Origin: a virus
Reading direction: 5' to 3' (one strand)
IMG/VR virus record: IMGVR_UViG_3300045988_113306
DNA length: 64,000 bases
Within the stretch, counting starts at the first letter, position 1. Every line of letters starts with the position of its first letter. This document shows positions 1 to 64,000 of the stretch, in pieces. The notes below the pieces were generated by a model. The model saw only the letters and a program-made list of their open reading frames with translations, did not search any database and was not told the DNA's origin. The position numbers were made by a program, and so were the translations under genes.

Positions 1-17
1 GATTCATTCATATATCG

Positions 18-629
18 TTATTCTTTTTCAATCAAGTTCCAATGTTCCATAGCGTATTCCTTTGTTTGCAACCAACATTCCCGGCGTGTGATTTCACAAA
101 TATGATTGCATTTAGGTTGCACGATGATATACTGCTCGGCGGACTTCTCGGACGCTCCAAATTTGTCATTGAGCTTTACGCGCAAGTCTGCCTCGGTCTT
201 TTGCAATAATGCCAACGTCTTTAAGTCCGATGCGTTTTCGCCCGACATCGCGTCTTTTTTCAATTCCACGATTTCACGCAACTGTTGTTCAATTCCTTCT
301 CGGTTTTCCTCAAATGTCATTGAACCGTCATCCGTTCCATTTGTTTTCTTCCCTTTGCTCTTGGCTATCAGATTCGCTATCTCGGCAGCCTCGTCCTTTT
401 CCTTGGCTTGTAGCTTCTCACTTTGGAAGTAGCGTACCAAGTATTTTATGCGGTCAAGCTCCTTGAACGTTTCGTAATTGCCGTCATCGCCGAAAATGAG
501 TCTGTAGGACATCGCTCCGTCGCCGAGTTTGGCAACCAATATGGAATAGCCTACATCCCTTATTCGGACTTCATGGCCGCGCTTCTTTGCATCCTCTATT
601 ACCTTGTCTATATACCTTGTTTCTGCCAT
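18..629 (-). CDS. hypothetical protein, 203 aa, directly downstream of terL
   Basis: Track ORF 18..641; first ATG at 629, 2 nt after the terL stop; charged helical middle; no motif I recognise. Confidence 0.5.
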   Translation of the reverse strand: MAETRYIDKVIEDAKKRGHEVRIRDVGYSILVAKLGDGAMSYRLIFGDDGNYETFKELDRIKYLVRYFQSEKLQAKEKDEAAEIANLIAKSKGKKTNGTDDGSMTFEENREGIEQQLREIVELKKDAMSGENASDLKTLALLQKTEADLRVKLNDKFGASEKSAEQYIIVQPKCNHICEITRRECWLQTKEYAMEHWNLIEKE

Positions 630-631
630 AT

Positions 632-2227
632 CTAACACCAAGTTGAATCATCGTAAATGTTAACTCTTTGACCGTAGATGTCTTCTTCCTCCTCTTCGGT
701 CATGACGCCGTATTGCAACTCGTCGCCGTATTCACAGGACAAGCAGGGGAAATACCTCATTGAACATGCGTCCGTCAAGTCCATTGACCCGTCGTGGCCG
801 AGGTTTGAGTTCATTTCCTTTTTAGTCCACAGTCTTTTCTTTCCGCCCGCCATCTCGTTGAAACGCACCACCGAGCACTCGTCCACAAACTCGGCCAATA
901 CCGTTATTTGTGACTTTATGTTTTGGTGGGTGTATTGCATATTGGCGACATCCTCCGACATTGATATGCGACTTTCGTTGACCGCATTGACAAAGCGCAT
1001 GTAGCACTCGTCCTTCAATAACTGAAAGTTCAGTCGATACAAACCTCTTGGCCGATATGAAGAAACGTAGGGCTGTGCATCGGGAATGTAGTCGGACATA
1101 TACGTGGCTCGCTGTCCGTCGTATATGACATGACTGTCCCCTATGTCGTGTCTGCGCTGCATACGCTTGATATGCTCAACATTGCCTTTCGGCGTGGTCT
1201 TTTGTATTATGTCAATGTCTATGATGTGGAATCCGTTCCAAGCCAAGATTATCGTATTGTCCTTGCCTACATCCGCCAAGTCCGCCGTAATCCACTTGTC
1301 ACCGTTCATCATTGGGTCGTTGTCGGCGATTGAACGGGCCTTGGATAAAATGATAGGGGCTTCAGTTTCCGAGTCGGGGTCGTAATCCCAACTGCCTTCG
1401 AGAAGGGCCGCACCCTCTCGACCACTAATGCTGCCGATATAATCTGGATTAGTTGCAAGAAGGGCTTTATTCTCAGAAACGCTGCCGAGAATAAATGTGA
1501 ATGACTTTATAAGGTTCTCATACGATGCGTCATGCCCTAACTTGCGCAACGATTTGTCAATGCTCTTTTTGCATTTTTGGTACACTTCCAACTTGTCGTT
1601 CCCCCAAACGTAGTCATCTACGGTGTCGCCATCAAGATAAAAATAACGGACAACACCGCTTCTTTCGGGTATTACAAAACCGTCTGGGCCTATATACCAC
1701 TCTAACATTTTACGAGTGAAGTGACGTTTATGAGGATTAGTAGTGGCTCGTATTTTTCCAGTCCACCCTGCTATACCACGACAACGGGACTGAATGTAAT
1801 TCCAAGTGTAAAAATCAAACCCTGTCAATTCGTCAAAGCATATACAGTCAGCTTGCAAGCCTTTGAATACTTCTCGGACTTTGTTTGGGTTTTCGTCAGC
1901 GACTTGACGGCACTCCACGGAAGCCCCACTTGCAAAGGTGATGCGAGGATTCTCCGATTTAGTAATAGAAACATTGTTGCCGTAGACTTGGCTAAACAGT
2001 TCGAGCATACCGCCACTCGTTTTCAATTCCCCAAGAGTGCGACGCAATACGACTGCACGATAATTTGGGTCAAGGGACGGTTCGGCGTGTAATGCAGCAA
2101 GACCCCAGCTTTTTCCTCCAGCTAAGGAACCTCCGTAGATGCATACGTCTACATTGGTGGAACAGAACAGTTCTTGTCCACCCGGCTGCGGTCTTATTAT
2201 CTTCGGTTGTCGTATGTCATCTGCCAT
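632..2227 (-). CDS. terL: terminase large subunit
   Basis: Track ORF 632..2290; Walker A-like GGSLAGGKSWG, Walker B-like CICFDELTG, TerL-like size; ATG at 2227 (MADDIRQPK) preferred; ends in TAG. Confidence 0.85.
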   Translation of the reverse strand: MADDIRQPKIIRPQPGGQELFCSTNVDVCIYGGSLAGGKSWGLAALHAEPSLDPNYRAVVLRRTLGELKTSGGMLELFSQVYGNNVSITKSENPRITFASGASVECRQVADENPNKVREVFKGLQADCICFDELTGFDFYTWNYIQSRCRGIAGWTGKIRATTNPHKRHFTRKMLEWYIGPDGFVIPERSGVVRYFYLDGDTVDDYVWGNDKLEVYQKCKKSIDKSLRKLGHDASYENLIKSFTFILGSVSENKALLATNPDYIGSISGREGAALLEGSWDYDPDSETEAPIILSKARSIADNDPMMNGDKWITADLADVGKDNTIILAWNGFHIIDIDIIQKTTPKGNVEHIKRMQRRHDIGDSHVIYDGQRATYMSDYIPDAQPYVSSYRPRGLYRLNFQLLKDECYMRFVNAVNESRISMSEDVANMQYTHQNIKSQITVLAEFVDECSVVRFNEMAGGKKRLWTKKEMNSNLGHDGSMDLTDACSMRYFPCLSCEYGDELQYGVMTEEEEEDIYGQRVNIYDDSTWC

Positions 2228-2330
2228 TAATCGCCATCGTTTTGAACGCACCGCTTGGAAAGAAAATAGGGAAAGGGAAACGATGCACAACCCTTTGTCA
2301 GCAGGCAGCTATCTCTGCCTATCCCCGCCG

Positions 2331-2338
2331 CAAAATTA
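2331..2338 (-). promoter_or_regulatory. candidate -7 promoter box (TAATTTTG on minus strand) for terL
   Basis: CAAAATTA on plus strand = TAnnTTTG on minus, about 100 nt upstream of terL ATG. Confidence 0.3.
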
Positions 2339-2435
2339 CCTAATGACAATGCCTATATATAATAATAATGTGAAAAACATTGATACTGTATCAAATATTT
2401 CCCCGAAAATCCAAACATCGTATCATCCCGCCAAC

Positions 2436-2443
2436 TATTTTTG
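2436..2443 (+). promoter_or_regulatory. candidate -7 promoter box TATTTTTG
   Basis: TAnnTTTG match 26 nt upstream of ATG 2470; no clear -33 TTTG. Confidence 0.35.
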
Positions 2444-2469
2444 CACCAAACTCTTAAATAATTAGCAGA

Positions 2470-3126
2470 ATGAAGTTTACACAAAACGACGCCTTTAAAA
2501 AGATTAAGGGCATCCTGACACGAGGCGGGAAAGACCTGCAAATGTCAGAAAGAAGCATCATGGAGCAGATTGACAGCCTTTCGGCCCTGATTGCAAACGA
2601 CGACATGGAGTTGGACGATTTTATCGCCAAGGTCGAGAACACTTTCAAGACCATGAACGGCAACGCTAAGAAGGACTACTCCGATTTCGTCAACAAGTGG
2701 AAAGAGGAACACCCCGAAGCCGACCCTCCACAAAACGAGCCTAAGCCCAACGACCAAACAAAGGTCAACCCTGAGCTTGAAGCCCTGAAGGCGGAAATCG
2801 AGGCCCTTAAATCCAAGAACGCCGAGGCCGAGAAACTATCAAAGTTAAGTGCAAAAAAATCGGAACTCGTCAACGCTCTCGGAGCAAAGGGCGTCAAGGA
2901 CAAGGAGTGGATTGAATCTTTCCTGTCGGAAGTGAACATCACGGAGGACTTGGACGTGGACGCGAAAGCAGAGGCTTACGCCAAGTTCTACAACAAGTCC
3001 AACGCTAATGTGCCGCCCACGCCTACGCCCGGCAACCCGAACTCAAACATAGACGATGAATTTGCGTCTTTGAAGAGAGCGTCTGAGCTTGCAAAGCAGC
3101 AGCGTGAGCAAATGGAGTCAATTTAG
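2470..3126 (+). CDS. putative head scaffolding protein
   Basis: 218 aa, very charged, coiled-coil-like (EALKAEIEALKSKNAEAEKLSKL); lies just upstream of capsid-like genes. Confidence 0.4.
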   Translation: MKFTQNDAFKKIKGILTRGGKDLQMSERSIMEQIDSLSALIANDDMELDDFIAKVENTFKTMNGNAKKDYSDFVNKWKEEHPEADPPQNEPKPNDQTKVNPELEALKAEIEALKSKNAEAEKLSKLSAKKSELVNALGAKGVKDKEWIESFLSEVNITEDLDVDAKAEAYAKFYNKSNANVPPTPTPGNPNSNIDDEFASLKRASELAKQQREQMESI

Positions 3127-3145
3127 AAACTTAACACACAAAAAC

Positions 3146-3889
3146 ATGGCAAATATTACAAAAATGGCCGGTGGATATTTTGGCGGGCGTTCACTCGTTC
3201 AGCAAACCGGCACTAAAGGCGGTGCTCGTCACGTCTTTGTAAAATTCGACGACATAAAGGACGACCTTGTGTTCCCGACATTCGGTGGACAGGTCATGAA
3301 TCCGTTTCCCGGCGCTGCCAAGTTATTCGCTGGCGACCTAATGGAATTCCGAACTGAAACCGACGGACTTAAAGGCAAGGTTTGGATTCTCAAGACCTAT
3401 GAGGTCGTTTCCGCTTCCGGCACAACCGTGAACATCGTTCGCGACGGTTATCATCACATCCCATTTGTAAGCGATGTTCTCACAGTGGCTCCCGAAACCA
3501 TCGGCGGAACTGGCGCAGCAATGACAGTCGTAGCAGTCACCAAGACCAAGGTAGACACTCAGGATGTATGGGCGTTGACACTTTCCGCAGCTCCCACAAC
3601 CGCTCCCGCAAAGGGCGACATCCTCGTTGAGTGCGACTCAACAGGCAAGATGTTGGTGAAAAACATAAACGCTTGTGCTGCATGGGATTATGACTTTATG
3701 TGGTCGCAAGCCGCCGACCCGACCGACGAGGATGAGTTTGAGGCCGCCCGCTACTTCCTCACTCCGACTCTCCGTGGAACAATTTATGAGTCAAGAATGA
3801 GCCCCATGCCTAAATGCGTGAAGGATTTGAACATTTCCAACATCAACGGATGGTTCCGCTTCGACGCGCTTAACAAACCGAATGTTTAA
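3146..3889 (+). CDS. hypothetical virion-module protein, 247 aa
   Basis: Track ORF 3089..3889; ATG at 3146 (MANITKMAGG) follows the previous stop; sits between scaffold-like and capsid-like genes. Confidence 0.5.
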   Translation: MANITKMAGGYFGGRSLVQQTGTKGGARHVFVKFDDIKDDLVFPTFGGQVMNPFPGAAKLFAGDLMEFRTETDGLKGKVWILKTYEVVSASGTTVNIVRDGYHHIPFVSDVLTVAPETIGGTGAAMTVVAVTKTKVDTQDVWALTLSAAPTTAPAKGDILVECDSTGKMLVKNINACAAWDYDFMWSQAADPTDEDEFEAARYFLTPTLRGTIYESRMSPMPKCVKDLNISNINGWFRFDALNKPNV

Positions 3890-3909
3890 CCATCTAATAA
3901 AGTATTGAC

Positions 3910-5094
3910 ATGAAATTTGACTTTTCAAACACCAAATACGTCCGAATGTTTGAGGACTCATTGGAGGGACGTAGAATCATATCTTACATCCTCAATGACC
4001 CCAATCTCGTAAAGGCAAACTACACGTTCTGGCGCACATTCTTCCCTGCCGACCCCACTCCCATACCTACTGACAAGTCTGGCCGTGCCGCCGTGCGCGT
4101 TGAAGCCCGTCAACCTGAACATGCAACTATGGCCGATTGGCGAGCACCGCTTGGAAACTCTCGCCTTGCAGAAGGGGGTGCAGCTTCCGAGTATAATGCC
4201 GGAATCATTGACCTCATTGCTCCGGGATGGCAGGAACAGGCAATGGAACGCGAATATAAGGAGAAGCTATTCCAAGACCTCGGCGACGATGCGCCTCTGC
4301 TCTTAGGCTACGCTACCGACGTTCTCCAGCCCCGTGTCGACTCAGTGAACATGGCATTGTCGAACATGGCAGCTCAGGCACTGTCAAAGTCACAGGTTGT
4401 TTACAAGGGCGGTAAAGGCATCACGGGTCCTGTGTACAAGGCACCCACTCCTGCCGAGAACTTCACTAAGATGTTCCACAATATCATATCAGACCCCGAT
4501 TGCGACATCCTTGCAGAACTCGCTGAAATCAACCAGTACTATACCGAAAGCGTATGGGGTAATGAGAATATGCCTACTGAGTACCTTGTACCCGAAGCCA
4601 TCTTCCTTAACAACTTTCTCAAGAATGCCAAGGTAATAGATTGGTTGAAAGTTCAGTGGCTTCTTGATAAGGGCCAGCTTATCAATCAAACATCAAGCGT
4701 TCCGTCGAACATCGTTGATGAAGCAACTTTCCAAAAGTATGCCATCAAATACCCCGGCCTGCCTCCTATTCGCGTCATCCGCGAGAAGCAGCTTAACGAC
4801 GGCGTTGTGACATCAGGTTGGTCGCCCAACATCATAACCCTCAAGGCTACTGGTTTCGCTGGTAAGACCTACCGCACCGAGATACTTGACCGTACACTCT
4901 CGGAGAAATACGGCAACAATATCATCACCAAGGTATTCGGAACAACCCTTGACGGAATTGTCACCGTTGAGAACACCACTGGTGTTGACGGACAATACAA
5001 GTATTGGGCCACCGATGTCAAATGCTCGGCTACTCCTATTCTTGACTTGTATCTGTACATGGCACACATTGACACATCGCAAGTTAAGGCATAA
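3910..5094 (+). CDS. putative major capsid protein
   Basis: 394 aa, position after the scaffold-like gene, followed by a strong terminator; resemblance to lambda-E-type capsid proteins is from memory only. Confidence 0.5.
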   Translation: MKFDFSNTKYVRMFEDSLEGRRIISYILNDPNLVKANYTFWRTFFPADPTPIPTDKSGRAAVRVEARQPEHATMADWRAPLGNSRLAEGGAASEYNAGIIDLIAPGWQEQAMEREYKEKLFQDLGDDAPLLLGYATDVLQPRVDSVNMALSNMAAQALSKSQVVYKGGKGITGPVYKAPTPAENFTKMFHNIISDPDCDILAELAEINQYYTESVWGNENMPTEYLVPEAIFLNNFLKNAKVIDWLKVQWLLDKGQLINQTSSVPSNIVDEATFQKYAIKYPGLPPIRVIREKQLNDGVVTSGWSPNIITLKATGFAGKTYRTEILDRTLSEKYGNNIITKVFGTTLDGIVTVENTTGVDGQYKYWATDVKCSATPILDLYLYMAHIDTSQVKA

Positions 5095-5116
5095 CGAACA
5101 AACACCTCCTTTCTTA

Positions 5117-5155
5117 ATGGGGCGGGGCTTAAATGCTTACCGCCCCATCTTTTTA
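5117..5155 (+). terminator. intrinsic terminator after capsid-like gene
   Basis: ATGGGGCGG...CCGCCCCAT 9-bp stem followed by CTTTTTAT. Confidence 0.75.
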
Positions 5156-5187
5156 TATTACAGTATCAAACTTTTAGCCGATAATAT

Positions 5188-5219
5188 TTTGAACAACCTG
5201 AGCCCAAGCGTTACATTTG
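5188..5219 (+). promoter_or_regulatory. Bacteroidota-type promoter (TTTG-N20-TACATTTG)
   Basis: -33 TTTG at 5188-5191, -7 TACATTTG at 5212-5219, 24 nt before ATG 5244. Confidence 0.55.
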
Positions 5220-5243
5220 TGATAACATATAATTGCAATTGAT

Positions 5244-5675
5244 ATGAAAGAAAAAACAAGTTTAGACCTGTTCGACCTCTCGGAATATCCGAGGGACTTC
5301 AAACAGTACTTAAAAAACTACGGATTCCACTTCACGAAAAAGTGCGTGGATTACGCCGTAAAGGGATTGAAAAAGGAAAATCCCGCCACTAAGAAATTGG
5401 AGGTCATCGAACCTTGGGACAAAGATAAAGTCGACGACTTGCTCAAACGCTTCAACATAGTATTGGAGGACAACGAGCTTCACGACTATGTTTGGGTATG
5501 CAACATGCTCCGTTCAGACATGTTCAAGTCAAGCATTCCCGACGAGCAACACCTTGCGATGGGAGTAAAAGACATGGTTGATGACAAAGACCAAAAGGAC
5601 GGATTCATATTCAACAGATGGGTTAACGACAGATTGTTCAACGGATGCCCGATTGATTGGGCGGAATTGCTGTAG
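5244..5675 (+). CDS. hypothetical protein, 143 aa
   Basis: Track ORF; ATG start, own promoter; ends in TAG. Confidence 0.6.
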   Translation: MKEKTSLDLFDLSEYPRDFKQYLKNYGFHFTKKCVDYAVKGLKKENPATKKLEVIEPWDKDKVDDLLKRFNIVLEDNELHDYVWVCNMLRSDMFKSSIPDEQHLAMGVKDMVDDKDQKDGFIFNRWVNDRLFNGCPIDWAELL

Positions 5676-5677
5676 TC

Positions 5678-5899
5678 ATGGATAAAAAGAATTTGTTCGA
5701 CCATTGGCTAAGGATAATCGCCATCGCCGTAATAATCGTCGGCTTGGTACTGATAATAGAAGGCTTCCTGATTGACCCGCAGGGACAAATCCACCACTCG
5801 GTTCTGATATACTTCGGCGAGTGTCTGATATTCGTCGGATGCGTGCCGATAGTTGAAATATACACGAGAGAAAAAGAGAAAAAGAAAAAAGGCAAATAA
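5678..5899 (+). CDS. small membrane protein, 73 aa
   Basis: Track ORF 5657..5899; ATG at 5678 just after the previous stop; two hydrophobic helices, lysine-rich tail. Confidence 0.55.
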   Translation: MDKKNLFDHWLRIIAIAVIIVGLVLIIEGFLIDPQGQIHHSVLIYFGECLIFVGCVPIVEIYTREKEKKKKGK

Positions 5900-6334
5900 A
5901 TGGAAAGCATATACGAATGGCTTCTCAACAACGCACTTCCTGAGTTTTGGTCATTCATAAAGCCAATGCTGCCGTGGATGCTTATTTCTATGGTGGCTCC
6001 ATTGGTACGCTACAGGCTTGACAAGCAACTTTGGCTGTACAACAAAAAACATCATGACACTCACGACAAGCCAGCATTCAATAAGTATCGCAGCACTATC
6101 ATGAACTGCATATCCATAGTGTCGCTTGCGGGAGTGTGCGAGATGACGTTTGCGCCTGTGCTCGGCATCACTATCGTGTCGAGCGTGTTGATGGTGGTGA
6201 TAGCCACCGTCCAGCTTGTCAAGTGCATAAACTCGTACCTGAAGATTGAGGAGGTGGGCTTCCGCATTGACTTGTTCAAGGTGTTCAAAAAAAGCTCGTT
6301 CGGAGAGGTTGTTGAAAAAGACGAAAAGCAATGA
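5900..6334 (+). CDS. membrane protein, 144 aa
   Basis: ATG abuts the previous stop; several hydrophobic segments. Confidence 0.55.
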   Translation: MESIYEWLLNNALPEFWSFIKPMLPWMLISMVAPLVRYRLDKQLWLYNKKHHDTHDKPAFNKYRSTIMNCISIVSLAGVCEMTFAPVLGITIVSSVLMVVIATVQLVKCINSYLKIEEVGFRIDLFKVFKKSSFGEVVEKDEKQ

Positions 6335-6765
6335 TACGACAAGACGTTCATTTTAACATGATGGATTGGGATGTGACATTGTTCTACAATGCCAAGCCTT
6401 ATGACGCATCCGAGATTATGCGTTGCTTGTGGAACAACGGCATCTGTCCTGAGAAATATTGGGAGGCCCAAACGCTCTTGCGTAGCGGGCGACGAAACGA
6501 GGGACTGACATACACAAACCCACGATACCACAGTAGCGTCGTGGTGATTGGCCATGTTTCCGACATTTGGGAATGGATAGACACCGTTGAACACGAGGGC
6601 CGACATTTGGTGCAGGGTATCTGCAACCATTATGGCATAGACCCGGACAGTGAGGAAGCCGCATATATGGAGGGCCACTTGTTCAAGCAGATTGTAAAAG
6701 AGTTTGCCTATGAGTTCGGCGGACTTTTCATGCGAGCATGGAACTTACTAAAAACAATAAGATAG
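6331..6765 (+). CDS. hypothetical protein with HExxH motif, 144 aa
   Basis: ATGA start-stop overlap with previous gene; VEHEGRHLV contains HExxH (possible metallopeptidase-like site). Confidence 0.45.
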   Translation: MIRQDVHFNMMDWDVTLFYNAKPYDASEIMRCLWNNGICPEKYWEAQTLLRSGRRNEGLTYTNPRYHSSVVVIGHVSDIWEWIDTVEHEGRHLVQGICNHYGIDPDSEEAAYMEGHLFKQIVKEFAYEFGGLFMRAWNLLKTIR

Positions 6766-6799
6766 GCAAGGCGCTTTGCCCTGTAAAACTCAAGTGATA

Positions 6800-6835
6800 A
6801 AAAAGGGAGTGTCCTCACGGATGCTCCCTTTTCAT
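6800..6835. terminator. bidirectional terminator between convergent modules
   Basis: AAAAGGGAG...CTCCCTTTT: 8-bp stem flanked by an A-run and a T-run where plus and minus operons meet. Confidence 0.65.
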
Positions 6836-6858
6836 CATCTAAAAGATTGTTTACAAAA

Positions 6859-7455
6859 TTACGAGTTATCTATGTCTGGTATAGGCGTATTGACAATTTC
6901 GTCAACGGCCTTGGCGCTGTCTATAAATTCGTTGTTTGCCTTGATGTCCTCTTCGGTTTCAGGTTTCAAATCCTGCGACGCAATTCCAATAGCGTATTCA
7001 CTAAAAGACTCAATCATCTTGGCCGTTACTTCGTAAAGCATACGTTGGTCTAATGAGCATAGGATGGGGGTTTGTAATGAATACAATGTAGCATCACGCA
7101 AAGCGCCCTCCATGTCGTCAAGCTCCTTGTCATCGGACGGATTCTCAAGGTATTCAAAGATATGCTCACAAAGCTCATAAAGCGAACGCATACGCATTTC
7201 CACAATTGTGTACATGCCTCCCTTTGCCTCGAATATAAACTTTCCCGTCCGGGTCTTTGACAGCTTGGTCGTTTCAAAGTCGTATGACTTCTCAATGTCG
7301 GCCAATGGGATAATAACCTCGGTGGGCTCAATGTCGGCCTGTTTCTGCAAGCTGACAAGCTCGTCAATCAACGAGTTGGCGAAGTGCGCGTCCTTTGAGT
7401 TGGCGACTATCTTACTTTTTACTTCTTTTAGTTTTTGGTGTAGCTGTTTTTCCAT
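6859..7455 (-). CDS. hypothetical protein, 198 aa
   Basis: Track ORF 6859..7506 (TTG); first ATG at 7455 (MEKQLHQK). Confidence 0.55.
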   Translation of the reverse strand: MEKQLHQKLKEVKSKIVANSKDAHFANSLIDELVSLQKQADIEPTEVIIPLADIEKSYDFETTKLSKTRTGKFIFEAKGGMYTIVEMRMRSLYELCEHIFEYLENPSDDKELDDMEGALRDATLYSLQTPILCSLDQRMLYEVTAKMIESFSEYAIGIASQDLKPETEEDIKANNEFIDSAKAVDEIVNTPIPDIDNS

Positions 7456-7969
7456 ACTTCTTACGTTTTGAAATCTTTTCCATAAGTTCGGGGTCGGCCA
7501 TTTCAATGCGTTTTCGGGCGTCCTCGTTGATGTCCGACACCATCTTGGCTTGGCGCATCGCGACTTCCTCGATATACTCGTTTATTTGCTTTCTGTCGGC
7601 CTCAATCTGCTCAGGCGACTTATCGTCTGTCGAGAGGAGCTTTTTGATGTCAGCCTCGTTGTAGCCCATTTTTCGGAGGTATTTCAACCTTTGCTCATCA
7701 TTGGCAAATCTCGGCACTATGTTCGCTGCGGTTGCCTCGTATGGATGGATTGAAAGCATCTCGCATATTATGGCTACCGGGCCGAAGTCGCGCACGATTC
7801 TTGGATTGTCCTTGCCGTCGTTAACCACAAGGCAGTAACCTATCTGCCCGTTGCTTTTACGGACACGGGCAATGGCCTTTATCCATTTCTTCTTATATTT
7901 GCCGTCGATGGCAGGGGGTAAGTCGGGCCACCCGATTTCTTTCAATGCTTCAAGGAGTCCGTTGTTCAT
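7412..7969 (-). CDS. hypothetical protein, 185 aa, basic C-terminal tail
   Basis: Track ORF; ATGA-type coupling with upstream gene. Confidence 0.55.
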   Translation of the reverse strand: MNNGLLEALKEIGWPDLPPAIDGKYKKKWIKAIARVRKSNGQIGYCLVVNDGKDNPRIVRDFGPVAIICEMLSIHPYEATAANIVPRFANDEQRLKYLRKMGYNEADIKKLLSTDDKSPEQIEADRKQINEYIEEVAMRQAKMVSDINEDARKRIEMADPELMEKISKRKKYGKTATPKTKRSKK

Positions 7970-8544
7970 TCCGTTTCGTTCAGCTTGTCAATTAACTGTT
8001 GGCGTTCCTCGCCTTGCACTTTGTATTTCACACAATAACACGGACGCACATATTGTCCGTTGGATAGGCAAAGATACATTTCTCCGTCGCTGTCATGTGA
8101 CATCGCTTCAATGACCTCGGTTTGACTTTCTCCGGGTTCGGGGATATACTTTACCCAATCGCCGACATGGAAATCATGAACTATGATTTTGTTGCCATCG
8201 ACATGCCATCCGTGTACAAACAGGGATGTTAGTTCTTTTGCAGTTTCGTCATCCATTAGCTTTATGGCATCGGTTATACGGGGATGATTTATATTATCAT
8301 CCAGCTTTTGAATCTTTTTTGATACATGAAACGTCAACGGGTCTAACCATTCTTCAAAATCCTCAAACGAAAGACCCTCGGTCATCCTCACTCCGTCACG
8401 GTTGTAGACGTGGCTGGCAAACTTTATATGCTTCTTGCTGATATATTTTATATGCTGCACCAACCACTCCATGATTGACTTTCTCGCGTGGTGGGTGTAG
8501 ACGGTCTTTGACAAATGGTCTAAGATTTCTTCTTTGGTTTTCAT
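7966..8544 (-). CDS. hypothetical protein, 192 aa
   Basis: Track ORF in tightly packed minus-strand operon. Confidence 0.55.
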   Translation of the reverse strand: MKTKEEILDHLSKTVYTHHARKSIMEWLVQHIKYISKKHIKFASHVYNRDGVRMTEGLSFEDFEEWLDPLTFHVSKKIQKLDDNINHPRITDAIKLMDDETAKELTSLFVHGWHVDGNKIIVHDFHVGDWVKYIPEPGESQTEVIEAMSHDSDGEMYLCLSNGQYVRPCYCVKYKVQGEERQQLIDKLNETE

Positions 8545-8555
8545 TATGTTTGATT

Positions 8556-9041
8556 TTAAATTTGCGACGTTGGATAAAACTTGCCCCCGAAATTCCTGAA
8601 CTTGTATTTCACCACACGGTACTGCTGTTTACCGTGCAGTATCTCATCCGAAACCTCCGGGGCGTCTATAAGGCACAACTGCCAATAGCGGTCGGGACGG
8701 AAAGTGTCGTGGTATTCTATCTTTTGTGCGGTAACGTAGTCAAAGAACGCCTGTTCATCCTCCAATACGGCGTATTCCGCATTGGACTTCCACACAAGCG
8801 TCAAAGTAATGTCGGATGTGTCGTATGCTATGTCGTCAACTGAGGGAACCCACAAGTTGCTACCGCTTTTCTCGGCAAACTTCTCCTCGTACACATTCAT
8901 TGCCTTGGTTGGCTTGTTCCCCGAAAAGGACTTGTAATAGCAATTGAAATGCTCCTCCAAGTCTATGACAGGGAATGTGGTTGAGCCTTGGGGGTACTTA
9001 TGTATGTAGAAGCGGTATTTGGTGTGGTGTTTATAGCTCAT
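8556..9041 (-). CDS. hypothetical protein, 161 aa
   Basis: Track ORF. Confidence 0.55.
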   Translation of the reverse strand: MSYKHHTKYRFYIHKYPQGSTTFPVIDLEEHFNCYYKSFSGNKPTKAMNVYEEKFAEKSGSNLWVPSVDDIAYDTSDITLTLVWKSNAEYAVLEDEQAFFDYVTAQKIEYHDTFRPDRYWQLCLIDAPEVSDEILHGKQQYRVVKYKFRNFGGKFYPTSQI

Positions 9042-9528
9042 CTCTTATGATTTTCACGTTTGACTTGTCATAGTCGTAAATATCGGCATCTTCGCCGTAT
9101 ATGTAGACATTCGCCTTGCCGTCGCCCTTGATGTAGCATTTGCAGTTAACCAAGTGCATCTCGCATATACGATTCTTGGGAATGTATATAGTGCCGATAA
9201 AATCTATCGCTATCAATGCCGTCGTAGTGGCCCGTATCGCGGCAATGTCGTCCCCTTTGCCGTCCAAACAATACATCGCCGATGTGTAGCCGTCCATGTC
9301 GCGGACATACTTGCCGTTATTGAATGGAGCATACTCACGGCAGATATACTCGGCTGTAAGCCCCCATCCCTTGGCAATTGAACGGGCAACCCAAGGCATC
9401 CCGTTTGCGTCAAGACAGATGTCCATGAACGCCTTTTTAGACTTCGCCTTATCCACCTTGTCGGTGTATTCTTGGCAAAGCCCTAAGCGTTTCGCTTTGG
9501 CGATGAATTCTTCAAATGTCTTGTCCAT
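9031..9528 (-). CDS. hypothetical protein, 165 aa
   Basis: Track ORF. Confidence 0.55.
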   Translation of the reverse strand: MDKTFEEFIAKAKRLGLCQEYTDKVDKAKSKKAFMDICLDANGMPWVARSIAKGWGLTAEYICREYAPFNNGKYVRDMDGYTSAMYCLDGKGDDIAAIRATTTALIAIDFIGTIYIPKNRICEMHLVNCKCYIKGDGKANVYIYGEDADIYDYDKSNVKIIRDEL

Positions 9529-9590
9529 AGCGCAAAGATAATGATTTATTGCGGATTATCAAAAAATAAGCGTATATATTTGCCGTCAAT

Positions 9591-10040
9591 TCAACACTCT
9601 GCAAGTCGTTGCGCATTATCATCCCCGTATGCGATTAATACGCTCCCGCAGCCCGAAGTCCCGCCCTGACGCCCGCTTATGTCACAGAATTTTATTCTGC
9701 CACGCATTACTAACATGGCAGTTGCACTCGGAAATATAATGTCATGCCATAATGCCGTGTCCATGCGGTTGAACACTAACGCTATCCCGTTTTTATGCAC
9801 CGCCATCCGTTTCATGAATTGTCCGATTAGCGGATTCTTATACGGGGGATTCAACCATACTCTGCCATACCAAGGTTGCACCAATCCGTCAACATCTTTT
9901 GTGTAGCACGTGTCAGCAGTATAGAATTCCTCACATGGAGCACACGGGTCTAAGTCAAAATGGCCTAATTTAGCAATCAGCGTTTTAGGCGTGTACCATT
10001 CGTCAGTTCGGGAGATAGAACGTTCAAAGGATGTATTCAT
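9591..10040 (-). CDS. phage Dam-type N6-adenine DNA methyltransferase
   Basis: DEWYTP, FDLDPCA and VWLNPPY motifs in the order typical of small phage Dam-family MTases. Confidence 0.8.
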   Translation of the reverse strand: MNTSFERSISRTDEWYTPKTLIAKLGHFDLDPCAPCEEFYTADTCYTKDVDGLVQPWYGRVWLNPPYKNPLIGQFMKRMAVHKNGIALVFNRMDTALWHDIIFPSATAMLVMRGRIKFCDISGRQGGTSGCGSVLIAYGDDNAQRLAEC

Positions 10041-10051
10041 ATCGGTAGTGG

Positions 10052-12139
10052 TTAAAAAGGCACGATTTCGTCGGGGTCGGCTGGCGAGAACGGGTCGGTG
10101 GATAATTCGTAATTAGGCAAATCTACGAATGATTGTTGCTCCGCGTTCTCCTGCCAATTATAGTTAATGACTTCGTAAGGGTCGGATTTCAAACGGTTGG
10201 ATTCTATCTCAAACCACAGCTTTATAATCTTCCCCATAGCTGAACCTTTGTCACGCCACTTGGCAATCTCAATTATATTGGTACAACCACTTGAAGATAT
10301 GTCGTTTATTTTGTCCTTTGACAAAGCTCCCTGCGCTTGCATTTCAAAAGTGTCAGGATATATCCTATGAACAATAAGAACGTTTTGAGCATAGTTAGCG
10401 ATATTGCCACTGCCCGAAATACTATCGCAGTCTAACCATTGACGCTGTTTGTTGGGGTGCGCGACCAAATGAATGTGGCAATTCAATTCCCTCGCAAGGT
10501 TTGTCAATTTGTTTAGCAACTTCTTTTGATTCGACCATTCATCCCTTTCTCCCAAGTCGTCAAGTTCAATAGTCATGAGGTTGTCAAGCGCAAGTATTTG
10601 AAATGGCCATTCCTTATATAGCTGCCGTATCTTATCTTCAAGGTTAAGAATGTCGCCTTGATATACATTGTTGTATATCCGTAAATATTGGTCTATCCAC
10701 GGTTCAATCTTTTCAACGATAGGTGCGGGAGTAAAATAGAAATCGTTAAATCGTGACTTCTGATTAAACTGCTTTCCACTTAACTGAAGCATCATCCATT
10801 GCTTGGTTTCTCCCTCTGACAGCTCACGACTTATCAAAGCGCAACGTGCGCCACGGTTAGCCGCACCTAACAAGACTTGATTAAGAACCGTAGACTTTGC
10901 GCATCCACGCCTACCAGACCACACGGTAATTTGGCCCAACTTCTGCCCTATAACAATGTCATCCAACGTTTTTATCCCAAATGGGATATAATCATCCACA
11001 GACAATTCAACTTTCTTTATTTCAGACATCCTTTTCCACGGCTCGCCTTTTTCCGCAGTTACAGGTTCGGGCTCAAATGGTGGTCGTACACGGTAGTAAT
11101 TCTGCCTATGCACATACTCAGCATAAGTCGCTTTATCGTATGCAGAAGGGTCAAAATGAAGTCTAAAATCACGAAAAGTCAGATGCTTGTGCGATTGGTG
11201 CAGGCACACGAACTGATAGCCGCCGTTGCGGAAAGCGAACACGCAGCTATCGGGAGCTTTATGAGATGATTCAAAGGGACATTCCGCCAGCACGTATTTA
11301 GTGTAGTCGTTCGTCACGGTCTTTTTGGCGACCTTGATGTCGTATTTCTCCAAAAAAGCCTCCAAATCGAAACTATCGGAGCCCCGGTAATGGTTCTGCT
11401 TCGACGGCGTTTCGGGGGTGGGGATTAAGGATGCTATTTTTTGGATGTACACGATGTCCGTCGGCTTGACTTCCTCAGGTGCCCGGACAATGTACGCCAT
11501 TCTGTGGGGACGTTCTTTTGTATTCGCCCCTTTTCTATTGACAGAATAGTAAAGACGGCACAACCTCGCAGGGTTCCCTACGACGCCATCTATATGAACT
11601 CTTTCATCAGAGAATAGCATACCAAGAGCATCCAAAAAATCTTTTACGAGCTTACGGTTAACTTCGCTATTCTCCAGCTTGACACGGTACATGACATGGA
11701 TGCCAGAGCCGGAGCAGCACACCACAGGCTGCTCGAAGTTGGCGTCGCGCAAGTAGGCGTAGACCTCATTGGCTTTCTTTTTGGCGTATGAAAGTTCTTC
11801 ATCAGTGCTTGCTGTACCCGAAGTACGCTCAACATCAATATCGACCATTATCCAATCGTACCCGACAATATCCTTATCGGCTGTCGTTTCACGTGGTTTT
11901 ACGACAAACTTGTTGCTTTGCTGACGGCTAAAACAAGCGTCGTTTATACGGTTAAGGACAAAGTATTGATTGCAATGCTCATACGGCTTCAACGCTTCAA
12001 TGATTGCGTCAACATCCTTAAAGTAGCCAGAGTATGTCTTGCTTGTGGCGGGGTCTATAAGCCTTATCTCCACAAGATGCTGATTGTCCTTGAAAATGTC
12101 ATACCACCTTCTTAGACCTGATATTTGGTCGGAGGTCAT
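10052..12139 (-). CDS. bifunctional AEP primase-polymerase / SF4 (DnaB/RepA-like) helicase
   Basis: N-terminal AEP motifs DIDVE, SGSGIHV, HIDGV; C-terminal Walker A GRRGCAKST and ILALDNL Walker B; 695 aa. Confidence 0.75.
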   Translation of the reverse strand: MTSDQISGLRRWYDIFKDNQHLVEIRLIDPATSKTYSGYFKDVDAIIEALKPYEHCNQYFVLNRINDACFSRQQSNKFVVKPRETTADKDIVGYDWIMVDIDVERTSGTASTDEELSYAKKKANEVYAYLRDANFEQPVVCCSGSGIHVMYRVKLENSEVNRKLVKDFLDALGMLFSDERVHIDGVVGNPARLCRLYYSVNRKGANTKERPHRMAYIVRAPEEVKPTDIVYIQKIASLIPTPETPSKQNHYRGSDSFDLEAFLEKYDIKVAKKTVTNDYTKYVLAECPFESSHKAPDSCVFAFRNGGYQFVCLHQSHKHLTFRDFRLHFDPSAYDKATYAEYVHRQNYYRVRPPFEPEPVTAEKGEPWKRMSEIKKVELSVDDYIPFGIKTLDDIVIGQKLGQITVWSGRRGCAKSTVLNQVLLGAANRGARCALISRELSEGETKQWMMLQLSGKQFNQKSRFNDFYFTPAPIVEKIEPWIDQYLRIYNNVYQGDILNLEDKIRQLYKEWPFQILALDNLMTIELDDLGERDEWSNQKKLLNKLTNLARELNCHIHLVAHPNKQRQWLDCDSISGSGNIANYAQNVLIVHRIYPDTFEMQAQGALSKDKINDISSSGCTNIIEIAKWRDKGSAMGKIIKLWFEIESNRLKSDPYEVINYNWQENAEQQSFVDLPNYELSTDPFSPADPDEIVPF

Positions 12140-12145
12140 GGCTTA

Positions 12146-12153
12146 ACCTCCTT
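12146..12153 (-). promoter_or_regulatory. canonical Shine-Dalgarno AAGGAGGT, 6 nt before primase ATG
   Basis: Read on minus strand; unusual because almost no other gene here has an SD. Confidence 0.5.
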
Positions 12154-12186
12154 ATATCTGATAATGATAGTTTCGGTCATTATATA

Positions 12187-12243
12187 GCACTGTGTTATAT
12201 CGCACTGTGTTATGAAAAAGAGATTGGGAACGATGCACAGTGC
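12187..12243. promoter_or_regulatory. three copies of the 9-bp palindrome GCAC(A/T)GTGC (candidate operators)
   Basis: Copies at 12187, 12202 and 12235 in the primase leader. Confidence 0.5.
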
Positions 12244-12287
12244 CGACATCTACGAAACGGGAGCGACCCATCCGCTCCCAAATCTCT
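12214..12287 (-). promoter_or_regulatory. leader stem-loop with U-run (attenuator/terminator-like) upstream of primase gene
   Basis: AGAGATTTGGGA pairs with TCCCAATCTCT followed by TTTTT; competing local hairpin GGGAGCG/CGCTCCC shares the GGGA bases. Confidence 0.5.
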
Positions 12288-12290
12288 ACG

Positions 12291-12298
12291 CAAAACTA
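12291..12298 (-). promoter_or_regulatory. candidate -7 promoter box TAGTTTTG
   Basis: CAAAACTA on plus strand = TAnnTTTG on minus, just upstream of the leader structure. Confidence 0.4.
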
Positions 12299-12324
12299 AA
12301 CAATCTTTTTCACTTATGCAATAC

Positions 12325-13020
12325 CTACTGCCAATAATCCTCGTTACCATCGTCTTTTTTCACCAACACATCCTCTCCGCTCATAATCTTATCATAAAGA
12401 TACTTCTCGTTATCCCGGTTATGGTATGCGCCCTCGTAAACCTTTGTCGCGTTGGCCGCCGACTTTATCAGCCAATCGAATGTGCATCGCCAATCGGTGT
12501 TTGCGTTCCCGCAAAGAAAACTGCTTGACCCTACCAATTTGAAAATCTTATATAGGTCGCCTATGGTCAGCTCACCTTGATTCATGCAAGACTTGAGCTT
12601 ACGTTTGCGCTGTGGAGTCCATCGCGTAATTGGCGGCAATGTGGGACAACTCTCGGCCCATTTCTTAGATACATCGTCGTAGTCAATGGAACTTAAAGTT
12701 TCAGGTTTCTCGCCCTCGATTACTTTCGGTTGGTTGGTCGGCCGATACTCGGACTTGTACACAAGCGGGAGTATAAGTTTCTGTCCCTCGTCTATGTTGA
12801 CTTGGACGGCACCTTTGTCAAACAATGACCTTAGCGTAGCATCGCACTCTTTCTTTGTTATCTCCAATGCGGTAGCCAATGCGCCAGAGCGGACGTTCAC
12901 GCCCAATTCAGAGCGTGGGTAGCTGTCAATCTCTATAAGCACTACTTTTTCCAACCATGTCAGGTCTTGGTTTTCCCACAAGGACATGGGGATTGCAATG
13001 TATCGGTTTTCTCGTTTCAT
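12325..13020 (-). CDS. putative replication organiser-like protein (N-terminal wHTH-like, conserved phage C-terminus)
   Basis: 231 aa; C-terminal W..R...L....FL.G.....F.WL....KV.EG.Y pattern resembles phage replisome-organiser C-termini; sits upstream of the primase gene. Confidence 0.35.
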   Translation of the reverse strand: MKRENRYIAIPMSLWENQDLTWLEKVVLIEIDSYPRSELGVNVRSGALATALEITKKECDATLRSLFDKGAVQVNIDEGQKLILPLVYKSEYRPTNQPKVIEGEKPETLSSIDYDDVSKKWAESCPTLPPITRWTPQRKRKLKSCMNQGELTIGDLYKIFKLVGSSSFLCGNANTDWRCTFDWLIKSAANATKVYEGAYHNRDNEKYLYDKIMSGEDVLVKKDDGNEDYWQ

Positions 13021-13274
13021 AGTTCGTCCTCCATTTTCTTTAACTCAGCCTCAAGAGCGTCAATAATGATTTGTAACATGAACGGCTGCATGGTAAACGT
13101 TGTTCGTGTTCGTTTCCCATTACGTGCGTACAATGACAATTGATATGGATATTTCACACATTCGTATGGAGCCCCGTTGTCATCGTAAACTTCTTTTAAC
13201 GACTTGTGGGCTTCTACCAAATCGTCATACTTGCGCAACTTGTCGCGACTTTTCAATAAATTTTTCAGTTTCAT
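13017..13274 (-). CDS. hypothetical protein, 85 aa
   Basis: Track ORF, 4-nt overlap coupling. Confidence 0.5.
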   Translation of the reverse strand: MKLKNLLKSRDKLRKYDDLVEAHKSLKEVYDDNGAPYECVKYPYQLSLYARNGKRTRTTFTMQPFMLQIIIDALEAELKKMEDEL

Positions 13275-13786
13275 ATCTTTTCTTTTAATCGTTTTATCGT
13301 TTCATTTTTATCCCACAGCATGGCAAACATGAATCCTATTACACTCGGATATACGCTGAAGCTAAAATTGATGTGCTTGAAGATGTTGTTTATGACGCAG
13401 CATGCAACCATGGTCAGCGTCAGCCACCCAATCATCTTCAGAAAACTCCCGTACCGCTCCCAAAACGTTGACTTTAACTTGACGGGAGGGAACAATATTT
13501 TGTAGTAGTCGCTTTTTTCGTTCCATATCGAGTACTCCACTACTCCGAGCTCAGGCGTTGACGTCGTGTAGTCGCCGGGTGTCACATATCCGTCCTCGTC
13601 TAACGTTTGTTTGACGAAATGTTTATATATGTATGTATCACGAGAGCGCGGTGTGATATACAAAGGTTTATTATAAGTAAGATGGGTCTGAACGAGGTCA
13701 ACCCACAAATAATCCGTTAAACACATTTTTTCTTCGTCCTCGTGTGAGTGCGTATTGTTTATGCAAACTATTTTTAATTGTTTCAT
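13271..13786 (-). CDS. hypothetical membrane-associated protein, 171 aa
   Basis: Track ORF; hydrophobic C-terminal segments. Confidence 0.5.
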   Translation of the reverse strand: MKQLKIVCINNTHSHEDEEKMCLTDYLWVDLVQTHLTYNKPLYITPRSRDTYIYKHFVKQTLDEDGYVTPGDYTTSTPELGVVEYSIWNEKSDYYKILFPPVKLKSTFWERYGSFLKMIGWLTLTMVACCVINNIFKHINFSFSVYPSVIGFMFAMLWDKNETIKRLKEKI

Positions 13787-13808
13787 GTTGTTTTATTAAC
13801 GTTAATAA

Positions 13809-14228
13809 CTACTCCTCATCAAGTTTCTGTATCTCGTCATAGAGGGCGTTAACGATGATTTCCTTGATGTAGTCGGGAAGCTCATTTACACTATATAAAT
13901 AAGAACCATTGCCTCCGGCCTTGACAATTACATTTTTGTCAAAGTAATCTTTCCACTCCTGTAGCTCGTCATATTTTGCCAACTTCTCACGGTTGGCGAG
14001 TAAATCTTTAATTTTCATATTCATTTTTTTTGGGGTTTTATAGTCATCCGGCCAATAATCCTCGTCAATCACCTCCACAATGGAGTTCTCAAACACTTGG
14101 AATCCCACGGGCTTGCGTTGGGGCTCTTTGGTGAAGTCGTGACGATGATAGACGGTTATTCTGCAGAACTTGACCGTTTTCTCCCAATGCTCGCCGTTGT
14201 CGGTTATGGAAATTTGAATTATCGGCAT
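13809..14228 (-). CDS. hypothetical protein, 139 aa
   Basis: Track ORF. Confidence 0.5.
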   Translation of the reverse strand: MPIIQISITDNGEHWEKTVKFCRITVYHRHDFTKEPQRKPVGFQVFENSIVEVIDEDYWPDDYKTPKKMNMKIKDLLANREKLAKYDELQEWKDYFDKNVIVKAGGNGSYLYSVNELPDYIKEIIVNALYDEIQKLDEE

Positions 14229-14431
14229 GGCTTTCCTATGTCATTGCGGTTTATTATATACTCTACCCAACCAATCGGGACTGTTATGTAGTTTTGCGAC
14301 TTATATGTCACGACCTTTAACCACCACCCGAAAAACCAAAACTTGTGTAATACCCAAGCATCAGCATAATATCCATCTAACTTGTGATGAATGGATATTC
14401 TATCGCCCGGTCTTATTGTCAGCTTTCCCAT
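14219..14431 (-). CDS. hypothetical protein, 70 aa
   Basis: Track ORF filling the gap between neighbours. Confidence 0.45.
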   Translation of the reverse strand: MGKLTIRPGDRISIHHKLDGYYADAWVLHKFWFFGWWLKVVTYKSQNYITVPIGWVEYIINRNDIGKPCR

Positions 14432-14432
14432 A

Positions 14433-15056
14433 TCACTTCTTTTTCAGCCCCTCCACAACCGCTTTAGCAACCTTGACGGCATACTCGGCTATTCTTTCCG
14501 GGTCAACTCCATAACTCTTTTCCAAACTCTTGACTGCTATCTCTTTTGCGAGGTCGGCGGTGTATTGCTCCCATTTATCGCAATTTCCGATATTTTGCGA
14601 CAAATTGCGCAAATGTTTTTCTTCGCTTAAAATCTGCAAGGTTTCTGCGGATTCGGGAGCAGCAAGGCTGTTTTTGTCCTCGGTCGACTCGGTATAGGGT
14701 TGTAACTCATCTTCTGATACATCATAGCAAACATCGCCAATCATATAGGTGTACTTACCCCACACCTTCTGATAATATCCGTCTTGTGTAATAACGTGTA
14801 CTCCACCCTGAAACCAAACCTTGTCTCCTTTGTGATACTTTGGCTTCGGCTCTTTCGCCCCGTCCTCGACCTTGATTAGGTATTTGGTGGGGATAGAAAG
14901 GAAGTGGTTGCCATAGGCCCGTATTATGGCACGACTGTCAGTTACATTGACCACGGTGTTCTCAACCTCTGTAAATATATGGTCTGAGCCGCTTACATAA
15001 TCTTTCGGTATATTCTCTCTGACGCGCACCTTGTCGCCTACTTTGATTTGTTCCAT
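14433..15056 (-). CDS. hypothetical protein, 207 aa, shares RNLSQ..NCDK motif with 16149..16622
   Basis: Track ORF; two KVGDKV-type SH3/KOW-like openings; motif HLRNLSQNIGNCDK. Confidence 0.5.
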   Translation of the reverse strand: MEQIKVGDKVRVRENIPKDYVSGSDHIFTEVENTVVNVTDSRAIIRAYGNHFLSIPTKYLIKVEDGAKEPKPKYHKGDKVWFQGGVHVITQDGYYQKVWGKYTYMIGDVCYDVSEDELQPYTESTEDKNSLAAPESAETLQILSEEKHLRNLSQNIGNCDKWEQYTADLAKEIAVKSLEKSYGVDPERIAEYAVKVAKAVVEGLKKK

Positions 15057-15068
15057 GTTATTTTTTAA

Positions 15069-15227
15069 TTAGTTAATTCTCACCTTATCTCCGCAAATAG
15101 GACAGATGATAAAACGATGAACACTCAAAAATCCAAGCTCTATCTCCACGTCGTATTTGCTGAATCGCAGGAGCGCCAAACAGCATTGACAGCGCACTTC
15201 CTTTGGGGATTCAACAACCTCTATCAT
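15069..15227 (-). CDS. small zinc-ribbon protein, 52 aa
   Basis: CQCC...CPICG pairs; ATG at 15227 forms an ATGA overlap with the upstream stop. Confidence 0.5.
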   Translation of the reverse strand: MIEVVESPKEVRCQCCLALLRFSKYDVEIELGFLSVHRFIICPICGDKVRIN

Positions 15228-15427
15228 ATCTTCTCGTATTTCAGCCCGAAAGCCCACCTAAGCATGATGCGCTTGAATTGGGATATGGGTTTGTAAACGG
15301 GTATTCTGCTCATTGTCGGCTCATGGATAAGCTGACCTATCTGGTCGGGGAGCTTGCAGTTGTAGACAGCCGCTTTCCAACCGACTATATCTCGTTCTTT
15401 TTCTTTGATTTTATTTTGTCCTATCAT
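15224..15427 (-). CDS. hypothetical protein, 67 aa
   Basis: Track ORF bridging the HNH gene and the zinc-ribbon gene. Confidence 0.4.
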   Translation of the reverse strand: MIGQNKIKEKERDIVGWKAAVYNCKLPDQIGQLIHEPTMSRIPVYKPISQFKRIMLRWAFGLKYEKI

Positions 15428-15431
15428 ATTG

Positions 15432-15776
15432 TCATTGTTTTTCGTTGTTCATTCTCTCAAAGTGAAATACTATCGGCTTGCTGACACGCTCAATAAGACC
15501 ATACGCGAGCGACATACGCCCTTGAAAAGTCTTGCAGAGCGAATCGCATTGGTCTTGGATTTCGCGTCTGAAATGCTCTACGGAGAGCGTTCCTTTGCGG
15601 AAGTTGCAGGCTCGGCAAGCGGGCATGAGGTTGTCAATGTCATCAGACCCGCCTTTATGCTTCGGATGCACATGGTCTACCTGCATATCCTTGCAGTCTA
15701 TCTCTTTGCCGCAGTAGGCGCAATGGCCGCCGCATTTGTCATAGACAATCTGTCGTATTTTCTTCGGTATGCTCAT
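15432..15776 (-). CDS. HNH endonuclease
   Basis: CAYCGKEI...VDHVHPKHKGGSDDIDNLMPACRACNFRKG. Confidence 0.8.
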   Translation of the reverse strand: MSIPKKIRQIVYDKCGGHCAYCGKEIDCKDMQVDHVHPKHKGGSDDIDNLMPACRACNFRKGTLSVEHFRREIQDQCDSLCKTFQGRMSLAYGLIERVSKPIVFHFERMNNEKQ

Positions 15777-16162
15777 TCTTTTTCGTTGTCAAGGAGTTGG
15801 AGGGCGTCGGAAATGCCATCCGATAACGCTTGTTCATAGATTAGATAACCTCTATATCCCTCAGCTATACAGCAGCCGACAATAGGTAATACCTTGTAAT
15901 ACCAATCGCCGTCAAGGTCAAAATCCACAAGTATATGCAGCTTCTTTTTCTCCCTCAGCCACTTCTGGGCTTGCCATAAGGTCGGAGCGGATGCAGTGCT
16001 ATATTTGCTATTTTGATGTCGTATACAAGAATATACATCCGTAAGCTTAAACTTATCCCCTATAATGCTTTTTCGGGCATAGTAGCGGTCGCACGGCTCA
16101 TCGAAGCCGCACGCTTTGAGAGCCTTTGAAAGCTCGTAGGAGCAATAATCAGTTGTTTCCAT
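15773..16162 (-). CDS. hypothetical protein, 129 aa
   Basis: Track ORF 15773..16174 (TTG); ATG at 16162. Confidence 0.5.
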   Translation of the reverse strand: METTDYCSYELSKALKACGFDEPCDRYYARKSIIGDKFKLTDVYSCIRHQNSKYSTASAPTLWQAQKWLREKKKLHILVDFDLDGDWYYKVLPIVGCCIAEGYRGYLIYEQALSDGISDALQLLDNEKE

Positions 16163-16622
16163 TAAGTTCCGCAATCTTATCTGTCGCTTCTTTCAAATTT
16201 TCCATATTAAACGCCATAAGCAAGGCATCAGCAGCCTTTATCGCGTCTTCCGCTATTTGAGGATAATATTTCTTGCGACTTACTACATCATCAAATACGT
16301 TAGGGTTACTTAGTAATCCTTGCATCGCCATAGCCGCTATCTTCCTCCGCTCGGCCTCGGTGTTAATTTCCAATATTTTATCAAACTGTTTATCGCAATT
16401 TGCGGTTTCTTGCGATAAGTTGCGATGTTCGTTATTTTTAACTCCCCATTCCTTTATGGGACTTAAATCCCAATAGAGGTTAAGGGGTTCTTTTTCGTGT
16501 TCAGCACCCTTGCTGTCGATGTAGGAAACAAAGTCCAATACATCACTACGGGTTGTTGAACCTCCGTAGGAGATAACCTCAACGATTTCTCCCGTCTTTC
16601 TGATTCTGTATTTATTATTCAT
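16149..16622 (-). CDS. hypothetical protein, 157 aa, RNLSQ..NCDK motif
   Basis: Track ORF; HRNLSQETANCDK. Confidence 0.5.
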   Translation of the reverse strand: MNNKYRIRKTGEIVEVISYGGSTTRSDVLDFVSYIDSKGAEHEKEPLNLYWDLSPIKEWGVKNNEHRNLSQETANCDKQFDKILEINTEAERRKIAAMAMQGLLSNPNVFDDVVSRKKYYPQIAEDAIKAADALLMAFNMENLKEATDKIAELNGNN

Positions 16623-16716
16623 CTTTATTTTACGCGCATAACGCGCTGTGTTATTTTACTTTATCGCCCAAAGTTTAAATAAGCAGGTTTTATCATGCTT
16701 ATTTCGACTTCTCGGT

Positions 16717-16866
16717 TTAGTACCATTCAACATAGTGTCCTTGAGATTCAAGGTATTTGCCAAGTCGTTCGGCACTGCTCCATTTGCTATATTTCTCAAT
16801 AGTTCTCCATCCATACCATACTTTCTTTTGTACGGCATAGCAAGAATCTCCTAAAAGATTCTCCAT
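16717..16866 (-). CDS. small hypothetical protein, 49 aa
   Basis: Own translation (MENLLGDSCYAVQKKVWYGWRTIEKYSKW...); ATG 10 nt after upstream stop; preferred to overlapping track ORF 16656..16838. Confidence 0.4.
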   Translation of the reverse strand: MENLLGDSCYAVQKKVWYGWRTIEKYSKWSSAERLGKYLESQGHYVEWY

Positions 16867-16876
16867 TTCTCCTACT

Positions 16877-17221
16877 CTATATCTTTCCATCTTTCTCGGT
16901 TTTAGGGTTAACTATTTCCAATATCTGCTCCAACTGAGTGTCTGTCAGGTTGTCGAAGTTGATTTTGCGGCATCCAGCAAGCATCATATTCCTTGCTATC
17001 TCCTTGCTGACATTCTCAATATCTTCTTCGGTCGCGGGGCGGGCTGATGTTATATTCCATGCGTCAATCGGATACTTATAACCGGTGCTTTTACGATATT
17101 TTGAGCCGCCTGCGATTATATTCGCTTTCAGCACCTTCTCTACGGTGACTATCCTCTTGGCCCACATACTCGTAACAAGCAGTTTATCGCCTACTTTGAC
17201 GTTATCCAATATCCCGTTCAT
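16877..17221 (-). CDS. hypothetical protein, 114 aa
   Basis: Track ORF. Confidence 0.5.
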   Translation of the reverse strand: MNGILDNVKVGDKLLVTSMWAKRIVTVEKVLKANIIAGGSKYRKSTGYKYPIDAWNITSARPATEEDIENVSKEIARNMMLAGCRKINFDNLTDTQLEQILEIVNPKTEKDGKI

Positions 17222-17700
17222 TTCTCACCTCCTTTCTCAATCCCGTTCAGCTTGTAGCCGTAATTTATGAGCCATATAATCATCTGTACAGCGCACTCGA
17301 TAAGGTCGGGCGCATACATAGGCACATCGTCTACCCTGCTTTTCTCGTTGTGCTTCTTTGGCTTGTAGTACAAGCACCACTGATTGCCGATTACGGATTC
17401 ATCGGAGTCCTCGTAATAGATGCTTATACGGTATGGATAACCGTCAATCTTTATCTCTTTCGGCATGAGTCCAAGCAAACAGCCGAGGCTCCATGCAGGA
17501 GTAATATGTATGCGGCTATCGCCAAATCCATATCCTATGAGGGTATTATATTGCTCTTTGTGAGTGTTGCAAATAGGTTTGTCGGTGTTGTTTACACAAT
17601 CATCAATATGTTGGTAACACATATCCGCACTCTCAGCCGGAACGCCACATTTAAGCAGTCGTGTCGATTGTTCTCGGGTAGTTGCTGTGTTCGTTTTCAT
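17218..17700 (-). CDS. hypothetical protein, 160 aa
   Basis: Track ORF 17218..17763; ATG at 17700 (MKTNTATT) gives an ATGA overlap with the upstream stop. Confidence 0.5.
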   Translation of the reverse strand: MKTNTATTREQSTRLLKCGVPAESADMCYQHIDDCVNNTDKPICNTHKEQYNTLIGYGFGDSRIHITPAWSLGCLLGLMPKEIKIDGYPYRISIYYEDSDESVIGNQWCLYYKPKKHNEKSRVDDVPMYAPDLIECAVQMIIWLINYGYKLNGIEKGGEK

Positions 17701-17930
17701 CGCTCTAAATCTGTTTTGTGGCACGGGCAGTCCGGGTCGTGGGTGATGCCGCCAATCGCCCATTTCCCATTTCCGCTATCATATTTCAGATAGCGATGCC
17801 CTTTATAATTAAACTCAGTTATATCTGATGCCATACCATCATCAATCTGTTCTTGTGTCTTTTGTTCCTCGCACCCCGTCAGCGCAACGGCGCACAGGGC
17901 GAGAAAAGCTAATGTAAGTTTCGTTTTCAT
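17697..17930 (-). CDS. putative lipoprotein, 77 aa
   Basis: Signal peptide plus lipobox: MKTKLTLAFLALCAVALTGC. Confidence 0.6.
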   Translation of the reverse strand: MKTKLTLAFLALCAVALTGCEEQKTQEQIDDGMASDITEFNYKGHRYLKYDSGNGKWAIGGITHDPDCPCHKTDLER

Positions 17931-18715
17931 AAGTCAAATTTCATTTGCGCCGTGGACGCTTTTACACGTTCAACGGCAATGTTATAGTATTCTTCCGTAA
18001 GTTCAATCCCCACACCTTTTCGATTGGCATTTGCACAAGCCACCATCGTAGAGCCGCTTCCCATCGTAGCATCGAGCACACAGTCACCCTCGTTGGTGTA
18101 GGTCTTGATTAGATATTCGAGCAACGACACGGGGTTTTGGGTTTGATGTAAGTATTTGCCATGTTCCTTGGCGAAGCTCAGGATTGAGTTTGGGTATTTC
18201 TCGTTGGTTATAACTGGTTCTGTCTGCTTGAAACTGCCATAACAACCGTTTTTTCCAAAGACCGTTCCGTTACCAACTTTGCCTCTGCTATGGACTTTAT
18301 TCCCAATTGACATTTGAGGATTGTATATCGGTTGAGTCCGATAGAACACAATAATGTCCTCATGTATTCTCAAGGGCTTGCGGTTCGCATCCAAGAATCC
18401 CGTCGGCCGGTTTATTTTGTCCCACACCAAAGAGTAGCGGTACAAGTCAGGTCTGCTCATCATAAGCTTGGCAGAGAACAAACCCTGACCGAAAAGCACG
18501 ATGGCGGCATTTTGTTTACTCACACGGAGCAGTTCGGGCCATAATGCGTCAAGGGCTATCTCGTTGTCCCATTGCGCGTGCTTGTTGCCTTTGTTCAGAC
18601 AACCATACGGCAAATCCGTAAGTATCATATCCACGCTTCCGTCTGCAAGCGTTGGCAGCACTTTGAGGCAGTCGCCGTGGATAAGTCTAATATCTGATAG
18701 GGCACAATCTGTCAT
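17927..18715 (-). CDS. N6/N4 DNA methyltransferase
   Basis: ILTDLPYG (DPPY-type motif IV) and DATMGSGST (motif I) in N6_N4_Mtase order. Confidence 0.8.
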   Translation of the reverse strand: MTDCALSDIRLIHGDCLKVLPTLADGSVDMILTDLPYGCLNKGNKHAQWDNEIALDALWPELLRVSKQNAAIVLFGQGLFSAKLMMSRPDLYRYSLVWDKINRPTGFLDANRKPLRIHEDIIVFYRTQPIYNPQMSIGNKVHSRGKVGNGTVFGKNGCYGSFKQTEPVITNEKYPNSILSFAKEHGKYLHQTQNPVSLLEYLIKTYTNEGDCVLDATMGSGSTMVACANANRKGVGIELTEEYYNIAVERVKASTAQMKFDL

Positions 18716-18882
18716 TTGTCAATTATGGTATTAAGTTCGTCCTGAGCTTTCTTAAACTCCTCGTCCGATAGCTGGCGGTCGCCATCCGGGAAGTATTTAT
18801 CCCAAACGGCCTTAACTTCCGCCACCTTATCTTTCTTTGCTCCTATAAGGCGCATCAGCTTACGTCGTTGTTGTCTGTTCAT
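18712..18882 (-). CDS. small hypothetical protein, 56 aa
   Basis: Own translation (MNRQQRRKLMRLIGAKKDK...); stop overlaps MTase ATG (ATGA). Confidence 0.4.
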   Translation of the reverse strand: MNRQQRRKLMRLIGAKKDKVAEVKAVWDKYFPDGDRQLSDEEFKKAQDELNTIIDK

Positions 18883-19846
18883 TGAAATCGAATAAGTTTT
18901 TTGGCTTCTCGTCGGGTAAATATCTGCCTACAGTAGCAAACATCTTGCGTAATGCCTCCCGATAAGTGACGCCGTTGTTAGTATAATTCATTACCATATT
19001 ATAGTACTTCGGCTCAAGCTGATAAAGCAAATTAAAACGGTCATCGTCTTTGAACACACTTCCGTATGAACAAGCGACACAACCAGTCCTTTTCGCCCCT
19101 TTGTAGTATATGTCTGGAATTTCAACATTGAATCTTTTAATATAATTCCAAATGTCTTGTTCTGTCCATATTGAGAGTGGCATAGATACATTCTCCCTCC
19201 TCCCCCCATTTTCAGCGAACACATTGCATCCGCCATTACGGATATATTGTGTTTCACGTAATAAGCTTTCACTTGCCATAGTGCCTAATATCATGCTTCG
19301 TCCCGTTTCCTTGCAAAATTTGGCTACAGGGCGTTTCTTCATGTAGTCACAGCAACAGTTGTCAATGTTGTAAGGCTCATCTATCAAATACATCCAACGT
19401 TTGTTTAGCTTGAACATTGATTTGGGATTTTCAATACCCAACGCCTTTCTTGCCTTTACAGAGTTAGGGTTGACTTTCACGGCGTGGACATTTTCACTGA
19501 CTTCTTTTGAAACCATAGGGAACGCCAATGAGTAAATTTGGCGTGCATTCATTTTTGGGCGCAACAAAACAACGTTGCCGCCATCTCGCTTGTATTTGTT
19601 CACAAATTGGATGATTGAGGGCCATTCCATAGTTGTATTGCAAAAAACAGCGAGAATATCAGGGAACAATCGCTTGCAGAGATGGAGAAGGACAGTTGAA
19701 TCCTTACCGCCACTCCAAGAAACAGCGACCTTATCAACGCCACCGAGTTTGCTTACAAATGATTCTATGGTAGCGATTGAGTGGTCTATCTTTTGTTCCA
19801 ACGACCATCCTTGGCGTTCTCTAAGTTCCTCTCTTGTCATCATCAT
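18860..19846 (-). CDS. PAPS reductase / PP-loop ATP-pyrophosphatase family protein (copy 1)
   Basis: SWSGGKDS PP-loop, C-terminal GCVAC cysteine pair; 328 aa. Confidence 0.7.
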   Translation of the reverse strand: MMMTREELRERQGWSLEQKIDHSIATIESFVSKLGGVDKVAVSWSGGKDSTVLLHLCKRLFPDILAVFCNTTMEWPSIIQFVNKYKRDGGNVVLLRPKMNARQIYSLAFPMVSKEVSENVHAVKVNPNSVKARKALGIENPKSMFKLNKRWMYLIDEPYNIDNCCCDYMKKRPVAKFCKETGRSMILGTMASESLLRETQYIRNGGCNVFAENGGRRENVSMPLSIWTEQDIWNYIKRFNVEIPDIYYKGAKRTGCVACSYGSVFKDDDRFNLLYQLEPKYYNMVMNYTNNGVTYREALRKMFATVGRYLPDEKPKNLFDFNEQTTTT

Positions 19847-19850
19847 ACGT

Positions 19851-20943
19851 TTACAATGCCATCGGCATACAAAGAATAACTCTGTCGGGATTGATAGAAT
19901 CCTTAATCACGATGGGACGCGAAGCGTCGGTCAATTCCACCGTGACTTCTTCGGAACTGCAAGCGCCAACGCAATCCAAAAAGAATTTTGAATTAACGCC
20001 GAACACAATCTCGGCATTTGATGTGCATGAAAGCGTTTCTACGGACTTTTGCAACTTATCCATGTTGTCGGCCTGAACATCCATTGCGAGAGCGTTTACC
20101 TTGATTTTCACCAATTGGCTGTTAGGAGCGAAAAGGGCAGCACGCTGCATTGATTCAACGAGGTCGGACTTGTCACACACAATGTCAATTGAATGGGATT
20201 GCGGTATAGCTCTTTGGTACTGCGGGTAAACGCCCATAGTTTGCAATGTAAATATCGTTGTGGCGCCTATTCTGTATGACACATTACGTTCCGACACTTT
20301 TACGATTACGGATTCCTGTCCCTTGCACGCCTTTACGAGCGATGAAAACACCGCTGGCTCAATGTACCATTCCACATCGGGATTGTCGACATCTACGGAT
20401 TTGGAGTCAATAAACATCTTTCGCGTATCAGTTGCGCACACAGTGAACACGCCACCCCTTCATTATCGCACGAATGGGTTTTATTTGCGGTCGCAAAACA
20501 TCGTCACCGACGAAATTCTTTGCGGCTACGATAAACTCTGCTAATACAGAAGCCGGGATGCTTACATCGGTTGTTTCATCGTCCTGCTTCGGTTCCACGA
20601 ACTCGTCGTTCGGCAATGTCATAAAAGAAGCAGTGCCTCTTCCATGCTTTACAGTAAGCTGTCCATCGCTTATCGTCAAAGTCAAGGTTTCTCCCTTAGT
20701 CTTAACTACGAAAGCGGTAAGAATCGCACAATCCACAAGGAACTCTCCGTCTTGGTCTATGCTTTCGGCCTCGACGTATTTCCTGATTGATGTTTCAGTA
20801 TCAGTGGGCTGCATCCTGATTTTGTTGCCCTTTGTGACAAACTTGATGTTGTTGAGTATGGACAACGGAGTTTTCTTTGAGGCCAACGGAGCCAATTCCA
20901 TCAACGCCTCACTTAACACTGAACGTGATATTGTTATCTGCAT
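19851..20943 (-). pseudogene. dnaN: DNA polymerase III beta sliding clamp, split by a frameshift as assembled
   Basis: N-part 20428..20943 (MQITISRSVLSEAL...) and C-part 19851..20450 (..VCATDTRKMF..) are both clamp-like; frames switch at GGGG (plus-strand CCCC 20455-20458). Confidence 0.75.
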
Positions 20944-21048
20944 AAAATAAAAATTCCTTGCTTTCGTCGGGCGTCTTGCACTCACCCAACTACTTACAAG
21001 GATTATACGTTTTTCCATCCACAGGTGCAAGCTGTGACTTTGTATCGG

Positions 21049-21056
21049 CAAAGATA
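21049..21056 (-). promoter_or_regulatory. candidate -7 promoter box TATCTTTG upstream of dnaN
   Basis: CAAAGATA on plus strand; about 100-nt leader to ATG 20943. Confidence 0.4.
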
Positions 21057-21197
21057 ATACAAGTTTATGACTTTTCCAAGAGAATTCTATAAATTTCTTC
21101 CAAAAGTTGCCGATTGCTCAAATTCGGAATGTCATCTATCTTCTTTTGACGTATCTCTTGCTTTTGTTTTCTGAGCTCTTGTGTTCAAGTCTTATTG

Positions 21198-21227
21198 ATT
21201 CGTTGTTCAAAAATTCGTTGTTCAAAA
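21198..21227. repeat. perfect tandem duplication of 15-mer ATTCGTTGTTCAAAA
   Basis: Read directly; intergenic between 21314..21862 and the dnaN promoter. Confidence 0.9.
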
Positions 21228-21313
21228 AAGCGAATCGGTGCGCTTGTGTTGGGTCTTCATTGAACCGGCCGTCAATCATACCGCCGTATGGATTTAAACA
21301 ATTGTATGACATA

Positions 21314-21862
21314 TCACTCAACGTTTTCAAAATCATTATCCTTAATAGCCATGACGGTCATGACGCAGTAGCAGGCAAGGTCTTTCAACGTGTCATAAAC
21401 ACTCTCGTCGGGGACTTCATTCTTTGCCCCAAGCAAAAGGTTCTCCAAACGGTTGAACTTGTCCGATATTCTTGTCAAAGCGGATATGAGCCCGTATTTG
21501 CGAACCGAAATGCTAAAACTGTCGCCGTATGTCGCGTTCTTGGCTTCATAGGTGCCAACCATCTCGTTGACGATAGCTTGGAATCGCACAACATTGGGAT
21601 TCACCGGGTTCTTTGGAACAGGGGCGGCGAGCTTGCTCAACCATTCAGGGCGAAAGTCCGCAGACAACCCATAACCCCCAAGTGCCACTCTGACGCATCC
21701 GTTGGCTGGGTTGGGATTTTCCACCACTGTGCCCTTATAACCCATGTATTCACATCTATGAATATCCGTGTCGATGACTTGTACCCTGTCGCCGACTTTA
21801 AGCTCTGACTTTGGTGGCTCAACGGTGTATGCCACTCCATAAGGGGCTTGTTCCTCGCTCAT
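21314..21862 (-). CDS. DUF1599-like (nucleotide-modification-associated) protein with N-terminal SH3/KOW-like domain
   Basis: C-terminal NATYGDSF...ISDKFNRL...DTLKDLACYCVM pattern resembles DUF1599; from memory. Confidence 0.4.
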   Translation of the reverse strand: MSEEQAPYGVAYTVEPPKSELKVGDRVQVIDTDIHRCEYMGYKGTVVENPNPANGCVRVALGGYGLSADFRPEWLSKLAAPVPKNPVNPNVVRFQAIVNEMVGTYEAKNATYGDSFSISVRKYGLISALTRISDKFNRLENLLLGAKNEVPDESVYDTLKDLACYCVMTVMAIKDNDFENVE

Positions 21863-22038
21863 GGCTGCCCGAAGTTTTTGAGTATGTATTGTGGGTCAAA
21901 CTCGTCAATCCTACCGTCGGAAAGACGCAACAGCACGTTGCCATTGTCAAGAAACGCCTTGACTTGTGCATGTTCCTTTACCGATGAACCGCTCTGTAGC
22001 AGAACGCGGTCGCAAAATTTTAAATCTGAAATGTTCAT
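21859..22038 (-). CDS. small hypothetical protein, 59 aa
   Basis: Own translation (MNISDLKFCDRVLLQSG...); stop overlaps the next ATG (ATGA). Confidence 0.45.
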   Translation of the reverse strand: MNISDLKFCDRVLLQSGSSVKEHAQVKAFLDNGNVLLRLSDGRIDEFDPQYILKNFGQP

Positions 22039-22049
22039 GTACCTAAATT

Positions 22050-22388
22050 TTAATTTCCATAGCCCTCAAACTCCAATGCAGCTTTACGGGCCTCGTTTAA
22101 TTTATCGACTATTACGGACACTGAAGCATCCTTGGCTACCTCGGCGAAAGCATATCCTTGATGCGTCAAAAATACCGTCCCGTTTCGCTCAACCACCTTG
22201 AAATCCGACTTGATGTTGTTCATTTCGGTCTTTCGGGCCTCATTCTTGTGGTCATTCCACCATTGTACCAGCTTGCTCATTCTCTTGTTCATTTTCCTGT
22301 TCGTAAATTTCCTCGTATTCCACATCTTGAGCATCTGCCATGTCGCGGAGATGACGTTGTGGACTGTAATAGCTATCAATATAGCCAA
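22050..22388 (-). CDS. hypothetical protein, 112 aa
   Basis: Track ORF. Confidence 0.5.
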   Translation of the reverse strand: MAILIAITVHNVISATWQMLKMWNTRKFTNRKMNKRMSKLVQWWNDHKNEARKTEMNNIKSDFKVVERNGTVFLTHQGYAFAEVAKDASVSVIVDKLNEARKAALEFEGYGN

Positions 22389-22438
22389 ATCCCGTGTTTG
22401 CCACGGGGATTCCGTTTATATAAATCACGCTCATAATA

Positions 22439-22771
22439 TCATATAGGTTCATTTAACTGTTCGCACAATTCTTCCGCACACAACTCTGAATACTTCCAAT
22501 CGGCATCCGAGAAATTTCGGATTATTACGTAATGGTCGGGATAGTGACGGAACTTCTTGATTACTAAACATATTCCTAATGGATTTAATTTCTCCACCTC
22601 AAAATAACAGTCGTTCGGCGACACTGTTCGCCCTAACTCCTCACAGATGTGAAATTCATCTTCCATTGATTGAATTTCGTTGGTATAATGAACATACTGC
22701 CACACGCACAATACTGCCAATGCGACTATCGGTATGCTCATAAGCACAATTACGTTTATATAGTCCTCCAT
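22439..22771 (-). CDS. hypothetical protein with N-terminal TM helix, 110 aa
   Basis: Track ORF; IVLMSIPIVALAVLCVW. Confidence 0.5.
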   Translation of the reverse strand: MEDYINVIVLMSIPIVALAVLCVWQYVHYTNEIQSMEDEFHICEELGRTVSPNDCYFEVEKLNPLGICLVIKKFRHYPDHYVIIRNFSDADWKYSELCAEELCEQLNEPI

Positions 22772-22772
22772 G

Positions 22773-24239
22773 TCAAAAAAATGTTAGTTGTTGTTCTTGA
22801 TTTTCTTTATCAATGAATAATTTGTAAAAGATATGATATAATACATCGACCACGATAGAATTGCCTGCCAATGCGTAAATCGCCGTGTTTGATATTCCAC
22901 AGGTACAAATTGCCTTAATGTCATCCTCTGAAACGGCCATTAAGCGCAAACACTCCGATGGCATGAGCTTGCGTATGCGCCACAACCATCCGTCCTTGAC
23001 GTAATACGCCCTGCCGCTTTCGGAGTCAACCAATACTTGGTCGTTCGCCATTTCATGCTCATCACATAAAATGGAGGAGGGTAAAAATGTATTATCTACC
23101 AGCTCTTTCACATAATTGTTACGTTCAAACGCCGACGCCTTCACGCACGGTGCAATCTCCGATTCGCCGCCCTCAAAATAGCCATGAGGAAGCGACAGGA
23201 TGACGGGCTCGAGAACTTTCGGCATCCTATTGCCGCCTGCACATGTGTCAAGGTTTGGAGAAATGCCGTTGATGTCGTATATTCGCCCAGACTGCGGATT
23301 GCCAGAGCCGGGATAGAGTTGCATTATCTCCCACAAGCATGGTTGTCCCGCTTTTGCATCATGCGCAGTCAACGTGGGCGCCACATCAAAATTAATGCTC
23401 CTATATCCCCTGAATTCCATTTTACGGCATAGGGGATGCAAACTTATGCCAATGATTGGCATCTGAACATACGGGTCTGTTTCACGTTGCCCGTATCGAG
23501 CCAAGATGGTACTCGCGATGCCGTCTTGTTTGCAGAATTGAGTCTTAAACCCACATCCCTCGGATTGTTTCTTGTCGCAATGTTCAATAACTCGCGACAA
23601 TTGCTTAGCTGTTAAATAATAACTTTCAGGCACGGTTGGTTCAAGATAATCTTTCAACCGTTTCTCCAATTTGAACGGTTTGGGGAAATAATACTGGTAG
23701 GTGCAGTCAAGTATTGACACCATGAATAAACGTTCACGGTGCTGAGCTACGCCATAGTCACGGGCATCAAGAACTGAACAAAAATTTGTATATCCGTAGC
23801 TTTCCAGCTCGTGCTGCCATTTATTAAAAATTTTGACATGCTTGCGGTTCTTGACGGCCGCGACATTCTCAAATAGGATATATTTGGGCCTCTTGGCGAG
23901 AATCGCCTTACGACACTCCCACAACAATGACGAGCGAGTATTGCTGCCCTCCAAACCGCCTTTGCCTCTGCCAGCGACGGAAAAATCTTGGCAAGGCGAC
24001 GACATCGTGAATATGTCAAAATCAGGCACAGCCACCCAATCTATGTGACGTATGTCGCCGAAGCACGGTACGGCTCCATGTACGGATTCATACGCCTTGA
24101 TGGCCGTTGATTCTATTTCCGATGTGCCGACATAATCAAACTCAACCTTATTTGGGTAATTGGCAAACAAGCGTTTCAAAGCCATTGCTTGCGCACCAAT
24201 CCCGCTAAAAGCCTCAAACACTCTTAGTTTCATCCCCAT
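22773..24239 (-). CDS. DNA (cytosine-5) methyltransferase
   Basis: FSGIGA (motif I), SSPCQDFS (IV), LFENV (VI), RERLFMV (VIII), GNSIVV (X). Confidence 0.85.
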   Translation of the reverse strand: MGMKLRVFEAFSGIGAQAMALKRLFANYPNKVEFDYVGTSEIESTAIKAYESVHGAVPCFGDIRHIDWVAVPDFDIFTMSSPCQDFSVAGRGKGGLEGSNTRSSLLWECRKAILAKRPKYILFENVAAVKNRKHVKIFNKWQHELESYGYTNFCSVLDARDYGVAQHRERLFMVSILDCTYQYYFPKPFKLEKRLKDYLEPTVPESYYLTAKQLSRVIEHCDKKQSEGCGFKTQFCKQDGIASTILARYGQRETDPYVQMPIIGISLHPLCRKMEFRGYRSINFDVAPTLTAHDAKAGQPCLWEIMQLYPGSGNPQSGRIYDINGISPNLDTCAGGNRMPKVLEPVILSLPHGYFEGGESEIAPCVKASAFERNNYVKELVDNTFLPSSILCDEHEMANDQVLVDSESGRAYYVKDGWLWRIRKLMPSECLRLMAVSEDDIKAICTCGISNTAIYALAGNSIVVDVLYHIFYKLFIDKENQEQQLTFF

Positions 24240-24328
24240 AAATACAAATCGGTTAGAATGGCAACGAGAAACATCATCGAGCGATTACGGTCGCCGAAAA
24301 GAAGCCAAAGGATGTAATCTTTATTCAT
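24230..24328 (-). CDS. possible 32-aa hydrophobic peptide
   Basis: Own translation (MNKDYILWLLFGDRN...); ATGA coupling at the 5' end, overlaps the C5-MTase start. Confidence 0.25.
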   Translation of the reverse strand: MNKDYILWLLFGDRNRSMMFLVAILTDLYLWG

Positions 24329-24783
24329 AGCTCACATGGATAATAAGTGAAACAATTCTGAAAACGCTCATGCACGAGGTCTATCACATTTTCCTCCCAG
24401 CACGGCACAAAATTCACGATGGCAAAGCTGTCATGCTCTATGATGTAGTTGTTTAGGAACTCGGACGCCGAGCATTTGTAAGTGGTGCAATTGGGAGCGC
24501 AAAACATCTCGTCTGCAAGGATGTCTATTGCATGATAGGACTTAAAATCGACAAAGAAAAAAGACTGCGCGTTGTAGCCGCAACCGAAATCATAAATAAT
24601 AGTGTCCTTGGGAAGCATCTTTGAGAGATGCCAATAGTATTGTACAAAGCCCATGAAACCGCAGTTAATACTGGCTGAGGCATCGCCGGAGAAAACTTTG
24701 TCTATCTGCTCTTTAGGTATTATACCACATAGATAATGTGACAGCTCCTCATTGGTTGGGTTCAGGGGGTCGGAGAACTCCAT
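24325..24783 (-). CDS. possible small SAM-dependent methyltransferase-like protein, 152 aa
   Basis: IIYDFGCGYNAQ resembles class I MTase motif I; ATG at 24783. Confidence 0.35.
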   Translation of the reverse strand: MEFSDPLNPTNEELSHYLCGIIPKEQIDKVFSGDASASINCGFMGFVQYYWHLSKMLPKDTIIYDFGCGYNAQSFFFVDFKSYHAIDILADEMFCAPNCTTYKCSASEFLNNYIIEHDSFAIVNFVPCWEENVIDLVHERFQNCFTYYPCEL

Positions 24784-24874
24784 AGCAAACAAAATCCCCG
24801 AATGGGGCCGTTACACACCCAAACGAGGCTTTAGAAGGTTAAACTTGCGGTAACGGACGCAAATATAGTCTTAG

Positions 24875-24947
24875 TGGCGGGAGCAGGAATCGAACCTGCG
24901 ACCTCTGAGTTATGAGCACAGCGAGCTTCCGACTGCTCCATCCCGCG
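24875..24947 (-). tRNA. tRNA with CAU anticodon (Met, or Ile2 if lysidine-modified)
   Basis: Hand-folded cloverleaf: 6 Watson-Crick acceptor pairs plus C1:C72 mismatch, U8, D arm GAGC/GCUC, anticodon loop CUCAUAA, T arm GCAGG-UUCGAUU-CCUGC. Confidence 0.8.
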
Positions 24948-24963
24948 ATGTTGTTTTGTACGG

Positions 24964-24994
24964 CAAAGTTAACAACTTTTTTCGTAACGACAAA
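24964..24994 (-). promoter_or_regulatory. Bacteroidota-type promoter for tRNA-Met (TTTG-N19-TAACTTTG on minus strand)
   Basis: -7 box 24964-24971 ends 17 nt before the tRNA 5' end; -33 at 24991-24994. Confidence 0.55.
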
Positions 24995-25027
24995 AAAATC
25001 CACGCTATTTTCAACAAACGGCGTGGA
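24991..25027 (-). terminator. intrinsic terminator downstream of tnpB
   Basis: CCACGC...GCGTGG stem followed on minus strand by ATTTTTTTG. Confidence 0.6.
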
Positions 25028-25200
25028 AAAATTACTTAAATAACCTAAAATTAATACCTATGGAAACAAAAAGCAAAGATATGAAAAACGGACGACTTTC
25101 ACAAGCCATCCGCATAATTAATCACTTAAATCCAATATTATGATGAAAGAATTGCTATTTAGCTTTGACATACTCCCACGGCTAAAGCGCGTGGGATTCT
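25028..25200 (-). ncRNA. expected omega/reRNA of TnpB (position inferred)
   Basis: TnpB guide RNAs overlap the tnpB 3' end and right end; hairpin TCCCACG/CGTGGGA spans the stop codon (about 25172-25195); boundaries not determined. Confidence 0.35.
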
Positions 25201-26334
25201 TGTGTGCAAACGCAGGATGCCGTATCAGATACGGTCTTACTCCCGCTCCACAATTCGGAGATGCCCCTCCGAAGTATATTCTCAGCCGCATTGAGGTCGC
25301 GGTCGTTTACCTTGCCGCATTCGGGACATACCCATTCGCGGTCGCTAAGTTTCAATCCTTTGTTCACATATCCACACTCGCAAGTTTTTGAGGACGGATA
25401 GAATCTATCTATCTTATGAACCGTCACGCCATACTTTCGTGCAATGTGTTCAAGTCTGCCGACAAATTCAGCATGAGCCAAATCCGACATCTTGCGTCCC
25501 CACATTCTCGTCATGCCGAGCAACGATAAATCTTCAATGAAGATATAATCATATTTGCGGCACAACTCATGTGCGAGCTTCCACTGAAAAAACTCGCGTT
25601 TGTGAGTGATGTTCTCGAACTCGCGGCACACATCCTTGCGTCTGCGCTGTCGGTTATTCGAGCCTTTCTTGCATTTGGATAGTGAGCTGGATTTGCGCCT
25701 AACGTTGTCAAGGTCGGATTTTAAGAACTGTGGATTCCTTACGGTCGTACCGTCCGATAAGGTCATATAGGTCTTTAAGCCGAAGTCAATGCCTACGGAT
25801 GCACCATTGTGTGTCTTTCCGTATGCTTTCGGGTCTGCGTCCGTTGTGATTATCAGATAGTATTCACCGAGTCGTGAACGCTTGATTGCGATTCGTTTAA
25901 CCCTGCCCTCATAAGGCCGCGAATAAGAGAATTTGAAACGCTTCTTGATTGTATTCACCGTCAATGCGTTCCCGTTCAAAGAGAATCCTCCCTGCTTATA
26001 GACAATAGAACAGAAGTCAATCGCTTTTCTGAATTTAGGAGGCCGTTTTGCCAGCTTCTTAAAGAAACGTTGATATGATGTATCAAGGCGTTCAAGAATC
26101 TCTTGTGTCGTCTGTGAATGTAGCAGAGTGCGTTTTATTCTCTTTGCATAATGCTTCTGCATCGCATTCTTTGAGATAAACTTACCAAACAGCGAATAAT
26201 ACCTCTTCTGCAATGCAAGGGAGTGATTCCATACAAAGGAAGCCTCTCGCAGCATAGCCGAGAGATGCTTATTCCGCTTGGAATTATAGAGCTTATATTT
26301 GTACGAAATCATATACAAAGATAGTGATTAATTA
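25116..26334 (-). mobile_element. tnpB-only IS200/IS605-type (IS1341-like) element, no tnpA
   Basis: tnpB flanked by a 12-nt inverted repeat TAATTAATCACT (25116-25127) / AGTGATTAATTA (26323-26334); boundaries tentative. Confidence 0.55.
25182..26312 (-). CDS. tnpB: TnpB RNA-guided endonuclease (IS605 OrfB family)
   Basis: RuvC motifs GIDFG, IFIEDL, DRDLNAAENI; zinc finger CECG...CPECG; ATG at 26312; 376 aa. Confidence 0.9.
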   Translation of the reverse strand: MISYKYKLYNSKRNKHLSAMLREASFVWNHSLALQKRYYSLFGKFISKNAMQKHYAKRIKRTLLHSQTTQEILERLDTSYQRFFKKLAKRPPKFRKAIDFCSIVYKQGGFSLNGNALTVNTIKKRFKFSYSRPYEGRVKRIAIKRSRLGEYYLIITTDADPKAYGKTHNGASVGIDFGLKTYMTLSDGTTVRNPQFLKSDLDNVRRKSSSLSKCKKGSNNRQRRRKDVCREFENITHKREFFQWKLAHELCRKYDYIFIEDLSLLGMTRMWGRKMSDLAHAEFVGRLEHIARKYGVTVHKIDRFYPSSKTCECGYVNKGLKLSDREWVCPECGKVNDRDLNAAENILRRGISELWSGSKTVSDTASCVCTQESHAL

Positions 26335-26396
26335 ACAGATATGCAAATTATTAACCAACCCAAAACGGACTGTCGATATGAAATATGCCATATACT

Positions 26397-27023
26397 TTAC
26401 CATTCGTAGCCGTCGTATTCGGACGGCTTTTGTTGTTGTTCTGTTGTTTGTTCTTTATTTTCCTTGGGAGTGAACCATCCCTCTTCGTCGCGGATTTCCT
26501 TGGCCAAGCCTATCTGATGCTCGCCGTAGTTAGTCCGCACGATGACTTCATGGCTGTTGCCGAAAGGATCCAAGAACTCTGTCTTGCGGAAGCTGAACTC
26601 AACGTATTTACGGCCCGTCATCCTATCGGTCTTGACGTCCTCCGGCTGTATGCTGTCAAGAAACAGCTTACCGTCACAAAAAATCTGTGTCATATTGTTT
26701 GTGTAATCTGCTTTTGGCGCTTCGACCATCACGAACGCATGTCCGAGCTTGTTTGACAAGTCAAAGTAACCGAGCGACTTCGCCCTGTCCACATTTTTGT
26801 TGTTTCGGTAAACCAAGCCGAATTTATGCGTGCGCAATTGAGGGTTCGGAGGTATCTCATTCATTCGGAAGCGGATAAACCAAGAGCCATTTGCGGTATG
26901 TCCAATCTGCGCGTCGTCGCATGGGATTACAAGGCACGTTTTCTCCACGCCGTTAACCATTTCTTGCTTCTCCATGCAAAACGGCAGCTTGGATATGAAA
27001 AACGTACACATGTAATCAGCCAT
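26397..27023 (-). CDS. hypothetical protein, 208 aa, paralogue of 29603..29959
   Basis: Shared N-terminus (MA-D/N-Y ... CLVIPCDDAQI vs AVIIPIDTADIF) and Q/E-rich tail ending in W. Confidence 0.45.
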   Translation of the reverse strand: MADYMCTFFISKLPFCMEKQEMVNGVEKTCLVIPCDDAQIGHTANGSWFIRFRMNEIPPNPQLRTHKFGLVYRNNKNVDRAKSLGYFDLSNKLGHAFVMVEAPKADYTNNMTQIFCDGKLFLDSIQPEDVKTDRMTGRKYVEFSFRKTEFLDPFGNSHEVIVRTNYGEHQIGLAKEIRDEEGWFTPKENKEQTTEQQQKPSEYDGYEW

Positions 27024-27028
27024 ACAAA

Positions 27029-28981
27029 TCAAAGGATTGTCAGTTCGGGATAATGCTTGTCTGCCGACAAGGTGACTACCTGTCGTCCGTGGGTATCAGG
27101 AATCTCCGATGTGAAATGCTCAAAGTCATCAATGAACACCGGCACATTCACACCGTATCGCTTGCACAATGCGTTGCTGATGTCAATTCCTATTATAGTC
27201 TTGTTGGCATGGTTGGTGCTGCCTCGGTCTACGCTGTTTATCGTCAGGGTACAAGTGTCCACCAACGCACCAGACTTGGCGATTTCGACCATCTCGACAT
27301 GGGAATGTTCAAGGTACTCATTCGCACGGTTGCGGACGGTATCGGCCCATTCACGCTCGCGCTCAATAAGGTTGTTCAAAATGCCCTCCCATTTGGCCAA
27401 CTCAACGCCTGTGTTGCGTTTGTTGTCCTCATAACTCTTGATGTCGCGCATACATTTGTCATGTGTGTCACGACGCACCACAATCTTGGTCAACGCCTCG
27501 ATGTCCTGAACCAACTGTCGGCTTTCATCTTGCAACTTTGCGGAATTCACGGTGGGTACTTCGGTCAACGAAGCCTCCTTGTCCTCAACCAACTTGAGTA
27601 TGGACTTCGCTTCCTCTGTATTTTCAAAAGAAACGAAGTCCGCTCTTAATTTATTGATTTGCTCCGTGATTGCGGCCGTATCAATATATGCGGGTATCGC
27701 GTTGTTTATCGCATGCTTCTCGGACTCCAACTTTGCGAGTCGGGACTTTTGTATTTCAAGGCGCTCCACGGTCTTTTTACCACGTTCCACTATCGGAGCC
27801 CGCTGCTTGTCTATGTCCTCGTAGAACTTAGTGCGTAATTGGGCTATTTGGTCGGCGGGTAGTTCCTGTCCGCAGTTGGGGCAAACGGTGTCTGAGAACT
27901 CTCGGCTTTTCATCTCCATGTTTTGCTCACGCAGCTTGGTGACTTCTTGCTCCAAATACTCAATGTCCTCTCGGCACATCTTGATTTCCGCCTTGCGGTT
28001 CGCCACAGTCTGTTCATTGCTCTTGATTATGCGCTCGATTTCTGCATTGTTGTCCTCGGCCTTAGACAATTGGTACTCCAACAGCATAACTGCATTGCGG
28101 AGTTTAGCATTGTAAGCGTCCTCCGCATCGTTATATTGGTTTTTTAACGCACGAATCTCGGCAAGCTCGTTGTTGCGCTTCTCCACATAAGGTTTGTTGG
28201 CCTCCTCCAAGCCGAGGATTTCCTTGTTGATTTCCTCAATGCGGGCCTTCTTTTCGGCAATTTGGCGTTCTGCGTCATCAACTGGGCCTAAATCGGGCAG
28301 TTGGCGGTTGGTAGCCTTGATGTCCGCCTCTATTTCCGCAATCTGCTGCTTGAGCGGAGCAATCTGTTGACGCATATATTCCTTGGCCTTCTCACTGTCC
28401 TTATACTTCTCCAAGTATTGCAGGGCCGATGTATAGTCACCCTTAAACTCGCTTTCGTCTATGCTGCCGACGATTTCGGCAAAGTGCTTGCGCAAGTCAC
28501 GCCAATCAAGCATCTGATAATAACGAATGTCAATGGCAAGTTTCAGCTTCTCCACATCCATGCCGAACACCTCGACGACCTTGTCGCGATAAGTGGCGGC
28601 CGACACCTCCAAGTCGTCAACATAGAACTTATACTCGTCGGACTTGTCCTTGACATATTCCGAGCTACCGCGAGGACGAACCCACTTCGGCTTTGCCTGA
28701 CGCTTGAACAGGTATTCAACACCGTCGCAGTCAACAGCCACCTCGGAAACCGCCCAATTGGCGTTCTCAGGAGAGAATGGGAGCGTGGAATCGAACAAGT
28801 CATAGTTCGTGCGATTCAGCTCGTCGACGCCTGTAAGGCACCATTTCACGGCCACGAACAAAGTGGTCTTTCCCGTTCCGTTGTAACCGGCCACATCCGT
28901 GCGAGCATCCTTGAAGTCAACCCGGAACGTATGACCACGGAAGTTTGTCAACTGGGCCGTCTTAATCTTTATCTCCCTCAT
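27029..28981 (-). CDS. Rad50/SbcC-like AAA ATPase with zinc hook
   Basis: FRGH...GYNGTGKTT Walker A, long central coiled coil with CPNCGQ hook, C-terminal VFIDDFEHF Walker B. Confidence 0.6.
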   Translation of the reverse strand: MREIKIKTAQLTNFRGHTFRVDFKDARTDVAGYNGTGKTTLFVAVKWCLTGVDELNRTNYDLFDSTLPFSPENANWAVSEVAVDCDGVEYLFKRQAKPKWVRPRGSSEYVKDKSDEYKFYVDDLEVSAATYRDKVVEVFGMDVEKLKLAIDIRYYQMLDWRDLRKHFAEIVGSIDESEFKGDYTSALQYLEKYKDSEKAKEYMRQQIAPLKQQIAEIEADIKATNRQLPDLGPVDDAERQIAEKKARIEEINKEILGLEEANKPYVEKRNNELAEIRALKNQYNDAEDAYNAKLRNAVMLLEYQLSKAEDNNAEIERIIKSNEQTVANRKAEIKMCREDIEYLEQEVTKLREQNMEMKSREFSDTVCPNCGQELPADQIAQLRTKFYEDIDKQRAPIVERGKKTVERLEIQKSRLAKLESEKHAINNAIPAYIDTAAITEQINKLRADFVSFENTEEAKSILKLVEDKEASLTEVPTVNSAKLQDESRQLVQDIEALTKIVVRRDTHDKCMRDIKSYEDNKRNTGVELAKWEGILNNLIEREREWADTVRNRANEYLEHSHVEMVEIAKSGALVDTCTLTINSVDRGSTNHANKTIIGIDISNALCKRYGVNVPVFIDDFEHFTSEIPDTHGRQVVTLSADKHYPELTIL

Positions 28982-29151
28982 TTCTTTGCAGCTTCGATAG
29001 ATACTTTGCGATACTCCTTCAGCATCTTTTAAAGTTCAAGGGATGCCTTGCGGGCACGAGCGCCAGCGGCCTTGTTTCCGTTTACGTTAGCCTGCATTTC
29101 TTTTGAAAACACAATCATTAATGATTGGATGTCATTGTAAATCTTTTCCAT
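28978..29151 (-). pseudogene. Bacteroidota histone H1-like (Hc1-type) protein with in-frame TAA
   Basis: MEKIYNDIQSLMIVFSKEMQANVNGNKAAGARARKASLEL*KMLKEYRKVSIEAAKK*; TAA at 29029-29031; terminal TGA overlaps the SbcC-like ATG. Confidence 0.5.
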
Positions 29152-29178
29152 TTCGTAGTGGTTTATAAGTTAATAATG

Positions 29179-29601
29179 TTAGTTTCCTGTTGAGCCATAT
29201 CCGCCAGCGCCGCGTTCGGTTTCGGACAATTCATCCGATTCTACCAACGTGATTTGAGGGTATGGCATAATAATGAGTTGACCTATGCGGTCGCCGATAT
29301 TGTAGATATTATGCTTACTTGATGTCGGATAAAATTTAAATGACACCTCGCCGCGATAGCCACTATCGATAACGCCGACGCAGTTTGACAACGCTAAATC
29401 CTTTTTCGATATGGAGCTACGAGGGAATATCAAACCGACATATCCTTTCGGTATCTCAAATGCCAATCCAGTGCCATATACGAAATATCCACGGTTGTCT
29501 ATGTTCATGGATGTCGCCGTGAGGTCGAGGCCCGCATCGCCGTCCTTGGCATAGGAAGGGATTACAGCGTATGGATGCAGTTTCTTGACTTTTACATCCA
29601 T
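29179..29601 (-). CDS. dut: dUTP diphosphatase
   Basis: DAGLDL, GVIDSGYRGE, RGAGGYGSTG motifs. Confidence 0.9.
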   Translation of the reverse strand: MDVKVKKLHPYAVIPSYAKDGDAGLDLTATSMNIDNRGYFVYGTGLAFEIPKGYVGLIFPRSSISKKDLALSNCVGVIDSGYRGEVSFKFYPTSSKHNIYNIGDRIGQLIIMPYPQITLVESDELSETERGAGGYGSTGN

Positions 29602-29602
29602 A

Positions 29603-29959
29603 TCACCATCCTCCGTATTGGTCTTGCTGTGATGGGGCGGAATGCTGTCCGCCGTCGGCGTTGTAAGCCTGCTTCTCCTTTGCGTTGCCGATGAACGGCT
29701 TAGCCTTGATAGCGTCTACGCCAAGGCGGTCGATGGTTTCCTTGTTGTATTTCAGCTTCAGCGAATGTGAGTCGCCGTATTGACTGTTACGGCTTTCGTA
29801 CATGTTTACGCCAAGGTATGCGGCGGTTCCGCTTTCGTTGACGAAAATGTCGGCTGTGTCTATCGGTATGATTACCGCACGCTTGCCCGTGTTCGGGTTG
29901 GTTTGGAGCGTTGCCCCGTCAATCTTCAGGAGATTGATGTTAAGTGAATAATTAGCCAT
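29603..29959 (-). CDS. hypothetical protein, 118 aa, paralogue of 26397..27023
   Basis: See 26397..27023; C-terminus QQDQYGGW. Confidence 0.45.
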   Translation of the reverse strand: MANYSLNINLLKIDGATLQTNPNTGKRAVIIPIDTADIFVNESGTAAYLGVNMYESRNSQYGDSHSLKLKYNKETIDRLGVDAIKAKPFIGNAKEKQAYNADGGQHSAPSQQDQYGGW

Positions 29960-29998
29960 ACTTGTTGTAGTGGTTTATATGTTGTTAATAATACACTG

Positions 29999-30032
29999 CA
30001 AAGATACTAAATATATTTGGAATAATTGCAAA
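29999..30032 (-). promoter_or_regulatory. Bacteroidota-type promoter (TTTG-N22-TATCTTTG on minus strand)
   Basis: -7 box 29999-30006, -33 box 30029-30032, 40 nt upstream of ATG 29959. Confidence 0.5.
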
Positions 30033-30047
30033 TGTTTATAGGAATTT

Positions 30048-30314
30048 TTACAAAACTTCGCCGTCCTTGATTATCAGTCCTTTTATCTCGTCTATGCGGA
30101 TGTATTGCGTTTCCGTCGATATTGTTTCAAGTGGCTCAAGGTAATTGATGTTGCACAATACGCCACCATCGGCGTAATTAGCCTGAAAAACACGGCCATC
30201 CGCGACAACACCGCAAAAATAGACGTAACTGCGCTTGTTGTCGTAAGGGCTCCTGATTAGCAACGGCTTCCCGTTGTCGTCGTCAGTCAACAGATTTATG
30301 TTCTTCCAGTTCAT
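30048..30314 (-). CDS. hypothetical protein, 88 aa
   Basis: Track ORF 30048..30548 shortened to ATG 30314 (MNWKNINLL), which overlaps the upstream stop (ATGA). Confidence 0.5.
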   Translation of the reverse strand: MNWKNINLLTDDDNGKPLLIRSPYDNKRSYVYFCGVVADGRVFQANYADGGVLCNINYLEPLETISTETQYIRIDEIKGLIIKDGEVL

Positions 30315-30481
30315 TTCTTCTCTATTTTGAATCCGTATAAGACACAGAACAATGCAACGGCAAAGCCCCATACAAAAGGAATCCACAACGGGGATGTGAC
30401 CCATATCCACGGCCAATAAATCACCTTGGCCAACTTCAGGATTAAGAACACAATGAATACCACTATCGTTATCTTGTTCAT
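30311..30481 (-). CDS. small membrane protein, 56 aa
   Basis: Own translation MNKITIVVFIVFLILKLAKVIYWPWIWVTSPLWIPFVWGFAVALFCVLYGFKIEKK; ATGA overlaps at both ends. Confidence 0.5.
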   Translation of the reverse strand: MNKITIVVFIVFLILKLAKVIYWPWIWVTSPLWIPFVWGFAVALFCVLYGFKIEKK

Positions 30482-30687
30482 CTTCTAATGTTGTTTGTTT
30501 GTTGTTGGTTGTCAAACATTCGCTCGACCAATGCGTTCGCGACGACATTCATGACAAAGTCCCTGTCGTTCTCATTGGCCTTGTATTTGGGGTCGTCCAC
30601 CTTGCGCACATACGAAAGTATCTCGCTCAGCATCTCGTCGTTGCGACGGGCCAAGGACAAAAGCTCCGAATACTGCTCGTCCGTCAT
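30478..30687 (-). CDS. hypothetical protein, 69 aa
   Basis: Track ORF. Confidence 0.5.
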   Translation of the reverse strand: MTDEQYSELLSLARRNDEMLSEILSYVRKVDDPKYKANENDRDFVMNVVANALVERMFDNQQQTNNIRR

Positions 30688-30690
30688 GGC

Positions 30691-30948
30691 TCAGTCGTCA
30701 TAAAAGTTGCACATCCCGATGCACTGTCCCGAAAAACCGTCGAAGTCGGCCAACACGTAACGCGAATAGCCTCCCCATTCGGCAGGAAGCCGGTCGTCCT
30801 TGTCCGAGGCGAGGGATATGCGCACATTGTGTACATAAGGCATCTCGACCGCCAATATGCGTCGCAAGTCGTGAATCCCCGAAACCTCTATCGTCGTTTC
30901 AAGGCTCTCGGCCAACGAACCCCGATGAAACCTGAACAGCTTGCTCAT
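30691..30948 (-). CDS. hypothetical protein, 85 aa
   Basis: Track ORF 30691..31002 shortened to ATG 30948 (MSKLFRFHRG), ATGA overlap with upstream stop. Confidence 0.5.
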   Translation of the reverse strand: MSKLFRFHRGSLAESLETTIEVSGIHDLRRILAVEMPYVHNVRISLASDKDDRLPAEWGGYSRYVLADFDGFSGQCIGMCNFYDD

Positions 30949-31217
30949 GACTTCGGGTTCTCCTGTTCGGTGGAATTCTCGTCCTCCACGACAGGAGGAC
31001 ACTCACAATGAAGCTCATTGAACTCGGTTTCAAGCTCAACGCGCAAACCGTTAAGGTAAATCAAGAAAGATTCCGGGTCGCTTCTCACGAGCTCGGACAC
31101 TCTATACCTGAAAGTCTGGGATTGGGTATCTCCAACTGTGATGCTCCTGATGAGCTCGTTGACCCCTTCGAGCTTGGAATAAATCTCGGTCGCTTTTTTG
31201 AATGTTTCTATGTCCAT
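30945..31217 (-). CDS. hypothetical protein, 90 aa
   Basis: Track ORF. Confidence 0.5.
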   Translation of the reverse strand: MDIETFKKATEIYSKLEGVNELIRSITVGDTQSQTFRYRVSELVRSDPESFLIYLNGLRVELETEFNELHCECPPVVEDENSTEQENPKS

Positions 31218-31223
31218 AGTCGG

Positions 31224-31703
31224 CTAAAGTTTCAGTTTGTCGTTGAGATGTGAGTCCGCAGCAGAATTGCAGACGTCTATGAAATCGGCATTGTCGCACA
31301 TCATGTCGGTGAGCACGTTCTGATTGGGAATGATGACGAACGACGCTATTTTCTGCGACAGCCGACGAAGCTCCTCCACATCCGACCGAAGCGAGAAGTC
31401 GTTCAGGTCAAGCTGGGAGAGCAGCGCCTTGGCTTCCTCCGAGCATTCATTCGCGAAGTCGGCGGCCAACGATATTTTCAGCAGCGCCTTGTAGACTGAG
31501 TTCTTGACGTCCTGCCCCTTGTCGTCGAGGACGTCCGCGAGCTTCATAGGCTGGTAACGCCTCGCCTCAATCAACTCCCGCTCCTTTTCCTGTATCTTTC
31601 CGTTGTTGGCCGACAGCCAAAACAAATCGTTGCGGCGCATGGCCGCCTGACGGTACGAATAGAGCTTTTCAAGCTCCCGTTCAAGTCTTTCAACCCTTGT
31701 CAT
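31224..31703 (-). CDS. hypothetical coiled-coil protein, 159 aa
   Basis: Track ORF 31224..31808 (GTG) shortened to ATG 31703 (MTRVERLEREL). Confidence 0.5.
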   Translation of the reverse strand: MTRVERLERELEKLYSYRQAAMRRNDLFWLSANNGKIQEKERELIEARRYQPMKLADVLDDKGQDVKNSVYKALLKISLAADFANECSEEAKALLSQLDLNDFSLRSDVEELRRLSQKIASFVIIPNQNVLTDMMCDNADFIDVCNSAADSHLNDKLKL

Positions 31704-31807
31704 TTCCTGTAAAAACAGCGAACCGCATGATGCACCACTACTATACACCACACGGAACGCATAATGAGTTCTTAATTCATGGAGGTAGTGGACTCCACTT
31801 TCAAGCA

Positions 31808-31839
31808 CAAAGATAAGTATTTATTCCTAATAATGCAAA
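31808..31839 (-). promoter_or_regulatory. Bacteroidota-type promoter (TTTG-N20-TATCTTTG on minus strand)
   Basis: -7 box 31808-31815, -33 box 31836-31839; about 100-nt leader. Confidence 0.5.
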
Positions 31840-31859
31840 TCAAACAAAGGCTTCATGCT

Positions 31860-32302
31860 TCACTTTGGAAGTGTCATCTTCGCAACAAATCCATAGCAAC
31901 TTGACAACCAATGACTCTCATTGTCAAACTCTCCGCCAGTAGTAGGCACTTCCTCCTCATTATTGACAAGAATTACATTATTCAAATAATAATATTTGGT
32001 GAAATTGAATATCATATATCCGACAAGGCCATCATTATCGCCAAATTCCATGTAATCAAAGAGAACGGGTTCTTGATTATAGTTACGACCTCTGCTCCAC
32101 ATTTGTGAAGATTCAACAATACTTGGCGCAACAATGAATAGTTCAAATTCTTCCGACGGCTCGTCACGCACTTTTCTCAAATAAAGACTTCTGCTGTTAA
32201 GCGGTATTTTATCAACTACGTCACCCCCCCCTCGGAAGAGCCACCGGCCTGTAAATCAGCAACATGCTCGGTGACTAACTTGTCTAATTTATACTTGTTC
32301 AT
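31860..32302 (-). pseudogene. hypothetical ORF interrupted at a G8 (plus-strand C8) tract
   Basis: ATG 32302 gives MNKYKLDKLVTEHVADLQAGGSSEGGVT*; a 9-nt tract would fuse it to track ORF 31860..32180. Confidence 0.5.
32224..32231. repeat. C8 homopolymer tract
   Basis: Counted directly in the sequence. Confidence 0.95.
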
Positions 32303-32319
32303 ATCAACATGTTTTGTCG

Positions 32320-32327
32320 CAAATTTA
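32320..32327 (-). promoter_or_regulatory. candidate -7 promoter box TAAATTTG
   Basis: CAAATTTA on plus strand, 17 nt upstream of ATG 32302. Confidence 0.35.
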
Positions 32328-32357
32328 CGACATTCGCACGACTAAAACAACAGTGTA

Positions 32358-33089
32358 TCAATCTTTTGCACTGAGAACACCGCAAAGCCCGTTCGACAGG
32401 ACGTTTATGAAGTAATTGGCTCCGTCCATCGTGATGCGAACCCTCGGCCTTATCAACTTGCGCTGACCTCCCCGCTTGGTGCGGTCTATCACGCTCATCA
32501 AGCCCAAGCTGATGGCCAATTCCGTCGGGTAGTCCGCACAACCCGGAACATACTGAAGAAAACCATGCTCATGTAGATACGCCACGAACAAACGACGCTG
32601 CATGGGCTTGCCGTTCCACTTTATGAGCCGCCCGACCTCCGAGAACGAATAATCCTTGTCCTGAATCCTCATGGCCGTGGTCACTATCGCGTCATTCTTG
32701 ACGACATCCTCCGTGGGAGTCGGCGGCACACAATTATGAATAGTCGTGCGACCCGTCGTCAGCAGCTCCTCAATTCGACGATTACACCACAAACCGAACA
32801 AAGGCGCAAGCCATCGCGCAAACTCCATAGCCACATCCTTGTGCATCCATGTGCCCTGCGTGGTCTGAATTGAGCCTCCGCCTTTTCGCGTTATCACAAG
32901 CTCCGAAACGCAGATTTTCGTTTCGGCAGAAACAGCCTCAATGTAATCTTTCGCTGCTTGCGTCTTGAGCCAATCATTCGGGCTCTTGTTAAAACCTCGC
33001 GCCATTTGAGTGGCACAAACATACACATTCTTGCCCCGTGAGAACGTAATCTTGCTACCGTTGTAGCTAAAGTCCTGATAATTAATCAT
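32358..33089 (-). CDS. KilA-N domain / antirepressor (KilAC-like C-terminus), copy 1
   Basis: FSYNGSKITF...KSPNDWLKT...GTWMHKDVAMEFARWLAPLFGLWCNRRIEELL; ATG at 33089 (MINYQDF). Confidence 0.7.
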   Translation of the reverse strand: MINYQDFSYNGSKITFSRGKNVYVCATQMARGFNKSPNDWLKTQAAKDYIEAVSAETKICVSELVITRKGGGSIQTTQGTWMHKDVAMEFARWLAPLFGLWCNRRIEELLTTGRTTIHNCVPPTPTEDVVKNDAIVTTAMRIQDKDYSFSEVGRLIKWNGKPMQRRLFVAYLHEHGFLQYVPGCADYPTELAISLGLMSVIDRTKRGGQRKLIRPRVRITMDGANYFINVLSNGLCGVLSAKD

Positions 33090-33144
33090 AAGACAAATAA
33101 AATAAAGTTCCCCTCCCGAGGCTACCACACACTCGAAAGGGGAA
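33090..33144 (-). promoter_or_regulatory. terminator-like hairpin in the leader of KilA-N copy 1
   Basis: 13-bp stem TTCCCCTTTCGAG/CTCGGGAGGGGAA (two G-U pairs), then CTTTATTTTATTT immediately before the ATG. Confidence 0.55.
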
Positions 33145-33196
33145 AACTTCAATATCTTACACCGAACGCCAGAGGTGGTAGGTGGCATCCACGACG

Positions 33197-33228
33197 CAAA
33201 GTTATAACATCTTTCCCGATATTCCAAA
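33197..33228 (-). promoter_or_regulatory. Bacteroidota-type promoter (TTTG-N20-TAACTTTG on minus strand)
   Basis: -7 box 33197-33204, -33 box 33225-33228. Confidence 0.55.
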
Positions 33229-33697
33229 CGATTTCAACAAAAATATGCCAAAAAACATGAGATAAGACAGCAGAATCTCACACTCCCGACCTTATTTCCA
33301 AGGTTTCCCCGCCATTATATAACGTATATTAGTACCCCATCCTAACATAGAAACACTATACTATGTATATACTATATATAAAGAAAAGAATAACTAAAGT
33401 TATTCTCAAAGAAGTGAAACTCCCCTCACAGCACGGCAATTGTTTGGAGTTGTCGACGCCTGAAAGGCACAAGACGAATCCAAGCCTTTGCCAGTGCGAC
33501 CCCAACGCCACACATAAAAAACGTGCATCATATTCTCATACAATGCACGCCATCCAAAAAGTTAACTTACCAATGCAATTTGAAACAAAAAACCAATCAT
33601 TGCTCGAACACAAAGGTAACACTTCCTGAACGAAAATAAAAAAAATAAAAATAAAAAATTTCGAGATGAGGTTGGGTGCAGCCAAAATGGCTATACA

Positions 33698-33705
33698 GGG
33701 GGGGG
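33698..33705. repeat. G8 homopolymer tract in non-coding DNA
   Basis: Counted directly. Confidence 0.95.
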
Positions 33706-33910
33706 CGGTATGTAGCATATATAGACAACAAAATCATAATGCCGTCTATTTGGCTCAGAAATGGCTCTATTTTCGATTTAAATATGTTAGACGATAATTT
33801 ATATATCTGAAATATTTTAGGCTGCCACAACGCAAATAAACGACCAATTGTCAAGCGTTGCACTTGAATAGTGTTATATAGCAATGTAACACCACTATTG
33901 TTGGTATCAT

Positions 33911-33968
33911 AATAAGTGTATATTTTACACTCAATCCTGCGATGCAGCAAACAACTATAAATTTAGTT
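33911..33968. repeat. control-region repeat block, copy 1
   Basis: AATAAGTGTATATTTTACAC, TGCGATGCAGC, then AACTATAAATTTAGTT. Confidence 0.8.
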
Positions 33969-34000
33969 TGCGCTCGTACTCAAATCACCCACACAACTAT

Positions 34001-34016
34001 AACTATAATTATAGTT
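34001..34016. repeat. perfect 16-bp palindrome AACTATAATTATAGTT
   Basis: Read directly; an extra half-site AACTAT lies immediately upstream. Confidence 0.9.
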
Positions 34017-34169
34017 TATCCACACAAAAACAAAGGGGCAATTAAGCACCCTTAACGTTATGCATGTGGCATATGCAAATATTATTCTTATTTTTATAAT
34101 CTATTAACAATTATTTACATTTTCCTTATATATAGTACCGCGTGCGAGTGTATCTATTACGGTTTCTGG

Positions 34170-34244
34170 AATAAGTGTATTTTTTACACTTATTATGTGC
34201 GCTGCATCAATTTTGCCGGCTAATCCTCAACTATAATTTTAGTT
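34170..34244. repeat. control-region repeat block, copy 2
   Basis: AATAAGTGTATTTTTTACACTTATT (10-bp-arm palindrome), TGCGCTGCATC, then AACTATAATTTTAGTT. Confidence 0.8.
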
Positions 34245-34363
34245 GTGTGAACTATGAATTGCCGTTTGAATGTTGGATATTGAGGTGTATTTGTAAATGA
34301 ATGTAAACTAAATTATGCTATTTGTTAAATAATATATAATATATGAAAAATTACGGCATAACA

Positions 34364-34395
34364 TTTGGTATTTGCAACCAAATGTTATAACTTTG
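34364..34395 (+). promoter_or_regulatory. Bacteroidota-type promoter (TTTG-N20-TAACTTTG) heading the rightward module
   Basis: -33 box 34364-34367, -7 box 34388-34395. Confidence 0.55.
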
Positions 34396-34812
34396 CTCCC
34401 GCAATCGAACATTGACACAATGAAATGGTGAAGTTAACACTAACGCAATTGATTTTGTGTGAATTATTACTTTTGAGTGAGCGTGTTAATGTAGCTATTT
34501 TGCGCTTTACCATTCAGATAAATTCCTGAGTTTCAGGAGGATTAAAAACGAGTTGAACCGTTAACAGGTGAACTATGTCCCAACTGAAACATGAATTAAT
34601 TGCCAATGGCGGGGCAAAAACCGCGTTGACAGCCAAAACCAATCTATTTTGTGAGTATTGAACTTATGTCGTAATTAAGGGATAAAGGGGCAAAATACAT
34701 ACGTTAATACAATTCCAAGCGAATAGGGCACGGGTTATTCCCATTACGTGTTAGAGCCAGGAAGCCGTGACGTTGGAATATAACGGGCAGGTTGCGTTCA
34801 TCGGAAAGACAT

Positions 34813-34880
34813 CGGGGAGATATGGAAACATTGAGCGGGTCGAGCCGCCTCCCCGAACCAACCAATTAAACTTACAATAT
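34813..34880 (+). promoter_or_regulatory. intergenic cassette 1: stem-loop plus ACCAAT box
   Basis: CGGGGAG/CTCCCCG stem; ACCAAT at 34861, 20 nt before the ATG. Confidence 0.6.
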
Positions 34881-35000
34881 ATGAAAGAGAAACTAATCAT
34901 AGGCGCGAAGTGCGTCGCCGTCATCGTGGCGTGTGTGTCAGCGGTAGTGTTGTTAATCGGATTCATGCGTGTGTGTGAGTCGATTGGATTTACAATGTGA
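34881..35000 (+). CDS. 39-aa membrane peptide
   Basis: MKEKLIIGAKCVAVIVACVSAVVLLIGFMRVCESIGFTM; ATG at the cassette-defined distance. Confidence 0.45.
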   Translation: MKEKLIIGAKCVAVIVACVSAVVLLIGFMRVCESIGFTM

Positions 35001-35096
35001 TGAGCGAGGCAATTGTGTGCATCGGCGGAGATTCCCCGATGTCGACTGTGACGAGATGATATGGGAGATGTTTCCCAAGTATTAAACTTTAAATAG

Positions 35097-35145
35097 GCGG
35101 TATTGAACCGCTCTCAATGTTTAACCAATAAAAAACTTACGTAAA
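35097..35145 (+). promoter_or_regulatory. intergenic cassette 2
   Basis: GCGGT/ACCGC stem; AACCAATAAAAAACTTA, ACCAAT at 35124. Confidence 0.55.
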
Positions 35146-35334
35146 ATGAGGTACAGAATGTCATTGAACTATGGCCGCCTGACGGCGACAATTCGCGAGT
35201 ATGAGGACGGCAAGGTGGTGAGCAAATGGAGAACCGCAAGGCTGTGTAAAAAGGAATTCGAGTCGCTTGAATATTTCACCGAGAGCGACATCAAGAGTTA
35301 CTTGAACCGCGAAGAGCTTCAGCGAATAAAGTGA
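35146..35334 (+). CDS. small hypothetical protein, 62 aa
   Basis: Track ORF; carries copy 1 of the 35-nt repeat. Confidence 0.5.
   Translation: MRYRMSLNYGRLTATIREYEDGKVVSKWRTARLCKKEFESLEYFTESDIKSYLNREELQRIK
35168..35202 (+). repeat. 35-nt perfect direct repeat, copy 1
   Basis: ACTATGGCCGCCTGACGGCGACAATTCGCGAGTAT, identical to 36003-36037. Confidence 0.9.
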
Positions 35335-35338
35335 GCCG

Positions 35339-35392
35339 AGGAGGTTGGGCGACCGACCTCCTGCATTGTTCAACCAATTAAAACTTAGAATT
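35339..35392 (+). promoter_or_regulatory. intergenic cassette 3
   Basis: AGGAGGT/ACCTCCT stem; TCAACCAATTAAAACTTA, ACCAAT at 35373, 20 nt before the ATG. Confidence 0.6.
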
Positions 35393-35770
35393 ATGGAAAG
35401 ATACGATTATTTAGAAGTAGTGACGAACGATGTTAAGGGTTACATTGAAAGTGAAATCACAATGTCGGACTATTCCGACCGCGACGAACTTGAAGAGTAC
35501 CTGAACGAAGTTCTGTGGACTAACGACGGAGTGACCGGCAACGGCTCGGGGTCTTACACGTTCAATAAGTGGGAAGCCGAGGAGAATCTGTGCCACAATC
35601 TCGACCTGTTGGGCGAGGCTCTGAACGAATTTGGATGCGAGGCGAGCTATCTCGTTGAGAAAGGCGCCGAATCATGCGACGTGGCGATACGTTGCTATCT
35701 CCTCAATCAAGCCATCTCCGCAGCTCTTGACGAGTTGTGGGAGGATGAGGATGAGGATGACGACGATTGA
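35393..35770 (+). CDS. acidic hypothetical protein, 125 aa (EDEDEDDDD tail)
   Basis: Track ORF 35345..35770 shortened to ATG 35393. Confidence 0.55.
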   Translation: MERYDYLEVVTNDVKGYIESEITMSDYSDRDELEEYLNEVLWTNDGVTGNGSGSYTFNKWEAEENLCHNLDLLGEALNEFGCEASYLVEKGAESCDVAIRCYLLNQAISAALDELWEDEDEDDDD

Positions 35771-35774
35771 ATTG

Positions 35775-35834
35775 TGGAGGCTTGTGTTACGGCATTGGCC
35801 TCCAACCCTGTTTAATCCATTTAAAAACAAGATT
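35775..35834 (+). promoter_or_regulatory. intergenic cassette 4 (degenerate box)
   Basis: TGGAGGC/GCCTCCA stem; AATCCATTTAAAAAC, 20 nt before the ATG. Confidence 0.5.
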
Positions 35835-36073
35835 ATGAGAATTTATGAATTAGCCCCAATCTCAGGCCAAGGCCAAAAGAGCTTCTACGGCAAGGCAATC
35901 GTCACCATTGACGACAACGGAGTTGAAACGCTTTTAAGCTACTGCACCAAGATTTGCGAGAGGCATCCCGACGGCAGCATAAAGAAGCTGTGGGACGGAT
36001 GGACTATGGCCGCCTGACGGCGACAATTCGCGAGTATTGCGGTCTTAACAAGAAACAGTGGGAAGCGTTATGA
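35835..36073 (+). pseudogene. small ORF apparently split by a frameshift inside the 35-nt repeat
   Basis: MRIYELAPISGQGQKSFYGKA...LWDGWTMAA* (to 36017); the other frame continues DYGRLTATIREYCGLNKKQWEAL* to 36073. Confidence 0.45.
36003..36037 (+). repeat. 35-nt perfect direct repeat, copy 2
   Basis: Identical to 35168-35202. Confidence 0.9.
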
Positions 36074-36080
36074 ATCATGG

Positions 36081-36135
36081 GAGGGCGAATGAATCGCCCT
36101 CTGCCAACCAATTAACAATTAAAACTTAAAGAATC
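36081..36135 (+). promoter_or_regulatory. intergenic cassette 5
   Basis: GAGGGCGA/TCGCCCTC stem; CCAACCAATTAACAATTAAAACTTA. Confidence 0.6.
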
Positions 36136-36273
36136 ATGAAACTAAAAGACCTACATTGCGACAAGCTCACTGCAACGGTACAAGACTATTTCGACTGTTT
36201 CCTTGAAAATCGCGGTGACGGCATAATATATGACGAGGATGATGAAAAGTGTTACCGCTACGAGTATCTTTAA
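36136..36273 (+). CDS. small hypothetical protein, 45 aa
   Basis: Own translation MKLKDLHCDKLTATVQDYFDCFLENRGDGIIYDEDDEKCYRYEYL; bracketed by cassettes. Confidence 0.45.
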   Translation: MKLKDLHCDKLTATVQDYFDCFLENRGDGIIYDEDDEKCYRYEYL

Positions 36274-36280
36274 CCCATGG

Positions 36281-36325
36281 GCGGCCGAGGGCCGCTTTCA
36301 ATCACCAATTTAAAATTAACGAATT
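36281..36325 (+). promoter_or_regulatory. intergenic cassette 6
   Basis: GCGGCC/GGCCGC stem then TTTCAAT; TCACCAATTTAAAATTAAC. Confidence 0.6.
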
Positions 36326-36562
36326 ATGAAACGTAGAGAATTTTCAAACGAGGCCAAGAAGGCCGTAGCTATCCAAATCATCACATTGTTGGAGAACAGC
36401 ATCCTTGAAGAAAACGGGCCGCAGTCCTTCAGTGTATGGTGCGAGAACGGTGCGGTGTTCGACGATGAGGATTGCGCGGAAGAATGCAAGGAGCTGATGG
36501 AGCTGATGGAGAGCCGAGTAGAGGCGGTGGTGTTCAGTCCGATGGCGATTGATTTCGAGTAG
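36326..36562 (+). CDS. small acidic hypothetical protein, 78 aa
   Basis: Track ORF. Confidence 0.55.
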   Translation: MKRREFSNEAKKAVAIQIITLLENSILEENGPQSFSVWCENGAVFDDEDCAEECKELMELMESRVEAVVFSPMAIDFE

Positions 36563-36567
36563 CACCG

Positions 36568-36618
36568 TGGGGCGACAAGCCCCATGACAATTATTAACCC
36601 AATTAAAATTTAACAGAT
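36568..36618 (+). promoter_or_regulatory. intergenic cassette 7
   Basis: TGGGGC/GCCCCA stem; TTAACCCAATTAAAATTTAAC. Confidence 0.6.
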
Positions 36619-36786
36619 ATGAATGTTTACAAGTTCAGATTGATTGAAACGTATTCAAAAGTAGTCAGCATCGAGGCCGATTCAAGGGAAGAGGCATTTG
36701 ATATGCTTGACCAAAAGGTTTCCGAGGGCGATATTGACGCGATGGACAACTACGACGACTACGAGCGAGAAATCTACGACGCCTAA
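36619..36786 (+). CDS. small acidic hypothetical protein, 55 aa
   Basis: Own translation MNVYKFRLIETYSKVVSIEADSREEAFDMLDQKVSEGDIDAMDNYDDYEREIYDA. Confidence 0.5.
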   Translation: MNVYKFRLIETYSKVVSIEADSREEAFDMLDQKVSEGDIDAMDNYDDYEREIYDA

Positions 36787-36793
36787 CGGCGAG

Positions 36794-36839
36794 GTGGGGC
36801 GCAAGTCCCGCTGCTTCTAACCAATTAAATTTAGGTAGT
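36794..36839 (+). promoter_or_regulatory. intergenic cassette 8
   Basis: Stem with GCAA tetraloop; CTAACCAATTAAATTTAGG, ACCAAT at 36820, 20 nt before the ATG. Confidence 0.6.
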
Positions 36840-37166
36840 ATGAATAACAAAGAAAAAACAGTAAAGTTGATTAACGCAATCTTGAACAAACTCTATAACG
36901 ATTTCAACATTAAAGTCATTGATGTGAACGGGAATTGCGTAAAAGCGATAATCAAGCATGAGATGGACGAATTAGAACGTAAGCTGTCGATTGCCATGAT
37001 ATTTGAAGTGTGTGACGAAATAGAGAATGTGCCGTTTTATGGCAAGATTCTTATACCAAATACAATCAGAGTTGTAGACTTAAACACCGTTTACACGTTC
37101 CGTGATGAGTGCAAGTTCACAGATGAAGATTTAGGGTCAATACTTAACAACCCTATTTTCAATTGA
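36840..37166 (+). CDS. small hypothetical protein, 108 aa
   Basis: Track ORF. Confidence 0.55.
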   Translation: MNNKEKTVKLINAILNKLYNDFNIKVIDVNGNCVKAIIKHEMDELERKLSIAMIFEVCDEIENVPFYGKILIPNTIRVVDLNTVYTFRDECKFTDEDLGSILNNPIFN

Positions 37167-37171
37167 TTTAT

Positions 37172-37216
37172 AGAGGTCGCAAGACCTCTCGCTATTCACC
37201 AACAATTAAACTTATT
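37172..37216 (+). promoter_or_regulatory. intergenic cassette 9
   Basis: AGAGGTC-GCAA-GACCTCT; TTCACCAACAATTAAACTTA. Confidence 0.6.
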
Positions 37217-37492
37217 ATGAAAAGACTATTTATCGTGACTGCTCCGATAGATTTCGGACGGAATGAGCTGGAAGAGGCGTTGTGGATTGAGGATATTGAC
37301 ACCGAAAAGATAACCGAGATAATGGACGGCAATCCCGACTTTCAATTGTGGGACTTGGTAGACTTCGTGGAGTTCTGCAACAACCAAGAGTTCGATGTCG
37401 AAGGCTGCTGGATGCAGTCGGTTGAGGTTGAAGTCCCCGACGACTACAGTCCTAACAAGTCGACATGGTACATGAAGCTGATTCGGTTCTAA
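37217..37492 (+). CDS. small hypothetical protein, 91 aa
   Basis: Track ORF 37163..37492 shortened to ATG 37217. Confidence 0.55.
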   Translation: MKRLFIVTAPIDFGRNELEEALWIEDIDTEKITEIMDGNPDFQLWDLVDFVEFCNNQEFDVEGCWMQSVEVEVPDDYSPNKSTWYMKLIRF

Positions 37493-37523
37493 ACAACGAG
37501 GACAAAAATTGTAAGGGTAATAT

Positions 37524-37574
37524 GTAGGGCCATTGTAGGCCCTACTACAATCACCAACTTAAAACTTAAAAACT
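37524..37574 (+). promoter_or_regulatory. intergenic cassette 10
   Basis: GTAGGGCC/GGCCCTAC stem; ATCACCAACTTAAAACTTA. Confidence 0.6.
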
Positions 37575-37820
37575 ATGAAAGTATATGTTTACACTGAGTC
37601 GTGGTACACGCCCGACGAGTATGTGGGCATCGCCGATGTTCAGGTATTCAAATACAAGGCCGACGCATTGTCGTATCTCGCAATGAAGCGTGACGACTTT
37701 CTTAATTACCCGGATGATGAATGGGTGTGTGATTGGGGCGATAAAGACGGCTCGACATTCGCACATCTGTCAGCGGGCAATGACGATGTAGTGATGAGCG
37801 TGACCGAGCGTGACATTTAA
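37575..37820 (+). CDS. small hypothetical protein, 81 aa
   Basis: Track ORF. Confidence 0.55.
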   Translation: MKVYVYTESWYTPDEYVGIADVQVFKYKADALSYLAMKRDDFLNYPDDEWVCDWGDKDGSTFAHLSAGNDDVVMSVTERDI

Positions 37821-37823
37821 TGA

Positions 37824-37846
37824 TTAACCATTTAAATTTTATCATT
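37824..37846 (+). promoter_or_regulatory. intergenic cassette 11 (box only, no hairpin)
   Basis: TTAACCATTTAAATTTT, 20 nt before ATG 37847. Confidence 0.45.
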
Positions 37847-37921
37847 ATGTTTTTCGTATGTGTATTAATTTGGGCCGTAGTCACGGTGTTTAAAGGACTT
37901 ACTGATGGCAGGGCCGACTAA
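37847..37921 (+). CDS. possible 24-aa membrane peptide
   Basis: MFFVCVLIWAVVTVFKGLTDGRAD; called only because the box-to-ATG spacing fits. Confidence 0.3.
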   Translation: MFFVCVLIWAVVTVFKGLTDGRAD

Positions 37922-37926
37922 GAAAC

Positions 37927-37974
37927 GGAGGTCGCAAGACCTCTGACATCACCAATAACTAAAACTTTAAGATT
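37927..37974 (+). promoter_or_regulatory. intergenic cassette 12
   Basis: GGAGGTC-GCAA-GACCTCT (same core as cassette 9); CATCACCAATAACTAAAACTTTA. Confidence 0.6.
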
Positions 37975-38250
37975 ATGACACAGAAAGAATTTGAACAAAC
38001 GAAAGAATGGGTCGAAAATAACACTGGATTAGAGTTTATAGACGACCAAGCATTGTATGACAAGGATGGAGCCTATTTTGAAAAGGCGATAGACTCCGAC
38101 AAACGAGTCAAGCTTTGCATAGACAATGACCGTTCCGCCGAGTTGTGGATGCTCTTCAACGATGATTCATGCGTTGAAATATTCACATCAAGTTCACAGA
38201 ACAATTGGCGATGTTTGAGAGTGTTCGCACACATCGTGACTTACAACTAA
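37975..38250 (+). CDS. small hypothetical protein, 91 aa
   Basis: Track ORF. Confidence 0.55.
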   Translation: MTQKEFEQTKEWVENNTGLEFIDDQALYDKDGAYFEKAIDSDKRVKLCIDNDRSAELWMLFNDDSCVEIFTSSSQNNWRCLRVFAHIVTYN

Positions 38251-38253
38251 GAC

Positions 38254-38269
38254 GGAGGCTTCGGCCTCT
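38254..38269 (+). promoter_or_regulatory. orphan stem-loop GGAGGC-TTCG-GCCTCT
   Basis: UUCG tetraloop hairpin not followed by a box or a gene. Confidence 0.55.
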
Positions 38270-38321
38270 GACAGACCGTCGTTGTGAAACGGCCTTAATT
38301 GTAAGTTTAAGTGTTTAATGG

Positions 38322-38388
38322 GCGGCCATTTAGTTGGCCGCTTTCAATGCGGGATGTTCCGCAGACAACCAATTTTAACTTAATCATC
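38322..38388 (+). promoter_or_regulatory. intergenic cassette 13
   Basis: GCGGCCA/TGGCCGC stem then TTTCAAT; second small hairpin GCGG/CCGC; ACAACCAATTTTAACTTA. Confidence 0.6.
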
Positions 38389-38580
38389 ATGAAAGAAACA
38401 GAAAACGGCTTTGAGGAAAAAGTAGGAGGCTTCGTGCGCATACTGCTTATTTTCATCGGTGTGATGATTCTCTTGTCAATGTGCGAGCGGTCATCATGTA
38501 GCGGAGGCGATTACGATGACCGATGGGACAGGTTGCAACACGAGGTGGACACAGACCCATACTACCAACAATGGAAGTGA
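38389..38580 (+). CDS. small membrane protein, 63 aa
   Basis: Track ORF 38311..38580 shortened to ATG 38389; FVRILLIFIGVMILLSM helix. Confidence 0.55.
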   Translation: MKETENGFEEKVGGFVRILLIFIGVMILLSMCERSSCSGGDYDDRWDRLQHEVDTDPYYQQWK

Positions 38581-38590
38581 CCTAAACCCG

Positions 38591-38643
38591 AAGGGAGATT
38601 AAGTTCTCCCTTTGCAAATCATTAACCAATTAAAGAAACTATT
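38591..38643 (+). promoter_or_regulatory. intergenic cassette 14
   Basis: AAGGGAGA/TCTCCCTT stem; CATTAACCAATTAAAGAAAC. Confidence 0.6.
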
Positions 38644-39303
38644 ATGAGAATTTCAAACGAAACAATCCGACATTTTGAGTCATTGGGTATCGAAGTCAAG
38701 AACCATCCCGGAACAGAGAGCGATTGGCGTGAAAAGGTGTGGAATGACGAATATAAGTGGTCTTACAACTACGGCAAGGACGCAACTCTCGGCTACGACG
38801 AAAACGGCAAATCAATCCATCCGACGCACGAGCAACTACACAAACGTGCGACCGAATGGGCCGACAGATACACTCCGAGAAAGATGAACAATTGGTACGA
38901 CGCCAATATGCTCTACGTGGAGTATGACGACGGTGAGAATCACCGCGTCATCTGCCAAAAAGTCAGTGTCAAGTCAAAGGAAATCACGGTCGAATACATC
39001 GACAAGCTGATTGCAAAGGACAAGAAAGCGTACAGTGGCACATTCGGCAAGTTCACGGATGCCATGAACAAAGTGCTTGAAACATTGGGGTACACCGGCC
39101 GGTTCTGGGTATATCCCACGACATACGGCATCGGGGTATGGGTATTCTACAACTTCAACGCTGAAAAGAACATCAAGGATGTGGAGTCCATACTGAAGGC
39201 CAATAACGTTCAATACTACAACGAGTATAGTGACGCGCATTACGTATATCGATTCAAGGTGTCAAAAAAGCAGGCTAACATGAAGCTCATTGCAGCTTGC
39301 TGA
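38644..39303 (+). CDS. hypothetical protein, 219 aa
   Basis: Track ORF; largest gene of the cassette array. Confidence 0.6.
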   Translation: MRISNETIRHFESLGIEVKNHPGTESDWREKVWNDEYKWSYNYGKDATLGYDENGKSIHPTHEQLHKRATEWADRYTPRKMNNWYDANMLYVEYDDGENHRVICQKVSVKSKEITVEYIDKLIAKDKKAYSGTFGKFTDAMNKVLETLGYTGRFWVYPTTYGIGVWVFYNFNAEKNIKDVESILKANNVQYYNEYSDAHYVYRFKVSKKQANMKLIAAC

Positions 39304-39310
39304 CTTATGG

Positions 39311-39354
39311 GAGGGGTTGGCCCTCTATCTATCAACCAATTAAATTTTAAAGAT
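39311..39354 (+). promoter_or_regulatory. intergenic cassette 15
   Basis: GAGGG/CCCTC stem; TATCAACCAATTAAATTTTAAAG, ACCAAT at 39335, 20 nt before the ATG. Confidence 0.6.
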
Positions 39355-39720
39355 ATGAAAACAAGAACGATGAATGACGGCTATGTATGGCTGGTGGTCG
39401 AGAAACCCTTGGCATTGCAGATGTTCAAATGCAACGAGGATGTCTACAAGCTGTACGACGACGGCAGCGAGAGCCTTTGCGAGGACGAGAACGAGATTAA
39501 GTTGTCCGACGCCGAGTTCGGCATAGGATTGGGATTCGTGGACGACATGAACCCGACCTGCCCGACTTGCGGTGCGCAGCTTACAAGGATGACGGCAAAT
39601 GGTGGGACACTGGGCTATGCTCTTCCGGCCGTGACGGATGGACACCCGGAGAGCTTGAAACTTATTATGAGCGAGAGTGTGAGTAAACCGCTTTCTAACC
39701 GCGTTTCTCGGCTCGGATGA
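39355..39720 (+). CDS. hypothetical protein, 121 aa, one CPTCG motif
   Basis: Track ORF 39307..39720 shortened to ATG 39355. Confidence 0.55.
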   Translation: MKTRTMNDGYVWLVVEKPLALQMFKCNEDVYKLYDDGSESLCEDENEIKLSDAEFGIGLGFVDDMNPTCPTCGAQLTRMTANGGTLGYALPAVTDGHPESLKLIMSESVSKPLSNRVSRLG

Positions 39721-39775
39721 TAAAGTGTCCATTCGGGCGGAGAAGTCGCGGGAGAAGGCAAATAAATAGACGATT

Positions 39776-39961
39776 ATGAATAAGGATATGGAACAACTAG
39801 GCGCAAATCAAGCCGATTCTGTTGCAAAGAAAATTACGAAATTAACCAAGTCATTAAAGAACTCAACTGAGCTTGGATATGAAACAAAAGAAATCAAACA
39901 GGAGATTCTCGAAAGATGTGCAGAACTGAGCAATCTCATGATTTGTATGATATTTCACTGA
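39776..39961 (+). CDS. small hypothetical protein, 61 aa
   Basis: Track ORF; no cassette upstream. Confidence 0.45.
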   Translation: MNKDMEQLGANQADSVAKKITKLTKSLKNSTELGYETKEIKQEILERCAELSNLMICMIFH

Positions 39962-39967
39962 TTTACG

Positions 39968-40006
39968 GCGGGGTCATTCCCGCTCTCTAACCAATTAAAA
40001 CAAACT
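39968..40006 (+). promoter_or_regulatory. intergenic cassette 16
   Basis: GCGGG/CCCGC stem; CTCTAACCAATTAAAACAAAC. Confidence 0.6.
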
Positions 40007-40248
40007 ATGACAAAGAAAGATTTGCTAAAATTGCTCCCCAACTGCAAGATGGTGGGGTGGACGAGCCAAGCGTGGAGATAAACGGCAAGCGATACCTGTT
40101 GTGGGGATTCATGCGTGATGACAGACAGATATGGGTAGATATGGAAAGCGATGACGGCTTCGGCCGGTGGCTGACACCGATAAACGACTTTCCGAGAGGT
40201 GTTGTAAAGTACATCTACCAATGCGCTGAACGAAAGCTGGTCAAGTGA
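40007..40248 (+). pseudogene. small ORF apparently frameshifted at a G4 run
   Basis: Cassette-positioned ATG 40007 gives MTKKDLLKLLPNCKMVGWTSQAWR*; one extra G in GGGG (40054-40057) would join it to track ORF 40057..40248. Confidence 0.45.
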
Positions 40249-40251
40249 ACA

Positions 40252-40296
40252 TAGAGGGGAGCAATCCCCTCTACTAACCAATAAAAAACAACAACG
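40252..40296 (+). promoter_or_regulatory. intergenic cassette 17
   Basis: TAGAGGGGA-GCAA-TCCCCTCTA; CTAACCAATAAAAAACAAC, ACCAAT at 40277, 20 nt before the ATG. Confidence 0.6.
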
Positions 40297-40611
40297 ATGA
40301 AAAAGAATGAAATCAATTTGAAAAAGGAAGGCTTCAATTTAAATGCAAATGTCTATCCAGCAGGCTACCATTATAAGGAGATTATGAGGCTCGGACGAGT
40401 GTTCCCCACCACCAAGGCGCAGGCTGCATATTTCATACAACTGGGCAGATACCCCGACGCATACAACATGGATGATGTGGAGCTTGTGGAAAGGGAACTC
40501 AACCCTTACGGCTTCGATGGAGAGTATGAATACACCAAAAGCAAAACAATGGTTCGTCTTGTCAATCTTGACGACATGTGCAAGGCGTTGAAACTGAAAT
40601 ACGGCCTTTAA
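40297..40611 (+). CDS. small hypothetical protein, 104 aa
   Basis: Track ORF. Confidence 0.55.
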   Translation: MKKNEINLKKEGFNLNANVYPAGYHYKEIMRLGRVFPTTKAQAAYFIQLGRYPDAYNMDDVELVERELNPYGFDGEYEYTKSKTMVRLVNLDDMCKALKLKYGL

Positions 40612-40618
40612 TCCAAGT

Positions 40619-40663
40619 GGGCTTGAAACAAGGCCCGCTCCTAAACACCCAAACAACAGCAAC
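40619..40663 (+). promoter_or_regulatory. intergenic cassette 18 (imperfect stem, degenerate box)
   Basis: GGGCTT/AAGGCCC stem with one bulge; ACACCCAAACAACAGCAAC. Confidence 0.4.
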
Positions 40664-40951
40664 ATGATTAAGAACGAAGTTTTAAACTACATCCCAACAG
40701 CCACGCTGAGGGAAGTGTGCGACTTGTGGCACAAAGTAAACGACATAGTTAACGGCTCCGAGGACTGCTACAAGCAGTTCGACGTGACAAACGATGATGG
40801 TTGGTACGTTGATAGGGACATTGACACGGATTCGTGCCGTATCAGAATAACGACGGACATCGAAGTAAACAGAACATATCTATGGGAATCCATATCCCTT
40901 TTCTATGAAGGCGATTGGATAGCAGACACCGACATCCACGAGCTTGAATAG
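40664..40951 (+). CDS. small hypothetical protein, 95 aa
   Basis: Track ORF. Confidence 0.55.
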   Translation: MIKNEVLNYIPTATLREVCDLWHKVNDIVNGSEDCYKQFDVTNDDGWYVDRDIDTDSCRIRITTDIEVNRTYLWESISLFYEGDWIADTDIHELE

Positions 40952-40965
40952 TTCATAGAATAATT

Positions 40966-41009
40966 GGAGGCTGAAAAAGCCTCTGCCTAATAACCAAAAA
41001 AGAAAAAGC
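40966..41009 (+). promoter_or_regulatory. intergenic cassette 19
   Basis: GGAGGCT-GAAAA-AGCCTCT; TAATAACCAAAAAAGAAAAAGC. Confidence 0.55.
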
Positions 41010-41312
41010 ATGATATACAAATCGTACAAATTCAAAGACAGAAACGGGCAAGAGTTTAAGGTTCGTTTTTATTTCACCGGCATCTACACCTTCGTTGACT
41101 GCAACGGGGAACACGAAATAGGCATGTGGTGGAAGGAGCCACTGATGGTCGGCAAGCACAATGACAAACCATCGAAAGACAGGAACAATGTCAGGTATCA
41201 CGCTCGTCCGTTCAGTCAGGAATATGCCTACCGCTACGCCGACTTCTCGCTCGGAGAGGTGGCGAGGAGGATAGCGATAGCCGAGATTATGAGAGTCAAT
41301 GCCACGCTATGA
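41010..41312 (+). CDS. small hypothetical protein, 100 aa
   Basis: Track ORF. Confidence 0.55.
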   Translation: MIYKSYKFKDRNGQEFKVRFYFTGIYTFVDCNGEHEIGMWWKEPLMVGKHNDKPSKDRNNVRYHARPFSQEYAYRYADFSLGEVARRIAIAEIMRVNATL

Positions 41313-41342
41313 CCGATTGTTAACTTTTAAAACTCCAACAGT

Positions 41343-41531
41343 ATGAAAGAATCAATCAAAGTAAAAGAGCTAAATTCAATGCTCAACAAAGTTGAAGCCA
41401 TGTCCAAGCAAGTGACGCGGATAAAACAACGTAACGACTTGTCCTCTGATGACAAATATATGGCCTTAAAAGTAGGGCAAGAACTACATACTCTCAATCA
41501 ATATATTAAGATATGGTTATTTCAAATATAA
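41343..41531 (+). CDS. small hypothetical protein, 62 aa
   Basis: Track ORF. Confidence 0.5.
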   Translation: MKESIKVKELNSMLNKVEAMSKQVTRIKQRNDLSSDDKYMALKVGQELHTLNQYIKIWLFQI

Positions 41532-41545
41532 AAACGACGCAAAAA

Positions 41546-41577
41546 CTTGTGCAATCAAAAAATTGTCGCTACCTTTG
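41546..41577 (+). promoter_or_regulatory. candidate promoter (CTTG-N20-TACCTTTG)
   Basis: -7 box 41570-41577; lies between the last array gene and the terminator. Confidence 0.35.
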
Positions 41578-41628
41578 TGTCAGCAAGCATAGCATAACGA
41601 TAACACTGCATTTTTGAATTATTCATCA

Positions 41629-41665
41629 AAACACCTCGTTTGAGAAAATAAGGTGTTTTTTATTT
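41629..41665 (+). terminator. intrinsic terminator ending the small-gene array
   Basis: AAACACCT/AGGTGTTT 8-bp stem followed by a T-run. Confidence 0.75.
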
Positions 41666-41673
41666 GAAAATAT

Positions 41674-41704
41674 TTTGCGGTTTCAAAAAAATGATTTACA
41701 TTTG
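41674..41704 (+). promoter_or_regulatory. Bacteroidota-type promoter (TTTG-N19-TACATTTG)
   Basis: -33 box 41674-41677, -7 box 41697-41704; about 145-nt leader to ATG 41856. Confidence 0.55.
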
Positions 41705-41855
41705 CAATGCAAACAACCAATAGGGCACGGTTGAACATAGCATAGTCGAAAACATACGATAGTCCGTTTCGCCTACTTGATTGTAGGAGATTCCGATAAA
41801 GCGATACCAGCTCGTGCCCTACATTGGAGTTGGTATTGCTTTTTTTATTTCTTGC

Positions 41856-42701
41856 ATGGCGACGAAACTCAACATACCAATATCGGAACTCTCAACCCGA
41901 AAGGATAAAGACCAAAAATCGGATTGGGAGCTGTTGTGTTTCAATGTCGGTGTGAAAATACTCAGCGGGGCTGGGAAATTCAGGGCCACCGCACAAGACA
42001 TCCAAAAGGCTTTTCATTGCAACTACTACAAGGCGAAGCGATTGGCCGAGGATGCGAAATCCAACAAAAAACTATTCAGATACGACGAGAAACGTAATGT
42101 GCTTACCGCAAAGCGATTTGAGCACAGGACTGAATGCAATCGCCGTAACGAAGAAATAGAAGCAACCTATTGCGTGAAGATAAAAGTCAAGAGGGATTTG
42201 CCAGTGTTTTCACTGCAAGCGATTTCTGACTTGTTACGCCAACGGTTAATGCAAAATGCGTTCAATGCCACCTATCGGACGAATAAGTTTCCTTTGCGGG
42301 CATCTGTTGAAAAAGATTCCTATTGTTCACGAAAGACAGAGCTGACATTGAACAAACTTGCTAACATCGTGGGGCGCAGCCGTCGTCAAACAATACGGAT
42401 GATGAAGCGAATGGAGAATGACAATGTTATCAAGGTGGAACGACACCCTATGAAACTTGTCCTCGCTTGCGTTAATGACGAAACCGTCAAGGAAATCAAA
42501 CGGGTTAAGCACATAAGGCCGTTTTTCATCAACGGGATGGGTTACAGTCGTAGCGCAAACGTTTACTTCCTGAATGATGCTGAGATTGAGCAATCGTTCT
42601 GTCACATCATTTACTCCCACACCAAGAGAGTCAAGTCAAAACAATCATCGTCAAAGGAACAAGGATTCTATGATAGAGAGATTAATCAGATGTTTAATTG
42701 A
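41856..42701 (+). CDS. hypothetical protein with wHTH-like segment, 281 aa
   Basis: Track ORF 41814..42701 shortened to ATG 41856; LANIVGRSRRQTIRMMKRMENDNVIKVE resembles a winged-helix recognition region. Confidence 0.35.
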   Translation: MATKLNIPISELSTRKDKDQKSDWELLCFNVGVKILSGAGKFRATAQDIQKAFHCNYYKAKRLAEDAKSNKKLFRYDEKRNVLTAKRFEHRTECNRRNEEIEATYCVKIKVKRDLPVFSLQAISDLLRQRLMQNAFNATYRTNKFPLRASVEKDSYCSRKTELTLNKLANIVGRSRRQTIRMMKRMENDNVIKVERHPMKLVLACVNDETVKEIKRVKHIRPFFINGMGYSRSANVYFLNDAEIEQSFCHIIYSHTKRVKSKQSSSKEQGFYDREINQMFN

Positions 42702-42803
42702 TGTTTTTGTTTTGTCACCAATGTATGATAATACATTATTTAGGGGCATCTGCCTTGATGTGGCCTTTAAGAAAGAAAATTAACAAGTTAATTTCCAAAA
42801 GAA

Positions 42804-43220
42804 ATGAAACCGAATCGAAAACGCAAGACAAGCAGGATTGACCGAGATTCAATCTATGAGGAGTTTTGTCAAGAAATGGACTTATTCTCGGACACCCAAC
42901 CTTATCCCGACTGGGTGTTTGACTATCGGGATGAACATTTGAGCAAAATGTCAAGTAAACTTATAAAAATCTGTCGAAAGTTCAAGTCGTCAGGCATTGA
43001 ATTCAGGATATTCCAGCCTATGCGAATATTTGATAAGTGGAAGTTTGCCGACATTTACGTTCCCAGCAAGAACACGGTCATAATAGTCACCACTTATCCA
43101 CATCCCGTTGGATGGCTTACTGAAAGGGCAAGATTCTTTAAAGACCGATGCAATGTATATGAGCTTGACGGTGATGAAACGACAGATTATTTATCAGAGT
43201 TGATTGATAAGCTAAAATAG
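42804..43220 (+). CDS. hypothetical protein, 138 aa
   Basis: Track ORF; the FADIYVP..NTVIIV segment faintly recalls PD-(D/E)xK proteins but this is unsupported. Confidence 0.45.
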   Translation: MKPNRKRKTSRIDRDSIYEEFCQEMDLFSDTQPYPDWVFDYRDEHLSKMSSKLIKICRKFKSSGIEFRIFQPMRIFDKWKFADIYVPSKNTVIIVTTYPHPVGWLTERARFFKDRCNVYELDGDETTDYLSELIDKLK

Positions 43221-43226
43221 AGATAA

Positions 43227-43265
43227 GGAGGTAATTCCTCCCACCAACCAAAATCCCCCTTTGAT
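43227..43265 (+). promoter_or_regulatory. intergenic cassette 20 (outlier)
   Basis: GGAGG-TAATT-CCTCC; CACCAACCAAAAT, 19 nt before ATG 43266. Confidence 0.5.
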
Positions 43266-43448
43266 ATGAAAAAGAAAATCAATTCAAAACACATCTTTGA
43301 CAATCTGAATGATGCGTTCAAGTTCACCAATACCATTGAATCAGCAGGATTCAAGTGCGATGAATACACAGATGACGGCGGAGTTGTGTTCGTCAACGCC
43401 GACGGCTACACATTGTATGTCGCCGTTCAACAGAAAATACGTTATTAA
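43266..43448 (+). CDS. small hypothetical protein, 60 aa
   Basis: Track ORF. Confidence 0.5.
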   Translation: MKKKINSKHIFDNLNDAFKFTNTIESAGFKCDEYTDDGGVVFVNADGYTLYVAVQQKIRY

Positions 43449-43474
43449 CTACCACACAAAATCACTACATTATT

Positions 43475-43723
43475 ATGAAAGAAATTGAAGAGTATTGGAA
43501 GCTCAAAGAGCAGATACACCAAAAGAAAGTAGCCGCCATGTATCAAATCCAAAGGAAGATGAATCTTTACGGATTTGATACACTACCTTATGAGATAAAT
43601 ACGGCGATTTACCCCGAATTAAATAGAGAGAAAATGGTGATTACGGTATTTTTTTCCAAAGATGAAAAGAAGCTTGATAAATTGGCCGAAAAAATATTCA
43701 AGAGTTTGACGGACAAACAATAA
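43475..43723 (+). CDS. small hypothetical protein, 82 aa
   Basis: Track ORF. Confidence 0.5.
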   Translation: MKEIEEYWKLKEQIHQKKVAAMYQIQRKMNLYGFDTLPYEINTAIYPELNREKMVITVFFSKDEKKLDKLAEKIFKSLTDKQ

Positions 43724-43737
43724 TAAACCACTACAAC

Positions 43738-44013
43738 ATGGGCAAGGAAGTAACCCCCGACGATTCAAGCGACCTCAAAAGCAGCATGGATGTATTGAAG
43801 CAGCTGGAAGCCAAACGCAACACAAAGATAAGGCAAGCCGTCAGCGCATTGGCAAAGGCCATATACGGAGTCCACTTGGACGGCATGGATGTTTCCATCA
43901 AACACAATCGCAAAGGATTCACGGTGGAGATAGCGACCGACCTTGACAGCGGCATAGAACGCCTCAGGGAAAATTTGAAAGTATTGATGTTTAACTATTT
44001 TGACAATAAATAA
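43738..44013 (+). CDS. small hypothetical protein, 91 aa
   Basis: Track ORF. Confidence 0.5.
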   Translation: MGKEVTPDDSSDLKSSMDVLKQLEAKRNTKIRQAVSALAKAIYGVHLDGMDVSIKHNRKGFTVEIATDLDSGIERLRENLKVLMFNYFDNK

Positions 44014-44017
44014 AACA

Positions 44018-44809
44018 ATGGCAACGTATGCGTATCTAAGGTATTCAACAAATTTGCAAGACGAGGCACAACAGTTGAATACGATAACAAACTACCTCAA
44101 GCAAAAAGGCATGACACTCGATAGAACTTATATGGATGAGGGCATATCGGGCGGTATAAGCTATACAAAACGTAATCTCTATGACTTATGCAAGGCTATC
44201 AAGCAAGGCGATACCGTGGTCGTGAGCGAAGTTAGCCGATTGACACGTTCAGGAATATCGGAGCTTTCGGAAATCATAGAGAAGCATTTCAAGACCAATA
44301 AACTTAGGCTTATTATATGTAATGTGGGCCTTGACATTGACTGCTCTGACATAAATCCCATGACGGAGCTACAGCTTGCAATGCTTGCCACTTTTGCCAA
44401 AATAGAGCGTAATTTGATTAAAGAGCGCACCAAATCTGCTCTTGATGTGCGTAAGCAAAAACTCGCCAACGGTGAAACTCTAATCAGCAAGGCTGGAAGA
44501 GCATACACCAAGTTAGGCCGACAGGACGACAATGCAGGCACCGCGTGGGACAAGGCATTGAACAACTCCATCGAAACCAATAAGAAAAAAGCGCAGGACA
44601 ACGAGAACAACATACGCTTCGCCCGATGGCTCGGCGTGTGGGAATCCAAGAACGGCGTCGTTGACCGACATACCGACCTCGCCCCAATTCTCGCCGAGGT
44701 CAGCGCTTTGGGCCTAAAGACATCATCCGGCATGGAGTTCAAAAAAGAATCCCTAAGACAGATGATATATCGAACCCACGAAAGAAAATTGCAAACAATC
44801 AACGCATAA
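44018..44809 (+). CDS. serine recombinase (resolvase/invertase catalytic domain), 263 aa
   Basis: MATYAYLRYSTNLQDEAQQ (catalytic Ser context), GISGG, VVSEVSRLTRS, ERNLIKERTKSAL; ATG at 44018. Confidence 0.7.
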   Translation: MATYAYLRYSTNLQDEAQQLNTITNYLKQKGMTLDRTYMDEGISGGISYTKRNLYDLCKAIKQGDTVVVSEVSRLTRSGISELSEIIEKHFKTNKLRLIICNVGLDIDCSDINPMTELQLAMLATFAKIERNLIKERTKSALDVRKQKLANGETLISKAGRAYTKLGRQDDNAGTAWDKALNNSIETNKKKAQDNENNIRFARWLGVWESKNGVVDRHTDLAPILAEVSALGLKTSSGMEFKKESLRQMIYRTHERKLQTINA

Positions 44810-44811
44810 TG

Positions 44812-44843
44812 CTTGCATATATGAATACTATTCGCTAACTTTG
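44812..44843 (+). promoter_or_regulatory. candidate promoter (CTTG-N20-TAACTTTG)
   Basis: -7 box 44836-44843, 35 nt upstream of ATG 44878. Confidence 0.45.
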
Positions 44844-44877
44844 CAACATAATCATTAACCATTAATAACCACTACAA

Positions 44878-45196
44878 ATGGAAACAACAACCACTACTAC
44901 CAAGGTCTGCTCCAAGTGCGGACAGGAACTTCCCTTAACCAGCTTCTACACCAAAAAAGGAACTAAGGACGGCTTGCAATATTGGTGCAAGGAATGTCAG
45001 GGTAAGATGTCTAAGAAGTATTACAAGGCCAAAACTATCACCCCCCCCCCATTCTGAGTTGTCGAATCCCGAACTCGCAAGCCTACAGCCACGTGAAATC
45101 ATTGCACAAATTAAGACTTTAATAAAGGAGCTTCGCGCCCGTGGATATACCTACGAGGAAGGCAAGCTGTCATATACTCAAACAATCAAACTTTAA
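44878..45196 (+). pseudogene. zinc-ribbon ORF interrupted at a C10 tract
   Basis: METTTTTTKVCSKCGQELPL...YWCKECQGKMSKKYYKAKTITPPPF*; with C9 it would continue ..HSELSNPELASLQPREIIAQIKTLIKELRARGYTYEEGKL.. to 45196. Confidence 0.55.
45041..45050. repeat. C10 homopolymer tract
   Basis: Counted directly. Confidence 0.95.
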
Positions 45197-45200
45197 TGAA

Positions 45201-45452
45201 ATGAAAGAGGAATTAATCGTCACCAAAATGTCACGCCTCATCGCCGATGAGATAAAGGCCCAAATGGAAGCCCAAGGCATCACCGCCACCAAGCTTGAAC
45301 GTATGCTGGAGGATAAGTGTAATAAATACACCATTCGTAGAATCCGCAAGGGTTCGTCCGGCTGCATACTGCGCTCATACGAACAAGTGCTTGATGCTTT
45401 GGGCCTGCGCATAGGAATCATACACAATTCACATAAGGACATCATAGACTAA
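45201..45452 (+). CDS. possible XRE-type HTH regulator, 83 aa
   Basis: Track ORF 45141..45452 shortened to ATG 45201; QGITATKLERMLEDKCNKYTIRRIRKG resembles an HTH_XRE core. Confidence 0.4.
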   Translation: MKEELIVTKMSRLIADEIKAQMEAQGITATKLERMLEDKCNKYTIRRIRKGSSGCILRSYEQVLDALGLRIGIIHNSHKDIID

Positions 45453-45752
45453 ATGGCCATGCTGACCAACGAACAAATCACCGCCCTCGCCCGCGAGTTT
45501 GCGGAGGAAATGTGCGCCCACATGGAGGACGACTTCATTAAAGACGAAGCCATTAGAGATAACGAGTTGACCTTTAAGATGGCAGTCAATCACCTCTCAC
45601 AACGCTACTGCCTCGTCGAGAAAAGCAAAGCCACTGAACTATGCCGTCTGGCTTTGGAACACAGCGACAGCGTAGACTACGGACTGATAGACGGTCTTAG
45701 CGATATTGTGTGGGAACTCTTTCCCGACATAGCAAAGGAGGTGGAGGGATGA
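45453..45752 (+). CDS. hypothetical protein, 99 aa
   Basis: Track ORF. Confidence 0.5.
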   Translation: MAMLTNEQITALAREFAEEMCAHMEDDFIKDEAIRDNELTFKMAVNHLSQRYCLVEKSKATELCRLALEHSDSVDYGLIDGLSDIVWELFPDIAKEVEG

Positions 45753-46167
45753 TTATGCAGAATGAGATTGAAAAGGCGGCAGACGAATATGTCTATGAGC
45801 GTCTTAAAATAAGACATTATGCCAAAAGAGAAGAAGATGCCACTATGCGCGACTTCGATAAGACAGTGAAAGCATGGGATTCCTACGACATGATGCAAGC
45901 CTTTGAATCTGGAACTAATCTCTTCCTCGGCAAACAGAAGGACGCCGATACCGTGATTCAAGGATGGGTGGCACGAGACCAAGACGGCTATATCTCCCTA
46001 TTCAAAGACAAACCCACAAGGGACACGTGCGACAAAGACGATATTCTCTATGGCTTTTGGGATGAAGCTAACGGACACCATATCGAATTGCCAACCGACT
46101 CTTCCCCTCCGTGACGTGGGAAGGCGAGCCTAAGAAAGTTAAAATTGAGATAACACCTATTGACTAA
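45749..46167 (+). pseudogene. hypothetical ORF apparently frameshifted at a C4 run
   Basis: Frame A stops at 46114 (..ELPTDSSPP*); the other frame reads FPSVTWEGEPKKVKIEITPID* and its TAA overlaps the next ATG (TAATG); one extra C at 46104-46107 joins them. Confidence 0.45.
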
Positions 46168-46334
46168 TGAAAAGGATAAAAATAGCATTTGACTGCATTG
46201 TTACAGACAAAACCGCTCAGGAGCTAATGGATGCCCCTGAGATATGCGTCCAAGATAATATCATGGACGCATTGGAGATAAATGATACCTGTGAATGTGC
46301 TTTGGATTTAAGGATTGAGGAGATTTGGGAATGA
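46167..46334 (+). CDS. small hypothetical protein, 55 aa
   Basis: Own translation MKRIKIAFDCIVTDKTAQELMDAPEICVQDNIMDALEINDTCECALDLRIEEIWE. Confidence 0.45.
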   Translation: MKRIKIAFDCIVTDKTAQELMDAPEICVQDNIMDALEINDTCECALDLRIEEIWE

Positions 46335-46510
46335 AATTGTATAAATTCTTAAAATACTTCGACCTGTGCCTCATGGGTATGTGCGGTGGGTTAACGTTGG
46401 TGACCGTTATTAAACAAAATTACGGGTACGCTCTTTGGTTCACCGTCTTATGTGCGGCCTACTATTGGTGTTATAATATAAGTTCAAAACAATTAAAAAA
46501 AGATAAATGA
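46331..46510 (+). CDS. small membrane protein, 59 aa
   Basis: ATGA overlap with previous stop; two hydrophobic helices. Confidence 0.5.
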   Translation: MKLYKFLKYFDLCLMGMCGGLTLVTVIKQNYGYALWFTVLCAAYYWCYNISSKQLKKDK

Positions 46511-46776
46511 ATATCTTCATGTTAATAATCATTGTCGTTGTAATCTTTATAGCTTTATTAGGTATTATACTTGCGGTGCGTAATTATAGAGTATATTGTT
46601 TCCGCTGTGAGATTATAGGTATGAGGCATTATTGTAGCGACCCTTATAAAAGTAGACGAATATATTTAAAGTATAGCTACGAAGATATGCTATATTCATT
46701 CAAGCCACTCAAACTTGAATCGTGGTTTACTGAAGAAGAAATTAAAATACTTAAAGGAAATGAGAATTTACGTTAG
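46507..46776 (+). CDS. small protein with N-terminal TM helix, 89 aa
   Basis: Track ORF; MNIFMLIIIVVVIFIALLGIILAV. Confidence 0.5.
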   Translation: MNIFMLIIIVVVIFIALLGIILAVRNYRVYCFRCEIIGMRHYCSDPYKSRRIYLKYSYEDMLYSFKPLKLESWFTEEEIKILKGNENLR

Positions 46777-47116
46777 TATTCCCATATCGGGCCACGACCT
46801 CGCCACACAACGCGCCAAAGCCGCCGAGGTAGCTGGGATGATAAAATCCCTCGGCCATGAACCGGTCAACCCGTTCGACACGCCGGAAGCACCGCCCGAA
46901 ATGAGCGATAAAGAAAAATACGCCTACTACATGGGATGTGATATAGAGCGGTTGCTCCTGTGCGACGCCATATTCATGTGCGAGGGCTGGAAGGACAGCA
47001 AAGGGTGTCGCACGGAGTTGGCGGTCGCCGAGCGAAACCTCATACAGGTGTTCGACTCTTTCGGCACCCTCAAATTAATCAACGGATTCTTTGCTTTTAC
47101 GCAAAAAAATAACTAA
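46760..47116 (+). CDS. DUF4406 / nucleoside 2-deoxyribosyltransferase-like protein
   Basis: MRIYVSIPISGHD...EPVNPFD...LLLCDAIFMCEGWKDSKGCRTELAVAE matches the DUF4406 pattern as I remember it; ATG at 46760. Confidence 0.55.
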   Translation: MRIYVSIPISGHDLATQRAKAAEVAGMIKSLGHEPVNPFDTPEAPPEMSDKEKYAYYMGCDIERLLLCDAIFMCEGWKDSKGCRTELAVAERNLIQVFDSFGTLKLINGFFAFTQKNN

Positions 47117-47154
47117 CTTTACAAAGCCGACCACTACCGGCATTAACGACTAAA

Positions 47155-47190
47155 AGTCCGTGTATCGTAGTGGGTATGCGGACTGTTTTT
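47155..47190 (+). terminator. intrinsic terminator
   Basis: AGTCCG/CGGACT stem followed by GTTTTT. Confidence 0.55.
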
Positions 47191-47197
47191 ATACATC

Positions 47198-47485
47198 ATG
47201 CTAAACAAAAAAGTAATTATTCGTGGTGACCGTTCTGGCGTGTTCTTTGGCACCCTTGCCGAAAAGAATGGTCAAGAAGTCAAATTAACCAATTGTCGCC
47301 GACTGTGGTATTGGAGCGGCGCTGCATCACTCTCGCAGCTTGCCGTGGACGGTGTTGCTAATCCTGACGGATGTAAGTTTACAGTGTCGGTTGACGAGAT
47401 TGTCATTCTTGACGCAATCGAAATCATTCCCTGCACCGTTAAGGCCGTAAAATCAATAACGTCAACACGCGAATGGAGAATTTAG
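47198..47485 (+). CDS. hypothetical protein, 95 aa
   Basis: Track ORF. Confidence 0.5.
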   Translation: MLNKKVIIRGDRSGVFFGTLAEKNGQEVKLTNCRRLWYWSGAASLSQLAVDGVANPDGCKFTVSVDEIVILDAIEIIPCTVKAVKSITSTREWRI

Positions 47486-48183
47486 AAAACAAGATAAGGA
47501 ACTTCTTATCTATAGGCTCCGGCTCCGGCTCCGGCGACGGCTCCGGCTCCGGCGACGGCGACGGCGACGGCGACGGCTCCGGCTCCGGCGACGGCTACGG
47601 CTACGGCTACGGCTACGGCTCCGGCGACGGCTACGGCTACGGCGACGGCACCGGCTCCGGCGACGGCTACGGCTCCGGCTACGGCTACGGCTCCGGCGAC
47701 GGCTCCGGCTCCGGCATGTTGAAAGAATGGATGGGGCAACATGTCTATTCGATAGATGGTGTTGCGACATTGATTGATTCAGTCCACGGCAACTATGCTA
47801 AAGGTCGCATATTAAAAAAAGACCTCACTACTGAATCGTGTTTCATCGCTAAGGTTGAGGGCAGATACTTCGCCCACGGCGAAACATTGCGTGAGGCGAT
47901 GGCTGATGCGATGAACAAGGCGTTTGAAGATTTGCCTGAAGGCGAGCGTATAGATAAGTTTGTGGCAGAATATCCCGATAAGAATATAGTCGCCAAGAAT
48001 ACGGATTTATTCGCTTGGCACAACCGATTGACAGGTTCGTGCGAGATGGGACGCCGTGCATTCGCTAAAGAACACGACATTGATGTTGAGAACGGTTTAA
48101 TGACCGTTGAAGAATTCATAAAGCTAACCATTGATTCTTATGGCGGCGAAACTATTGTGAAACTAAAAGAAAGATATGAGTAG
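47473..48183 (+). CDS. protein with N-terminal (Gly-X) repeat and globular C-terminal domain, 236 aa
   Basis: Track ORF; 67 residues of strict G-S/D/Y/T alternation, then an ordinary-looking 155-aa domain. Confidence 0.6.
   Translation: MENLENKIRNFLSIGSGSGSGDGSGSGDGDGDGDGSGSGDGYGYGYGYGSGDGYGYGDGTGSGDGYGSGYGYGSGDGSGSGMLKEWMGQHVYSIDGVATLIDSVHGNYAKGRILKKDLTTESCFIAKVEGRYFAHGETLREAMADAMNKAFEDLPEGERIDKFVAEYPDKNIVAKNTDLFAWHNRLTGSCEMGRRAFAKEHDIDVENGLMTVEEFIKLTIDSYGGETIVKLKERYE
47515..47715 (+). repeat. 201-nt hexanucleotide repeat GGC-(TCC/GAC/TAC/ACC)
   Basis: Every Gly codon is GGC and every X codon ends in C; read directly. Confidence 0.95.
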
Positions 48184-48184
48184 A

Positions 48185-48216
48185 TTTGCATATTGTCTGA
48201 CTTTTCGTTATCTTTG
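48185..48216 (+). promoter_or_regulatory. Bacteroidota-type promoter (TTTG-N20-TATCTTTG)
   Basis: -33 box 48185-48188, -7 box 48209-48216. Confidence 0.55.
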
Positions 48217-48324
48217 CTTATAAATTCTAAGCCGACTGTCAGCGGCAATTCAAAAATTATTAGGATAATCCCTATCATTGCGACTGACAGCGCATGGTAG
48301 GGGTTGTCTGTTTTTATTGCAAGA

Positions 48325-48978
48325 ATGACAAGAGAAGAACGAAAGTGTTTCCTTCAATCACTTAACAACAAGCGTCGTGGCCAACCAAATATGAGCCAAC
48401 GTACAGGCGTTTGCGAGTGGGGAATAACCGATGTCAATATCCCCGTGTATTCAAATTCAAACAGCGCGAATATCCGTCCATATCGGGTGTGGCGCGGAAT
48501 GATTAATCGGTGTTATGATACTAAAACACAGAAGCGCAATCCAATGTATATTGGATGTGTTATAGATGAAAGATGGCGACATTTCTCTTCGTTCTTCGAG
48601 TGGTATAATCAAAACTATCAGGATGTATACGATTTAGATAAAGATATACTCATTAAAGGCAATAAAGTATATGGTCCCGATACTTGCTGCTTTGTGCCTC
48701 ACCTCATAAATTCTATATTTACCAAATCAAAATCAGCAAGAGGTTTATACCCAATTGGTGTTTGTAGACGCGGTAATAGGTATCAAGCAAGGATGCTAAT
48801 GTATGACAAATCCATAAATTTGGGGAGCTTTAGCACTCCCAGCGAAGCCTTTCAAGCCTACAAAACAGCGAAAGAAGCGTATATCAAGGAGGTCGCAACC
48901 TCTTACTACAACGAGGGCAAGATAACCGAAAAGGTCTATCGCGCTCTTATGAACTACCAAGTAGAAATAACCGATTAA
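48325..48978 (+). CDS. AP2-domain DNA-binding protein, 217 aa
   Basis: GVCRRGNRYQARMLMYDKSINLGSFSTPSEAFQAYKTAKEAY is an AP2-type fold signature; ATG at 48325. Confidence 0.5.
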   Translation: MTREERKCFLQSLNNKRRGQPNMSQRTGVCEWGITDVNIPVYSNSNSANIRPYRVWRGMINRCYDTKTQKRNPMYIGCVIDERWRHFSSFFEWYNQNYQDVYDLDKDILIKGNKVYGPDTCCFVPHLINSIFTKSKSARGLYPIGVCRRGNRYQARMLMYDKSINLGSFSTPSEAFQAYKTAKEAYIKEVATSYYNEGKITEKVYRALMNYQVEITD

Positions 48979-48991
48979 TAAATCATAAATT

Positions 48992-49732
48992 ATGGCAGAG
49001 CAAGATTTAGTATTAGCCCAACCCAACAGAGAGGTTGGCCTGAGCGTGTTTAAGGACTTAGAGAGCTTTGAACTCGCAACAAGAATGGCGAAATGCCTGA
49101 ATTCAAGCTCAATCGTCCCAGATACATACCGAGGCCCGCAAAACCTCGGCTCGTGTATGATTGCGCTGGATATGTCCGCAAGACTCGGTCTAAGCCCAAT
49201 CCAAGTGATGCAGTCACTTTACTTAGTGAAGGGAAAGCCCTCATTCTCAGGACAGTTCGTTATTGCCCTCGTTAACGCCAGCGGTTTGTACAAGACCAGA
49301 ATCCAATATGAGGAAGTCGGTAAAGCTGGCACCGACAACTACGGGCTTCGTGCATGGGCTATTGACCATGAAGGAAATAAAATATACGGCCCAGCTGTCA
49401 CTATAAAGATGGCTAAGGATGAGAATTGGTGGTCAACCAATAAGAAATGGCAGAATATGACGGAGCTTATGTTGCGTTATCGAAGTGGCACCCTGTTCCA
49501 GCGTACAAATTGCCCTGAACTCACATTTGGCGTGCCTACCACCGAGGAAGTTGAGGACATGGGCGTTAAAGTCGTTGACATCCCGGCCCACGAGGTTCAG
49601 GAAGTGGACATCGACAAAGTGCCTGAGAGCATCATCAAGGGCGACAACACCATCGAAGTGAAAGCCACATTGACGAGCGAACCGATAAAGGAAGAGCCCA
49701 AGAAACCCCAACCCGAAGAGCAAGACTTTTAA
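48992..49732 (+). CDS. recT: RecT-family single-strand annealing protein
   Basis: IVPDTYRG..NLGSCMIALDMSARLGLSPIQVMQSLYLVKGKPSFSGQFVIALVNASG follows the RecT pattern from memory; acidic C-terminus. Confidence 0.5.
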   Translation: MAEQDLVLAQPNREVGLSVFKDLESFELATRMAKCLNSSSIVPDTYRGPQNLGSCMIALDMSARLGLSPIQVMQSLYLVKGKPSFSGQFVIALVNASGLYKTRIQYEEVGKAGTDNYGLRAWAIDHEGNKIYGPAVTIKMAKDENWWSTNKKWQNMTELMLRYRSGTLFQRTNCPELTFGVPTTEEVEDMGVKVVDIPAHEVQEVDIDKVPESIIKGDNTIEVKATLTSEPIKEEPKKPQPEEQDF

Positions 49733-49734
49733 AT

Positions 49735-50019
49735 ATGGATATGATTCAGGTAAAGGACATGGTAACGCTGCGTCAAGTATCTGCGGAGCTTGTCACACGG
49801 ACAATCGGAGCAATCAGCGGATTTAACAGCCCCGCCGCCTACGACATCAACAATCACCTCGCTATCGCCAAGGCCATAGAGAAGTATATCAAGGGTGACG
49901 CTTCACTCCCCGAGATAGACAATCCTACCGAGCCGTGGAAGGAGATTATGGAGAAGATGCAGAGCAACTTCACGAAGTCCGCAGAGCCCAAGACACCAAA
50001 CTTTGAAGTAAAACAGTAA
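49735..50019 (+). CDS. hypothetical protein, 94 aa
   Basis: Track ORF. Confidence 0.5.
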   Translation: MDMIQVKDMVTLRQVSAELVTRTIGAISGFNSPAAYDINNHLAIAKAIEKYIKGDASLPEIDNPTEPWKEIMEKMQSNFTKSAEPKTPNFEVKQ

Positions 50020-50030
50020 CCAACTTAAAT

Positions 50031-50064
50031 CGGGGCGTGGAAATTGAGTACACGCCCCGTTTAT
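50031..50064 (+). terminator. terminator-like hairpin
   Basis: CGGGGCGTG/CACGCCCCG 9-bp stem followed by TTTATAAG (weak U-tract). Confidence 0.45.
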
Positions 50065-50076
50065 AAGACTTCAGTT

Positions 50077-50448
50077 ATGACAATGAACAGCATAGAGCAA
50101 TACCCTTTGGCGCAGCTAAAGGGCGCATACGAGGAGATATGCGAGGAATACCGCCGCCGCATCAACGAGCAATGGGACTTGGACATCAAAGATTCTTGGT
50201 GGATTCCCTCTGACCGTATAGGTATGACTCTTGCATTGTGCGACCTTGAATACTCTCTTGGCATGGAGGACGTAAGGCTTATGGTAGATTTGAATGTAAG
50301 TTACGAGGACTTCAACGAGTGGTGGAATCATTGTCTCGGTGATACCAAATATCATATCAACGCATTTAGCTGGTTCGTGAATGGAGCGAGACCTAAAGAC
50401 TTGAACAATGACCTCTATCCGCAAGACAAAGAAAGCGTTGAAGCGTGA
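50077..50448 (+). CDS. hypothetical protein, 123 aa
   Basis: Track ORF 50044..50448 shortened to ATG 50077. Confidence 0.5.
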   Translation: MTMNSIEQYPLAQLKGAYEEICEEYRRRINEQWDLDIKDSWWIPSDRIGMTLALCDLEYSLGMEDVRLMVDLNVSYEDFNEWWNHCLGDTKYHINAFSWFVNGARPKDLNNDLYPQDKESVEA

Positions 50449-50683
50449 GATACGACGCATTGAATCTCAAACGGATTATTCGTATCTTGGCGTGAACGAC
50501 AATCCCTTGCAAGAGTGCGCAACCGCATACACTAACGCATGGATTGTCGCTTTTAAGGAATCCGAATTAGTTTTTTTGATTGTGCGATGTCGCGTAAAGT
50601 CTTTTCATACAAAGATGATGCGTAAATTAAAGGCCATGCCCGAAAGTCCAAAGAAAGAACAAACAGCAAAACAGACAATATGA
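50408..50683 (+). CDS. hypothetical protein, 91 aa
   Basis: Track ORF; 41-nt overlap with the previous gene. Confidence 0.4.
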   Translation: MTSIRKTKKALKREIRRIESQTDYSYLGVNDNPLQECATAYTNAWIVAFKESELVFLIVRCRVKSFHTKMMRKLKAMPESPKKEQTAKQTI

Positions 50684-51508
50684 AAATAGACATTACATTT
50701 GAACAAGCGTTGGCGAAAGCGTCACCATCCCTACGCGAGAAAATGATTAAGACCGTGGGGTTGCTTCGTAAGGCTGAAAAGTTAGCATTGAAATACGATG
50801 CTGATAACGGCTATTGGCTTGCGTTCTCTTGCGGCAAAGACAGCCAATGCTTATATCACATGACACAACTTGCATGCGTTAAGTTTAAGGCCCATTTCTC
50901 GCCAACATCATGCGACCCGCCGCAAGCGATAAGATTCTGTAAAACCAAATATCCCGAAGTGGAAATCATTCCGCCTAAGACGTCTATCTATAAAGCCGCA
51001 GTAGAGATGGCCTGTTTGCCTATGATGCGTGTAAGATACTGTTGTGCATTGTTCAAAGAGGGCCACGGTTCGGGGCGCGTAACCCTTACAGGTGTGCGTA
51101 AATCTGAATCTATCAAGCGTTCAAAACGACACGAGGTGGAAGTGTCTAACCACAAATTCAGTGGTGATTTAGACGATTTTACGGCGTATTCTGAAAAGCG
51201 CATAAAGAAAATCCTTAAACACGTCAATCAAGACCAATTCGGCGAAGCCAAGGAAACCGAAATAAGGTGCATATCGGGCAAGGACAAGATTATAGTCAAT
51301 CCTATAATCGACTGGACCGAATCGGATGTGTGGGAGTTCTTGAATAATGTCGTTGAAGTTCCCCATTGCGAGTTGTATGACCCTCCGTATAATAAGAAAC
51401 GAATCGGATGTATTCTTTGCCCGATGTCCTCTTACAAAAACAAGCTGCAAGATTGTGAAGACTATCCGCATATAAAAGCTAAATGGCTGAAAGTCATTAA
51501 ATTAATTC

Positions 51509-51516
51509 GGGGGGGG
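51509..51516. repeat. G8 homopolymer tract
   Basis: Counted directly. Confidence 0.95.
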
Positions 51517-51564
51517 CGAATCAGGCTCGAAGGAGTATGGGGCCTCAACATACCTACAACGTAT

Positions 51565-51575
51565 GGGGGGGGGGG
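51565..51575. repeat. G11 homopolymer tract
   Basis: Counted directly. Confidence 0.95.
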
Positions 51576-51802
51576 ATTTCCCGAATGGGCTTCCCAATAC
51601 ACGCGAAATCAGACGGAGCGGAATCGCATGAACAAAAGAATGGAGAGAATTATCCCTTTTGCGATAGCCCCGACATGGGGCTGACCGACGAAGAAAAAGA
51701 GGACTATATATGTGAAAAGATTTTTCAATGGTGGATAAGTGGCAAATCTTACGACAAGTGGTTTGCAGAAGAATTTCTACAACAAAAACTAAATTTTGAC
51801 GA

Positions 51803-52042
51803 ATGACACAAGAACAGTACGAAAGAGCGGAGTTAATAGCTCGCAAACTTCGCAATATGAACTTAGCGCTTGACGCTATGAAATCCCAATAGGACGTTAC
51901 TCTGACTATTGATTTGTACAGACATGAATATGATGTGTTCCCACAAAAAGTTGTTCTGTGTGACGATGGCGTGAATAATCTCATAAGAGAATATTTAACC
52001 AACCGTATCACCGAACTTGAAAAGGAATTTAAATGGCTATGA
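51803..52042 (+). pseudogene. small ORF with in-frame TAG
   Basis: MTQEQYERAELIARKLRNMNLALDAMKSQ-TAG(51890-51892)-DVTLTIDLYRHEYDVFPQKVVLCDDGVNNLIREYLTNRITELEKEFKWL*; no ATG in the second half. Confidence 0.4.
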
Positions 52043-52111
52043 CAAGAGACTATGTGAAAAATTGCGACGGGCGATAAGCAATTTCTTTTGACTAACTTAA
52101 AATCAAAGAGA

Positions 52112-52411
52112 ATGGCTACATTAATTCACGATAACATAATCCCGATGGTGGCGGAAGTCTACGGAGTGACTGTGGAGGACATACTCGGCAAGACACGGAA
52201 ACAGCCTATAGCCGAGGCAAGACAGATGGCGATGTATATCTATCGTTCTCACGCTCAATTTAAGTTCGATGCCATTGCGAATATTTTTGGACGTAAGCAT
52301 CCAACCGTTATAAGTGGGGTGCAATCAGCGTTAGCGTTAATCGACGTGGATAATACGACTAAACAGAAATACAATCAAATTCTCGTCAAACTATGCCCCA
52401 ATCTCAATTGA
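52112..52411 (+). CDS. stand-alone DnaA domain IV-like HTH protein, 99 aa
   Basis: VEDILGKTRKQPIAEARQMAMYIYRSH...FGRKHPTVISGV parallels the DnaA C-terminal DNA-binding domain. Confidence 0.6.
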   Translation: MATLIHDNIIPMVAEVYGVTVEDILGKTRKQPIAEARQMAMYIYRSHAQFKFDAIANIFGRKHPTVISGVQSALALIDVDNTTKQKYNQILVKLCPNLN

Positions 52412-53115
52412 CCGTATTGGCTTCGGGCAGTCAAGGCAACGGATATGTAATCAAATCAGACAATGAAGTGCTGATACTTGAAGCTGGCGTTCCGTTCAAG
52501 GAGTGTTCCAAATCACTCACCCACGACATCAGCCAAGTTAAGGCGGTGATATGCTCCCACGGGCATAAAGACCATTCAGCTTACATCAAACAATACCAAC
52601 AGCACGGCTTGACCGTATATTCCAACGCAGATGTCGCAAGCGACTTCGACGGAGTGATTGCGCTGGAGCCAATGAAAAAGTATCACCTCGGCGGCTTTAC
52701 GGTGACACCGCTTAGAGTACCGCACGGTGACTGCCCCAATTACGCCTATCATATCACACTACCCGACGGTCAGACATTGCTGTTCGCGACTGATTTGGAA
52801 TACTTCGGCTATGGGTTCAAGGGCATTAATCACCTCGCCATTGAATGTAATTATTCCGATGACATCCGCATTGACGCGATGCTCAACGGAGCGGAGCTGA
52901 GAAGCCAAAGTCGCAACCATCTGAGCTTGGACAAGTGCGTGGAGGTCATAAAACGCCTCAAATCGCCGTCTTTGTCCTCGGTGGTATTGTTGCACCTATC
53001 ACAGGGATTAGGTGACGCAGAGGGCTTTAAAAAGCGCATTTTCGACGAGTGCGGAATACGGGCCGAAGTGGCGGACAAAGGGACTGTGCATGTTTTGAAT
53101 AAAGACGAGTTTTAG
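52393..53115 (+). CDS. metallo-beta-lactamase fold hydrolase
   Basis: VICSHGHKDHS (HxHxDH) plus later conserved His and Asp residues; 240 aa. Confidence 0.65.
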   Translation: MPQSQLTVLASGSQGNGYVIKSDNEVLILEAGVPFKECSKSLTHDISQVKAVICSHGHKDHSAYIKQYQQHGLTVYSNADVASDFDGVIALEPMKKYHLGGFTVTPLRVPHGDCPNYAYHITLPDGQTLLFATDLEYFGYGFKGINHLAIECNYSDDIRIDAMLNGAELRSQSRNHLSLDKCVEVIKRLKSPSLSSVVLLHLSQGLGDAEGFKKRIFDECGIRAEVADKGTVHVLNKDEF

Positions 53116-53147
53116 CTTGCGTGTTTCAAGGATTATTGCTATCTTTG
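53116..53147 (+). promoter_or_regulatory. candidate promoter (CTTG-N20-TATCTTTG)
   Basis: -7 box 53140-53147; 119-nt leader to ATG 53267. Confidence 0.5.
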
Positions 53148-53186
53148 TGATGCGAATTAGTATGAATCAGTTTTATGAAATAAAAA

Positions 53187-53262
53187 GTCCGAGAAAGTGT
53201 TGGGTAGCGGAAACGCCCCAAGGTTGCATACTAACCTCGCAGCACTTCGCTCGGATTTTTTT
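53187..53262 (+). promoter_or_regulatory. terminator-like structure in the leader of KilA-N copy 2
   Basis: TCCGAG..AAGTG pairs with CACTT..CTCGGA around two small inner hairpins, followed by TTTTTTT 5 nt before the ATG. Confidence 0.5.
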
Positions 53263-53266
53263 AACT

Positions 53267-54061
53267 ATGAATGAAATTCAAGTTTTTAATTACAACGGTA
53301 GCGGAATCGCGTTTAGCACCGACAAGTGTGTAATGGTGTCAGCTACCGCAATGGCGAAACCTTTTGGTAAATCCCCGACTGATTGGCTTAAAACTCGCAG
53401 TGCCAAACAGTTTGTCAAAGAATTGGGCGAGTTGAAGAATATCAACTCGGTTGATTTAGTGAAAGTTACATACGGTGACAACGGCGGCACATGGATGCAC
53501 GAAGATGTCGCGTTGGAGTTCGCACGTTGGTTGGCCCCCAAGTTTGCCATTTGGTGCAACGACCGAATAAAAGAATTGCTAACATATAGCAAAACTAATA
53601 TGCCCGCTATCCCGCAGACTTTCGCTGAAGCGTTGCAGCTCGCCGCCGACCAAGCCAAGCAGATTGAACAACAGCAAGCACTCCTATTGGCACAAGGCGA
53701 GGCAATAGCCGAAAAGGACAAGGCTATATCGGAACTGCACGAAAAGACTTCTTACCTTGATAAAATCCTGCAAAGCAAAGAAACTATCACCACGACTCAA
53801 ATAGCTCAAGACTATGGAATGTCGGCGAAGAAATTCAATGTTGAGCTTCGCAACATGAAGATTCAACGCAAAGTGGGCGGTCAGTGGATTCTTTACTCTC
53901 CCTACAACACTATGGGTTATGTCCATTCCGAAACTTTTATCCCAGAAAGCTCCACCACAAGGAAAGTTGTTACCCTTTCTAAATGGACTCAAAAAGGGAG
54001 GCTGTTTTTGTATGAGGAGATGAAGAAACGCGACATCCTGCCGTTGATTGAACGCAGATAG
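53267..54061 (+). CDS. KilA-N domain / antirepressor (KilAC-like C-terminus), copy 2
   Basis: FNYNGSGIAF...KSPTDWLKT...GTWMHEDVALEFARWLAPKFAIWCNDRIKELL; ATG at 53267 (MNEIQVF). Confidence 0.7.
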   Translation: MNEIQVFNYNGSGIAFSTDKCVMVSATAMAKPFGKSPTDWLKTRSAKQFVKELGELKNINSVDLVKVTYGDNGGTWMHEDVALEFARWLAPKFAIWCNDRIKELLTYSKTNMPAIPQTFAEALQLAADQAKQIEQQQALLLAQGEAIAEKDKAISELHEKTSYLDKILQSKETITTTQIAQDYGMSAKKFNVELRNMKIQRKVGGQWILYSPYNTMGYVHSETFIPESSTTRKVVTLSKWTQKGRLFLYEEMKKRDILPLIERR

Positions 54062-54063
54062 TT

Positions 54064-54093
54064 TTTGAACTTAAAGATATTTTTGTAACTTTG
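54064..54093 (+). promoter_or_regulatory. candidate promoter for the tRNA pair (TTTG-N18-TAACTTTG)
   Basis: -7 box 54086-54093. Confidence 0.5.
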
Positions 54094-54182
54094 CATAAGC
54101 GTTGTGAAACGCGCTATCGATTCATGATTTTAAAGTTAAAATGGTTAATTGGGGGCGGGGGGTGAAACTCCCCGCCTAATTC

Positions 54183-54254
54183 TGCCTCGTAGTATAACGG
54201 CTATTACATCAGTTTTTGGCACTGAATATGGTGTTTCGACTACACCCGAGGCAA
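54183..54254 (+). tRNA. tRNA-Gln (UUG)
   Basis: Hand fold: 7-bp acceptor with U1-A72, anticodon stem TCAGT/ACTGA, loop TTTTGGC, T arm GGTGT-TTCGACT-ACACC. Confidence 0.8.
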
Positions 54255-54353
54255 CTAAGGGATATGCAAGAGAGCAGTCCTGCGGCGTGAGGCGCTAATG
54301 ATACCATATTTATCTTATTTTTTCGCGGATGCAATGCAAGCACATCCGCACAT

Positions 54354-54424
54354 GGTTGAGTAGAAAAGTGGTAATTCAACGGTCTGCAAAACCGTCATCG
54401 GCGGTTCGATTCCGCCCTCAACCT
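54354..54424 (+). tRNA. tRNA-Cys (GCA)
   Basis: Hand fold: acceptor GGTTGAG/CTCAACC, anticodon stem ACGGT/ACCGT, loop CTGCAAA, T arm GGCGG-TTCGATT-CCGCC, discriminator U as in tRNA-Cys. Confidence 0.8.
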
Positions 54425-54442
54425 CTAATATTTTTGACTTCA

Positions 54443-54862
54443 ATGCCCGTAAGATTTAAAAGAAAGAAAGGGAACAAGTACAACGCATCCAAAGCGTCCG
54501 CCGACGGCATGGAGTTTGACTCCACCAAGGAACGTGACAGGTATTTGTTCCTTAAACAAGCCGAAAAAAACGGAATTATTTCCAATTTGGAGTTGCAGCC
54601 CAAATACATCATCTTGCCCGCTATCACCGACGAACGTGTGAAGCGCCTTAAAACAAAGGACAAAGTGGAATCATACACGGTTCAACAGCCGGTGAGATAC
54701 ACTGGTGATTTCCGTTATGTGAAAGATGGGCTAATCGTGGTGGAGGACGTGAAAGGCTCCAAGTTCACTATGAGCCGTGATTTGCCCTTGCGGGTAAAGA
54801 TGCTCCGCTATTTCCACGGCATACAAGTAAAGTTGGTGTTCAACCCTAATGAACCGATATGA
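54443..54862 (+). CDS. DUF1064-type PD-(D/E)xK nuclease-like protein, 139 aa
   Basis: GMEFDSTKERDRYLFL...YTGDFRYVKDGLIVVEDVKG fits the DUF1064 pattern from memory; ATG 54443 chosen because track start 54329 overlaps tRNA-Cys. Confidence 0.5.
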   Translation: MPVRFKRKKGNKYNASKASADGMEFDSTKERDRYLFLKQAEKNGIISNLELQPKYIILPAITDERVKRLKTKDKVESYTVQQPVRYTGDFRYVKDGLIVVEDVKGSKFTMSRDLPLRVKMLRYFHGIQVKLVFNPNEPI

Positions 54863-55026
54863 AAAAGAAAAATCAAAAAACACCCGTGCCCTGCCTCGGA
54901 TTCAGGTTCACCGAAAAAGAGGAACTGTTGATTGACTTGCACATACTGAATTCTATAAAGTTTATGCGCAAATACGGTAAGGGAATCCAGCCTTTGCGCG
55001 AAGGCCATCCAATTTCTCGCCGTTAA
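54859..55026 (+). CDS. small hypothetical protein, 55 aa
   Basis: Own translation MKKKNQKTPVPCLGFRFTEKEELLIDLHILNSIKFMRKYGKGIQPLREGHPISRR; ATGA coupling. Confidence 0.4.
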   Translation: MKKKNQKTPVPCLGFRFTEKEELLIDLHILNSIKFMRKYGKGIQPLREGHPISRR

Positions 55027-55027
55027 G

Positions 55028-55059
55028 TTTGCATAACTCAATGCAATACATTAATTTTG
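55028..55059 (+). promoter_or_regulatory. Bacteroidota-type promoter (TTTG-N20-TAATTTTG)
   Basis: -33 box 55028-55031, -7 box 55052-55059, 26 nt before ATG 55085. Confidence 0.55.
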
Positions 55060-55084
55060 TGTTACAGTATCAATTTTTTACATT

Positions 55085-55426
55085 ATGGCAACGACAACAA
55101 CTGAAAAAGTAAAGTTCGGGACAGTGGAAAGCGCCACAGTTCCCGCCGACAACTCATTGGACTCATCTCGTGAATACAACATCCGTGAATCGGTTTCAAT
55201 CCGAGGCAACAGCGTTGAATCATTGAACAGCGGCATCGTGGAACCTCTAAGCGGAGGCAGCTCATTGGCGCTGTTCAATCAATACATGGGTTCGGGACTA
55301 AACATTACGTTCATGAACGACGTTGAAACTTCCGCTCAGTGCTCAATCCTAAACGCCGTCAACGAGCATATCAAGGCCGTCAAGGACAAGATTGCGTCGA
55401 ACGCAAGTCAGGCAATTAACGCATAA
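55085..55426 (+). CDS. hypothetical protein, 113 aa
   Basis: Track ORF. Confidence 0.55.
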   Translation: MATTTTEKVKFGTVESATVPADNSLDSSREYNIRESVSIRGNSVESLNSGIVEPLSGGSSLALFNQYMGSGLNITFMNDVETSAQCSILNAVNEHIKAVKDKIASNASQAINA

Positions 55427-55436
55427 AACCTCCCAA

Positions 55437-56033
55437 ATGACATACGATACGTTAGTTTTATCCAACAACCTGTTGTCCAACATACCCGTTGTGTTGGGGT
55501 CAAAGCAAATGGACAGCGACCTGTACACGACTATAACCCTTTTACAGGTTTCGTACCAAAGGGAGATAACCAAGTTGGACGAGTTCATGCAGGATGTTGT
55601 GAAAAAGCTCAAAAAGGAGGGATTCGACGACCGAGCCGCAAAGCAGAAGAAGCGTGAGGACATCGAGCGTCGCATCGCCGAGCATGATAATTGGCAGGAG
55701 GGACAAAAGGACGCCGAGGGCAACGAAATCCCGCGACCTGCAATGCCGAGTGACGAGGAAATCAACGATGCAAAAGAAATTGAGAAAGACAAGGATGCAT
55801 ACGACAAGGAACTTGACGAGCTCAATAAAGCCTACCAAAAGGCTTATATGGAGAAGATGGGACAGGAGGCTCCAAAGCTACCCAAGCTGTCACGCGACCA
55901 ATATGTCAACCTTGTTTCTTTCGTCGGACTCGCTGGCGACATCGAATACAAAGGAATTGGCATGGAAAAGCCGACAAAACTTGAAAGTCGACATTTCCTG
56001 ACCATGATTGCATTCAACGTTGTAGAATCTTAG
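55437..56033 (+). CDS. hypothetical protein, 198 aa, charged central region
   Basis: Track ORF 55392..56033 shortened to ATG 55437. Confidence 0.55.
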   Translation: MTYDTLVLSNNLLSNIPVVLGSKQMDSDLYTTITLLQVSYQREITKLDEFMQDVVKKLKKEGFDDRAAKQKKREDIERRIAEHDNWQEGQKDAEGNEIPRPAMPSDEEINDAKEIEKDKDAYDKELDELNKAYQKAYMEKMGQEAPKLPKLSRDQYVNLVSFVGLAGDIEYKGIGMEKPTKLESRHFLTMIAFNVVES

Positions 56034-56042
56034 CCTGCGTAT

Positions 56043-56327
56043 ATGATTCATGACATAATCTCAACTTTCTGCGTCGCACGAGGTGTTAGTGCGGACGATG
56101 TTACTCATGAATCTACTTTTAGGGACATCTGCATCACCAGATACATGATTTACGCCTATCTCCACAACAACATGAACGTGTCGGCATCCGACATCGGGAA
56201 AGTGTTCGGAAGGACGCGCATAAATGTCCTGCGGGGAATAAGGGTGTTGAAAGGGTGGATGCGATACCACACTGAAATCAAGGAAGAGTATCATTCCATA
56301 ATAAAAACGATTGAGGGAGCCGATTAA
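56043..56327 (+). CDS. second DnaA domain IV-like HTH protein, 94 aa
   Basis: VSADDVTHESTFRDICITRYMIYAYL...DIGKVFGRTRINVLRGI parallels 52112..52411 and the DnaA C-terminus. Confidence 0.5.
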   Translation: MIHDIISTFCVARGVSADDVTHESTFRDICITRYMIYAYLHNNMNVSASDIGKVFGRTRINVLRGIRVLKGWMRYHTEIKEEYHSIIKTIEGAD

Positions 56328-56342
56328 GCTCCCTCTTTTTTG
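56313..56342 (+). terminator. intrinsic terminator at the convergence with the tape-measure gene
   Basis: GAGGGAGC/GCTCCCTC stem followed by TTTTTTG. Confidence 0.75.
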
Positions 56343-56366
56343 TATATGGATGGGTAGAAAAAGGAA

Positions 56367-59300
56367 TCATCCAACTTTCACTATGTATGACCCAGCACCG
56401 CCGTTGCGGTTGACAATCACCCGGCCCAATTTTTCGTCAATGCTTGCCACGAGATTCCTTATGGCCTTTACCTCGGTGAGCATCGGATTGTCCTCACTTG
56501 TCCCGTATTGCGACTTTATGGCTTCAAGCATATTCGTGAGTATGTTGTTCTGCTCAAACACCGCGAAACGCATTGAATTGAGGTACGCTTCAATGGCTGC
56601 CGCCTGTGGCTCGGTAATGTTTTGTATGCCTTTTTGCAGGTCGGACAGCAACAACTCGCCTGTGCCGCCCTTGATTCCAAGAGCGTCAAAGAACGCCTTT
56701 AAGTCCTCATTCCAATCGCCAAGCTCGGATTTTAGGTTCTCGCCTATATTGGCGAACACCTGAGCCAATGGAAGCCCGGTCACACCGCTGTCAATGGCTG
56801 CGTTTATTTGGTCGATATATTTTGACATACGCTTTGAAACAACCGCTGAAGCTGCTTGCTTCATGACCAAATTCTTGAAGAAGTCATCCCAATGCTCTTG
56901 TAGCCCTGTCAATCCGTCGCCGGTTTCCTCGTATGCGTCCAACCATGCTGAAACAAAGTTCCCGGCTTCGTCCAAGTAGTCGGACTGTCCGATGGAACCC
57001 ATCTCTCGGTATCTGTCCTCCCTTATTTGCTTTTCGGTTTCATTGAGTTGTTCAAGCGCATCCTCGTATTCCTTGATTCTGTCCTTGTCGGCTTTTTTCT
57101 TGGACTTCTCCAATGCCAACTGTTCCTGAATGGCCTTGCGTTGCTCTTCCAAGTTGCGCATGGATTGGTCATAGGCCATGTTGTAATCGTCGTAAGTATA
57201 GGCTTCCTCGATTGCCTTTCCCAGCTTCTCATACGCTTTCTGTAGGTTTTCCACCTTATCCTGCAAACGCTGTATCTGACGTTCCTTCTTTTTGTCGCCG
57301 ATTTGGAATATGGAGCCTATCGTTCCTGCTAATCCTTTTACAGCCTGCATGTAGCCACCAATATCGGCTGGATTTACTATCGCTCTGCCGATACCCGAAG
57401 CCATGTCGCCCATTCCGTTAAGTATCTCTTGCACTGATGCAATCGTATCTGCCGTACCCGCTGACATATTGCCAAATACATTCTCCATTGAAGCCGCCAC
57501 ATCGCCTATCGTGGACGAAAGCTCTTTGGCATAGTTTACTATCGTCTGCAATGCCGTGCCGGTACCCTTAAATTGCGCTTTAAGCGTTTCTAAATGGGCA
57601 TTGCTCGTTGCAACTGAGGTTTCAAGCTCTGCAACTTGTTGGCCTTGCGCCTTGAGTATGCCTTTATGCAATGACAGCTCCATTTTTAAATTGTCTATCA
57701 GTTTGTCATGCTCGGCTTTCCCTTCCTTTGTCACATCTGTTCGTGCCTCTTCTATGCTAAGTTGGTCGGATAGCAGCGCAACTTGTTTTTGAGTATCTGC
57801 TTGCATACCCTTGGCGGCCCCAAGTTTGGCGGAGTTCTCAAGATAGTCCTTTTCTATACGTGAATACTCACGCATATTCTTTATTACATCGCCAATATTG
57901 TCCTTCAATGCTTTGAATGGATTGCGTTCAGCTTGCTCAGTTTCAAGTTTCTCCAATTGCTTGACAATTGCACGCACTTGGTCGGCCGGGAATTCTTTTA
58001 GCGATTCCTTTAGGCTTCGTAGCTTATTTAGCACATAGTTTATAGATTGAGTGGAAGCCCTTTCTACATCCTCAAACAAGGATATGTAAATGTCCGAGCC
58101 TTGAAAGTCTTTCCATGCTTGTTGACTCAGCTTTTTTCTCTCTTCATCCTTTGCACGAGTTATGGCCATTACCTTTGTTTCGTCGTCAAGAGTTCCATCT
58201 TGGCGTATCTTACTTATCTCCTGAGCCGTTTCCATTTCTATGCGCACTCTCTCCGACATGGCCTGAAGCATGTATTTGTTGTGGTTTTTCAACCTCTCTA
58301 CCGCTTCCTTGTTCTCCATGTCGGCTATCTTGCGCAAAGCGTCCTCATAGGTCTTGACCCTCTCTTCCTGACCGTTTGTGGCTTTTGTCACAGTCAGCTT
58401 GTCCTCCAAGTCTTTGCGTATCTCGCCCAATGTCATGGGCTTGCCGCCGACCAAGTAAGTCAAGTCGACATTCAATCCGAGATTGCCAAGCGTCTTTGTC
58501 AACTCGTAGTTGTCGAACGCTTTTTGTATGTCGTCTTTCGCCTGCTGTATCTGCTGCTCCTTGACCTTGATTTCAAGTTCGGCCTCCAATACGCCGACAG
58601 CTTCAAGTATCTTTTTCTTGGCTTTGCCCCCGGCTTTCTCCGCAAGAGCTTCAAGACGCTTAATGGTCGCCTCGGCGTCAAATGTCCCCCATGTGGATAT
58701 GTCGGCCCATTCCGTTTTCTTGAAAGCCTCAGCTACCGATGGTGCAAAAGATTCCAATACCTTTTTCTTGGCTTCCTCGGCACTGTAGTATTTCAGCAGC
58801 TTCTCATACTCCTTGTTTACTTTCTGCATGAGGTTCAGGCGGGGAGTCCAAATGTCCTGCTGACCGCTCTTTTTTTCCTTGTCCTCGTAGAAACCAAGAG
58901 CCCTTGAAAGTTTATCCCACCATTCAGCTTCCTTTTTAAGCTGTTCTTCAGTTGACCCGTTACCGAATTTACCTTCGGCTTCTGCCTGAGCTTCAGCGGC
59001 AGTTCTACCAAGAAGCATCAACTGTGTTCGAGATTCTTGTATTTTTCTAATATTGTCAGTGGCGGCTTCTGAAAGTTTATGAGCATCAGTGGCGGCGGAT
59101 GTATAGTTTGTATTTGCTGATATTTTTAATTTATCCAACATGGTTAATTGCATTCCATTGACTTTTGCGGAAGTTTTGGCGATGTCTATTATATCCATTT
59201 GCAAATCTCCCAACCCAATATTATGTAATTCTCGTGCGGTACGTCGTGCCCATGCTTGAATATTATTTCCATCGGTGGTTTCTTTTATGTTTTGTATAAA

Positions 59301-62300
59301 CCCGCCCAAAACACGTTGTTGGACATCATTAAACAATAATAGTGCATCAGTGTTGTTTTGAGTAGCATCCCTAATGCTGTCCCAACTGATTCTTGTTTCG
59401 TTTAACGACCCTAAATAATTATTTAGCGCTATCCTCGCAGCACCTAACTCTCGTATAGATTCTGCCCCTAAATCTGTTAGATGCCCACTTTCATCTTTCA
59501 AATTCCCGCTTTGAACAAGAGAAGCGTAGGTATTTAGGGTATCGTAAAAATCTTTTACCGCTTTTTTACGTACCTCATATTTTGCTATAATGGCTTTGGT
59601 TTGGAGCGAAAATCCCTCAGCAAATTGAGCGTCAAATTCTTGTTGTGATTCAACGCCCTTTTCATGAATATCTCTTATGTCATCATAAAAATCCGCATAA
59701 GTGCCTGTATATTCGCCAAAAAGGGCTCTAAAACCTCTTGTGTTAAAATTATCTTCCAAATCAAATCCGCTCGTTTGTTTAAATAATTCCTTAAAACGAA
59801 TCCAAGCATCATTCACATCTGTAGTGCCCTTATCAATTTCATCCTTCAATTCAAGCATGGACTTGCCAATAAGCCCCTTTAAAGTTCCAGTGGGTAAATC
59901 CTCCAATGATGGTTGTCCGCTTTTCAGATAAGCAGCCATATCTTTAGCGTGGCCTATCAAAGTATTCCATGCCTGCTCTTGGTCATTTTTTATCGCGTCT
60001 TCAGCCTTATTTTTTGCAGCTTCAGTATAATATTCCTTTATTGCGTTGGTAGCCTCATTGTAATTGTCAGATATTTTCTTTATGTTTTCTATTTCAAGCA
60101 TTTCTGACGGTAATATATCCTTATATATTCGATTCAAGGATTCCATCGCTTCATTTCGTTCTTTGTATGACTTGTTCCCATCTTTAATGGTATCTGCTAA
60201 TTCCTTAAAACGATAAATTGAGTCATACATATCAGTCATTGATTCTCCTGCAATGCGGTCAAGCTCTTCACTCAAAGCCGATGTGCTCGAAGTCAAATCC
60301 ACTATTGCTGAAATCGCTAATCCTAAACCCGCAATAATAGTTCCCCATCCTGTGAAATTCAATGACATAAGAGCTGCTTTAAGACCACCAGCTGCAATGA
60401 TGGTTTGCTTTATCGTAGTGAGATACGCTTTCATTCCAGCTATCAATGTTGAAGTCCATTTGCTTATGACTAATGATTTTGTTATGAGATAAAAACCGCC
60501 TAACACGCCACCCGCTGTCTTAATGCTCGTTGCAAGTATTCTCCAATTATTTATAAGCGCACGAATGGTAGTAAGTATAGCGGAAATCTCATCTTGATGA
60601 CTCTTGCCGATTTCATTGAACATGATGCTCATTGCATCCTGAATACGCTGCAACTGACCCCACAACGTTTCAGATTGCTTCTTCTGCATGTCGTAGAACA
60701 AACCGCCAGCGGATGTCACGCGCTTGAATACTTCCTCGACATCCTCAAAACGCACCATGCGCTTGGTAATCATGTCCATCACGTCGCCGACGGAAATCAT
60801 CTTGCCCTGAAGCTCCGAGAAGTAGTTCGCAAGCTCACCGGCGATGTTCAAACCCGCCTCGGTGAACTGACGGACTTCAGTATTGTGCGTTACGATATTA
60901 TCCTCAATTATGAAGCGATGGTTGCCGTCAATGGAGAATCCGTAATACGTGTCCTCTTTGTCAGCTTCCACAGTTATAAAGAATGGCTCATATTTGCCAG
61001 CTATACGGCGGACTCCTTGATAACGGTATATTAAGGGACTGTTGTAGACTTCGGTGACAAATACATCTGTCACGCAATCACACAATGCGTCATAAACCGT
61101 GAGTATGTGGTGTTCGTTGCATCGAAACTCACCGCCTTTGTATTTTACACGGTACATCATCTGCTCACCCTGATAGAGCTTGCTGACATGACGAGGCTGT
61201 TCGTCGTCACCCATAAGCACGTCGCCAACTACAACATCTTCCACATTCTTGAAAGTGCCGTCGAACAACTTAACGCGAGTACCCTTACCCAAACAAGCAC
61301 GGAGGTAGTTCGCTGCCTTGACCTGCCCGTAGGCGAGAATCAATCTCCCCATATCTACGCCAAGTCCAGCGGAAACATCCGCGAGCATCTTGGTCGTCCC
61401 CACGAGTTTCTCCGACTCGATACGGTACGCCGCCAACTGCTTAGTGTAGTTGGTTATCTGCATAATCGTGAACGGCGACTGCATGGCCAACTGTTGCACT
61501 TGCATGAATATTCTGTCCGCTTCGTCCTTGTTCTGCAAAATCGCCCTCAATGCGGTGCTCTGCAACTCGAACTGCGCCCTGACCTGTATCATTTTGTTTA
61601 TGTAGCCGGTTATCGCCGACACGGAGAAAGTCGCCGCCAATGTCCTCGCCAACTGACCCGATATGTCGCCCACACCCTTTGCTTGTCCCTTGAACTCGCC
61701 CATCTTCTTTTTGATTTCGTCGATGCGGGTGCGGGTCTTTTCAAGCGTGGCGTTCATCTGATTCCATTCCTTTGTGTCGGGCTTAGTGGTGGCCATGACC
61801 GCTTTTAGATTCTTGTAGGCTGCTTGTAGCTCGTTCAACGACTTGGCGTTCTTGGCATAGTTTATCGCACCCGCAGGGTCGGCTATCTTTTTTGCCATTT
61901 CGTTGCGTAATTTTCCTTGTGCTTTTGCAAGCTCTGATGCGTTGGTCTGCTGCTTGCGGTTCAGCTTGTCTATCTCTTGATAGATGTCCACATACCTGTT
62001 TTTCAGCTTTGTGAGCAAGTCAAGCTCATCGGCTGATTTCTGAGGCTTGTTTTGTAGCGCTGTGATTTCGCGCATAATCTGTGCTTGCTCCTTGTACAGC
62101 TTATTGTATTGGGTCGCAGTAGCTATTTTGGACGATTCAGCCTGTTGCGCCTGTTGGACGGTGCGTATGTCACGAGCCAATTGCGCCATCATCTGCGATA
62201 GGTTCTTTACATTGTCAATGGTCTGCTGAGAAGTGCTACCTATTTTCTCTATGCCGTTGGCTATGTTCGTGAACAATGAGGGGTCGGGATTGGCGGTCTG

Positions 62301-62648
62301 TAATTTCGCCATTGCATCGGCTATCCTGCCGAGTCTGTTAGACCCGGTCGTGGCCGACCTATCAATAACCCCCATTGATTTCGACAACTCCTGTATGGCT
62401 GCTGACAACCCAGTGGCGTCAATCGTCGGCATCTTTATGTCGCCCAGCTTGCTCTGCGCATCCTGAACTTTCTTTATGAAGGCGTTCACTCCGCTTACCA
62501 TCGTGTTATCAAAGTGTCCTTTCACCTTGGTCGCCGCGTGGCGCGAGGTCGCTTCAAGTGCCTTTATTGCCTTGTCGGCGTTCTCTATGTTATCAAGGAC
62601 TTCCTTCGGAATGTCCAATACTATGCCGGTTACGTTGTCGTTTCCCAT
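56367..62648 (-). CDS. tail tape measure protein (2093 aa) containing a mini-intein
   Basis: Long helical protein; conserved TMP core motif GQVKAANYLRA/TEVRQFTEAG is interrupted by a Hint domain; hydrophobic segment around aa 700-800. Confidence 0.75.
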   Translation of the reverse strand: MGNDNVTGIVLDIPKEVLDNIENADKAIKALEATSRHAATKVKGHFDNTMVSGVNAFIKKVQDAQSKLGDIKMPTIDATGLSAAIQELSKSMGVIDRSATTGSNRLGRIADAMAKLQTANPDPSLFTNIANGIEKIGSTSQQTIDNVKNLSQMMAQLARDIRTVQQAQQAESSKIATATQYNKLYKEQAQIMREITALQNKPQKSADELDLLTKLKNRYVDIYQEIDKLNRKQQTNASELAKAQGKLRNEMAKKIADPAGAINYAKNAKSLNELQAAYKNLKAVMATTKPDTKEWNQMNATLEKTRTRIDEIKKKMGEFKGQAKGVGDISGQLARTLAATFSVSAITGYINKMIQVRAQFELQSTALRAILQNKDEADRIFMQVQQLAMQSPFTIMQITNYTKQLAAYRIESEKLVGTTKMLADVSAGLGVDMGRLILAYGQVKAANYLRACLGKGTRVKLFDGTFKNVEDVVVGDVLMGDDEQPRHVSKLYQGEQMMYRVKYKGGEFRCNEHHILTVYDALCDCVTDVFVTEVYNSPLIYRYQGVRRIAGKYEPFFITVEADKEDTYYGFSIDGNHRFIIEDNIVTHNTEVRQFTEAGLNIAGELANYFSELQGKMISVGDVMDMITKRMVRFEDVEEVFKRVTSAGGLFYDMQKKQSETLWGQLQRIQDAMSIMFNEIGKSHQDEISAILTTIRALINNWRILATSIKTAGGVLGGFYLITKSLVISKWTSTLIAGMKAYLTTIKQTIIAAGGLKAALMSLNFTGWGTIIAGLGLAISAIVDLTSSTSALSEELDRIAGESMTDMYDSIYRFKELADTIKDGNKSYKERNEAMESLNRIYKDILPSEMLEIENIKKISDNYNEATNAIKEYYTEAAKNKAEDAIKNDQEQAWNTLIGHAKDMAAYLKSGQPSLEDLPTGTLKGLIGKSMLELKDEIDKGTTDVNDAWIRFKELFKQTSGFDLEDNFNTRGFRALFGEYTGTYADFYDDIRDIHEKGVESQQEFDAQFAEGFSLQTKAIIAKYEVRKKAVKDFYDTLNTYASLVQSGNLKDESGHLTDLGAESIRELGAARIALNNYLGSLNETRISWDSIRDATQNNTDALLLFNDVQQRVLGGFIQNIKETTDGNNIQAWARRTARELHNIGLGDLQMDIIDIAKTSAKVNGMQLTMLDKLKISANTNYTSAATDAHKLSEAATDNIRKIQESRTQLMLLGRTAAEAQAEAEGKFGNGSTEEQLKKEAEWWDKLSRALGFYEDKEKKSGQQDIWTPRLNLMQKVNKEYEKLLKYYSAEEAKKKVLESFAPSVAEAFKKTEWADISTWGTFDAEATIKRLEALAEKAGGKAKKKILEAVGVLEAELEIKVKEQQIQQAKDDIQKAFDNYELTKTLGNLGLNVDLTYLVGGKPMTLGEIRKDLEDKLTVTKATNGQEERVKTYEDALRKIADMENKEAVERLKNHNKYMLQAMSERVRIEMETAQEISKIRQDGTLDDETKVMAITRAKDEERKKLSQQAWKDFQGSDIYISLFEDVERASTQSINYVLNKLRSLKESLKEFPADQVRAIVKQLEKLETEQAERNPFKALKDNIGDVIKNMREYSRIEKDYLENSAKLGAAKGMQADTQKQVALLSDQLSIEEARTDVTKEGKAEHDKLIDNLKMELSLHKGILKAQGQQVAELETSVATSNAHLETLKAQFKGTGTALQTIVNYAKELSSTIGDVAASMENVFGNMSAGTADTIASVQEILNGMGDMASGIGRAIVNPADIGGYMQAVKGLAGTIGSIFQIGDKKKERQIQRLQDKVENLQKAYEKLGKAIEEAYTYDDYNMAYDQSMRNLEEQRKAIQEQLALEKSKKKADKDRIKEYEDALEQLNETEKQIREDRYREMGSIGQSDYLDEAGNFVSAWLDAYEETGDGLTGLQEHWDDFFKNLVMKQAASAVVSKRMSKYIDQINAAIDSGVTGLPLAQVFANIGENLKSELGDWNEDLKAFFDALGIKGGTGELLLSDLQKGIQNITEPQAAAIEAYLNSMRFAVFEQNNILTNMLEAIKSQYGTSEDNPMLTEVKAIRNLVASIDEKLGRVIVNRNGGAGSYIVKVG
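60882..61295 (-). other. mini-intein (138 aa, no homing-endonuclease domain) inside the tape measure gene
   Basis: Starts CLGKGTRVKLFDG (block A), ends YYGFSIDGNHRFIIEDNIVTHN with +1 Thr (blocks F/G); codons checked: TGT at 61295-61293, AAT at 60884-60882. Confidence 0.75.
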
Positions 62649-62661
62649 CGCTATGTGATTT

Positions 62662-63249
62662 TTACTTTAATTCGATATATTCGTTGTATGTTATCTTTGT
62701 GTGGGGATTGGATGAAACCACGGTCTGCTTTATGGCCTTGCAGCCCCACTTTATGAACCAAAACTTGTGCGGCACCTTATGCACGACCGTGGTCAATGTG
62801 TCACGTGAAATAATGTCCAAGTCCACGCTGTCGCGTTCCAAGACGCCTGTTATGTCCGTCCATGAATCCTGCCACGTGAACGCCTTGACGGGAACAATCA
62901 CGCTGTCACGGTAGACGACGGAATCACGCACTTGCGTCACCACCTTTACCTCGGTCTTAGTCCCGGTGGTCGAGGCCGACTGCATACGCCTCAGCTTTAT
63001 GTTCAACTCATCGGCGGTCTTCACCAATTGAGAGTTGGCGTTACGAAGCTCATTTACCGTGAGGCTTAATTTAAGCGCGTCTGCGGCGCTCTTCCCATGT
63101 TCGGTGGCCCAATACTCCACTTGCGACAATAAAGACGCCTGATTGGTCTTAAAACGCTCTTTCTCGCTGCGCTCCGATTGGACGGAATAGGCCAATGCGC
63201 AACACATGAGTATTAATACGGCGTTGGCGGTTAGAAGCGCTTTTTTCAT
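62662..63249 (-). CDS. membrane-anchored protein downstream of the endolysin (spanin-like position), 195 aa
   Basis: ATG at 63249 (MKKALLTANAVLILMCCALAYS) overlaps the endolysin stop; signal-anchor then coiled coil. Confidence 0.35.
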   Translation of the reverse strand: MKKALLTANAVLILMCCALAYSVQSERSEKERFKTNQASLLSQVEYWATEHGKSAADALKLSLTVNELRNANSQLVKTADELNIKLRRMQSASTTGTKTEVKVVTQVRDSVVYRDSVIVPVKAFTWQDSWTDITGVLERDSVDLDIISRDTLTTVVHKVPHKFWFIKWGCKAIKQTVVSSNPHTKITYNEYIELK

Positions 63250-63656
63250 AACTTTATTATTTGGCGTTTGAGATTGGACGGGTCGTAGCTGATATGTACC
63301 CACAATGGCCCAATTGCGTTTGTTTTTTCAGAAATTATTTGTGTGAATGGGAGATTGAGCTTGAGCACGAGGTCGAACAACTTCTTGTTGTCCGCACGCG
63401 AACCGACAGTCAGGTCGGCCGCCATGCCTTTAACGTGATGACTTGTGGGGCTTCCGCCCACAGCCCGATTCAGGGCGGGACAGCGATAACCGCTGTTGAC
63501 GGTGATAGGGCCGCCCCAAGCCTCCCTGAGAGGGTCAAGAACATTGTCGACCAAATCAACCAAGTGACATTCAATCTCGGCGGTGGGGACGTTCACTATC
63601 CTCTTCCGTGTCGCGGTGTCGCTCTTGCAAAGTTCTTTTATCGTAAAGTATTTCAT
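63246..63656 (-). CDS. peptidase M15 family endolysin
   Basis: SGYRCPALNRAVGGSPTSHHVKGMAADL; ATG at 63656 (MKYFTIKEL) preferred to track start 63848. Confidence 0.75.
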   Translation of the reverse strand: MKYFTIKELCKSDTATRKRIVNVPTAEIECHLVDLVDNVLDPLREAWGGPITVNSGYRCPALNRAVGGSPTSHHVKGMAADLTVGSRADNKKLFDLVLKLNLPFTQIISEKTNAIGPLWVHISYDPSNLKRQIIKL

Positions 63657-64000
63657 TCTTCGTTTTCTTTTTCGTCGTCGTTGAATATCGGCAGTCCGAG
63701 GTCGCTCATGAACTTCTCCGGGTCGTCGTAGCCCTTGCCTTCCTTTGGATGCTTGGCCCAATAAGCCTTTGCCTGCTTCTCCGAAAGATACTTGGTGTAC
63801 GTGCCGTCGCTTGCCATAATCCTTATCATCGGTACGCTGTACCTCCAAAAGTAGTCCTCAAAGGAAAAGGACGGGTACTGCTTTATGAAGTCCATCGCCT
63901 GACCGACAATGCTTTTTGCCCCGATGATTATTGTTCTTGAATCCTCCTCAGAGTCATCGTCCTCAATTCCGTCATCTGAGCCGTTATAGTAAAAAAAAAC
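63653..64000 (-). CDS. hypothetical protein, probably 5'-truncated by the window edge
   Basis: Track ORF 63653..63895; the frame stays open upstream to position 64000 (..YYNGSDDGIEDDDSEEDSRTIIIGAKSIVGQAMDF..). Confidence 0.4.
   Translation of the reverse strand, partial: VFFYYNGSDDGIEDDDSEEDSRTIIIGAKSIVGQAMDFIKQYPSFSFEDYFWRYSVPMIRIMASDGTYTKYLSEKQAKAYWAKHPKEGKGYDDPEKFMSDLGLPIFNDDEKENEE

Follow-up and report, generated by a model that had tools for sequence, protein, structure and literature searches.

The window analyzed here, a 64,000-nucleotide stretch of DNA from a gut Bacteroidales phage, carries 19 spacers at 34.8-41.0 kb, and one more at 43.2 kb, that share a single two-part layout in which a stop codon is followed by a GC-rich hairpin, a (TT)AACCAAT-TAAAA box and the ATG of the next gene. 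In our judgment the balance tips, if only slightly, toward these cassettes being the repeated units of one operon, each combining a hairpin with a leader that lacks a Shine-Dalgarno (SD) site, and doubling as a substrate for recombination.

The initial annotation described about 20 stem-loop and box cassettes ahead of small genes at 34.8-41.0 kb, and our analysis confirms that observation. All 16 of the core boxes that it listed between 34861 and 40993 are where it placed them, as are three degenerate boxes and an outlier at 43247, and the box-to-ATG distance is indeed 17-24 nt, most commonly 20, with 29 nt for the box at 36107. Enrichment over shuffled sequence had been proposed as a check, and the box is enriched: AACCAATTAAAACTTA, with up to 3 mismatches allowed, has 11 matches compared with 1.23 +/- 1.10 in dinucleotide shuffles, and 10 of the 11 are on the plus strand (35372-40004). 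ACCAAT ranked first in an unbiased count of 6-mers in the 32 nt upstream of each of the 21 region genes (12/21 genes versus 0.25 expected, p = 2e-18). The strict core precedes 16 of these 21 genes versus 2 of the other 88 (Fisher p = 5e-13), and upstream of those other genes of the phage, structural genes included, the box is nearly absent. These data support the cassettes being real, strand-specific and limited to the hyperplastic block of small genes. The genes themselves proved as unannotatable as claimed, with 20 proteins yielding two weak PHROG matches of unknown function.

The cassettes are all on the plus strand. Cassette 1 (34812-34880) has a composite hairpin (34812-34856) followed by ACCAAC and ACCAAT cores at 34857 and 34861 and an ATG at 34881 (dG -21.4, z -2.4); it is 88% conserved in L123, and its outer stem has one compensatory G-C to U-A change. 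Cassette 2 (35096-35145) has its hairpin at 35096-35112, box at 35124 and ATG at 35146, and the box of cassette 3 (35335-35392; hairpin 35335-35364, ATG 35393, z -4.2) is an exact AACCAATTAAAACTTA at 35373. Cassette 4 (35775-35834; hairpin 35775-35804, ATG 35835, z -3.3) has the degenerate box ATCCAT at 35815, and cassette 5 (36080-36135; hairpin 36080-36102, box 36107, ATG 36136) has a duplicated AATTAA segment in its box. Cassettes 6 (36279-36325; hairpin 36279-36297, box 36304, ATG 36326) and 7 (36566-36618; hairpin 36566-36586, box ACCCAAT at 36597, ATG 36619, z -4.6) are followed by cassettes 8 (36788-36839; hairpin 36788-36815, box 36820, ATG 36840) and 9 (37172-37216; hairpin 37172-37189, box ACCAAC at 37198, ATG 37217), both with a GCAA loop. 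Cassette 10 (37524-37574) has its hairpin at 37524-37545, box ACCAAC at 37553 and ATG at 37575. Cassette 11 (37824-37846) is a box without a hairpin (degenerate ACCATT at 37827), and it takes up all 26 nt that separate the stop at 37820 from the ATG at 37847. Cassette 12 (37926-37974; hairpin 37926-37945, GCAA loop, box 37951, ATG 37975, z -4.7) shares an identical 17-nt hairpin core with cassette 9 (family D11). Several hairpins make up cassette 13 (38253-38388; box 38368, ATG 38389, z -3.3), located at 38253-38270 (UUCG loop), 38278-38293, 38320-38343 and 38348-38363. Cassette 14 (38589-38643; hairpin 38589-38614, box 38625, ATG 38644, z -5.1) precedes a gene whose 219-aa product has 273 homologs, and the gene start at 39355 behind cassette 15 (39310-39354; hairpin 39310-39326, box 39335) is consistent with a called 121-aa gene in L121. 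The remaining members of the array are cassettes 16 (39967-40006; hairpin 39967-39984, box 39990, ATG 40007), 17 (40252-40296; hairpin 40252-40273, GCAA loop, box 40277, ATG 40297, z -5.1), 18 (40616-40663; hairpin 40616-40639, degenerate box ACCCAA at 40647, ATG 40664) and 19 (40966-41009; hairpin 40966-40984, box ACCAAA at 40993, ATG 41010). The outlying cassette (43227-43265) has a hairpin at 43227-43241, ACCAAC and ACCAAA cores at 43243 and 43247, and an ATG at 43266.

The hairpins work in plus-strand RNA. Each of the 19 stop-to-box segments forms a hairpin when folded, and z-scores relative to shuffles range from -1.1 to -5.1 (median about -3.3). RNA folds were more stable for the plus strand in 54 cases versus 27 for the reverse (Wilcoxon p = 6e-4), and 20 of 48 tetraloops are GNRA or UNCG versus a single reverse-complement equivalent. 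U-tracts are as scarce as the initial annotation had it: none follows the 19 cassette hairpins in the window, and among 122 cassette hairpins from 11 genomes, 8 have a T-rich tail and 2 a true U-tract. Since the hairpins act at the RNA level and lack U-tracts, they probably do not terminate transcription efficiently. Between the end of the stem and the box lie anywhere from 0 to 19 nt. The idea that the hairpin insulates the leader found no support, as shuffling the hairpin in silico left leader accessibility unchanged (0.637 versus 0.644).

The box, positioned relative to the ATG, matches the known translation-initiation pattern of Bacteroidota. An ATG-anchored profile of the 19 cassettes has A at -3 in 16, at -6/-7 in 13 and at -11 to -13 in 16-18, with no G from -24 to -10, and the A-tract is in better register with the ATG than with the ACCAA core. 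In SD-less initiation in Bacteroidota, A at -3, -6, -12 and -13 are positive determinants, and bS1 is placed near -12 to -15 on the leaders (PMC6847099). The cassettes have in common with such initiation regions (PMC6847099; summarized in PMC7366714) A at -3, -6 and -11 to -13, the lack of G or an SD sequence, and low predicted structure (predicted unpairedness of 0.64 for cassette leaders versus 0.54 for other genes, p = 0.002), and their leader length is close to the modal 5' UTR of 23 nt in B. thetaiotaomicron (PMC7366714). The box can also fill a tight gene junction without a hairpin, as at 37827 in the window and in L126. As published, the pattern reflects a statistical tendency and has no fixed word, whereas the cassettes have a near-invariant ACCAA(T) at -20 to -15, where none of the described determinants lies, and only in one phage gene class. 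Were the box a generic signal for optimal initiation, its absence from the other 88 genes would be unexpected; control specific to this gene class is indicated instead. Of the alternative roles raised initially, one related to translation fits best and that of a promoter is not supported.

The box had been described as distinct from the host TTTG/TAnnTTTG promoters, and this is borne out by the lack of a -7 element in every cassette. The -7 element TAnnTTTG is enriched over the whole window (75 versus 44.5 +/- 6.7) and does not occur on the plus strand at 34468-41570; with up to one mismatch it appears in 4/19 cassettes versus 2.9 +/- 1.5 in shuffles, which is no enrichment. A reading of the box as a host-type promoter is thus not supported, and promoters of that type are confined to either side of the arrays. 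Full promoters flank the array, one at 34.36 kb and one at 41.67 kb. The one at its head, found by regex scan (TTTG-N21-TAACTTTG, 34364-34395, plus strand), is overlapped by an inverted repeat with 13-bp arms (34357-34389) that is operator-like in appearance. At 41.63-41.67 kb the array ends in a canonical intrinsic U-tract terminator (41628-41668, plus strand), consisting of an A-tract, a hairpin at 41628-41659 and then UUUUUUAUUU (dG -12.8, z -3.5), with the next promoter (TTTG-N19-TACATTTG, 41674-41704, plus strand) directly after it. Full TTTG-N17-22-TAnnTTTG promoters likewise lie upstream of the arrays in relatives: in the window, L123, L126 and L132 they are never inside the arrays and occur just after them and, where that end is present, just before them, and in L124 one was found only after the array. 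With promoters on either side, none within and a terminator at the end, the array looks like one operon, the single transcript being predicted from promoter and terminator motifs. In L091 and L079, both IMG/VR loci, a -7 element precedes the box by 5-7 nt, so that the mRNA would begin at about the box.

The initial annotation knew of no equivalent in Bacteroidota phages; this agrees with our literature searches but not with the sequences, as the cassette type is widespread in unrelated Bacteroidales phage contigs, and phages without any detected shared protein carry the same box. It had also proposed to look for breakpoints at the cassettes, and in relatives the junctions of gene gain, loss and replacement do fall in the box or hairpin. 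Three one-gene insertions or deletions among L057, L028 and L027 have both junctions within TTAACCAAT, and between L124 and L134 junctions J1, J2, J3 and the right side of J4 are in the leader or hairpin. Shared identity at the junctions is 26-36 nt, and the window resembles its relatives in blocks of one ORF each, with the box at one end and the stop codon at the other. Other lineages have other conserved words at the box position (CGAACT in L123, AGTACGAT in L138 and L139), so conservation of the box may partly reflect common descent, gene conversion or a lineage-specific reader.

A different reading of the box, which we consider unlikely but worth weighing, is that the single-stranded leader beside the hairpin, which contains ACCAAU, is cleaved or bound by a sequence-specific factor, such as a host RNase E/G-type enzyme, a phage RegB/RegA-like nuclease or a translational repressor, giving hairpin-capped monocistronic mRNAs or a joint shut-off of the gene class. 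Intercistronic processing sites (RNase E; T7 and T4 early regions) classically have a stable hairpin followed on its 3' side by single-stranded, A/U-rich RNA free of G, and the cassettes have this layout. Confinement of the box to one gene class fits as well, and since the box begins the primary transcript in L091 and L079, cleavage between hairpin and box would give the same 5' end. Against such processing, no candidate nuclease or RNA-binding protein was found in the window, the stem-to-box distance is inconstant, an antisense partner is missing from the window (CCAATTAAA does not recur on the reverse strand), c4-2 RNA has no general complementarity to the box, and the data for RbpB indicate an AU-rich preference only (PMC11697453). 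Processing is compatible with the operon reading and does not exclude it.

Less probable again is that the cassettes are true counterparts of the promoter-early stem-loops (PeSLs) of T4-type phages, with the hairpin a terminator or attenuator and the box a promoter for host RNA polymerase together with a phage sigma factor or activator, each gene thus being transcribed separately with a leader that is very short or missing. PeSLs contain a host sigma-70 consensus promoter and an SD site, and their stem-loop terminated transcription in reporter assays (PMC2839356, PMC4122927). The restriction of the box to one gene class would suit this reading, and sigma factors are known from certain Bacteroides phages (BS-TP1 gp7); in the window, Pfam annotation found neither a sigma factor nor an RNA polymerase. 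A few boxes (TAAATTTA, TAAATTTT) look like a degenerate -7 element, but there is no -7 consensus and near-matches do not exceed shuffles. One L057/L028 cassette directly follows a true, canonical U-tract terminator, which would require transcription to re-initiate there; about 98% of hairpins nonetheless lack U-tracts, and in L091 and L079 the box is downstream of a host promoter rather than replacing one. Were transcription to start downstream of the box, the mRNA would not include the A residues at -11 to -13 and -6, and their ATG register would have no explanation. Few mRNAs in Bacteroidota are leaderless (3.7%, PMC7366714; 5.5%, PMC9723704), and the same box occurs in unrelated phages that share no detected proteins. 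A DNA-level, integron-like system, in which hairpin and core form a site where a recombinase such as the neighboring serine recombinase captures and excises promoterless cassettes behind one upstream promoter, is highly improbable: it suits the co-oriented, promoterless small ORFs, the hairpins that vary in sequence and keep their structure ahead of a conserved core, the junctions exactly in core or hairpin, and the Resolvase-domain gene that follows the array at a few kb in the window (at 44018-44809), L124, L126 and L132, but the hairpin signatures are specific to RNA and to the plus strand, the hairpins, at 5-10 bp, are short and without paired core sites like those of attC, the box has none of the dyad symmetry of small serine recombinase sites, the identity at the junctions suffices for homologous recombination, no resolvase homolog was found in the examined stretches of the L057, L028 and L007 lineages, and translation accounts for the ATG register.

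The cassette is a functional analog of the T4 PeSLs and of mycobacteriophage SAS/ESAS, and a member of neither. The analogy to PeSLs drawn initially holds for layout and evolutionary role and fails for the promoter half: both are short intergenic composites of a stem-loop and an expression signal, repeated before small ORFan genes of hyperplastic regions, with insertion, deletion and replacement junctions in the repeats that allow modular gene shuffling. Unlike PeSLs, the cassettes have no host promoter element, SD site or U-tract, and their conserved part is a translated-strand leader set relative to the ATG; unlike PeSL carriers, this phage is not T4-like, has a tape-measure protein and has a Bacteroidales host. 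SAS/ESAS and the cassettes have in common an asymmetric, one-orientation word a few nt upstream of the start codons of 11-19 non-structural genes, which belong to different families, an inverted repeat just upstream of many copies, and a translation role that is proposed and not proven. SAS (GGGATAGGAGCCC) includes an SD core, whereas the box is made of A, C and U only. ESAS arms are sequence-conserved, unsupported as RNA pairing and thought to be sites for DNA-binding proteins, in contrast to cassette stems, which vary in sequence with compensation, have RNA tetraloops and have a documented recombination role. Intercistronic hairpins are also known from REP elements in E. coli operons and RNase III sites of T7 early genes, which likewise separate the cistrons of long polycistronic RNAs, follow stop codons directly and have no terminator U-tract. 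The cassette stems (5-10 bp) are too short for RNase III substrates and lack REP-like sequence conservation, and any processing or stabilization by them would be putative.

Under the operon reading that we prefer, host RNA polymerase would start at 34364-34395, transcribe about 21 small accessory genes as a single unit (approximately 34.4-41.67 kb) and stop at 41628-41668, and each spacer would be a two-part expression cassette acting in the mRNA. Its hairpin, GC-rich, 2-15 nt past the stop codon, often with a GNRA or UUCG loop and without a U-tract, may be a barrier to 3'-to-5' decay and at most a weak attenuator rather than a full terminator. The G-free leader of about 20 nt, (TT)AACCAAT-TAAAA-N(5-9)-ATG, would be a strong SD-less initiation region of the Bacteroidota type, predicted to be unpaired and extended by the ACCAA word at about -20 to -15. 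Because that word is common to unrelated phages, the most economical guess for its reader is the host ribosome or protein bS1. Being repeated before every gene, the same 25-50 nt unit would also serve as a recombination substrate, and single genes may thus be inserted, deleted or swapped as plug-in modules.

The array of hairpins and boxes between about 34.8 and 41.0 kb is real, statistically overwhelming and widespread. Each cassette occupies the spacer between two small genes and consists of a stop codon, a hairpin, a box with an ACCAA core and the ATG of the next gene. Every coordinate assigned to these elements in the initial annotation held on re-inspection, as did its description of the bracketed genes as small and unannotatable. 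The box has the consensus (TT)AACCAATTAAAA, with G never present from -24 to -10, and it lies 17-24 nt from the ATG, as had been claimed, with one case at 29 nt. A 16-mer consensus allowing up to three mismatches has 11 copies compared with 1.2 expected from shuffled sequence, and 10 of these are on the plus strand within the region. When the 32 nt 5' of the 21 region genes were searched without a prior motif, ACCAAT was the top-enriched 6-mer (12 genes versus 0.25 expected, p = 2e-18), and the strict core is found upstream of 16/21 region genes versus 2/88 other genes (Fisher p = 5e-13). Hairpins do precede the boxes, with one formed by each of the 19 stop-to-box segments (z from -1.1 to -5.1), and the gap between stem end and box is 0-19 nt and mostly 4-8 nt. 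The box is an asymmetric repeat that occurs in a single orientation just 5' of the start codons of non-structural genes.

One 117-nt spacer, preceding the box at 38368, contains four to five hairpins in series (38253-38363, plus strand), one of them with a UUCG loop, and looks like the piled-up remnants of several cassettes. At 39962-40296, a good cassette (box at 39990) heads just a 24-aa ORF (40007-40081), which is overlapped in another frame by a 63-aa ORF (40057-40248) where public gene calls place no gene; this locus could represent a cassette gene that has suffered a frameshift or is in decay. A further sequence is repeated at 35165-35202 and 36000-36037, and the DUF8033-like gene at 35835-36073 looks to be cut off at this repeat, probably as a recombination scar, because its match to a PHROG profile of 93 positions covers just positions 9-55. 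A frameshift that would bring back the full-length gene was considered and rejected, as the fused protein adds nothing to the profile match. The contig behind L122, a near-identical copy of the phage, ends exactly at this repeat.

The phage has a genome of about 82.8 kb and has been recovered several times from human-gut metagenomes, with identical proteins on contigs of 82,769-82,842 bp and one copy (L121) that shares 100% identity with the window. The genes present in the window include those for the large terminase, the major head protein and a 2093-aa tape-measure protein. A Bacteroidales host is well supported because, among cultured phages, the terminase is closest to those of Bacteroides and Phocaeicola phages (with an identity of just 27%), one array gene has homologues on contigs binned to Muribaculaceae, Paludibacteraceae, Prevotella and other Bacteroidales MAGs, and the Bacteroidota -7 element TAnnTTTG is enriched window-wide (75 copies versus 44.5 +/- 6.7). 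Megablast against cultured phages returned no match, and a protein-based search of IMG/VR with the 219-aa and 295-aa proteins returned no relatives. Transcription diverges at about 34.0-34.4 kb, with minus-strand genes leftward and plus-strand genes from 34.9 to 56.3 kb.

Other features of this genome lie outside the array. A c4-2 antisense RNA (Rfam RF02944, 61 bits) is encoded at 53184-53261 on the plus strand, directly 5' of a KilA-N/ANT antirepressor gene (about 53268-54061), an order that is typical of the P1/P7 immunity system and is seen here in a phage of Bacteroidales. The c4-2 RNA was rejected as a regulator of the boxes, to which it has no general complementarity. The metallo-beta-lactamase-fold protein encoded at 52393-53115 (plus strand) has a faint match to Anti-Pycsar Apyc1 and is a candidate nuclease for degrading cyclic-nucleotide defence signals. 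Genes for tRNA-Gln and tRNA-Cys are at 54183-54425, and an IS-type transposase gene at 24874-26318 (minus strand; PHROG 506, E = 8e-88) adjoins a tRNA-Met gene within the replication gene block. The tape-measure gene (56367-62648, minus strand) carries a Pfam Hom_end_hint (Hint/intein-type) match in the precomputed annotation.

What might the box do? Several lines of evidence point to translation. The box forms part of a G-free leader of about 20 nt that runs up to the ATG, and among the 19 leaders anchored at the ATG, A occupies -3 in 16/19, -6/-7 in 13/19 and -11 to -13 in 16-18/19. The A-tract registers more sharply with the ATG than with the ACCAA core, and the leaders have a higher predicted unpaired probability than those of other genes (0.64 versus 0.54, p = 0.002). 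Ribosome profiling and reporters in Flavobacterium johnsoniae established that A at -3, -6, -12 and -13 promotes initiation, and bS1 has been placed near -12 to -15 in this Shine-Dalgarno-less phylum (PMC6847099). A paper on the B. thetaiotaomicron transcriptome gives this enrichment in summary as -3, -6 and -11 to -15, along with a modal length of 23 nt for the 5' UTR (PMC7366714). The array leaders share the features of Bacteroidota initiation regions of this kind, namely the A positions, no Shine-Dalgarno sequence and low predicted structure, and the TAAAA-to-ATG part of the box is predicted to be a very good host-type initiation region. The distance from box to ATG is the usual leader length, and the box also fills tight gene junctions that have no hairpin, at 37827 in the window and at several sites in the related contig L126. 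In two IMG/VR lineages, L091 and L079, a separate -7 element stands before every small gene and is followed after 5-7 nt by the box, which puts the box at approximately the first mRNA nucleotides. The box would thus be mostly a translation signal, with a predicted mechanism.

The invariant word ACCAA(T) at -20 to -15 falls outside what published knowledge explains. It is nearly confined to the array, and other lineages have different conserved words at its position. Since the box is missing from other genes and the words are lineage-specific, ACCAA may mark class-specific control or, alternatively, it may have been kept by descent and gene conversion as the sequence of gene exchange. A more specific proposal, which we advance tentatively as possible rather than probable, is that ACCAA(U) is a dedicated signal and not a relic. 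It would act as a portable ribosome-recruitment element or translational enhancer that replaces the Shine-Dalgarno sequence in Bacteroidales phages and is read by bS1 or another 30S component, and it would also be the shared site where otherwise unrelated phages swap single genes. That the box or leader is a processing site or the target of a repressor strikes us as rather unlikely, although this reading fits the anatomy and can coexist with a role in translation.

RbpB was considered as a reader of the word and rejected, as the published binding data indicate only an AU-rich preference and no ACCAAU motif. The window contains no reverse-strand copy of CCAATTAAA. A second leader word, (T/A)AACCACTACAA(C), directly precedes the start codon in several genes that lie beyond the array, at 43738 and 44878 on the plus strand and at 29603-29959 and 9591-10040 on the minus strand of the window, near 12744 in L126 and near 5036 in another contig, L135. 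This word has an AACCA core in common with the box, but at about 12 nt from the start codon. In two contigs from Bacteroidales/Prevotella MAGs (L138 at 8500-13000 and L139 near 6100), many hairpins are followed by AGTACGAT(T/A)A, which replaces or precedes the ACCAA box, apparently as a lineage-specific substitute in that position.

Another way in which the cassettes could act is through transcription, and the initial annotation had allowed for a promoter in each of them. TAnnTTTG is absent from the plus strand between 34468 and 41570, in agreement with the earlier remark that the boxes are unlike TTTG/TAnnTTTG promoters, and 4/19 cassettes contain a match with one mismatch or none versus 2.9 +/- 1.5 in shuffles, which is no enrichment. 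The cassettes thus contain no host promoter element, which disfavours a promoter in each. A full host-type promoter (TTTG-N21-TAACTTTG) is located at the head of the array (34364-34395), a canonical intrinsic terminator with A- and U-tracts at its end (41628-41668) and the next full host-type promoter directly past the terminator (41674-41704). Among the window's hairpins described here, this terminator is the only one that combines a GC-rich stem with a U-tract. None of the 19 cassettes in the window has a U-tract behind the hairpin, where the initial annotation had said that most lack one, and among cassette hairpins from 11 genomes a T-rich tail is present in 8/122 and a true U-tract in only 2. 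The arrays of the related contigs L123, L126 and L132 have full promoters before and after and none inside, and in L124 the sole full promoter found is 3' of the array, with two isolated -7 matches inside it. Given the lack of an internal -7 element, the bracketing promoters, the end terminator and the U-tract-free hairpins, we infer from these motifs that the block would be one polycistronic operon and not twenty units.

The promoter that heads the array has its -33 and -7 elements overlapped by an inverted repeat with 13-bp arms (ATAACATTTGGT...ACCAAATGTTAT, 34357-34389), which resembles an operator through which a repressor would control the early operon. In the arrays of the window, L123, L126 and L132, TAnnTTTG has no copies in about 33 kb of plus strand, for which about 12-20 are predicted from the window-wide density of about 0.35-0.6 per kb per strand; beyond mere absence, the element appears to be avoided there. 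The idea that the box is a degenerate host -7 element giving leaderless transcripts was rejected for want of enrichment versus shuffles, and leaderless starts from the box were rejected because the box-to-ATG spread of 17-24 nt is too variable. A phage-specific promoter at each gene is improbable: the Pfam context includes no sigma factor or RNA polymerase, the A residues are registered to the ATG, and the arrays of L091 and L079 combine a promoter with the box.

The hairpins seem to function as RNA. Among 84 cassette hairpins from seven genomes, the plus strand folds more stably as RNA than its complement in 54 versus 27 cases (Wilcoxon p = 6e-4), and the most common loop is a tetraloop, with 20/48 tetraloops of the GNRA or UNCG type versus 1 reverse-complement equivalent. 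Stem and loop sequences vary between cassettes, the simple stems of 5-10 bp pair well, and the only orthologous pair available, cassette 1 and its L123 counterpart, displays a compensatory change from G-C to U-A. The strand bias, RNA tetraloops, variable stems and compensatory change point to selection of the structure in mRNA, unlike what is expected for a DNA cruciform or protein-binding site. The absence of U-tracts argues against efficient termination by these stem-loops, and because 19 efficient terminators in series would also silence the distal genes, a decay barrier or weak attenuator would be a better fit than a terminator. N4-type hairpin promoters have a sequence-conserved hairpin and are accompanied by a giant virion RNA polymerase gene, whereas stems and loops vary here and the 2093-aa ORF matches tape-measure families and not RNA polymerase.

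Cassette 1 (34812-34870) is 88% identical to L123 5633-5693, although the two phages have next to no other DNA in common, and none of the other relatives yielded this cassette. Its presence in only these two phages led us to reject it as a conserved antitermination RNA. An Rfam scan of the region identified no family, the lone hit being a chance microRNA match below threshold. Two other roles for the hairpins were rejected, that of a structural insulator that keeps the leader unpaired, since in silico shuffling leaves leader accessibility unchanged, and that of a tRNA-like hairpin-NCCA mimic serving as an RNase P substrate, since ACCA begins anywhere between 0 and 19 nt past the end of the stem.

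The arrangement of stop codon, hairpin, (cta)ACCAA(T/C/A) box and ATG precedes most small genes in L123, L124/L125, L126/L127, L132, L134, L138 and L139, and it also occurs in unrelated IMG/VR contigs that have no detectable shared proteins (L057, L028, L027, L011 and L007/L002). In total there are 133 cassettes, 119 with a hairpin, in 11 sequences that represent fewer independent lineages, with L057 and L028 being close relatives, and the leaders carry genome-specific flavours. The cultured Bacteroides phage BS-TP1 has no such arrays in the first 100 kb of its 112-kb genome, so that not every Bacteroides phage carries the cassette. Literature searches found no account of the cassette in Bacteroidota phages and so agree with the earlier statement that no equivalent was known there, but the cassette itself is widespread in Bacteroidales phage contigs.

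Gene content differs greatly among these phages. The 219-aa gene at 38644-39303 has 273 homologues, and each relative has homologues of only 0-4 of the 22 array genes and 2-5 of all 29 genes queried (22 from the array and 7 downstream). At the DNA level, the window and its relatives resemble each other only across single ORFs, in blocks that open within the box or a few nt upstream of the ATG and close at the stop codon or just short of it. The near-identical copies L121 and L122 have no variation inside the array, and breakpoints were therefore read in relatives. Among L057, L028 and L027, three one-gene insertions or deletions (96, 56 and 234 aa) all have both junctions inside TTAACCAAT, with an overlap of 26-28 nt. 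In the window's own family, comparison of L124 with L134 placed gene-content junction J1 and the right side of J4 in the leader, J2 directly past the stop codon and before the hairpin, and J3 in a hairpin that is repeated on both flanks of a 451-nt insertion; one junction lies within an ORF. The expectation that gene gain and loss break at cassettes was thus borne out in relatives, with just ORF-sized blocks of similarity in the window itself, and the cassette would serve as a recombination substrate. Integron attC cassettes have a long imperfect palindrome, paired R/L core sites and, next to them, a tyrosine integrase, and an integron-like DNA system acting through the neighbouring serine recombinase is most improbable in light of the simple 5-10 bp stems, the single one-sided core, the asymmetry of the box, the RNA-specific signatures of the hairpins and a Pfam context with no tyrosine integrase and only a serine Resolvase gene (44018-44809).

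The initial annotation had likened the cassettes to the PeSL elements of T4-type phages. The likeness stands for the stable stem-loop in the intergenic unit, the hyperplastic regions before small ORFan genes and, in relatives, the insertion, deletion and replacement junctions within cassettes, but it fails for the host primary-sigma consensus promoter, which defines PeSL (PMC2839356) and is absent here. The SAS/ESAS elements of Cluster K mycobacteriophages (PMC3203893), whose function was still untested in 2025 (PMC12699233), share the layout of a one-orientation asymmetric repeat 5' of non-structural start codons. The SAS sequence GGGATAGGAGCCC, with its Shine-Dalgarno core, is absent here, the box being (TT)AACCAATTAAAA, and the upstream 17-bp inverted repeats of ESAS have a conserved sequence that does not favour pairing as RNA, unlike the variable, paired stems with RNA tetraloops described here. 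Judged by sequence comparison, the arrays appear PeSL-like in evolutionary terms, and the cassette is probably a variant of the regulatory cassette built on a Shine-Dalgarno-less translation leader, by a predicted mechanism.

The arrays bear on the open question of how the ribosomes of Bacteroidota find their start sites in the absence of Shine-Dalgarno pairing, for they offer dozens of natural, near-identical 20-nt leaders that share one invariant word. As a candidate enhancer the leader is compact and open to direct testing, and it could be used as it stands to engineer expression in Bacteroides. The box is a simple sequence marker by which hyperplastic regions can be located and the starts of small genes corrected. 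The shuffling of gene modules by way of repeated regulatory cassettes extends beyond the T4-type phages of Proteobacteria to abundant gut Bacteroidales phages, where the shuffling unit centres on a predicted translation signal and not a promoter. Such shuffling of cassettes would help to account for the fast turnover of small accessory genes in gut phages.

Follow-up and report, generated by a model that had tools for sequence, protein, structure and literature searches.

A poly-C tract as a probable slipped-strand switch between full-length and zinc-ribbon-only forms of a small protein in a phage of Bacteroidota

A run of ten consecutive C residues interrupts a small zinc-ribbon gene in a 64,000-nucleotide stretch of viral DNA (IMG/VR record IMGVR_UViG_3300045988_113306; hereafter the window), which raises the question of whether the gene is miscalled, recoded during its expression, decaying, or switched by changes in the length of the run. 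The run lies at positions 45041–45050 (+ strand), where, as a preliminary description of this DNA had claimed, exactly ten C are counted, within an ORF that begins with an ATG at 44878 and stops at a TGA (45055–45057). The sequence around it reads ACT ATC A-CCCCCCCCCC-ATTCTGAGTTG, or in fuller context AAAACTATCA-C10-ATTCTGAGTTG. The 59-residue product of this out-of-frame (OFF) form (44878–45057, + strand), METTTTTTKVCSKCG...WCKECQ...TITPPPF, comprises an N-terminal CxxC...CxxC zinc ribbon and the start of a linker; the assignment of the ribbon in the preliminary description is borne out by the motif itself (CSKCG...CKEC) and by matches to PHROG zinc-ribbon profiles (E about 3e-15 to 1e-9). 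Its statement that translation stops seven codons after the run is only loosely correct, in that TITPPPF comprises seven residues; the stop itself is two codons past the end of the run. When one C is removed from the window sequence the tract, then C9, is in frame and the ORF reads METTT...TITPPHSELSNPELASLQPREIIAQIKTLIKELRARGYTYEEGKLSYTQTIKL*, a 105-residue protein ending at a TAA (45194–45196) that is 4 nt before the ATG of the next gene at 45201. The segment 3′ of the run (45051–45196, + strand), which codes for the rest of the linker and a C-terminal helical domain (...PREIIAQIKTLIKELRARGY...) and is spanned by full-length homologues of 104–107 residues, is read in one frame with the zinc ribbon when the tract is C9 and lies one base out of frame in the window, where its own frame is open up to the conserved stop.

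The C10 run is no chance feature of the sequence. Five G/C runs of at least 8 nt are present in the window (C8 at 32224, G8 at 33698, C10 at 45041, G8 at 51509 and G11 at 51565) compared with 0.2–0.33 expected from order 1 and order 3 Markov simulations of the window, an approximately 15-fold excess, the largest number in any of 100 simulations being 2. For runs of at least 10 nt, two are observed and 0.01–0.03 expected with the same models; an order 5 control was left out, because the tracts themselves train a model of that order. Run lengths are bimodal, with one C6 and one G6, no G/C run of 7, and then the runs of 8–11. Nor are runs of identical codons explained by codon usage, since in the long ORFs of the window CCC accounts for 30% of Pro codons and GGG for 13% of Gly codons. 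Related phage contigs carry 3–5 G/C runs of at least 8 nt per 12–21 kb, and two further genes of the window are interrupted at runs of this class.

The window is identical to an 82,842-bp contig from a human-gut metagenome (ENA ERZ910656, run ERR688537, PRJEB7774); a megablast search of 43500–46500 against GenBank phages gave no match. A scan of IMG/VR and JGI metagenomes with the exact flanks of the window's own tract gave 0 matches, so length variation within the window's clade was taken from look-ups of exact protein sequences. The exact product of the next gene (45201–45452, 83 residues) occurs on five contigs, three of which carry the 105-residue form of the zinc-ribbon gene and two the 59-residue form. 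One assembly, L218 (ERZ1742687 NODE_85, 82,769 bp, ~12x coverage), has C9 and shows 0 mismatches to the window in 260 + 822 flanking nucleotides, such that C9 versus C10 is the sole difference across these 1,082 nt, and no SNP separates the two assemblies over 5 kb. L218 encodes the read-through protein precisely as predicted, and this protein is recorded (as P0137) on three contigs; the earlier expectation that a C9 tract would read through to end just before the next gene is thus realised in public assemblies. The C10 product is on record from JGI, Logan and ENA sources, and the exact-protein look-up found no products of C7, C8, C11 or C12 alleles of this strain.

The lack of SNPs allows that both assemblies, C9 and C10, come from a single individual or even a single read set, and if so the difference between them could be an Illumina or assembler miscall at ~12x. 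The first alternative to be weighed is therefore that C10 in the window's contig is a sequencing or assembly error and that the phage in truth carries C9 and a normal, uninterrupted 105-residue gene. Homopolymers of 9–10 nt are harder for short-read consensus calling than shorter ones, and the C9 state of assemblies otherwise identical to the window, the coverage of the C9 contig, and the fact that this strain is on record with C9 and C10 products only, are all as such an error would have it. Set against this are the records of the C10 product from JGI, Logan and ENA and the behaviour of the tract in other lineages; the miscall of one contig would leave the tract polymorphic across the family.

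Within the window's clade most recorded alleles are in frame (ON). The gene of the closest relative, P0001, has C9 in three samples (L001–3), and the in-frame alleles encoding P0137, P0001, P0139 and P0140 (104–105 residues) all read TITPPHSE, with C9 read from the DNA for the first two and deduced from the protein for the last two. A C8 tract is in frame in the gene of P0004 (L090), the P0002 and L005 homologues are without any run, and the gene of P0010 (L223) has a G7 at the same place, out of frame. In an independent lineage (L222, encoding P0008) the gene lies directly 3′ of a serine recombinase and has a C10 that shifts the frame just as the window's tract does.

More distant IMG/VR relatives, at ~47% identity, have a run of G coding for Gly at the same linker position. 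A scan of this poly-G clade that used the flanks alone, and was hence blind to the reading frame, yielded 31 viral and 83 metagenome contigs, 114 in total. Tracts of the form Gn followed by AAT were found with n = 7 (1 contig), 8 (5), 9 (24), 10 (14), 11 (7) and 12 (1); those of the form GGGAGn followed by AAT with n = 7 (2), 8 (10), 9 (12) and 10 (5); and those of the form Gn followed by A with n = 8 (5), 9 (3), 10 (9) and 11 (1). Among the 114 contigs the run spans about 7–12 G and all three frames occur, about equally commonly. In-frame alleles number 35 of 114 (31%), no different from one third; as this is the random expectation, the poly-G assemblies give no sign of selection for the ON state. 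Contigs with 57–484x coverage also have out-of-frame states, which dominate there too. Among sequences that match throughout the 311-nt flanks, the tract has changed at least 22 times; 10 of its states occur within a single set of 43 contigs whose flanks are identical. The 39-codon C-terminal frame and the same stop are intact in 73 of 76 OFF alleles and in 32 of 35 ON alleles, and one identical C-terminal protein haplotype is common to 22 ON and 45 OFF alleles.

Many of the poly-G metagenome contigs are 0.1–1.2 Mb long, which indicates an integrated prophage. The clade is present in the genomes of B. oleiciplenus YIT 12058, B. intestinalis AF14-32 and B. acidifaciens DSM 15896, in all three of which the tract is in frame, and in MAGs with a mixture of in-frame and out-of-frame states. 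All surveyed G/C runs of at least 7 nt in this prophage differ in length among contigs, whilst control A/T runs are mostly fixed (A7 in 41/44, A8 in 27/27 and T7 in 69/74), with two T-run exceptions. The out-of-frame C10 of the independent lineage, the range of lengths of the homologous G-run, its out-of-frame states in well-covered contigs and the stability of most A/T runs of 7–8 nt in the same contigs each argue against a miscall in the window, and we consider that explanation unlikely, whilst allowing it a real share of the probability.

The full-length protein itself gives some indication of what is lost in the OFF form. Homologues of the read-through protein (104–107 residues, 97–100% coverage) include P0001 with 91% and P0002–P0004 with 56–59% identity; C11, C14, C37 and C40 are invariant among them, and a C-terminal ‘ELRARGY’ motif is conserved too, being kept in homologues with 38–62% identity to P0001. 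Profile matches to phrog_1035, 2255, 2340, 2633 and 5558 (E 2.9e-15 to 1.5e-9) relate the ribbon, CxxC-(about 20)-CxxC, to the zinc-ribbon module of phage EndoVII/HNH/Lar-like families, and the match to phrog_1035 covers residues 3–83, i.e. it extends across the tract. Pfam gave sub-threshold zinc-ribbon matches only, NCBIfam none above threshold and a PDB sequence search nothing significant; a Foldseek search likewise returned no significant match, the best (E = 0.47) being to the zinc site of Hpy99I. The HNH/EndoVII nuclease domain is absent, as the protein has only 105 residues, the profile matches end at approximately position 138 of 271, and there is no nuclease match in Pfam. Judged from these comparisons, the protein has the zinc-ribbon module of HNH/EndoVII-type proteins and is no nuclease.

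In an AlphaFold (AF2) model of P0001 the zinc ribbon (residues 8–48) has a pLDDT of ~89, the linker encoded by the run (residues 55–63) is disordered (pLDDT <50), and a C-terminal helix is formed by residues 71–87; the run thus sits at a disordered linker between two confidently folded parts. The linker is Pro-coding in some lineages and Gly-coding in others, so it is the homopolymer that is conserved, and not the peptide. The affiliation of the ribbon with a phage HNH/EndoVII/Lar-like module, together with the constant presence of a recombinase, RuvC-like or SSB gene as a neighbour, suggests an accessory, nucleic-acid-binding role, and the protein most likely binds nucleic acid as part of the early recombination/replication module of the phage. 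The C-terminal helix probably mediates dimerisation or contact with a partner, and we therefore propose that the short form would be inactive or would compete with the long one.

The reading that we favour, and hold to be probable, is that the C10 tract is a slipped-strand contingency locus which would switch the protein between its full length and the zinc ribbon only. During replication of the phage or prophage, slipped-strand mispairing would add a base to the run or remove one, giving rise to mixed populations and a reversible switch between the full-length and the zinc-ribbon-only protein. The recurrence of a homopolymer at one linker across lineages with 40–60% identity, coding for Pro or Gly, argues for a maintained hypermutable tract and not an accident, as do the variation in its length on identical backgrounds and the preservation of the downstream domain. 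A slip-prone repeat lies within an ORF, its length differs between near-identical genomes, and the OFF allele is otherwise intact. The phase-variation reading in the preliminary description accordingly gains support, both from the C9 tract in an otherwise identical assembly and from G/C runs, of in-frame and out-of-frame lengths, at the same linker in the homologues of other lineages. In the poly-G clade a merely tolerated mutational hot spot would look the same as a switch. It is a matter of speculation, but the predominance of ON alleles in the window's clade and their frequency of about one third in the prophage clade would be in keeping with selection in lytic growth and drift in the lysogenic state.

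A second alternative is programmed recoding, under which the gene is normally out of frame, and ribosomes slipping +1 on CCC-C, or RNA polymerase slipping on the run, make the short and the long protein in a fixed ratio. CCC-C and GGG-G are slippage-prone sequences, a +1 shift on the C10 allele gives exactly the C9 protein, the tract is conserved across lineages, and the near equality of the three frames in the poly-G clade is as if the frame were irrelevant. The outcome, a short and a long protein with a common N-terminus, would also be like that of the programmed frameshifts and slippage known from dnaX, IS element transposases and the phage tail chaperone G/GT. Those systems, however, conserve one out-of-frame arrangement together with stimulatory signals. 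In the present gene the frame differs between alleles in the DNA itself, and the search for a stimulator was negative; the homologues have no one out-of-frame configuration in common, most alleles in the window's clade are in frame with C9 or C8, and some homologues (P0002, L005) are without the tract. No stable RNA structure is predicted 3′ of the run, the minimum free energy of 45025–45130 being −8.2 kcal/mol compared with −12.0 kcal/mol in shuffles (z = +1.36), and Rfam has no match at the tract. Given that there is neither a conserved frame nor a 3′ structure, we reject programmed frameshifting as the main explanation and regard it as improbable, although some leaky +1 slippage on CCC-C is possible. 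Least probable of all, and likewise rejected, is the decay of the gene to a pseudogene after a random frameshift, which would imply neither reversibility nor function; the gene is small and two others in the window are interrupted too, but the downstream frame runs uninterrupted to the conserved stop both in the window and in nearly all OFF poly-G alleles, ON and OFF alleles have identical haplotypes in common, every interruption is at a G/C run and not at a random position, and the C-terminal motif is conserved even in distant homologues.

The contingency-locus reading of the C10 tract can be set beside the other long runs of the window. The linker of a PAPS-reductase-family gene (50680–51806, + strand) contains both a G8 (51509–51516) and a G11 (51565–51575). 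The called ORF stops at 51684 (334 residues), and the conserved C-terminal domain (...IFQWWISGKSYDKWFAEEFLQQKLNFDE) lies in another frame that ends at 51806; an overall shift of +1 or −2 nt in the two G runs restores the frame, and none of the three frames has a stop between these runs. Clusters of this protein at ≥90% identity comprise ON forms of 373–375 residues and OFF forms of 315–334 residues, the linker being read in all three frames across the members by way of indels at three G runs, and one contig of the same strain (82,788 bp) encodes a 316-residue variant. A single-protein locus search with the PAPS reductase found distant relatives only, at 36% identity.

On the minus strand, a 26-codon leader (MNKYKLDKLVTEHVADLQAGGSSEGG; ATG at ~32296, within 31860–32327), which is preceded by TAAATTTG at 32320–32327, runs into a G8 (32224–32231, C8 on the plus strand) and then stops. 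A G9 at this position would fuse the leader to a 106-residue ORF (31860–32180). The relative L001 has an analogous leader followed by a G10 (MIKVDLLIRGNALIDSVMLGGG); a search for homologues of the fused gene found only the gene itself. The predicted ON products of this gene and of the PAPS-reductase gene are not on record for this exact strain. The remaining tract, a G8 at 33698–33705 (+ strand), lies in ~1.5 kb that has no long ORFs (33230–34900). L001 has a G9 in a recognisably similar context, with TTTCGAG..AGGTTGGG upstream and TATGT downstream, although the neighbouring DNA is only ~70% identical; this G8 may be a regulatory tract. The C10 tract is thus one of several in the phage, which together touch early, regulatory and DNA-modification genes and not structural genes.

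A further G/C run, of 6–10 nt, was observed in the poly-G prophage, where its length varies in 61 contigs (L111 10622, L124 9502 and L213 about 5184). It is located ~686 nt 3′ of the zinc-ribbon tract and is flanked by a small radical-SAM-like gene and a gene for a Dcm-type DNA cytosine methyltransferase, and could represent a phase-variable promoter or 5′ region of the methyltransferase gene.

The closest known system is that of Campylobacter phages, for which hypermutable polyG tracts have been described (Sorensen et al. 2021, Cell Rep 35:109214; cited in PMC12823448). These too are G:C homopolymers of ~8–12 nt in phage ORFs, several per genome, whose changes in length shift the frame and give mixed phage populations, whereas the evidence here consists of the comparison of assemblies. 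The host phylum is Bacteroidota here and Campylobacterota there, and the run described here is positioned mid-gene at a domain boundary, so that the OFF form keeps a folded domain. The tracts of the Campylobacter phages reportedly affect receptor-binding and structural genes, whereas the runs of the window lie within or next to genes with early, regulatory or DNA-modification functions, or outside coding sequence.

Contingency loci with G/C tracts are well described in Neisseria, Haemophilus and Campylobacter jejuni (e.g. PMC8355987, PMC5084427). The same slipped-strand mechanism would operate here; the tract lengths match, with a mode of G9–G10, ON and OFF alleles occur in identical backgrounds, and there are several loci per genome, although in the present case these are on a phage or prophage and not in the surface-structure genes of a pathogen. 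Contingency loci and bet-hedging by reversible frameshifts have also been described for T2/T4 and other phages (Gomez, Barrick & Waters, bioRxiv 10.1101/2025.10.21.683753). Repeats are reported there to be in excess in regulatory and hypothetical genes and depleted in those for tail fibres and polymerases, a pattern that the placement of tracts in the window matches. That study counts repeats of at least 6 nt in coliphages and vibriophages and detects low-frequency variants from reads; by comparison, the G/C runs here are of 8–11 nt, a class hardly represented elsewhere in the genome, and their position is maintained between lineages that have 40–60% protein identity. Phenomena of this kind are therefore already established by the polyG tracts of Campylobacter phages and the contingency loci of T-even and other phages; for Bacteroides phages, consistent with what the preliminary description had surmised, the literature searched contained no report of such tracts. 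It is unusual here that the run is placed in a domain linker, that it seems to have originated repeatedly, as poly-G or as poly-C, and that the genes involved are non-structural.

Phase variation in Bacteroides is attributed mainly to DNA invertases, and not to simple sequence repeats. A broader interpretation, which we put forward tentatively and judge somewhat less probable than its negation, is that there exists a family of Bacteroides phages and prophages with several phase-variable loci per genome, each based on a long G/C run. Such runs would have originated more than once at a given inter-domain linker, as poly-C in some lineages and poly-G in others, and, rather than just silencing genes, would switch full-length and single-domain isoforms of the zinc-ribbon protein and the PAPS-reductase-family enzyme, perhaps also tuning the expression of a DNA methyltransferase in the prophage. 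Such an arrangement would amount to bet-hedging over early, recombination and DNA-modification (possibly anti-defence) functions, in a phylum otherwise credited with invertases. Gut Bacteroides and their phages coexist for long periods, which is usually explained by phase variation on the side of the host, through the invertible promoters of capsule genes. If several hypermutable switches do reside in early, recombination and DNA-modification genes, then phage populations would be pre-diversified as well, with a bearing on models of phage–host coexistence, on phage therapy and on annotation, since such genes regularly appear in annotated metagenome assemblies as truncated or split ORFs. With more than 100 alleles of one locus already in public metagenomes, switching is measurable directly from existing reads.

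The genes around the tract inform on the context in which the zinc-ribbon protein is likely to act. Directly upstream is a small serine recombinase (263 residues; 44018–44809, + strand) with a resolvase N-terminal catalytic domain (PF00239, E 1.5e-26, residues 10–154); its best similarity in NCBIfam is to the Bacteroides Mpi master-invertase family, at 77.8 bits, below the cut-off of 272. The position directly 3′ of a serine recombinase, to which attention had been drawn at the outset, holds in the window's clade only (11 loci); in the poly-G clade the upstream neighbour is instead a RuvC-like gene unrelated to the serine recombinase (128 loci, e.g. L213 6016–6471). A functional link to the recombinase was dropped for this reason, and the zinc-ribbon gene is only loosely associated with the recombination and replication module. 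The same upstream position is held by two different DNA-recombination enzymes across the clades. An octamer at 44836–44843 (+ strand), TAACTTTG, 35 nt upstream of the ATG, fits the Bacteroidota −7 promoter consensus TAnnTTTG, which has 75 matches in the window compared with 50 ± 7.7 in shuffles; on the basis of this fit it is a putative promoter.

The window belongs to a tailed phage, with a large terminase, a major head protein, a primase-helicase and an SbcC-like protein, and it also encodes several DNA methyltransferases, two PAPS-reductase-family genes and KilA-N/Ant proteins. The closest terminases, with only 27% identity, are those of Bacteroides and Phocaeicola phages, which, with the enrichment of TAnnTTTG and the presence of the poly-G clade in Bacteroides isolate genomes, supports the host phylum assumed initially, Bacteroidota, and more narrowly a host among the Bacteroidales. 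An Rfam match to the c4-2 antisense RNA (RF02944, 61 bits, gathering score 41) at 53184–53261 (+ strand) is situated at the 5′ end of a KilA-N/Ant antirepressor ORF (53117–54061). Together the two resemble the P1/P7-type immunity arrangement, which hints at a temperate lifestyle. Other features of the phage are a transposase-like gene (25182–26318, − strand; phrog_506, E 8e-88) and, listed alongside it, three tRNA genes for Met, Gln and Cys (24874–24947 and 54183–54425). The ORF at 47473–48183 (+ strand) encodes a long low-complexity repeat of Gly, Ser, Asp and Tyr (GSGSGDGDGDG...GYGYGYG), which is followed by a conserved C-terminal part.

Follow-up and report, generated by a model that had tools for sequence, protein, structure and literature searches.

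The PAPS-reductase-like gene of the virus recorded in IMG/VR as IMGVR_UViG_3300045988_113306, analysed here within a stretch of 64,000 nucleotides (the window), most likely contains a phase-variable switch, borne by the phage and driven by slippage, through which a small C-terminal module (C-module) is gained or lost; the window copy of the gene is in the OFF state. Comparison of near-identical phages shows directly in the DNA that the tracts are polymorphic in length and that this puts the C-module into or out of frame; frequent, reversible switching and its maintenance by selection are inferences. The gene fits three of the criteria for a contingency locus, namely a slippage-prone G/C tract within an open reading frame, length variation among near-identical genomes, and ON and OFF frames, the last in terms of predicted proteins.

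The gene contains a G8 run (51509-51516) and a G11 run (51565-51575) with a spacing of 48 nt, and an earlier note, made from the sequence alone, had claimed that a frame change at one of these two long runs interrupts it. This claim held, as did the positions and spacing of the runs, the AFSCGKDSQ PP-loop, the stop at 51684, the -1 frame, and the ATGA overlap with the following gene. The features of the locus are:

50680..51684, plus strand: open reading frame as read in the window, 334 aa, OFF allele; its PAPS-reductase-like domain runs into an out-of-frame tail (..GGGGFPEWASQYTRNQTERNRMNKRMERIIPFAIAPTWG*); identical in the independent assembly L001
50680..51513, plus strand: catalytic N-terminal domain (N-domain), aa 1-278, with PP-loop SCGKDS, CC...CxxC cysteine pattern and PAPS_reduct fold
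51509..51516, plus strand: tract 1, G8, directly after the last N-domain helix (..KLIRGG)
51517..51564, plus strand: inter-tract segment, 48 nt, without a stop codon in any of the three frames
51565..51575, plus strand: tract 2, G11; in relatives G7AG, G8AG, G9AG or interrupted GGGGAGGGGAG
51504..51806, plus strand: open stretch of the -1 frame, 303 nt, spanning both tracts and encoding the rest of the linker and the C-module
51634..51637, plus strand: A4 run, A5 in the intact relative L120 (375 aa); a third place able to restore the frame
51696..51803, plus strand: C-module in the -1 frame (..EDYICEKIFQWWISGKSYDKWFAEEFLQQKLNFDE); C-module HMM match of 60 bits, two helices predicted
51803..52042, plus strand: small downstream gene, its ATG overlapping the -1 frame stop as ATGA

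Frame 0 of the gene stops at 51684, and the tail of the window allele consists of 57 non-native residues after ..KLIRGG. The -1 frame, which is frame 2 relative to 50680, has no stop codon between 51504, ahead of both runs, and its TGA at 51804-51806; its C-terminal end reads ...FQWWISGKSYDKWFAEEFLQQKLNFDE, and the ATGA overlap of this stop with the gene starting at 51803 marks the frame as the native terminal one. That downstream gene itself has an in-frame TAG at 51890-51892 (..DAMKSQ*DVTLTID..) where L120 has a Glu codon (..DAMKSQEDVTLTID..); this could be a nonsense mutation, or the TAG could be read through or recoded. The inter-tract segment also contains a G4 run at 51539-51542, which is G3 in two relatives (L002 and L116). 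When run lengths were varied in simulation, the window yielded only three product classes, of 315-317, 333-335 and 374-376 aa; one additional G in either tract gave an ORF of 375 aa, and the loss of two Gs gave 374 aa. The earlier note had predicted that one extra G would restore about 375 aa, and this held both in the simulation and in the intact homologues (373-375 aa, ~92% identity), which carry the C-terminus encoded by the -1 frame of the window. The interpretation would have been refuted if homologues really ended near 51684, and they do not.

Long G/C runs are more frequent in the window than expected by chance, since the pattern GGGGGGGG has 10 overlapping matches, corresponding to five separate G/C runs of at least 8 nt, against a mean of 0.59 in dinucleotide shuffles, none of which (0/100) reached 10. 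The G8/G11 state itself is not peculiar to one assembly; it was found identically in the independent assembly L001 (ENA ERZ1742687, contig of 82,769 nt), with the caveat that coverage of this contig was only ~12x. The 334-aa product is recorded on 4 contigs, and the G8/G11 state is common to four of the five recorded assemblies of this ~82.8-kb phage, so that it is not scrambled in every sample. A further protein, P0135 (316 aa, from a contig of 82,788 nt), matches the window protein residue for residue as far as tract 2; its indel is inferred from the protein only, as the DNA is not on record. A megablast search of positions 50000-53000 against 50,697 GenBank phage records gave no match and thus no annotated close relative there; exact-pattern scans of IMG/VR and JGI metagenomes for the sequences flanking the tracts also gave nothing, and the sample of the window lineage is therefore small.

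The window gene is a member of the PAPS_reduct superfamily (PF01507), as shown by an HMM match above the gathering score (aa 46-248 of ORF 50680..51684, E=7e-15, 55.8 bits against a cut-off of 22.5) together with the PP-loop (motif SCGKDS at 50827); the N-domain HMM matched 50680-51513 with 508 bits. With the frame-corrected protein as query, 3,758 relatives were found; among these, P0001 (374 aa, 92% identity) and P0126, P0133 and P0136 (373-375 aa) all use the C-terminus of the window's -1 frame. In an AlphaFold2 model built for P0001 from 57 homologues (mean pLDDT 83, pTM 0.79), the N-domain is predicted with confidence (aa 1-277, pLDDT mostly >90), a linker at aa 281-324, within which both G runs fall, is predicted to be disordered (pLDDT <50), and the C-module has helices predicted at 336-353 and 357-366; mean pLDDT in blocks of 10 residues was 78, 94 and 92 over positions 331-360, and 76 over 361-370. 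Foldseek searches against the PDB returned APS/PAPS reductases, CysD, and the PAPS domain of FAD synthase (2goy, 7lhr, 1zun, 8rom), and nothing beyond this generic PAPS-reductase/PP-loop fold. None of Pfam, PHROGs and NCBIfam contains a model for the C-module; in a library-wide search it occurred only at the ends of proteins of the window's PAPS-reductase-like family or in short fragment ORFs.

The assignment in PHROGs is phrog_424, "phosphoadenosine phosphosulfate reductase". An identity as a CysH-type PAPS/APS reductase was considered and rejected; the scores are below the cut-offs (TIGR00434, 21 vs. 165 bits; TIGR02055, 20.9 vs. 235; NF002537, 21.8 vs. 154), and the C-terminal catalytic ECGLH motif is absent from the sequences that were read. 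The window family resembles PP-loop proteins of the CysH, CysD and DndC types (PF01507) in its PF01507 match, its PP-loop and its fold, but differs from them in the C-module (WWISGKSY..WFAE) and in lacking the CysH-type ECGLH motif. The CC...CxxC pattern is reminiscent of the Fe-S ligands found in assimilatory APS reductase. The title of the earlier note speaks of a second PAPS-reductase-like gene; ORF 44000-44806, considered as the first one, proved to be a serine recombinase. The only other PAPS-like gene in the window is a distant paralogue on the minus strand (~18998-19846, PP-loop SWSGGKDS), which matches the N-domain HMM with 17 and 7 bits and has no associated long homopolymer.

Evidence for the switch comes from near-identical genomes. 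In the relatives L002, L116/L117, L118 and L119, the N-domain (814 nt, >99% identical) shows 0-7 mismatches and not a single indel, and the indels are concentrated in a tract region of ~70 nt, with the following states:

L002: tract 1 G7, middle run G3, tract 2 G9; ON, 374 aa
L116/L117: tract 1 GAG7A6, middle run G3, tract 2 G8; ON, 375 aa
L118: tract 1 G6, middle run G4, tract 2 G7; ON, 373 aa
L119: tract 1 G6, middle run G4, tract 2 G7; OFF, 315 aa

Tract 1 is thus G6, G7 or G8 in relatives that are at least 99% identical to one another. L118 and L119 have equal run lengths and are set apart by a single T, which L118 lacks, in the stretch from tract 1 to the middle run. The inter-tract segment is read in three different frames by the three ON proteins listed (ESDSTEYGPQHTYNVW, EKIRLDGVWASTYLQRM, ANQTRRRWGLNIPTTY). 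Another ON allele, L120 (375 aa), aligns co-linearly with the window but for an interruption of tract 2 (GGGGAGGGGAG) and for the run equivalent to 51634-51637, which is extended from A4 to A5. The earlier note had asked which of the two tracts carries the shift, and to this there is no single answer, because intact relatives read the linker in all three frames and L120 restores its frame at the A4/A5 run. Its suggestion that two tracts would allow several expression states held; the simulated product classes recur among the database members of the window's 90% identity clusters (315-317, 333-335 and 373-375 aa, as predicted proteins only), and the DNA varies at both runs.

A sister lineage provides a further comparison, with a C tract: C9 in L005, C10 in L110-L113 (ON, 383 aa) and C11 in L114-L115 (OFF, 298 aa); a C12 form is also known, as a protein. 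Over up to 6.9 kb (6,897 nt), these seven independent assemblies (NCBI, ENA, JGI) are free of mismatches, and their single gap is the tract. The C11 OFF product was found in 65 blocks of the collection, and the C10 ON product on 15 contigs. As a caveat, all sequences are consensus metagenome or MAG assemblies without read-level data, and Illumina calls are less reliable for runs of at least 10 nt; the differences among G6, G7 and G8, and the changes outside homopolymers, are unaffected by this limitation.

The same architecture extends across a subfamily of phages. Loci from IMG/VR (80) and GTDB (24) were surveyed by locating the N-domain and the C-module with HMMs in the three forward frames, and the frame of the C-module relative to the N-domain was distributed as follows:

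Tract-bearing subfamily (close to the window; Bacteroidales-type phages), 57 loci: in frame 17; +2 26; +1 12; in frame with stops 2
Tract-less subfamily (more distant), 48 loci: in frame 44; +2 1; +1 2; in frame with stops 1

OFF alleles are the majority, accounting for ~70% of the tract-bearing loci. The loci are phylogenetically related and many come from a single IMG dataset (3300045988), so that these counts are not independent. Contigs of family members were binned with Prevotella, Porphyromonadaceae and other Bacteroidales. Tract-bearing linkers hold 0, 1, 2, 3 or 4 tracts of at least 7 nt in 11, 23, 15, 3 and 1 cases, respectively, with tract lengths from G6 to G18 and a strong coding-strand bias (66 G vs. 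6 C tracts); tracts of at least 8 nt occur at 4.0 per kb in the linker vs. 0.087 per kb in the flanks. A G/C run of at least 6 nt lies within 21 nt of the N-domain end in 36 of 53 distinct tract-bearing linkers, the position of tract 1 is kept across relatives at 50-60% identity, and in ~29 of 40 out-of-frame loci a tract of at least 7 nt falls inside the overlap of two ORFs. Some out-of-frame loci have interrupted tracts and a C-module that is still intact (L016, L020, L023/L087, L026). The extreme among individual loci is L079 (IMGVR_UViG_3300012344_000020), which has G9, G13, G18 and C9 runs within 400 nt of linker after position 3343, and its C-module is in the +1 frame.

The C-module is conserved irrespective of its frame. 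Across 186 OFF-OFF pairs its dN/dS is 0.12, against 0.08 in ON-ON pairs, and OFF loci score no lower than ON loci with its HMM; the low dN/dS in OFF-OFF pairs shows that the out-of-frame genes are not decaying. Three-frame openness of the inter-tract segment, which compensating tracts predict, is likewise shown for the family. Between the first and last tract of 19 distinct loci (2,315 nt), 13 stop codons were counted with the three frames summed, compared to 112+-8 expected from mononucleotide shuffles and 78.6+-6 from dinucleotide shuffles (minimum 61 in 500); N-domain segments of equal length have 70. Tract-less linkers have 233 stops vs. 322 expected, a depletion that corresponds to one constrained frame only. 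The depletion in all three frames implies that all inter-tract frames have been exposed to translation. Evidence for a selectable consequence is indirect and consists of the dN/dS values of 0.08-0.12, the stop depletion, and the stable position of tract 1; no phenotype is known.

The proposed mechanism would operate on a protein of two modules, the PP-loop domain (aa 1-278) and a two-helix C-module of ~36-45 aa, joined by a disordered linker. In this view, the G tracts in the linker lengthen and shorten in the DNA much more quickly than neighbouring point substitutions accumulate, most likely by slipped-strand mispairing in replication; each change of 1 nt would shift the frame 3' of the tract, and the summed tract lengths would set the product. 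The predicted products are an ON form of 374-376 aa with the C-module, an OFF form of 315-317 aa in one wrong frame, and an OFF form of 333-335 aa in the other. The window copy (G8, G4, G11) would be an OFF allele one nucleotide short of in-frame, convertible to ON by the gain of one or the loss of two nucleotides at either tract, or by the gain of one at the A4 run. Since stops are kept out of all three frames of the inter-tract segment, tract 2 could compensate for a shift at tract 1, which would produce ON alleles with differing linker peptides. Replication slippage as the cause, frequent and reversible switching within populations, and the upkeep of the locus as a contingency switch all remain inferences, and the benefit to the phage is unknown.

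Several observations speak against this model. The OFF majority, and a C11 OFF form recorded far more often than the C10 ON form, are odd for a module so strongly constrained by purifying selection, except if the OFF state is frequently advantageous or some full-length protein is still made from OFF alleles. The out-of-frame loci with interrupted tracts and an intact C-module, and the sharing of the G8/G11 state by four of the five assemblies of the ~82.8-kb phage, also weigh against it. The preference for G over C on the coding strand is not predicted by a purely DNA-level mechanism; glycine may simply be a better linker residue than proline, and the bias would also fit a role at the RNA level.

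Among the rival explanations, the one that survives best holds that RNA polymerase slippage or ribosomal frameshifting on G8-G11 yields some full-length protein from any DNA frame, with tract length drifting near-neutrally and both isoforms always being made. This rescue is unlikely, is not excluded, and can coexist with the switch; the earlier note had raised slippage on the G runs as an alternative, and in its unprogrammed form, at the RNA or ribosome level, it is still possible. In its favour, the frame states are spread nearly evenly over the three frames without an in-frame excess (17/26/12), OFF is dominant while the C-module is under purifying selection, the tracts have the coding-strand bias of 66 G to 6 C, and a three-frame-open linker would serve rescue at either tract; a precedent exists in the low-level compensatory frameshifting on a G run of herpesvirus thymidine kinase (PMC5009743). 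Against it, efficient slippage of bacterial RNA polymerase has been described at runs of 9 A or T, whereas other sequences need context features (PMC5009743), and no documentation for G runs was found in the literature searched. No stimulatory RNA structure 3' of either tract stands out in the window, the only sequence evaluated in this way (z of -0.3, +0.9, -1.2 and -1.4 for 51517-51564, 51576-51640, 51576-51700 and 51500-51600, respectively), the arrangement is not fixed out-of-frame, unlike in known programmed cases, and DNA-level variation is directly observed and suffices to produce ON alleles.

Even less probable, though again not excluded, is a split-gene explanation in which the C-module of OFF alleles is made as a separate protein, for instance one of 89 aa starting at ATG 51537, and acts in trans, so that fused and split forms are functionally equivalent. 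The -1 frame does have this ATG between the tracts, and linker-plus-C-module ORFs of 40-150 aa are called often (167 matches at E<=0.001, most of the 150 listed being short); separate translation would explain why the C-module is retained in OFF alleles, including those locked OFF by interrupted tracts. The upstream ORF, however, stops 147 nt past ATG 51537, which rules out coupling of termination and reinitiation; the position of the -1 frame start is not conserved among relatives, and the fragments begin at arbitrary points. Separate translation, moreover, needs no three-frame depletion of inter-tract stops, and the tract-less sister subfamily is always fused. It is possible that rescue and separate translation together help to explain the OFF majority, the out-of-frame loci with interrupted tracts noted above, and the preference for G.

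A sequencing or assembly artefact, in which the true gene is in frame and the lengths of the G runs are miscalled, is all but excluded. Homopolymers of at least 10 nt are error-prone, the data are all metagenome assemblies, and the coverage of L001 is low (~12x); but the same G8/G11 state appears in at least 2 records and its product on 4 contigs, ~70% of the 57 tract-bearing loci are out of frame across many studies and assemblers vs. 4 of the 48 tract-less loci, the differences include G6/G7/G8 runs and indels outside homopolymers, and miscalls cannot produce the depletion of inter-tract stops. There is also hardly any room left for a decaying pseudogene, in which the C-terminal part would be unused and the frameshift inactivating; the 57 non-native residues of the window tail and the commonness of OFF alleles would fit, but the C-module has a dN/dS of 0.12 in OFF-OFF pairs and OFF scores as high as ON scores, the -1 frame runs on for 303 nt without a stop up to the ATGA overlap, and near-identical ON alleles exist. 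A single fixed programmed ribosomal frameshift is rejected as well (the earlier note had named ribosomal frameshifting on G runs as a possibility), as relatives occur in all three frame relations (17 in frame, 26 +2, 12 +1), the tracts vary in number and length, and the window shows no conspicuous RNA structure 3' of the tracts.

Other tracts and neighbouring genes of the window were also inspected. A C10 run at 45041-45050 splits a small zinc-ribbon-like gene (ORF 44878..45057, continuing to 45196), which reads METTTTTTKVCSKCGQ...KTITPPPF* in one frame and PPPHSELSNPELASLQPREIIAQIKTLIKELRARGYTYEEGKLSYTQTIKL* in the next; it appears to be a second tract-interrupted gene of the same phage, and the fused protein of 106 aa has no Pfam match. 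A minus-strand G8 run at 32224-32231 seems to divide a short ORF of that strand (MNKYKLDKLVTEHVADLQAGGSSEGG..) from the ORF 31860..32180 in another frame, and a G/C run of 8 nt at 33698-33705 lies in an AT-rich, probably non-coding region near an A8 run at 33638. ORF 47473-48183 is a repeat-rich coding region with a long low-complexity (GS/GD/GY)n N-terminus (SGSGSGDGSGSGDGDGDGDGSGSGDGYGYGYGYGSGDGYGYGDG...). Elsewhere in the family, the ~5-kb flanks of tract-bearing loci (L003-L061) contain G/C runs of at least 8 nt at about ten times the chance frequency, and one clade has a recurrent in-frame G8 run ~125 nt into the PAPS-like gene (example flank runs are at 2625 in L042 and in L049/L050/L060, and at 2081 in L061); tract-bearing phages appear to hold several such tracts per genome. 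The locus is adjoined by a metallo-beta-lactamase-fold gene at 52393-53115, the homologue of which in L001 and L119 has a precomputed Anti-Pycsar_Apyc1 match (PF23023; faint in L001, unmarked in L119) that may hint at an anti-defence neighbourhood; a DnaA C-terminal-like HTH protein (52088-52411) and a KilA-N/ANT protein (53117-54061) are encoded nearby.

The phase-variable switch proposed here belongs to a mechanism class, phase variation mediated by simple sequence repeats (SSRs), that is known in bacteria; new are the host group, the class of enzyme gene, the 3'-proximal site, and the linker that is open in three frames and has multiple tracts. Contingency loci of Neisseria, Haemophilus, Campylobacter and Helicobacter (e.g., PMC6321876, PMC5084427) share with the window gene a polymorphic G/C tract of at least 7 nt within an ORF and ON/OFF products; such loci typically carry a single tract close to the 5' end, and their OFF state is an early stop without protein. 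In contrast, the OFF state of the window gene keeps the catalytic domain and loses a module of ~45 aa, and several distinct ON forms exist. Among phages, hypermutable polyG tracts are known from the Campylobacter Fletchervirus phages (Sorensen et al., 2021, Cell Rep, cited in the review PMC11959909), where phage-encoded in-ORF poly-G runs likewise generate phenotypic variants of a phage protein by changing length. The Fletchervirus tracts occur in receptor-binding protein genes, and the host itself is rich in polyG contingency loci; the window family, unlike these, consists of non-structural PP-loop enzymes in Bacteroidales-type gut phages, with tracts in an interdomain linker near the 3' end that toggle the C-module only, and that are usually several, bracketing the three-frame-open segment. 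In herpesvirus thymidine kinase (PMC5009743), an indel in a G run similarly breaks the frame and low-level frameshifting gives some active product; for the window gene, such rescue may be suggested by analogy only, and the thymidine kinase case is a drug-selected "savior" mutation of a single gene vs. the conserved, family-wide architecture found here. According to a 2025 review (PMC11959909), phage polyG phase variation is exceptional and confined to receptor-binding proteins in Campylobacter phages. Our literature search (polyG tracts, contingency loci, phage and prophage PAPS reductases) turned up neither this tract architecture nor any homopolymer switching described for PAPS-reductase-like genes of phages or for Bacteroidales phages.

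A bolder reading, which falls just short of being the more probable one, would see in the locus a conserved and selected frame-switch cassette of Bacteroidales-type gut phages: 2-4 hypermutable G tracts would bracket a disordered linker open in three frames, and the phage population would stochastically attach or remove the C-module of an enzyme of the DNA- or nucleotide-modification type while varying the linker peptide; similar tracts in other genes, such as the C10 run at 45041, would then constitute a phage "phasome" outside the Campylobacter phages. The role of such a cassette could possibly be to balance enzyme activity against recognition by host defences.

For the annotation of these phages, the consequence is practical. 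With ~70% of the tract-bearing genes out of frame in public assemblies, the usual annotation of a truncated gene and an orphan small ORF is systematically misleading, and the tract locus offers a ready marker of phage population heterogeneity in metagenomes. If the phase-variable switch is real, a large family of gut phages uses repeat-based phase variation on an intracellular enzyme; this would point towards a function of the unannotated C-module and of the phage phrog_424 "PAPS reductase", widespread yet uncharacterised, that is beneficial in some conditions and costly in others.
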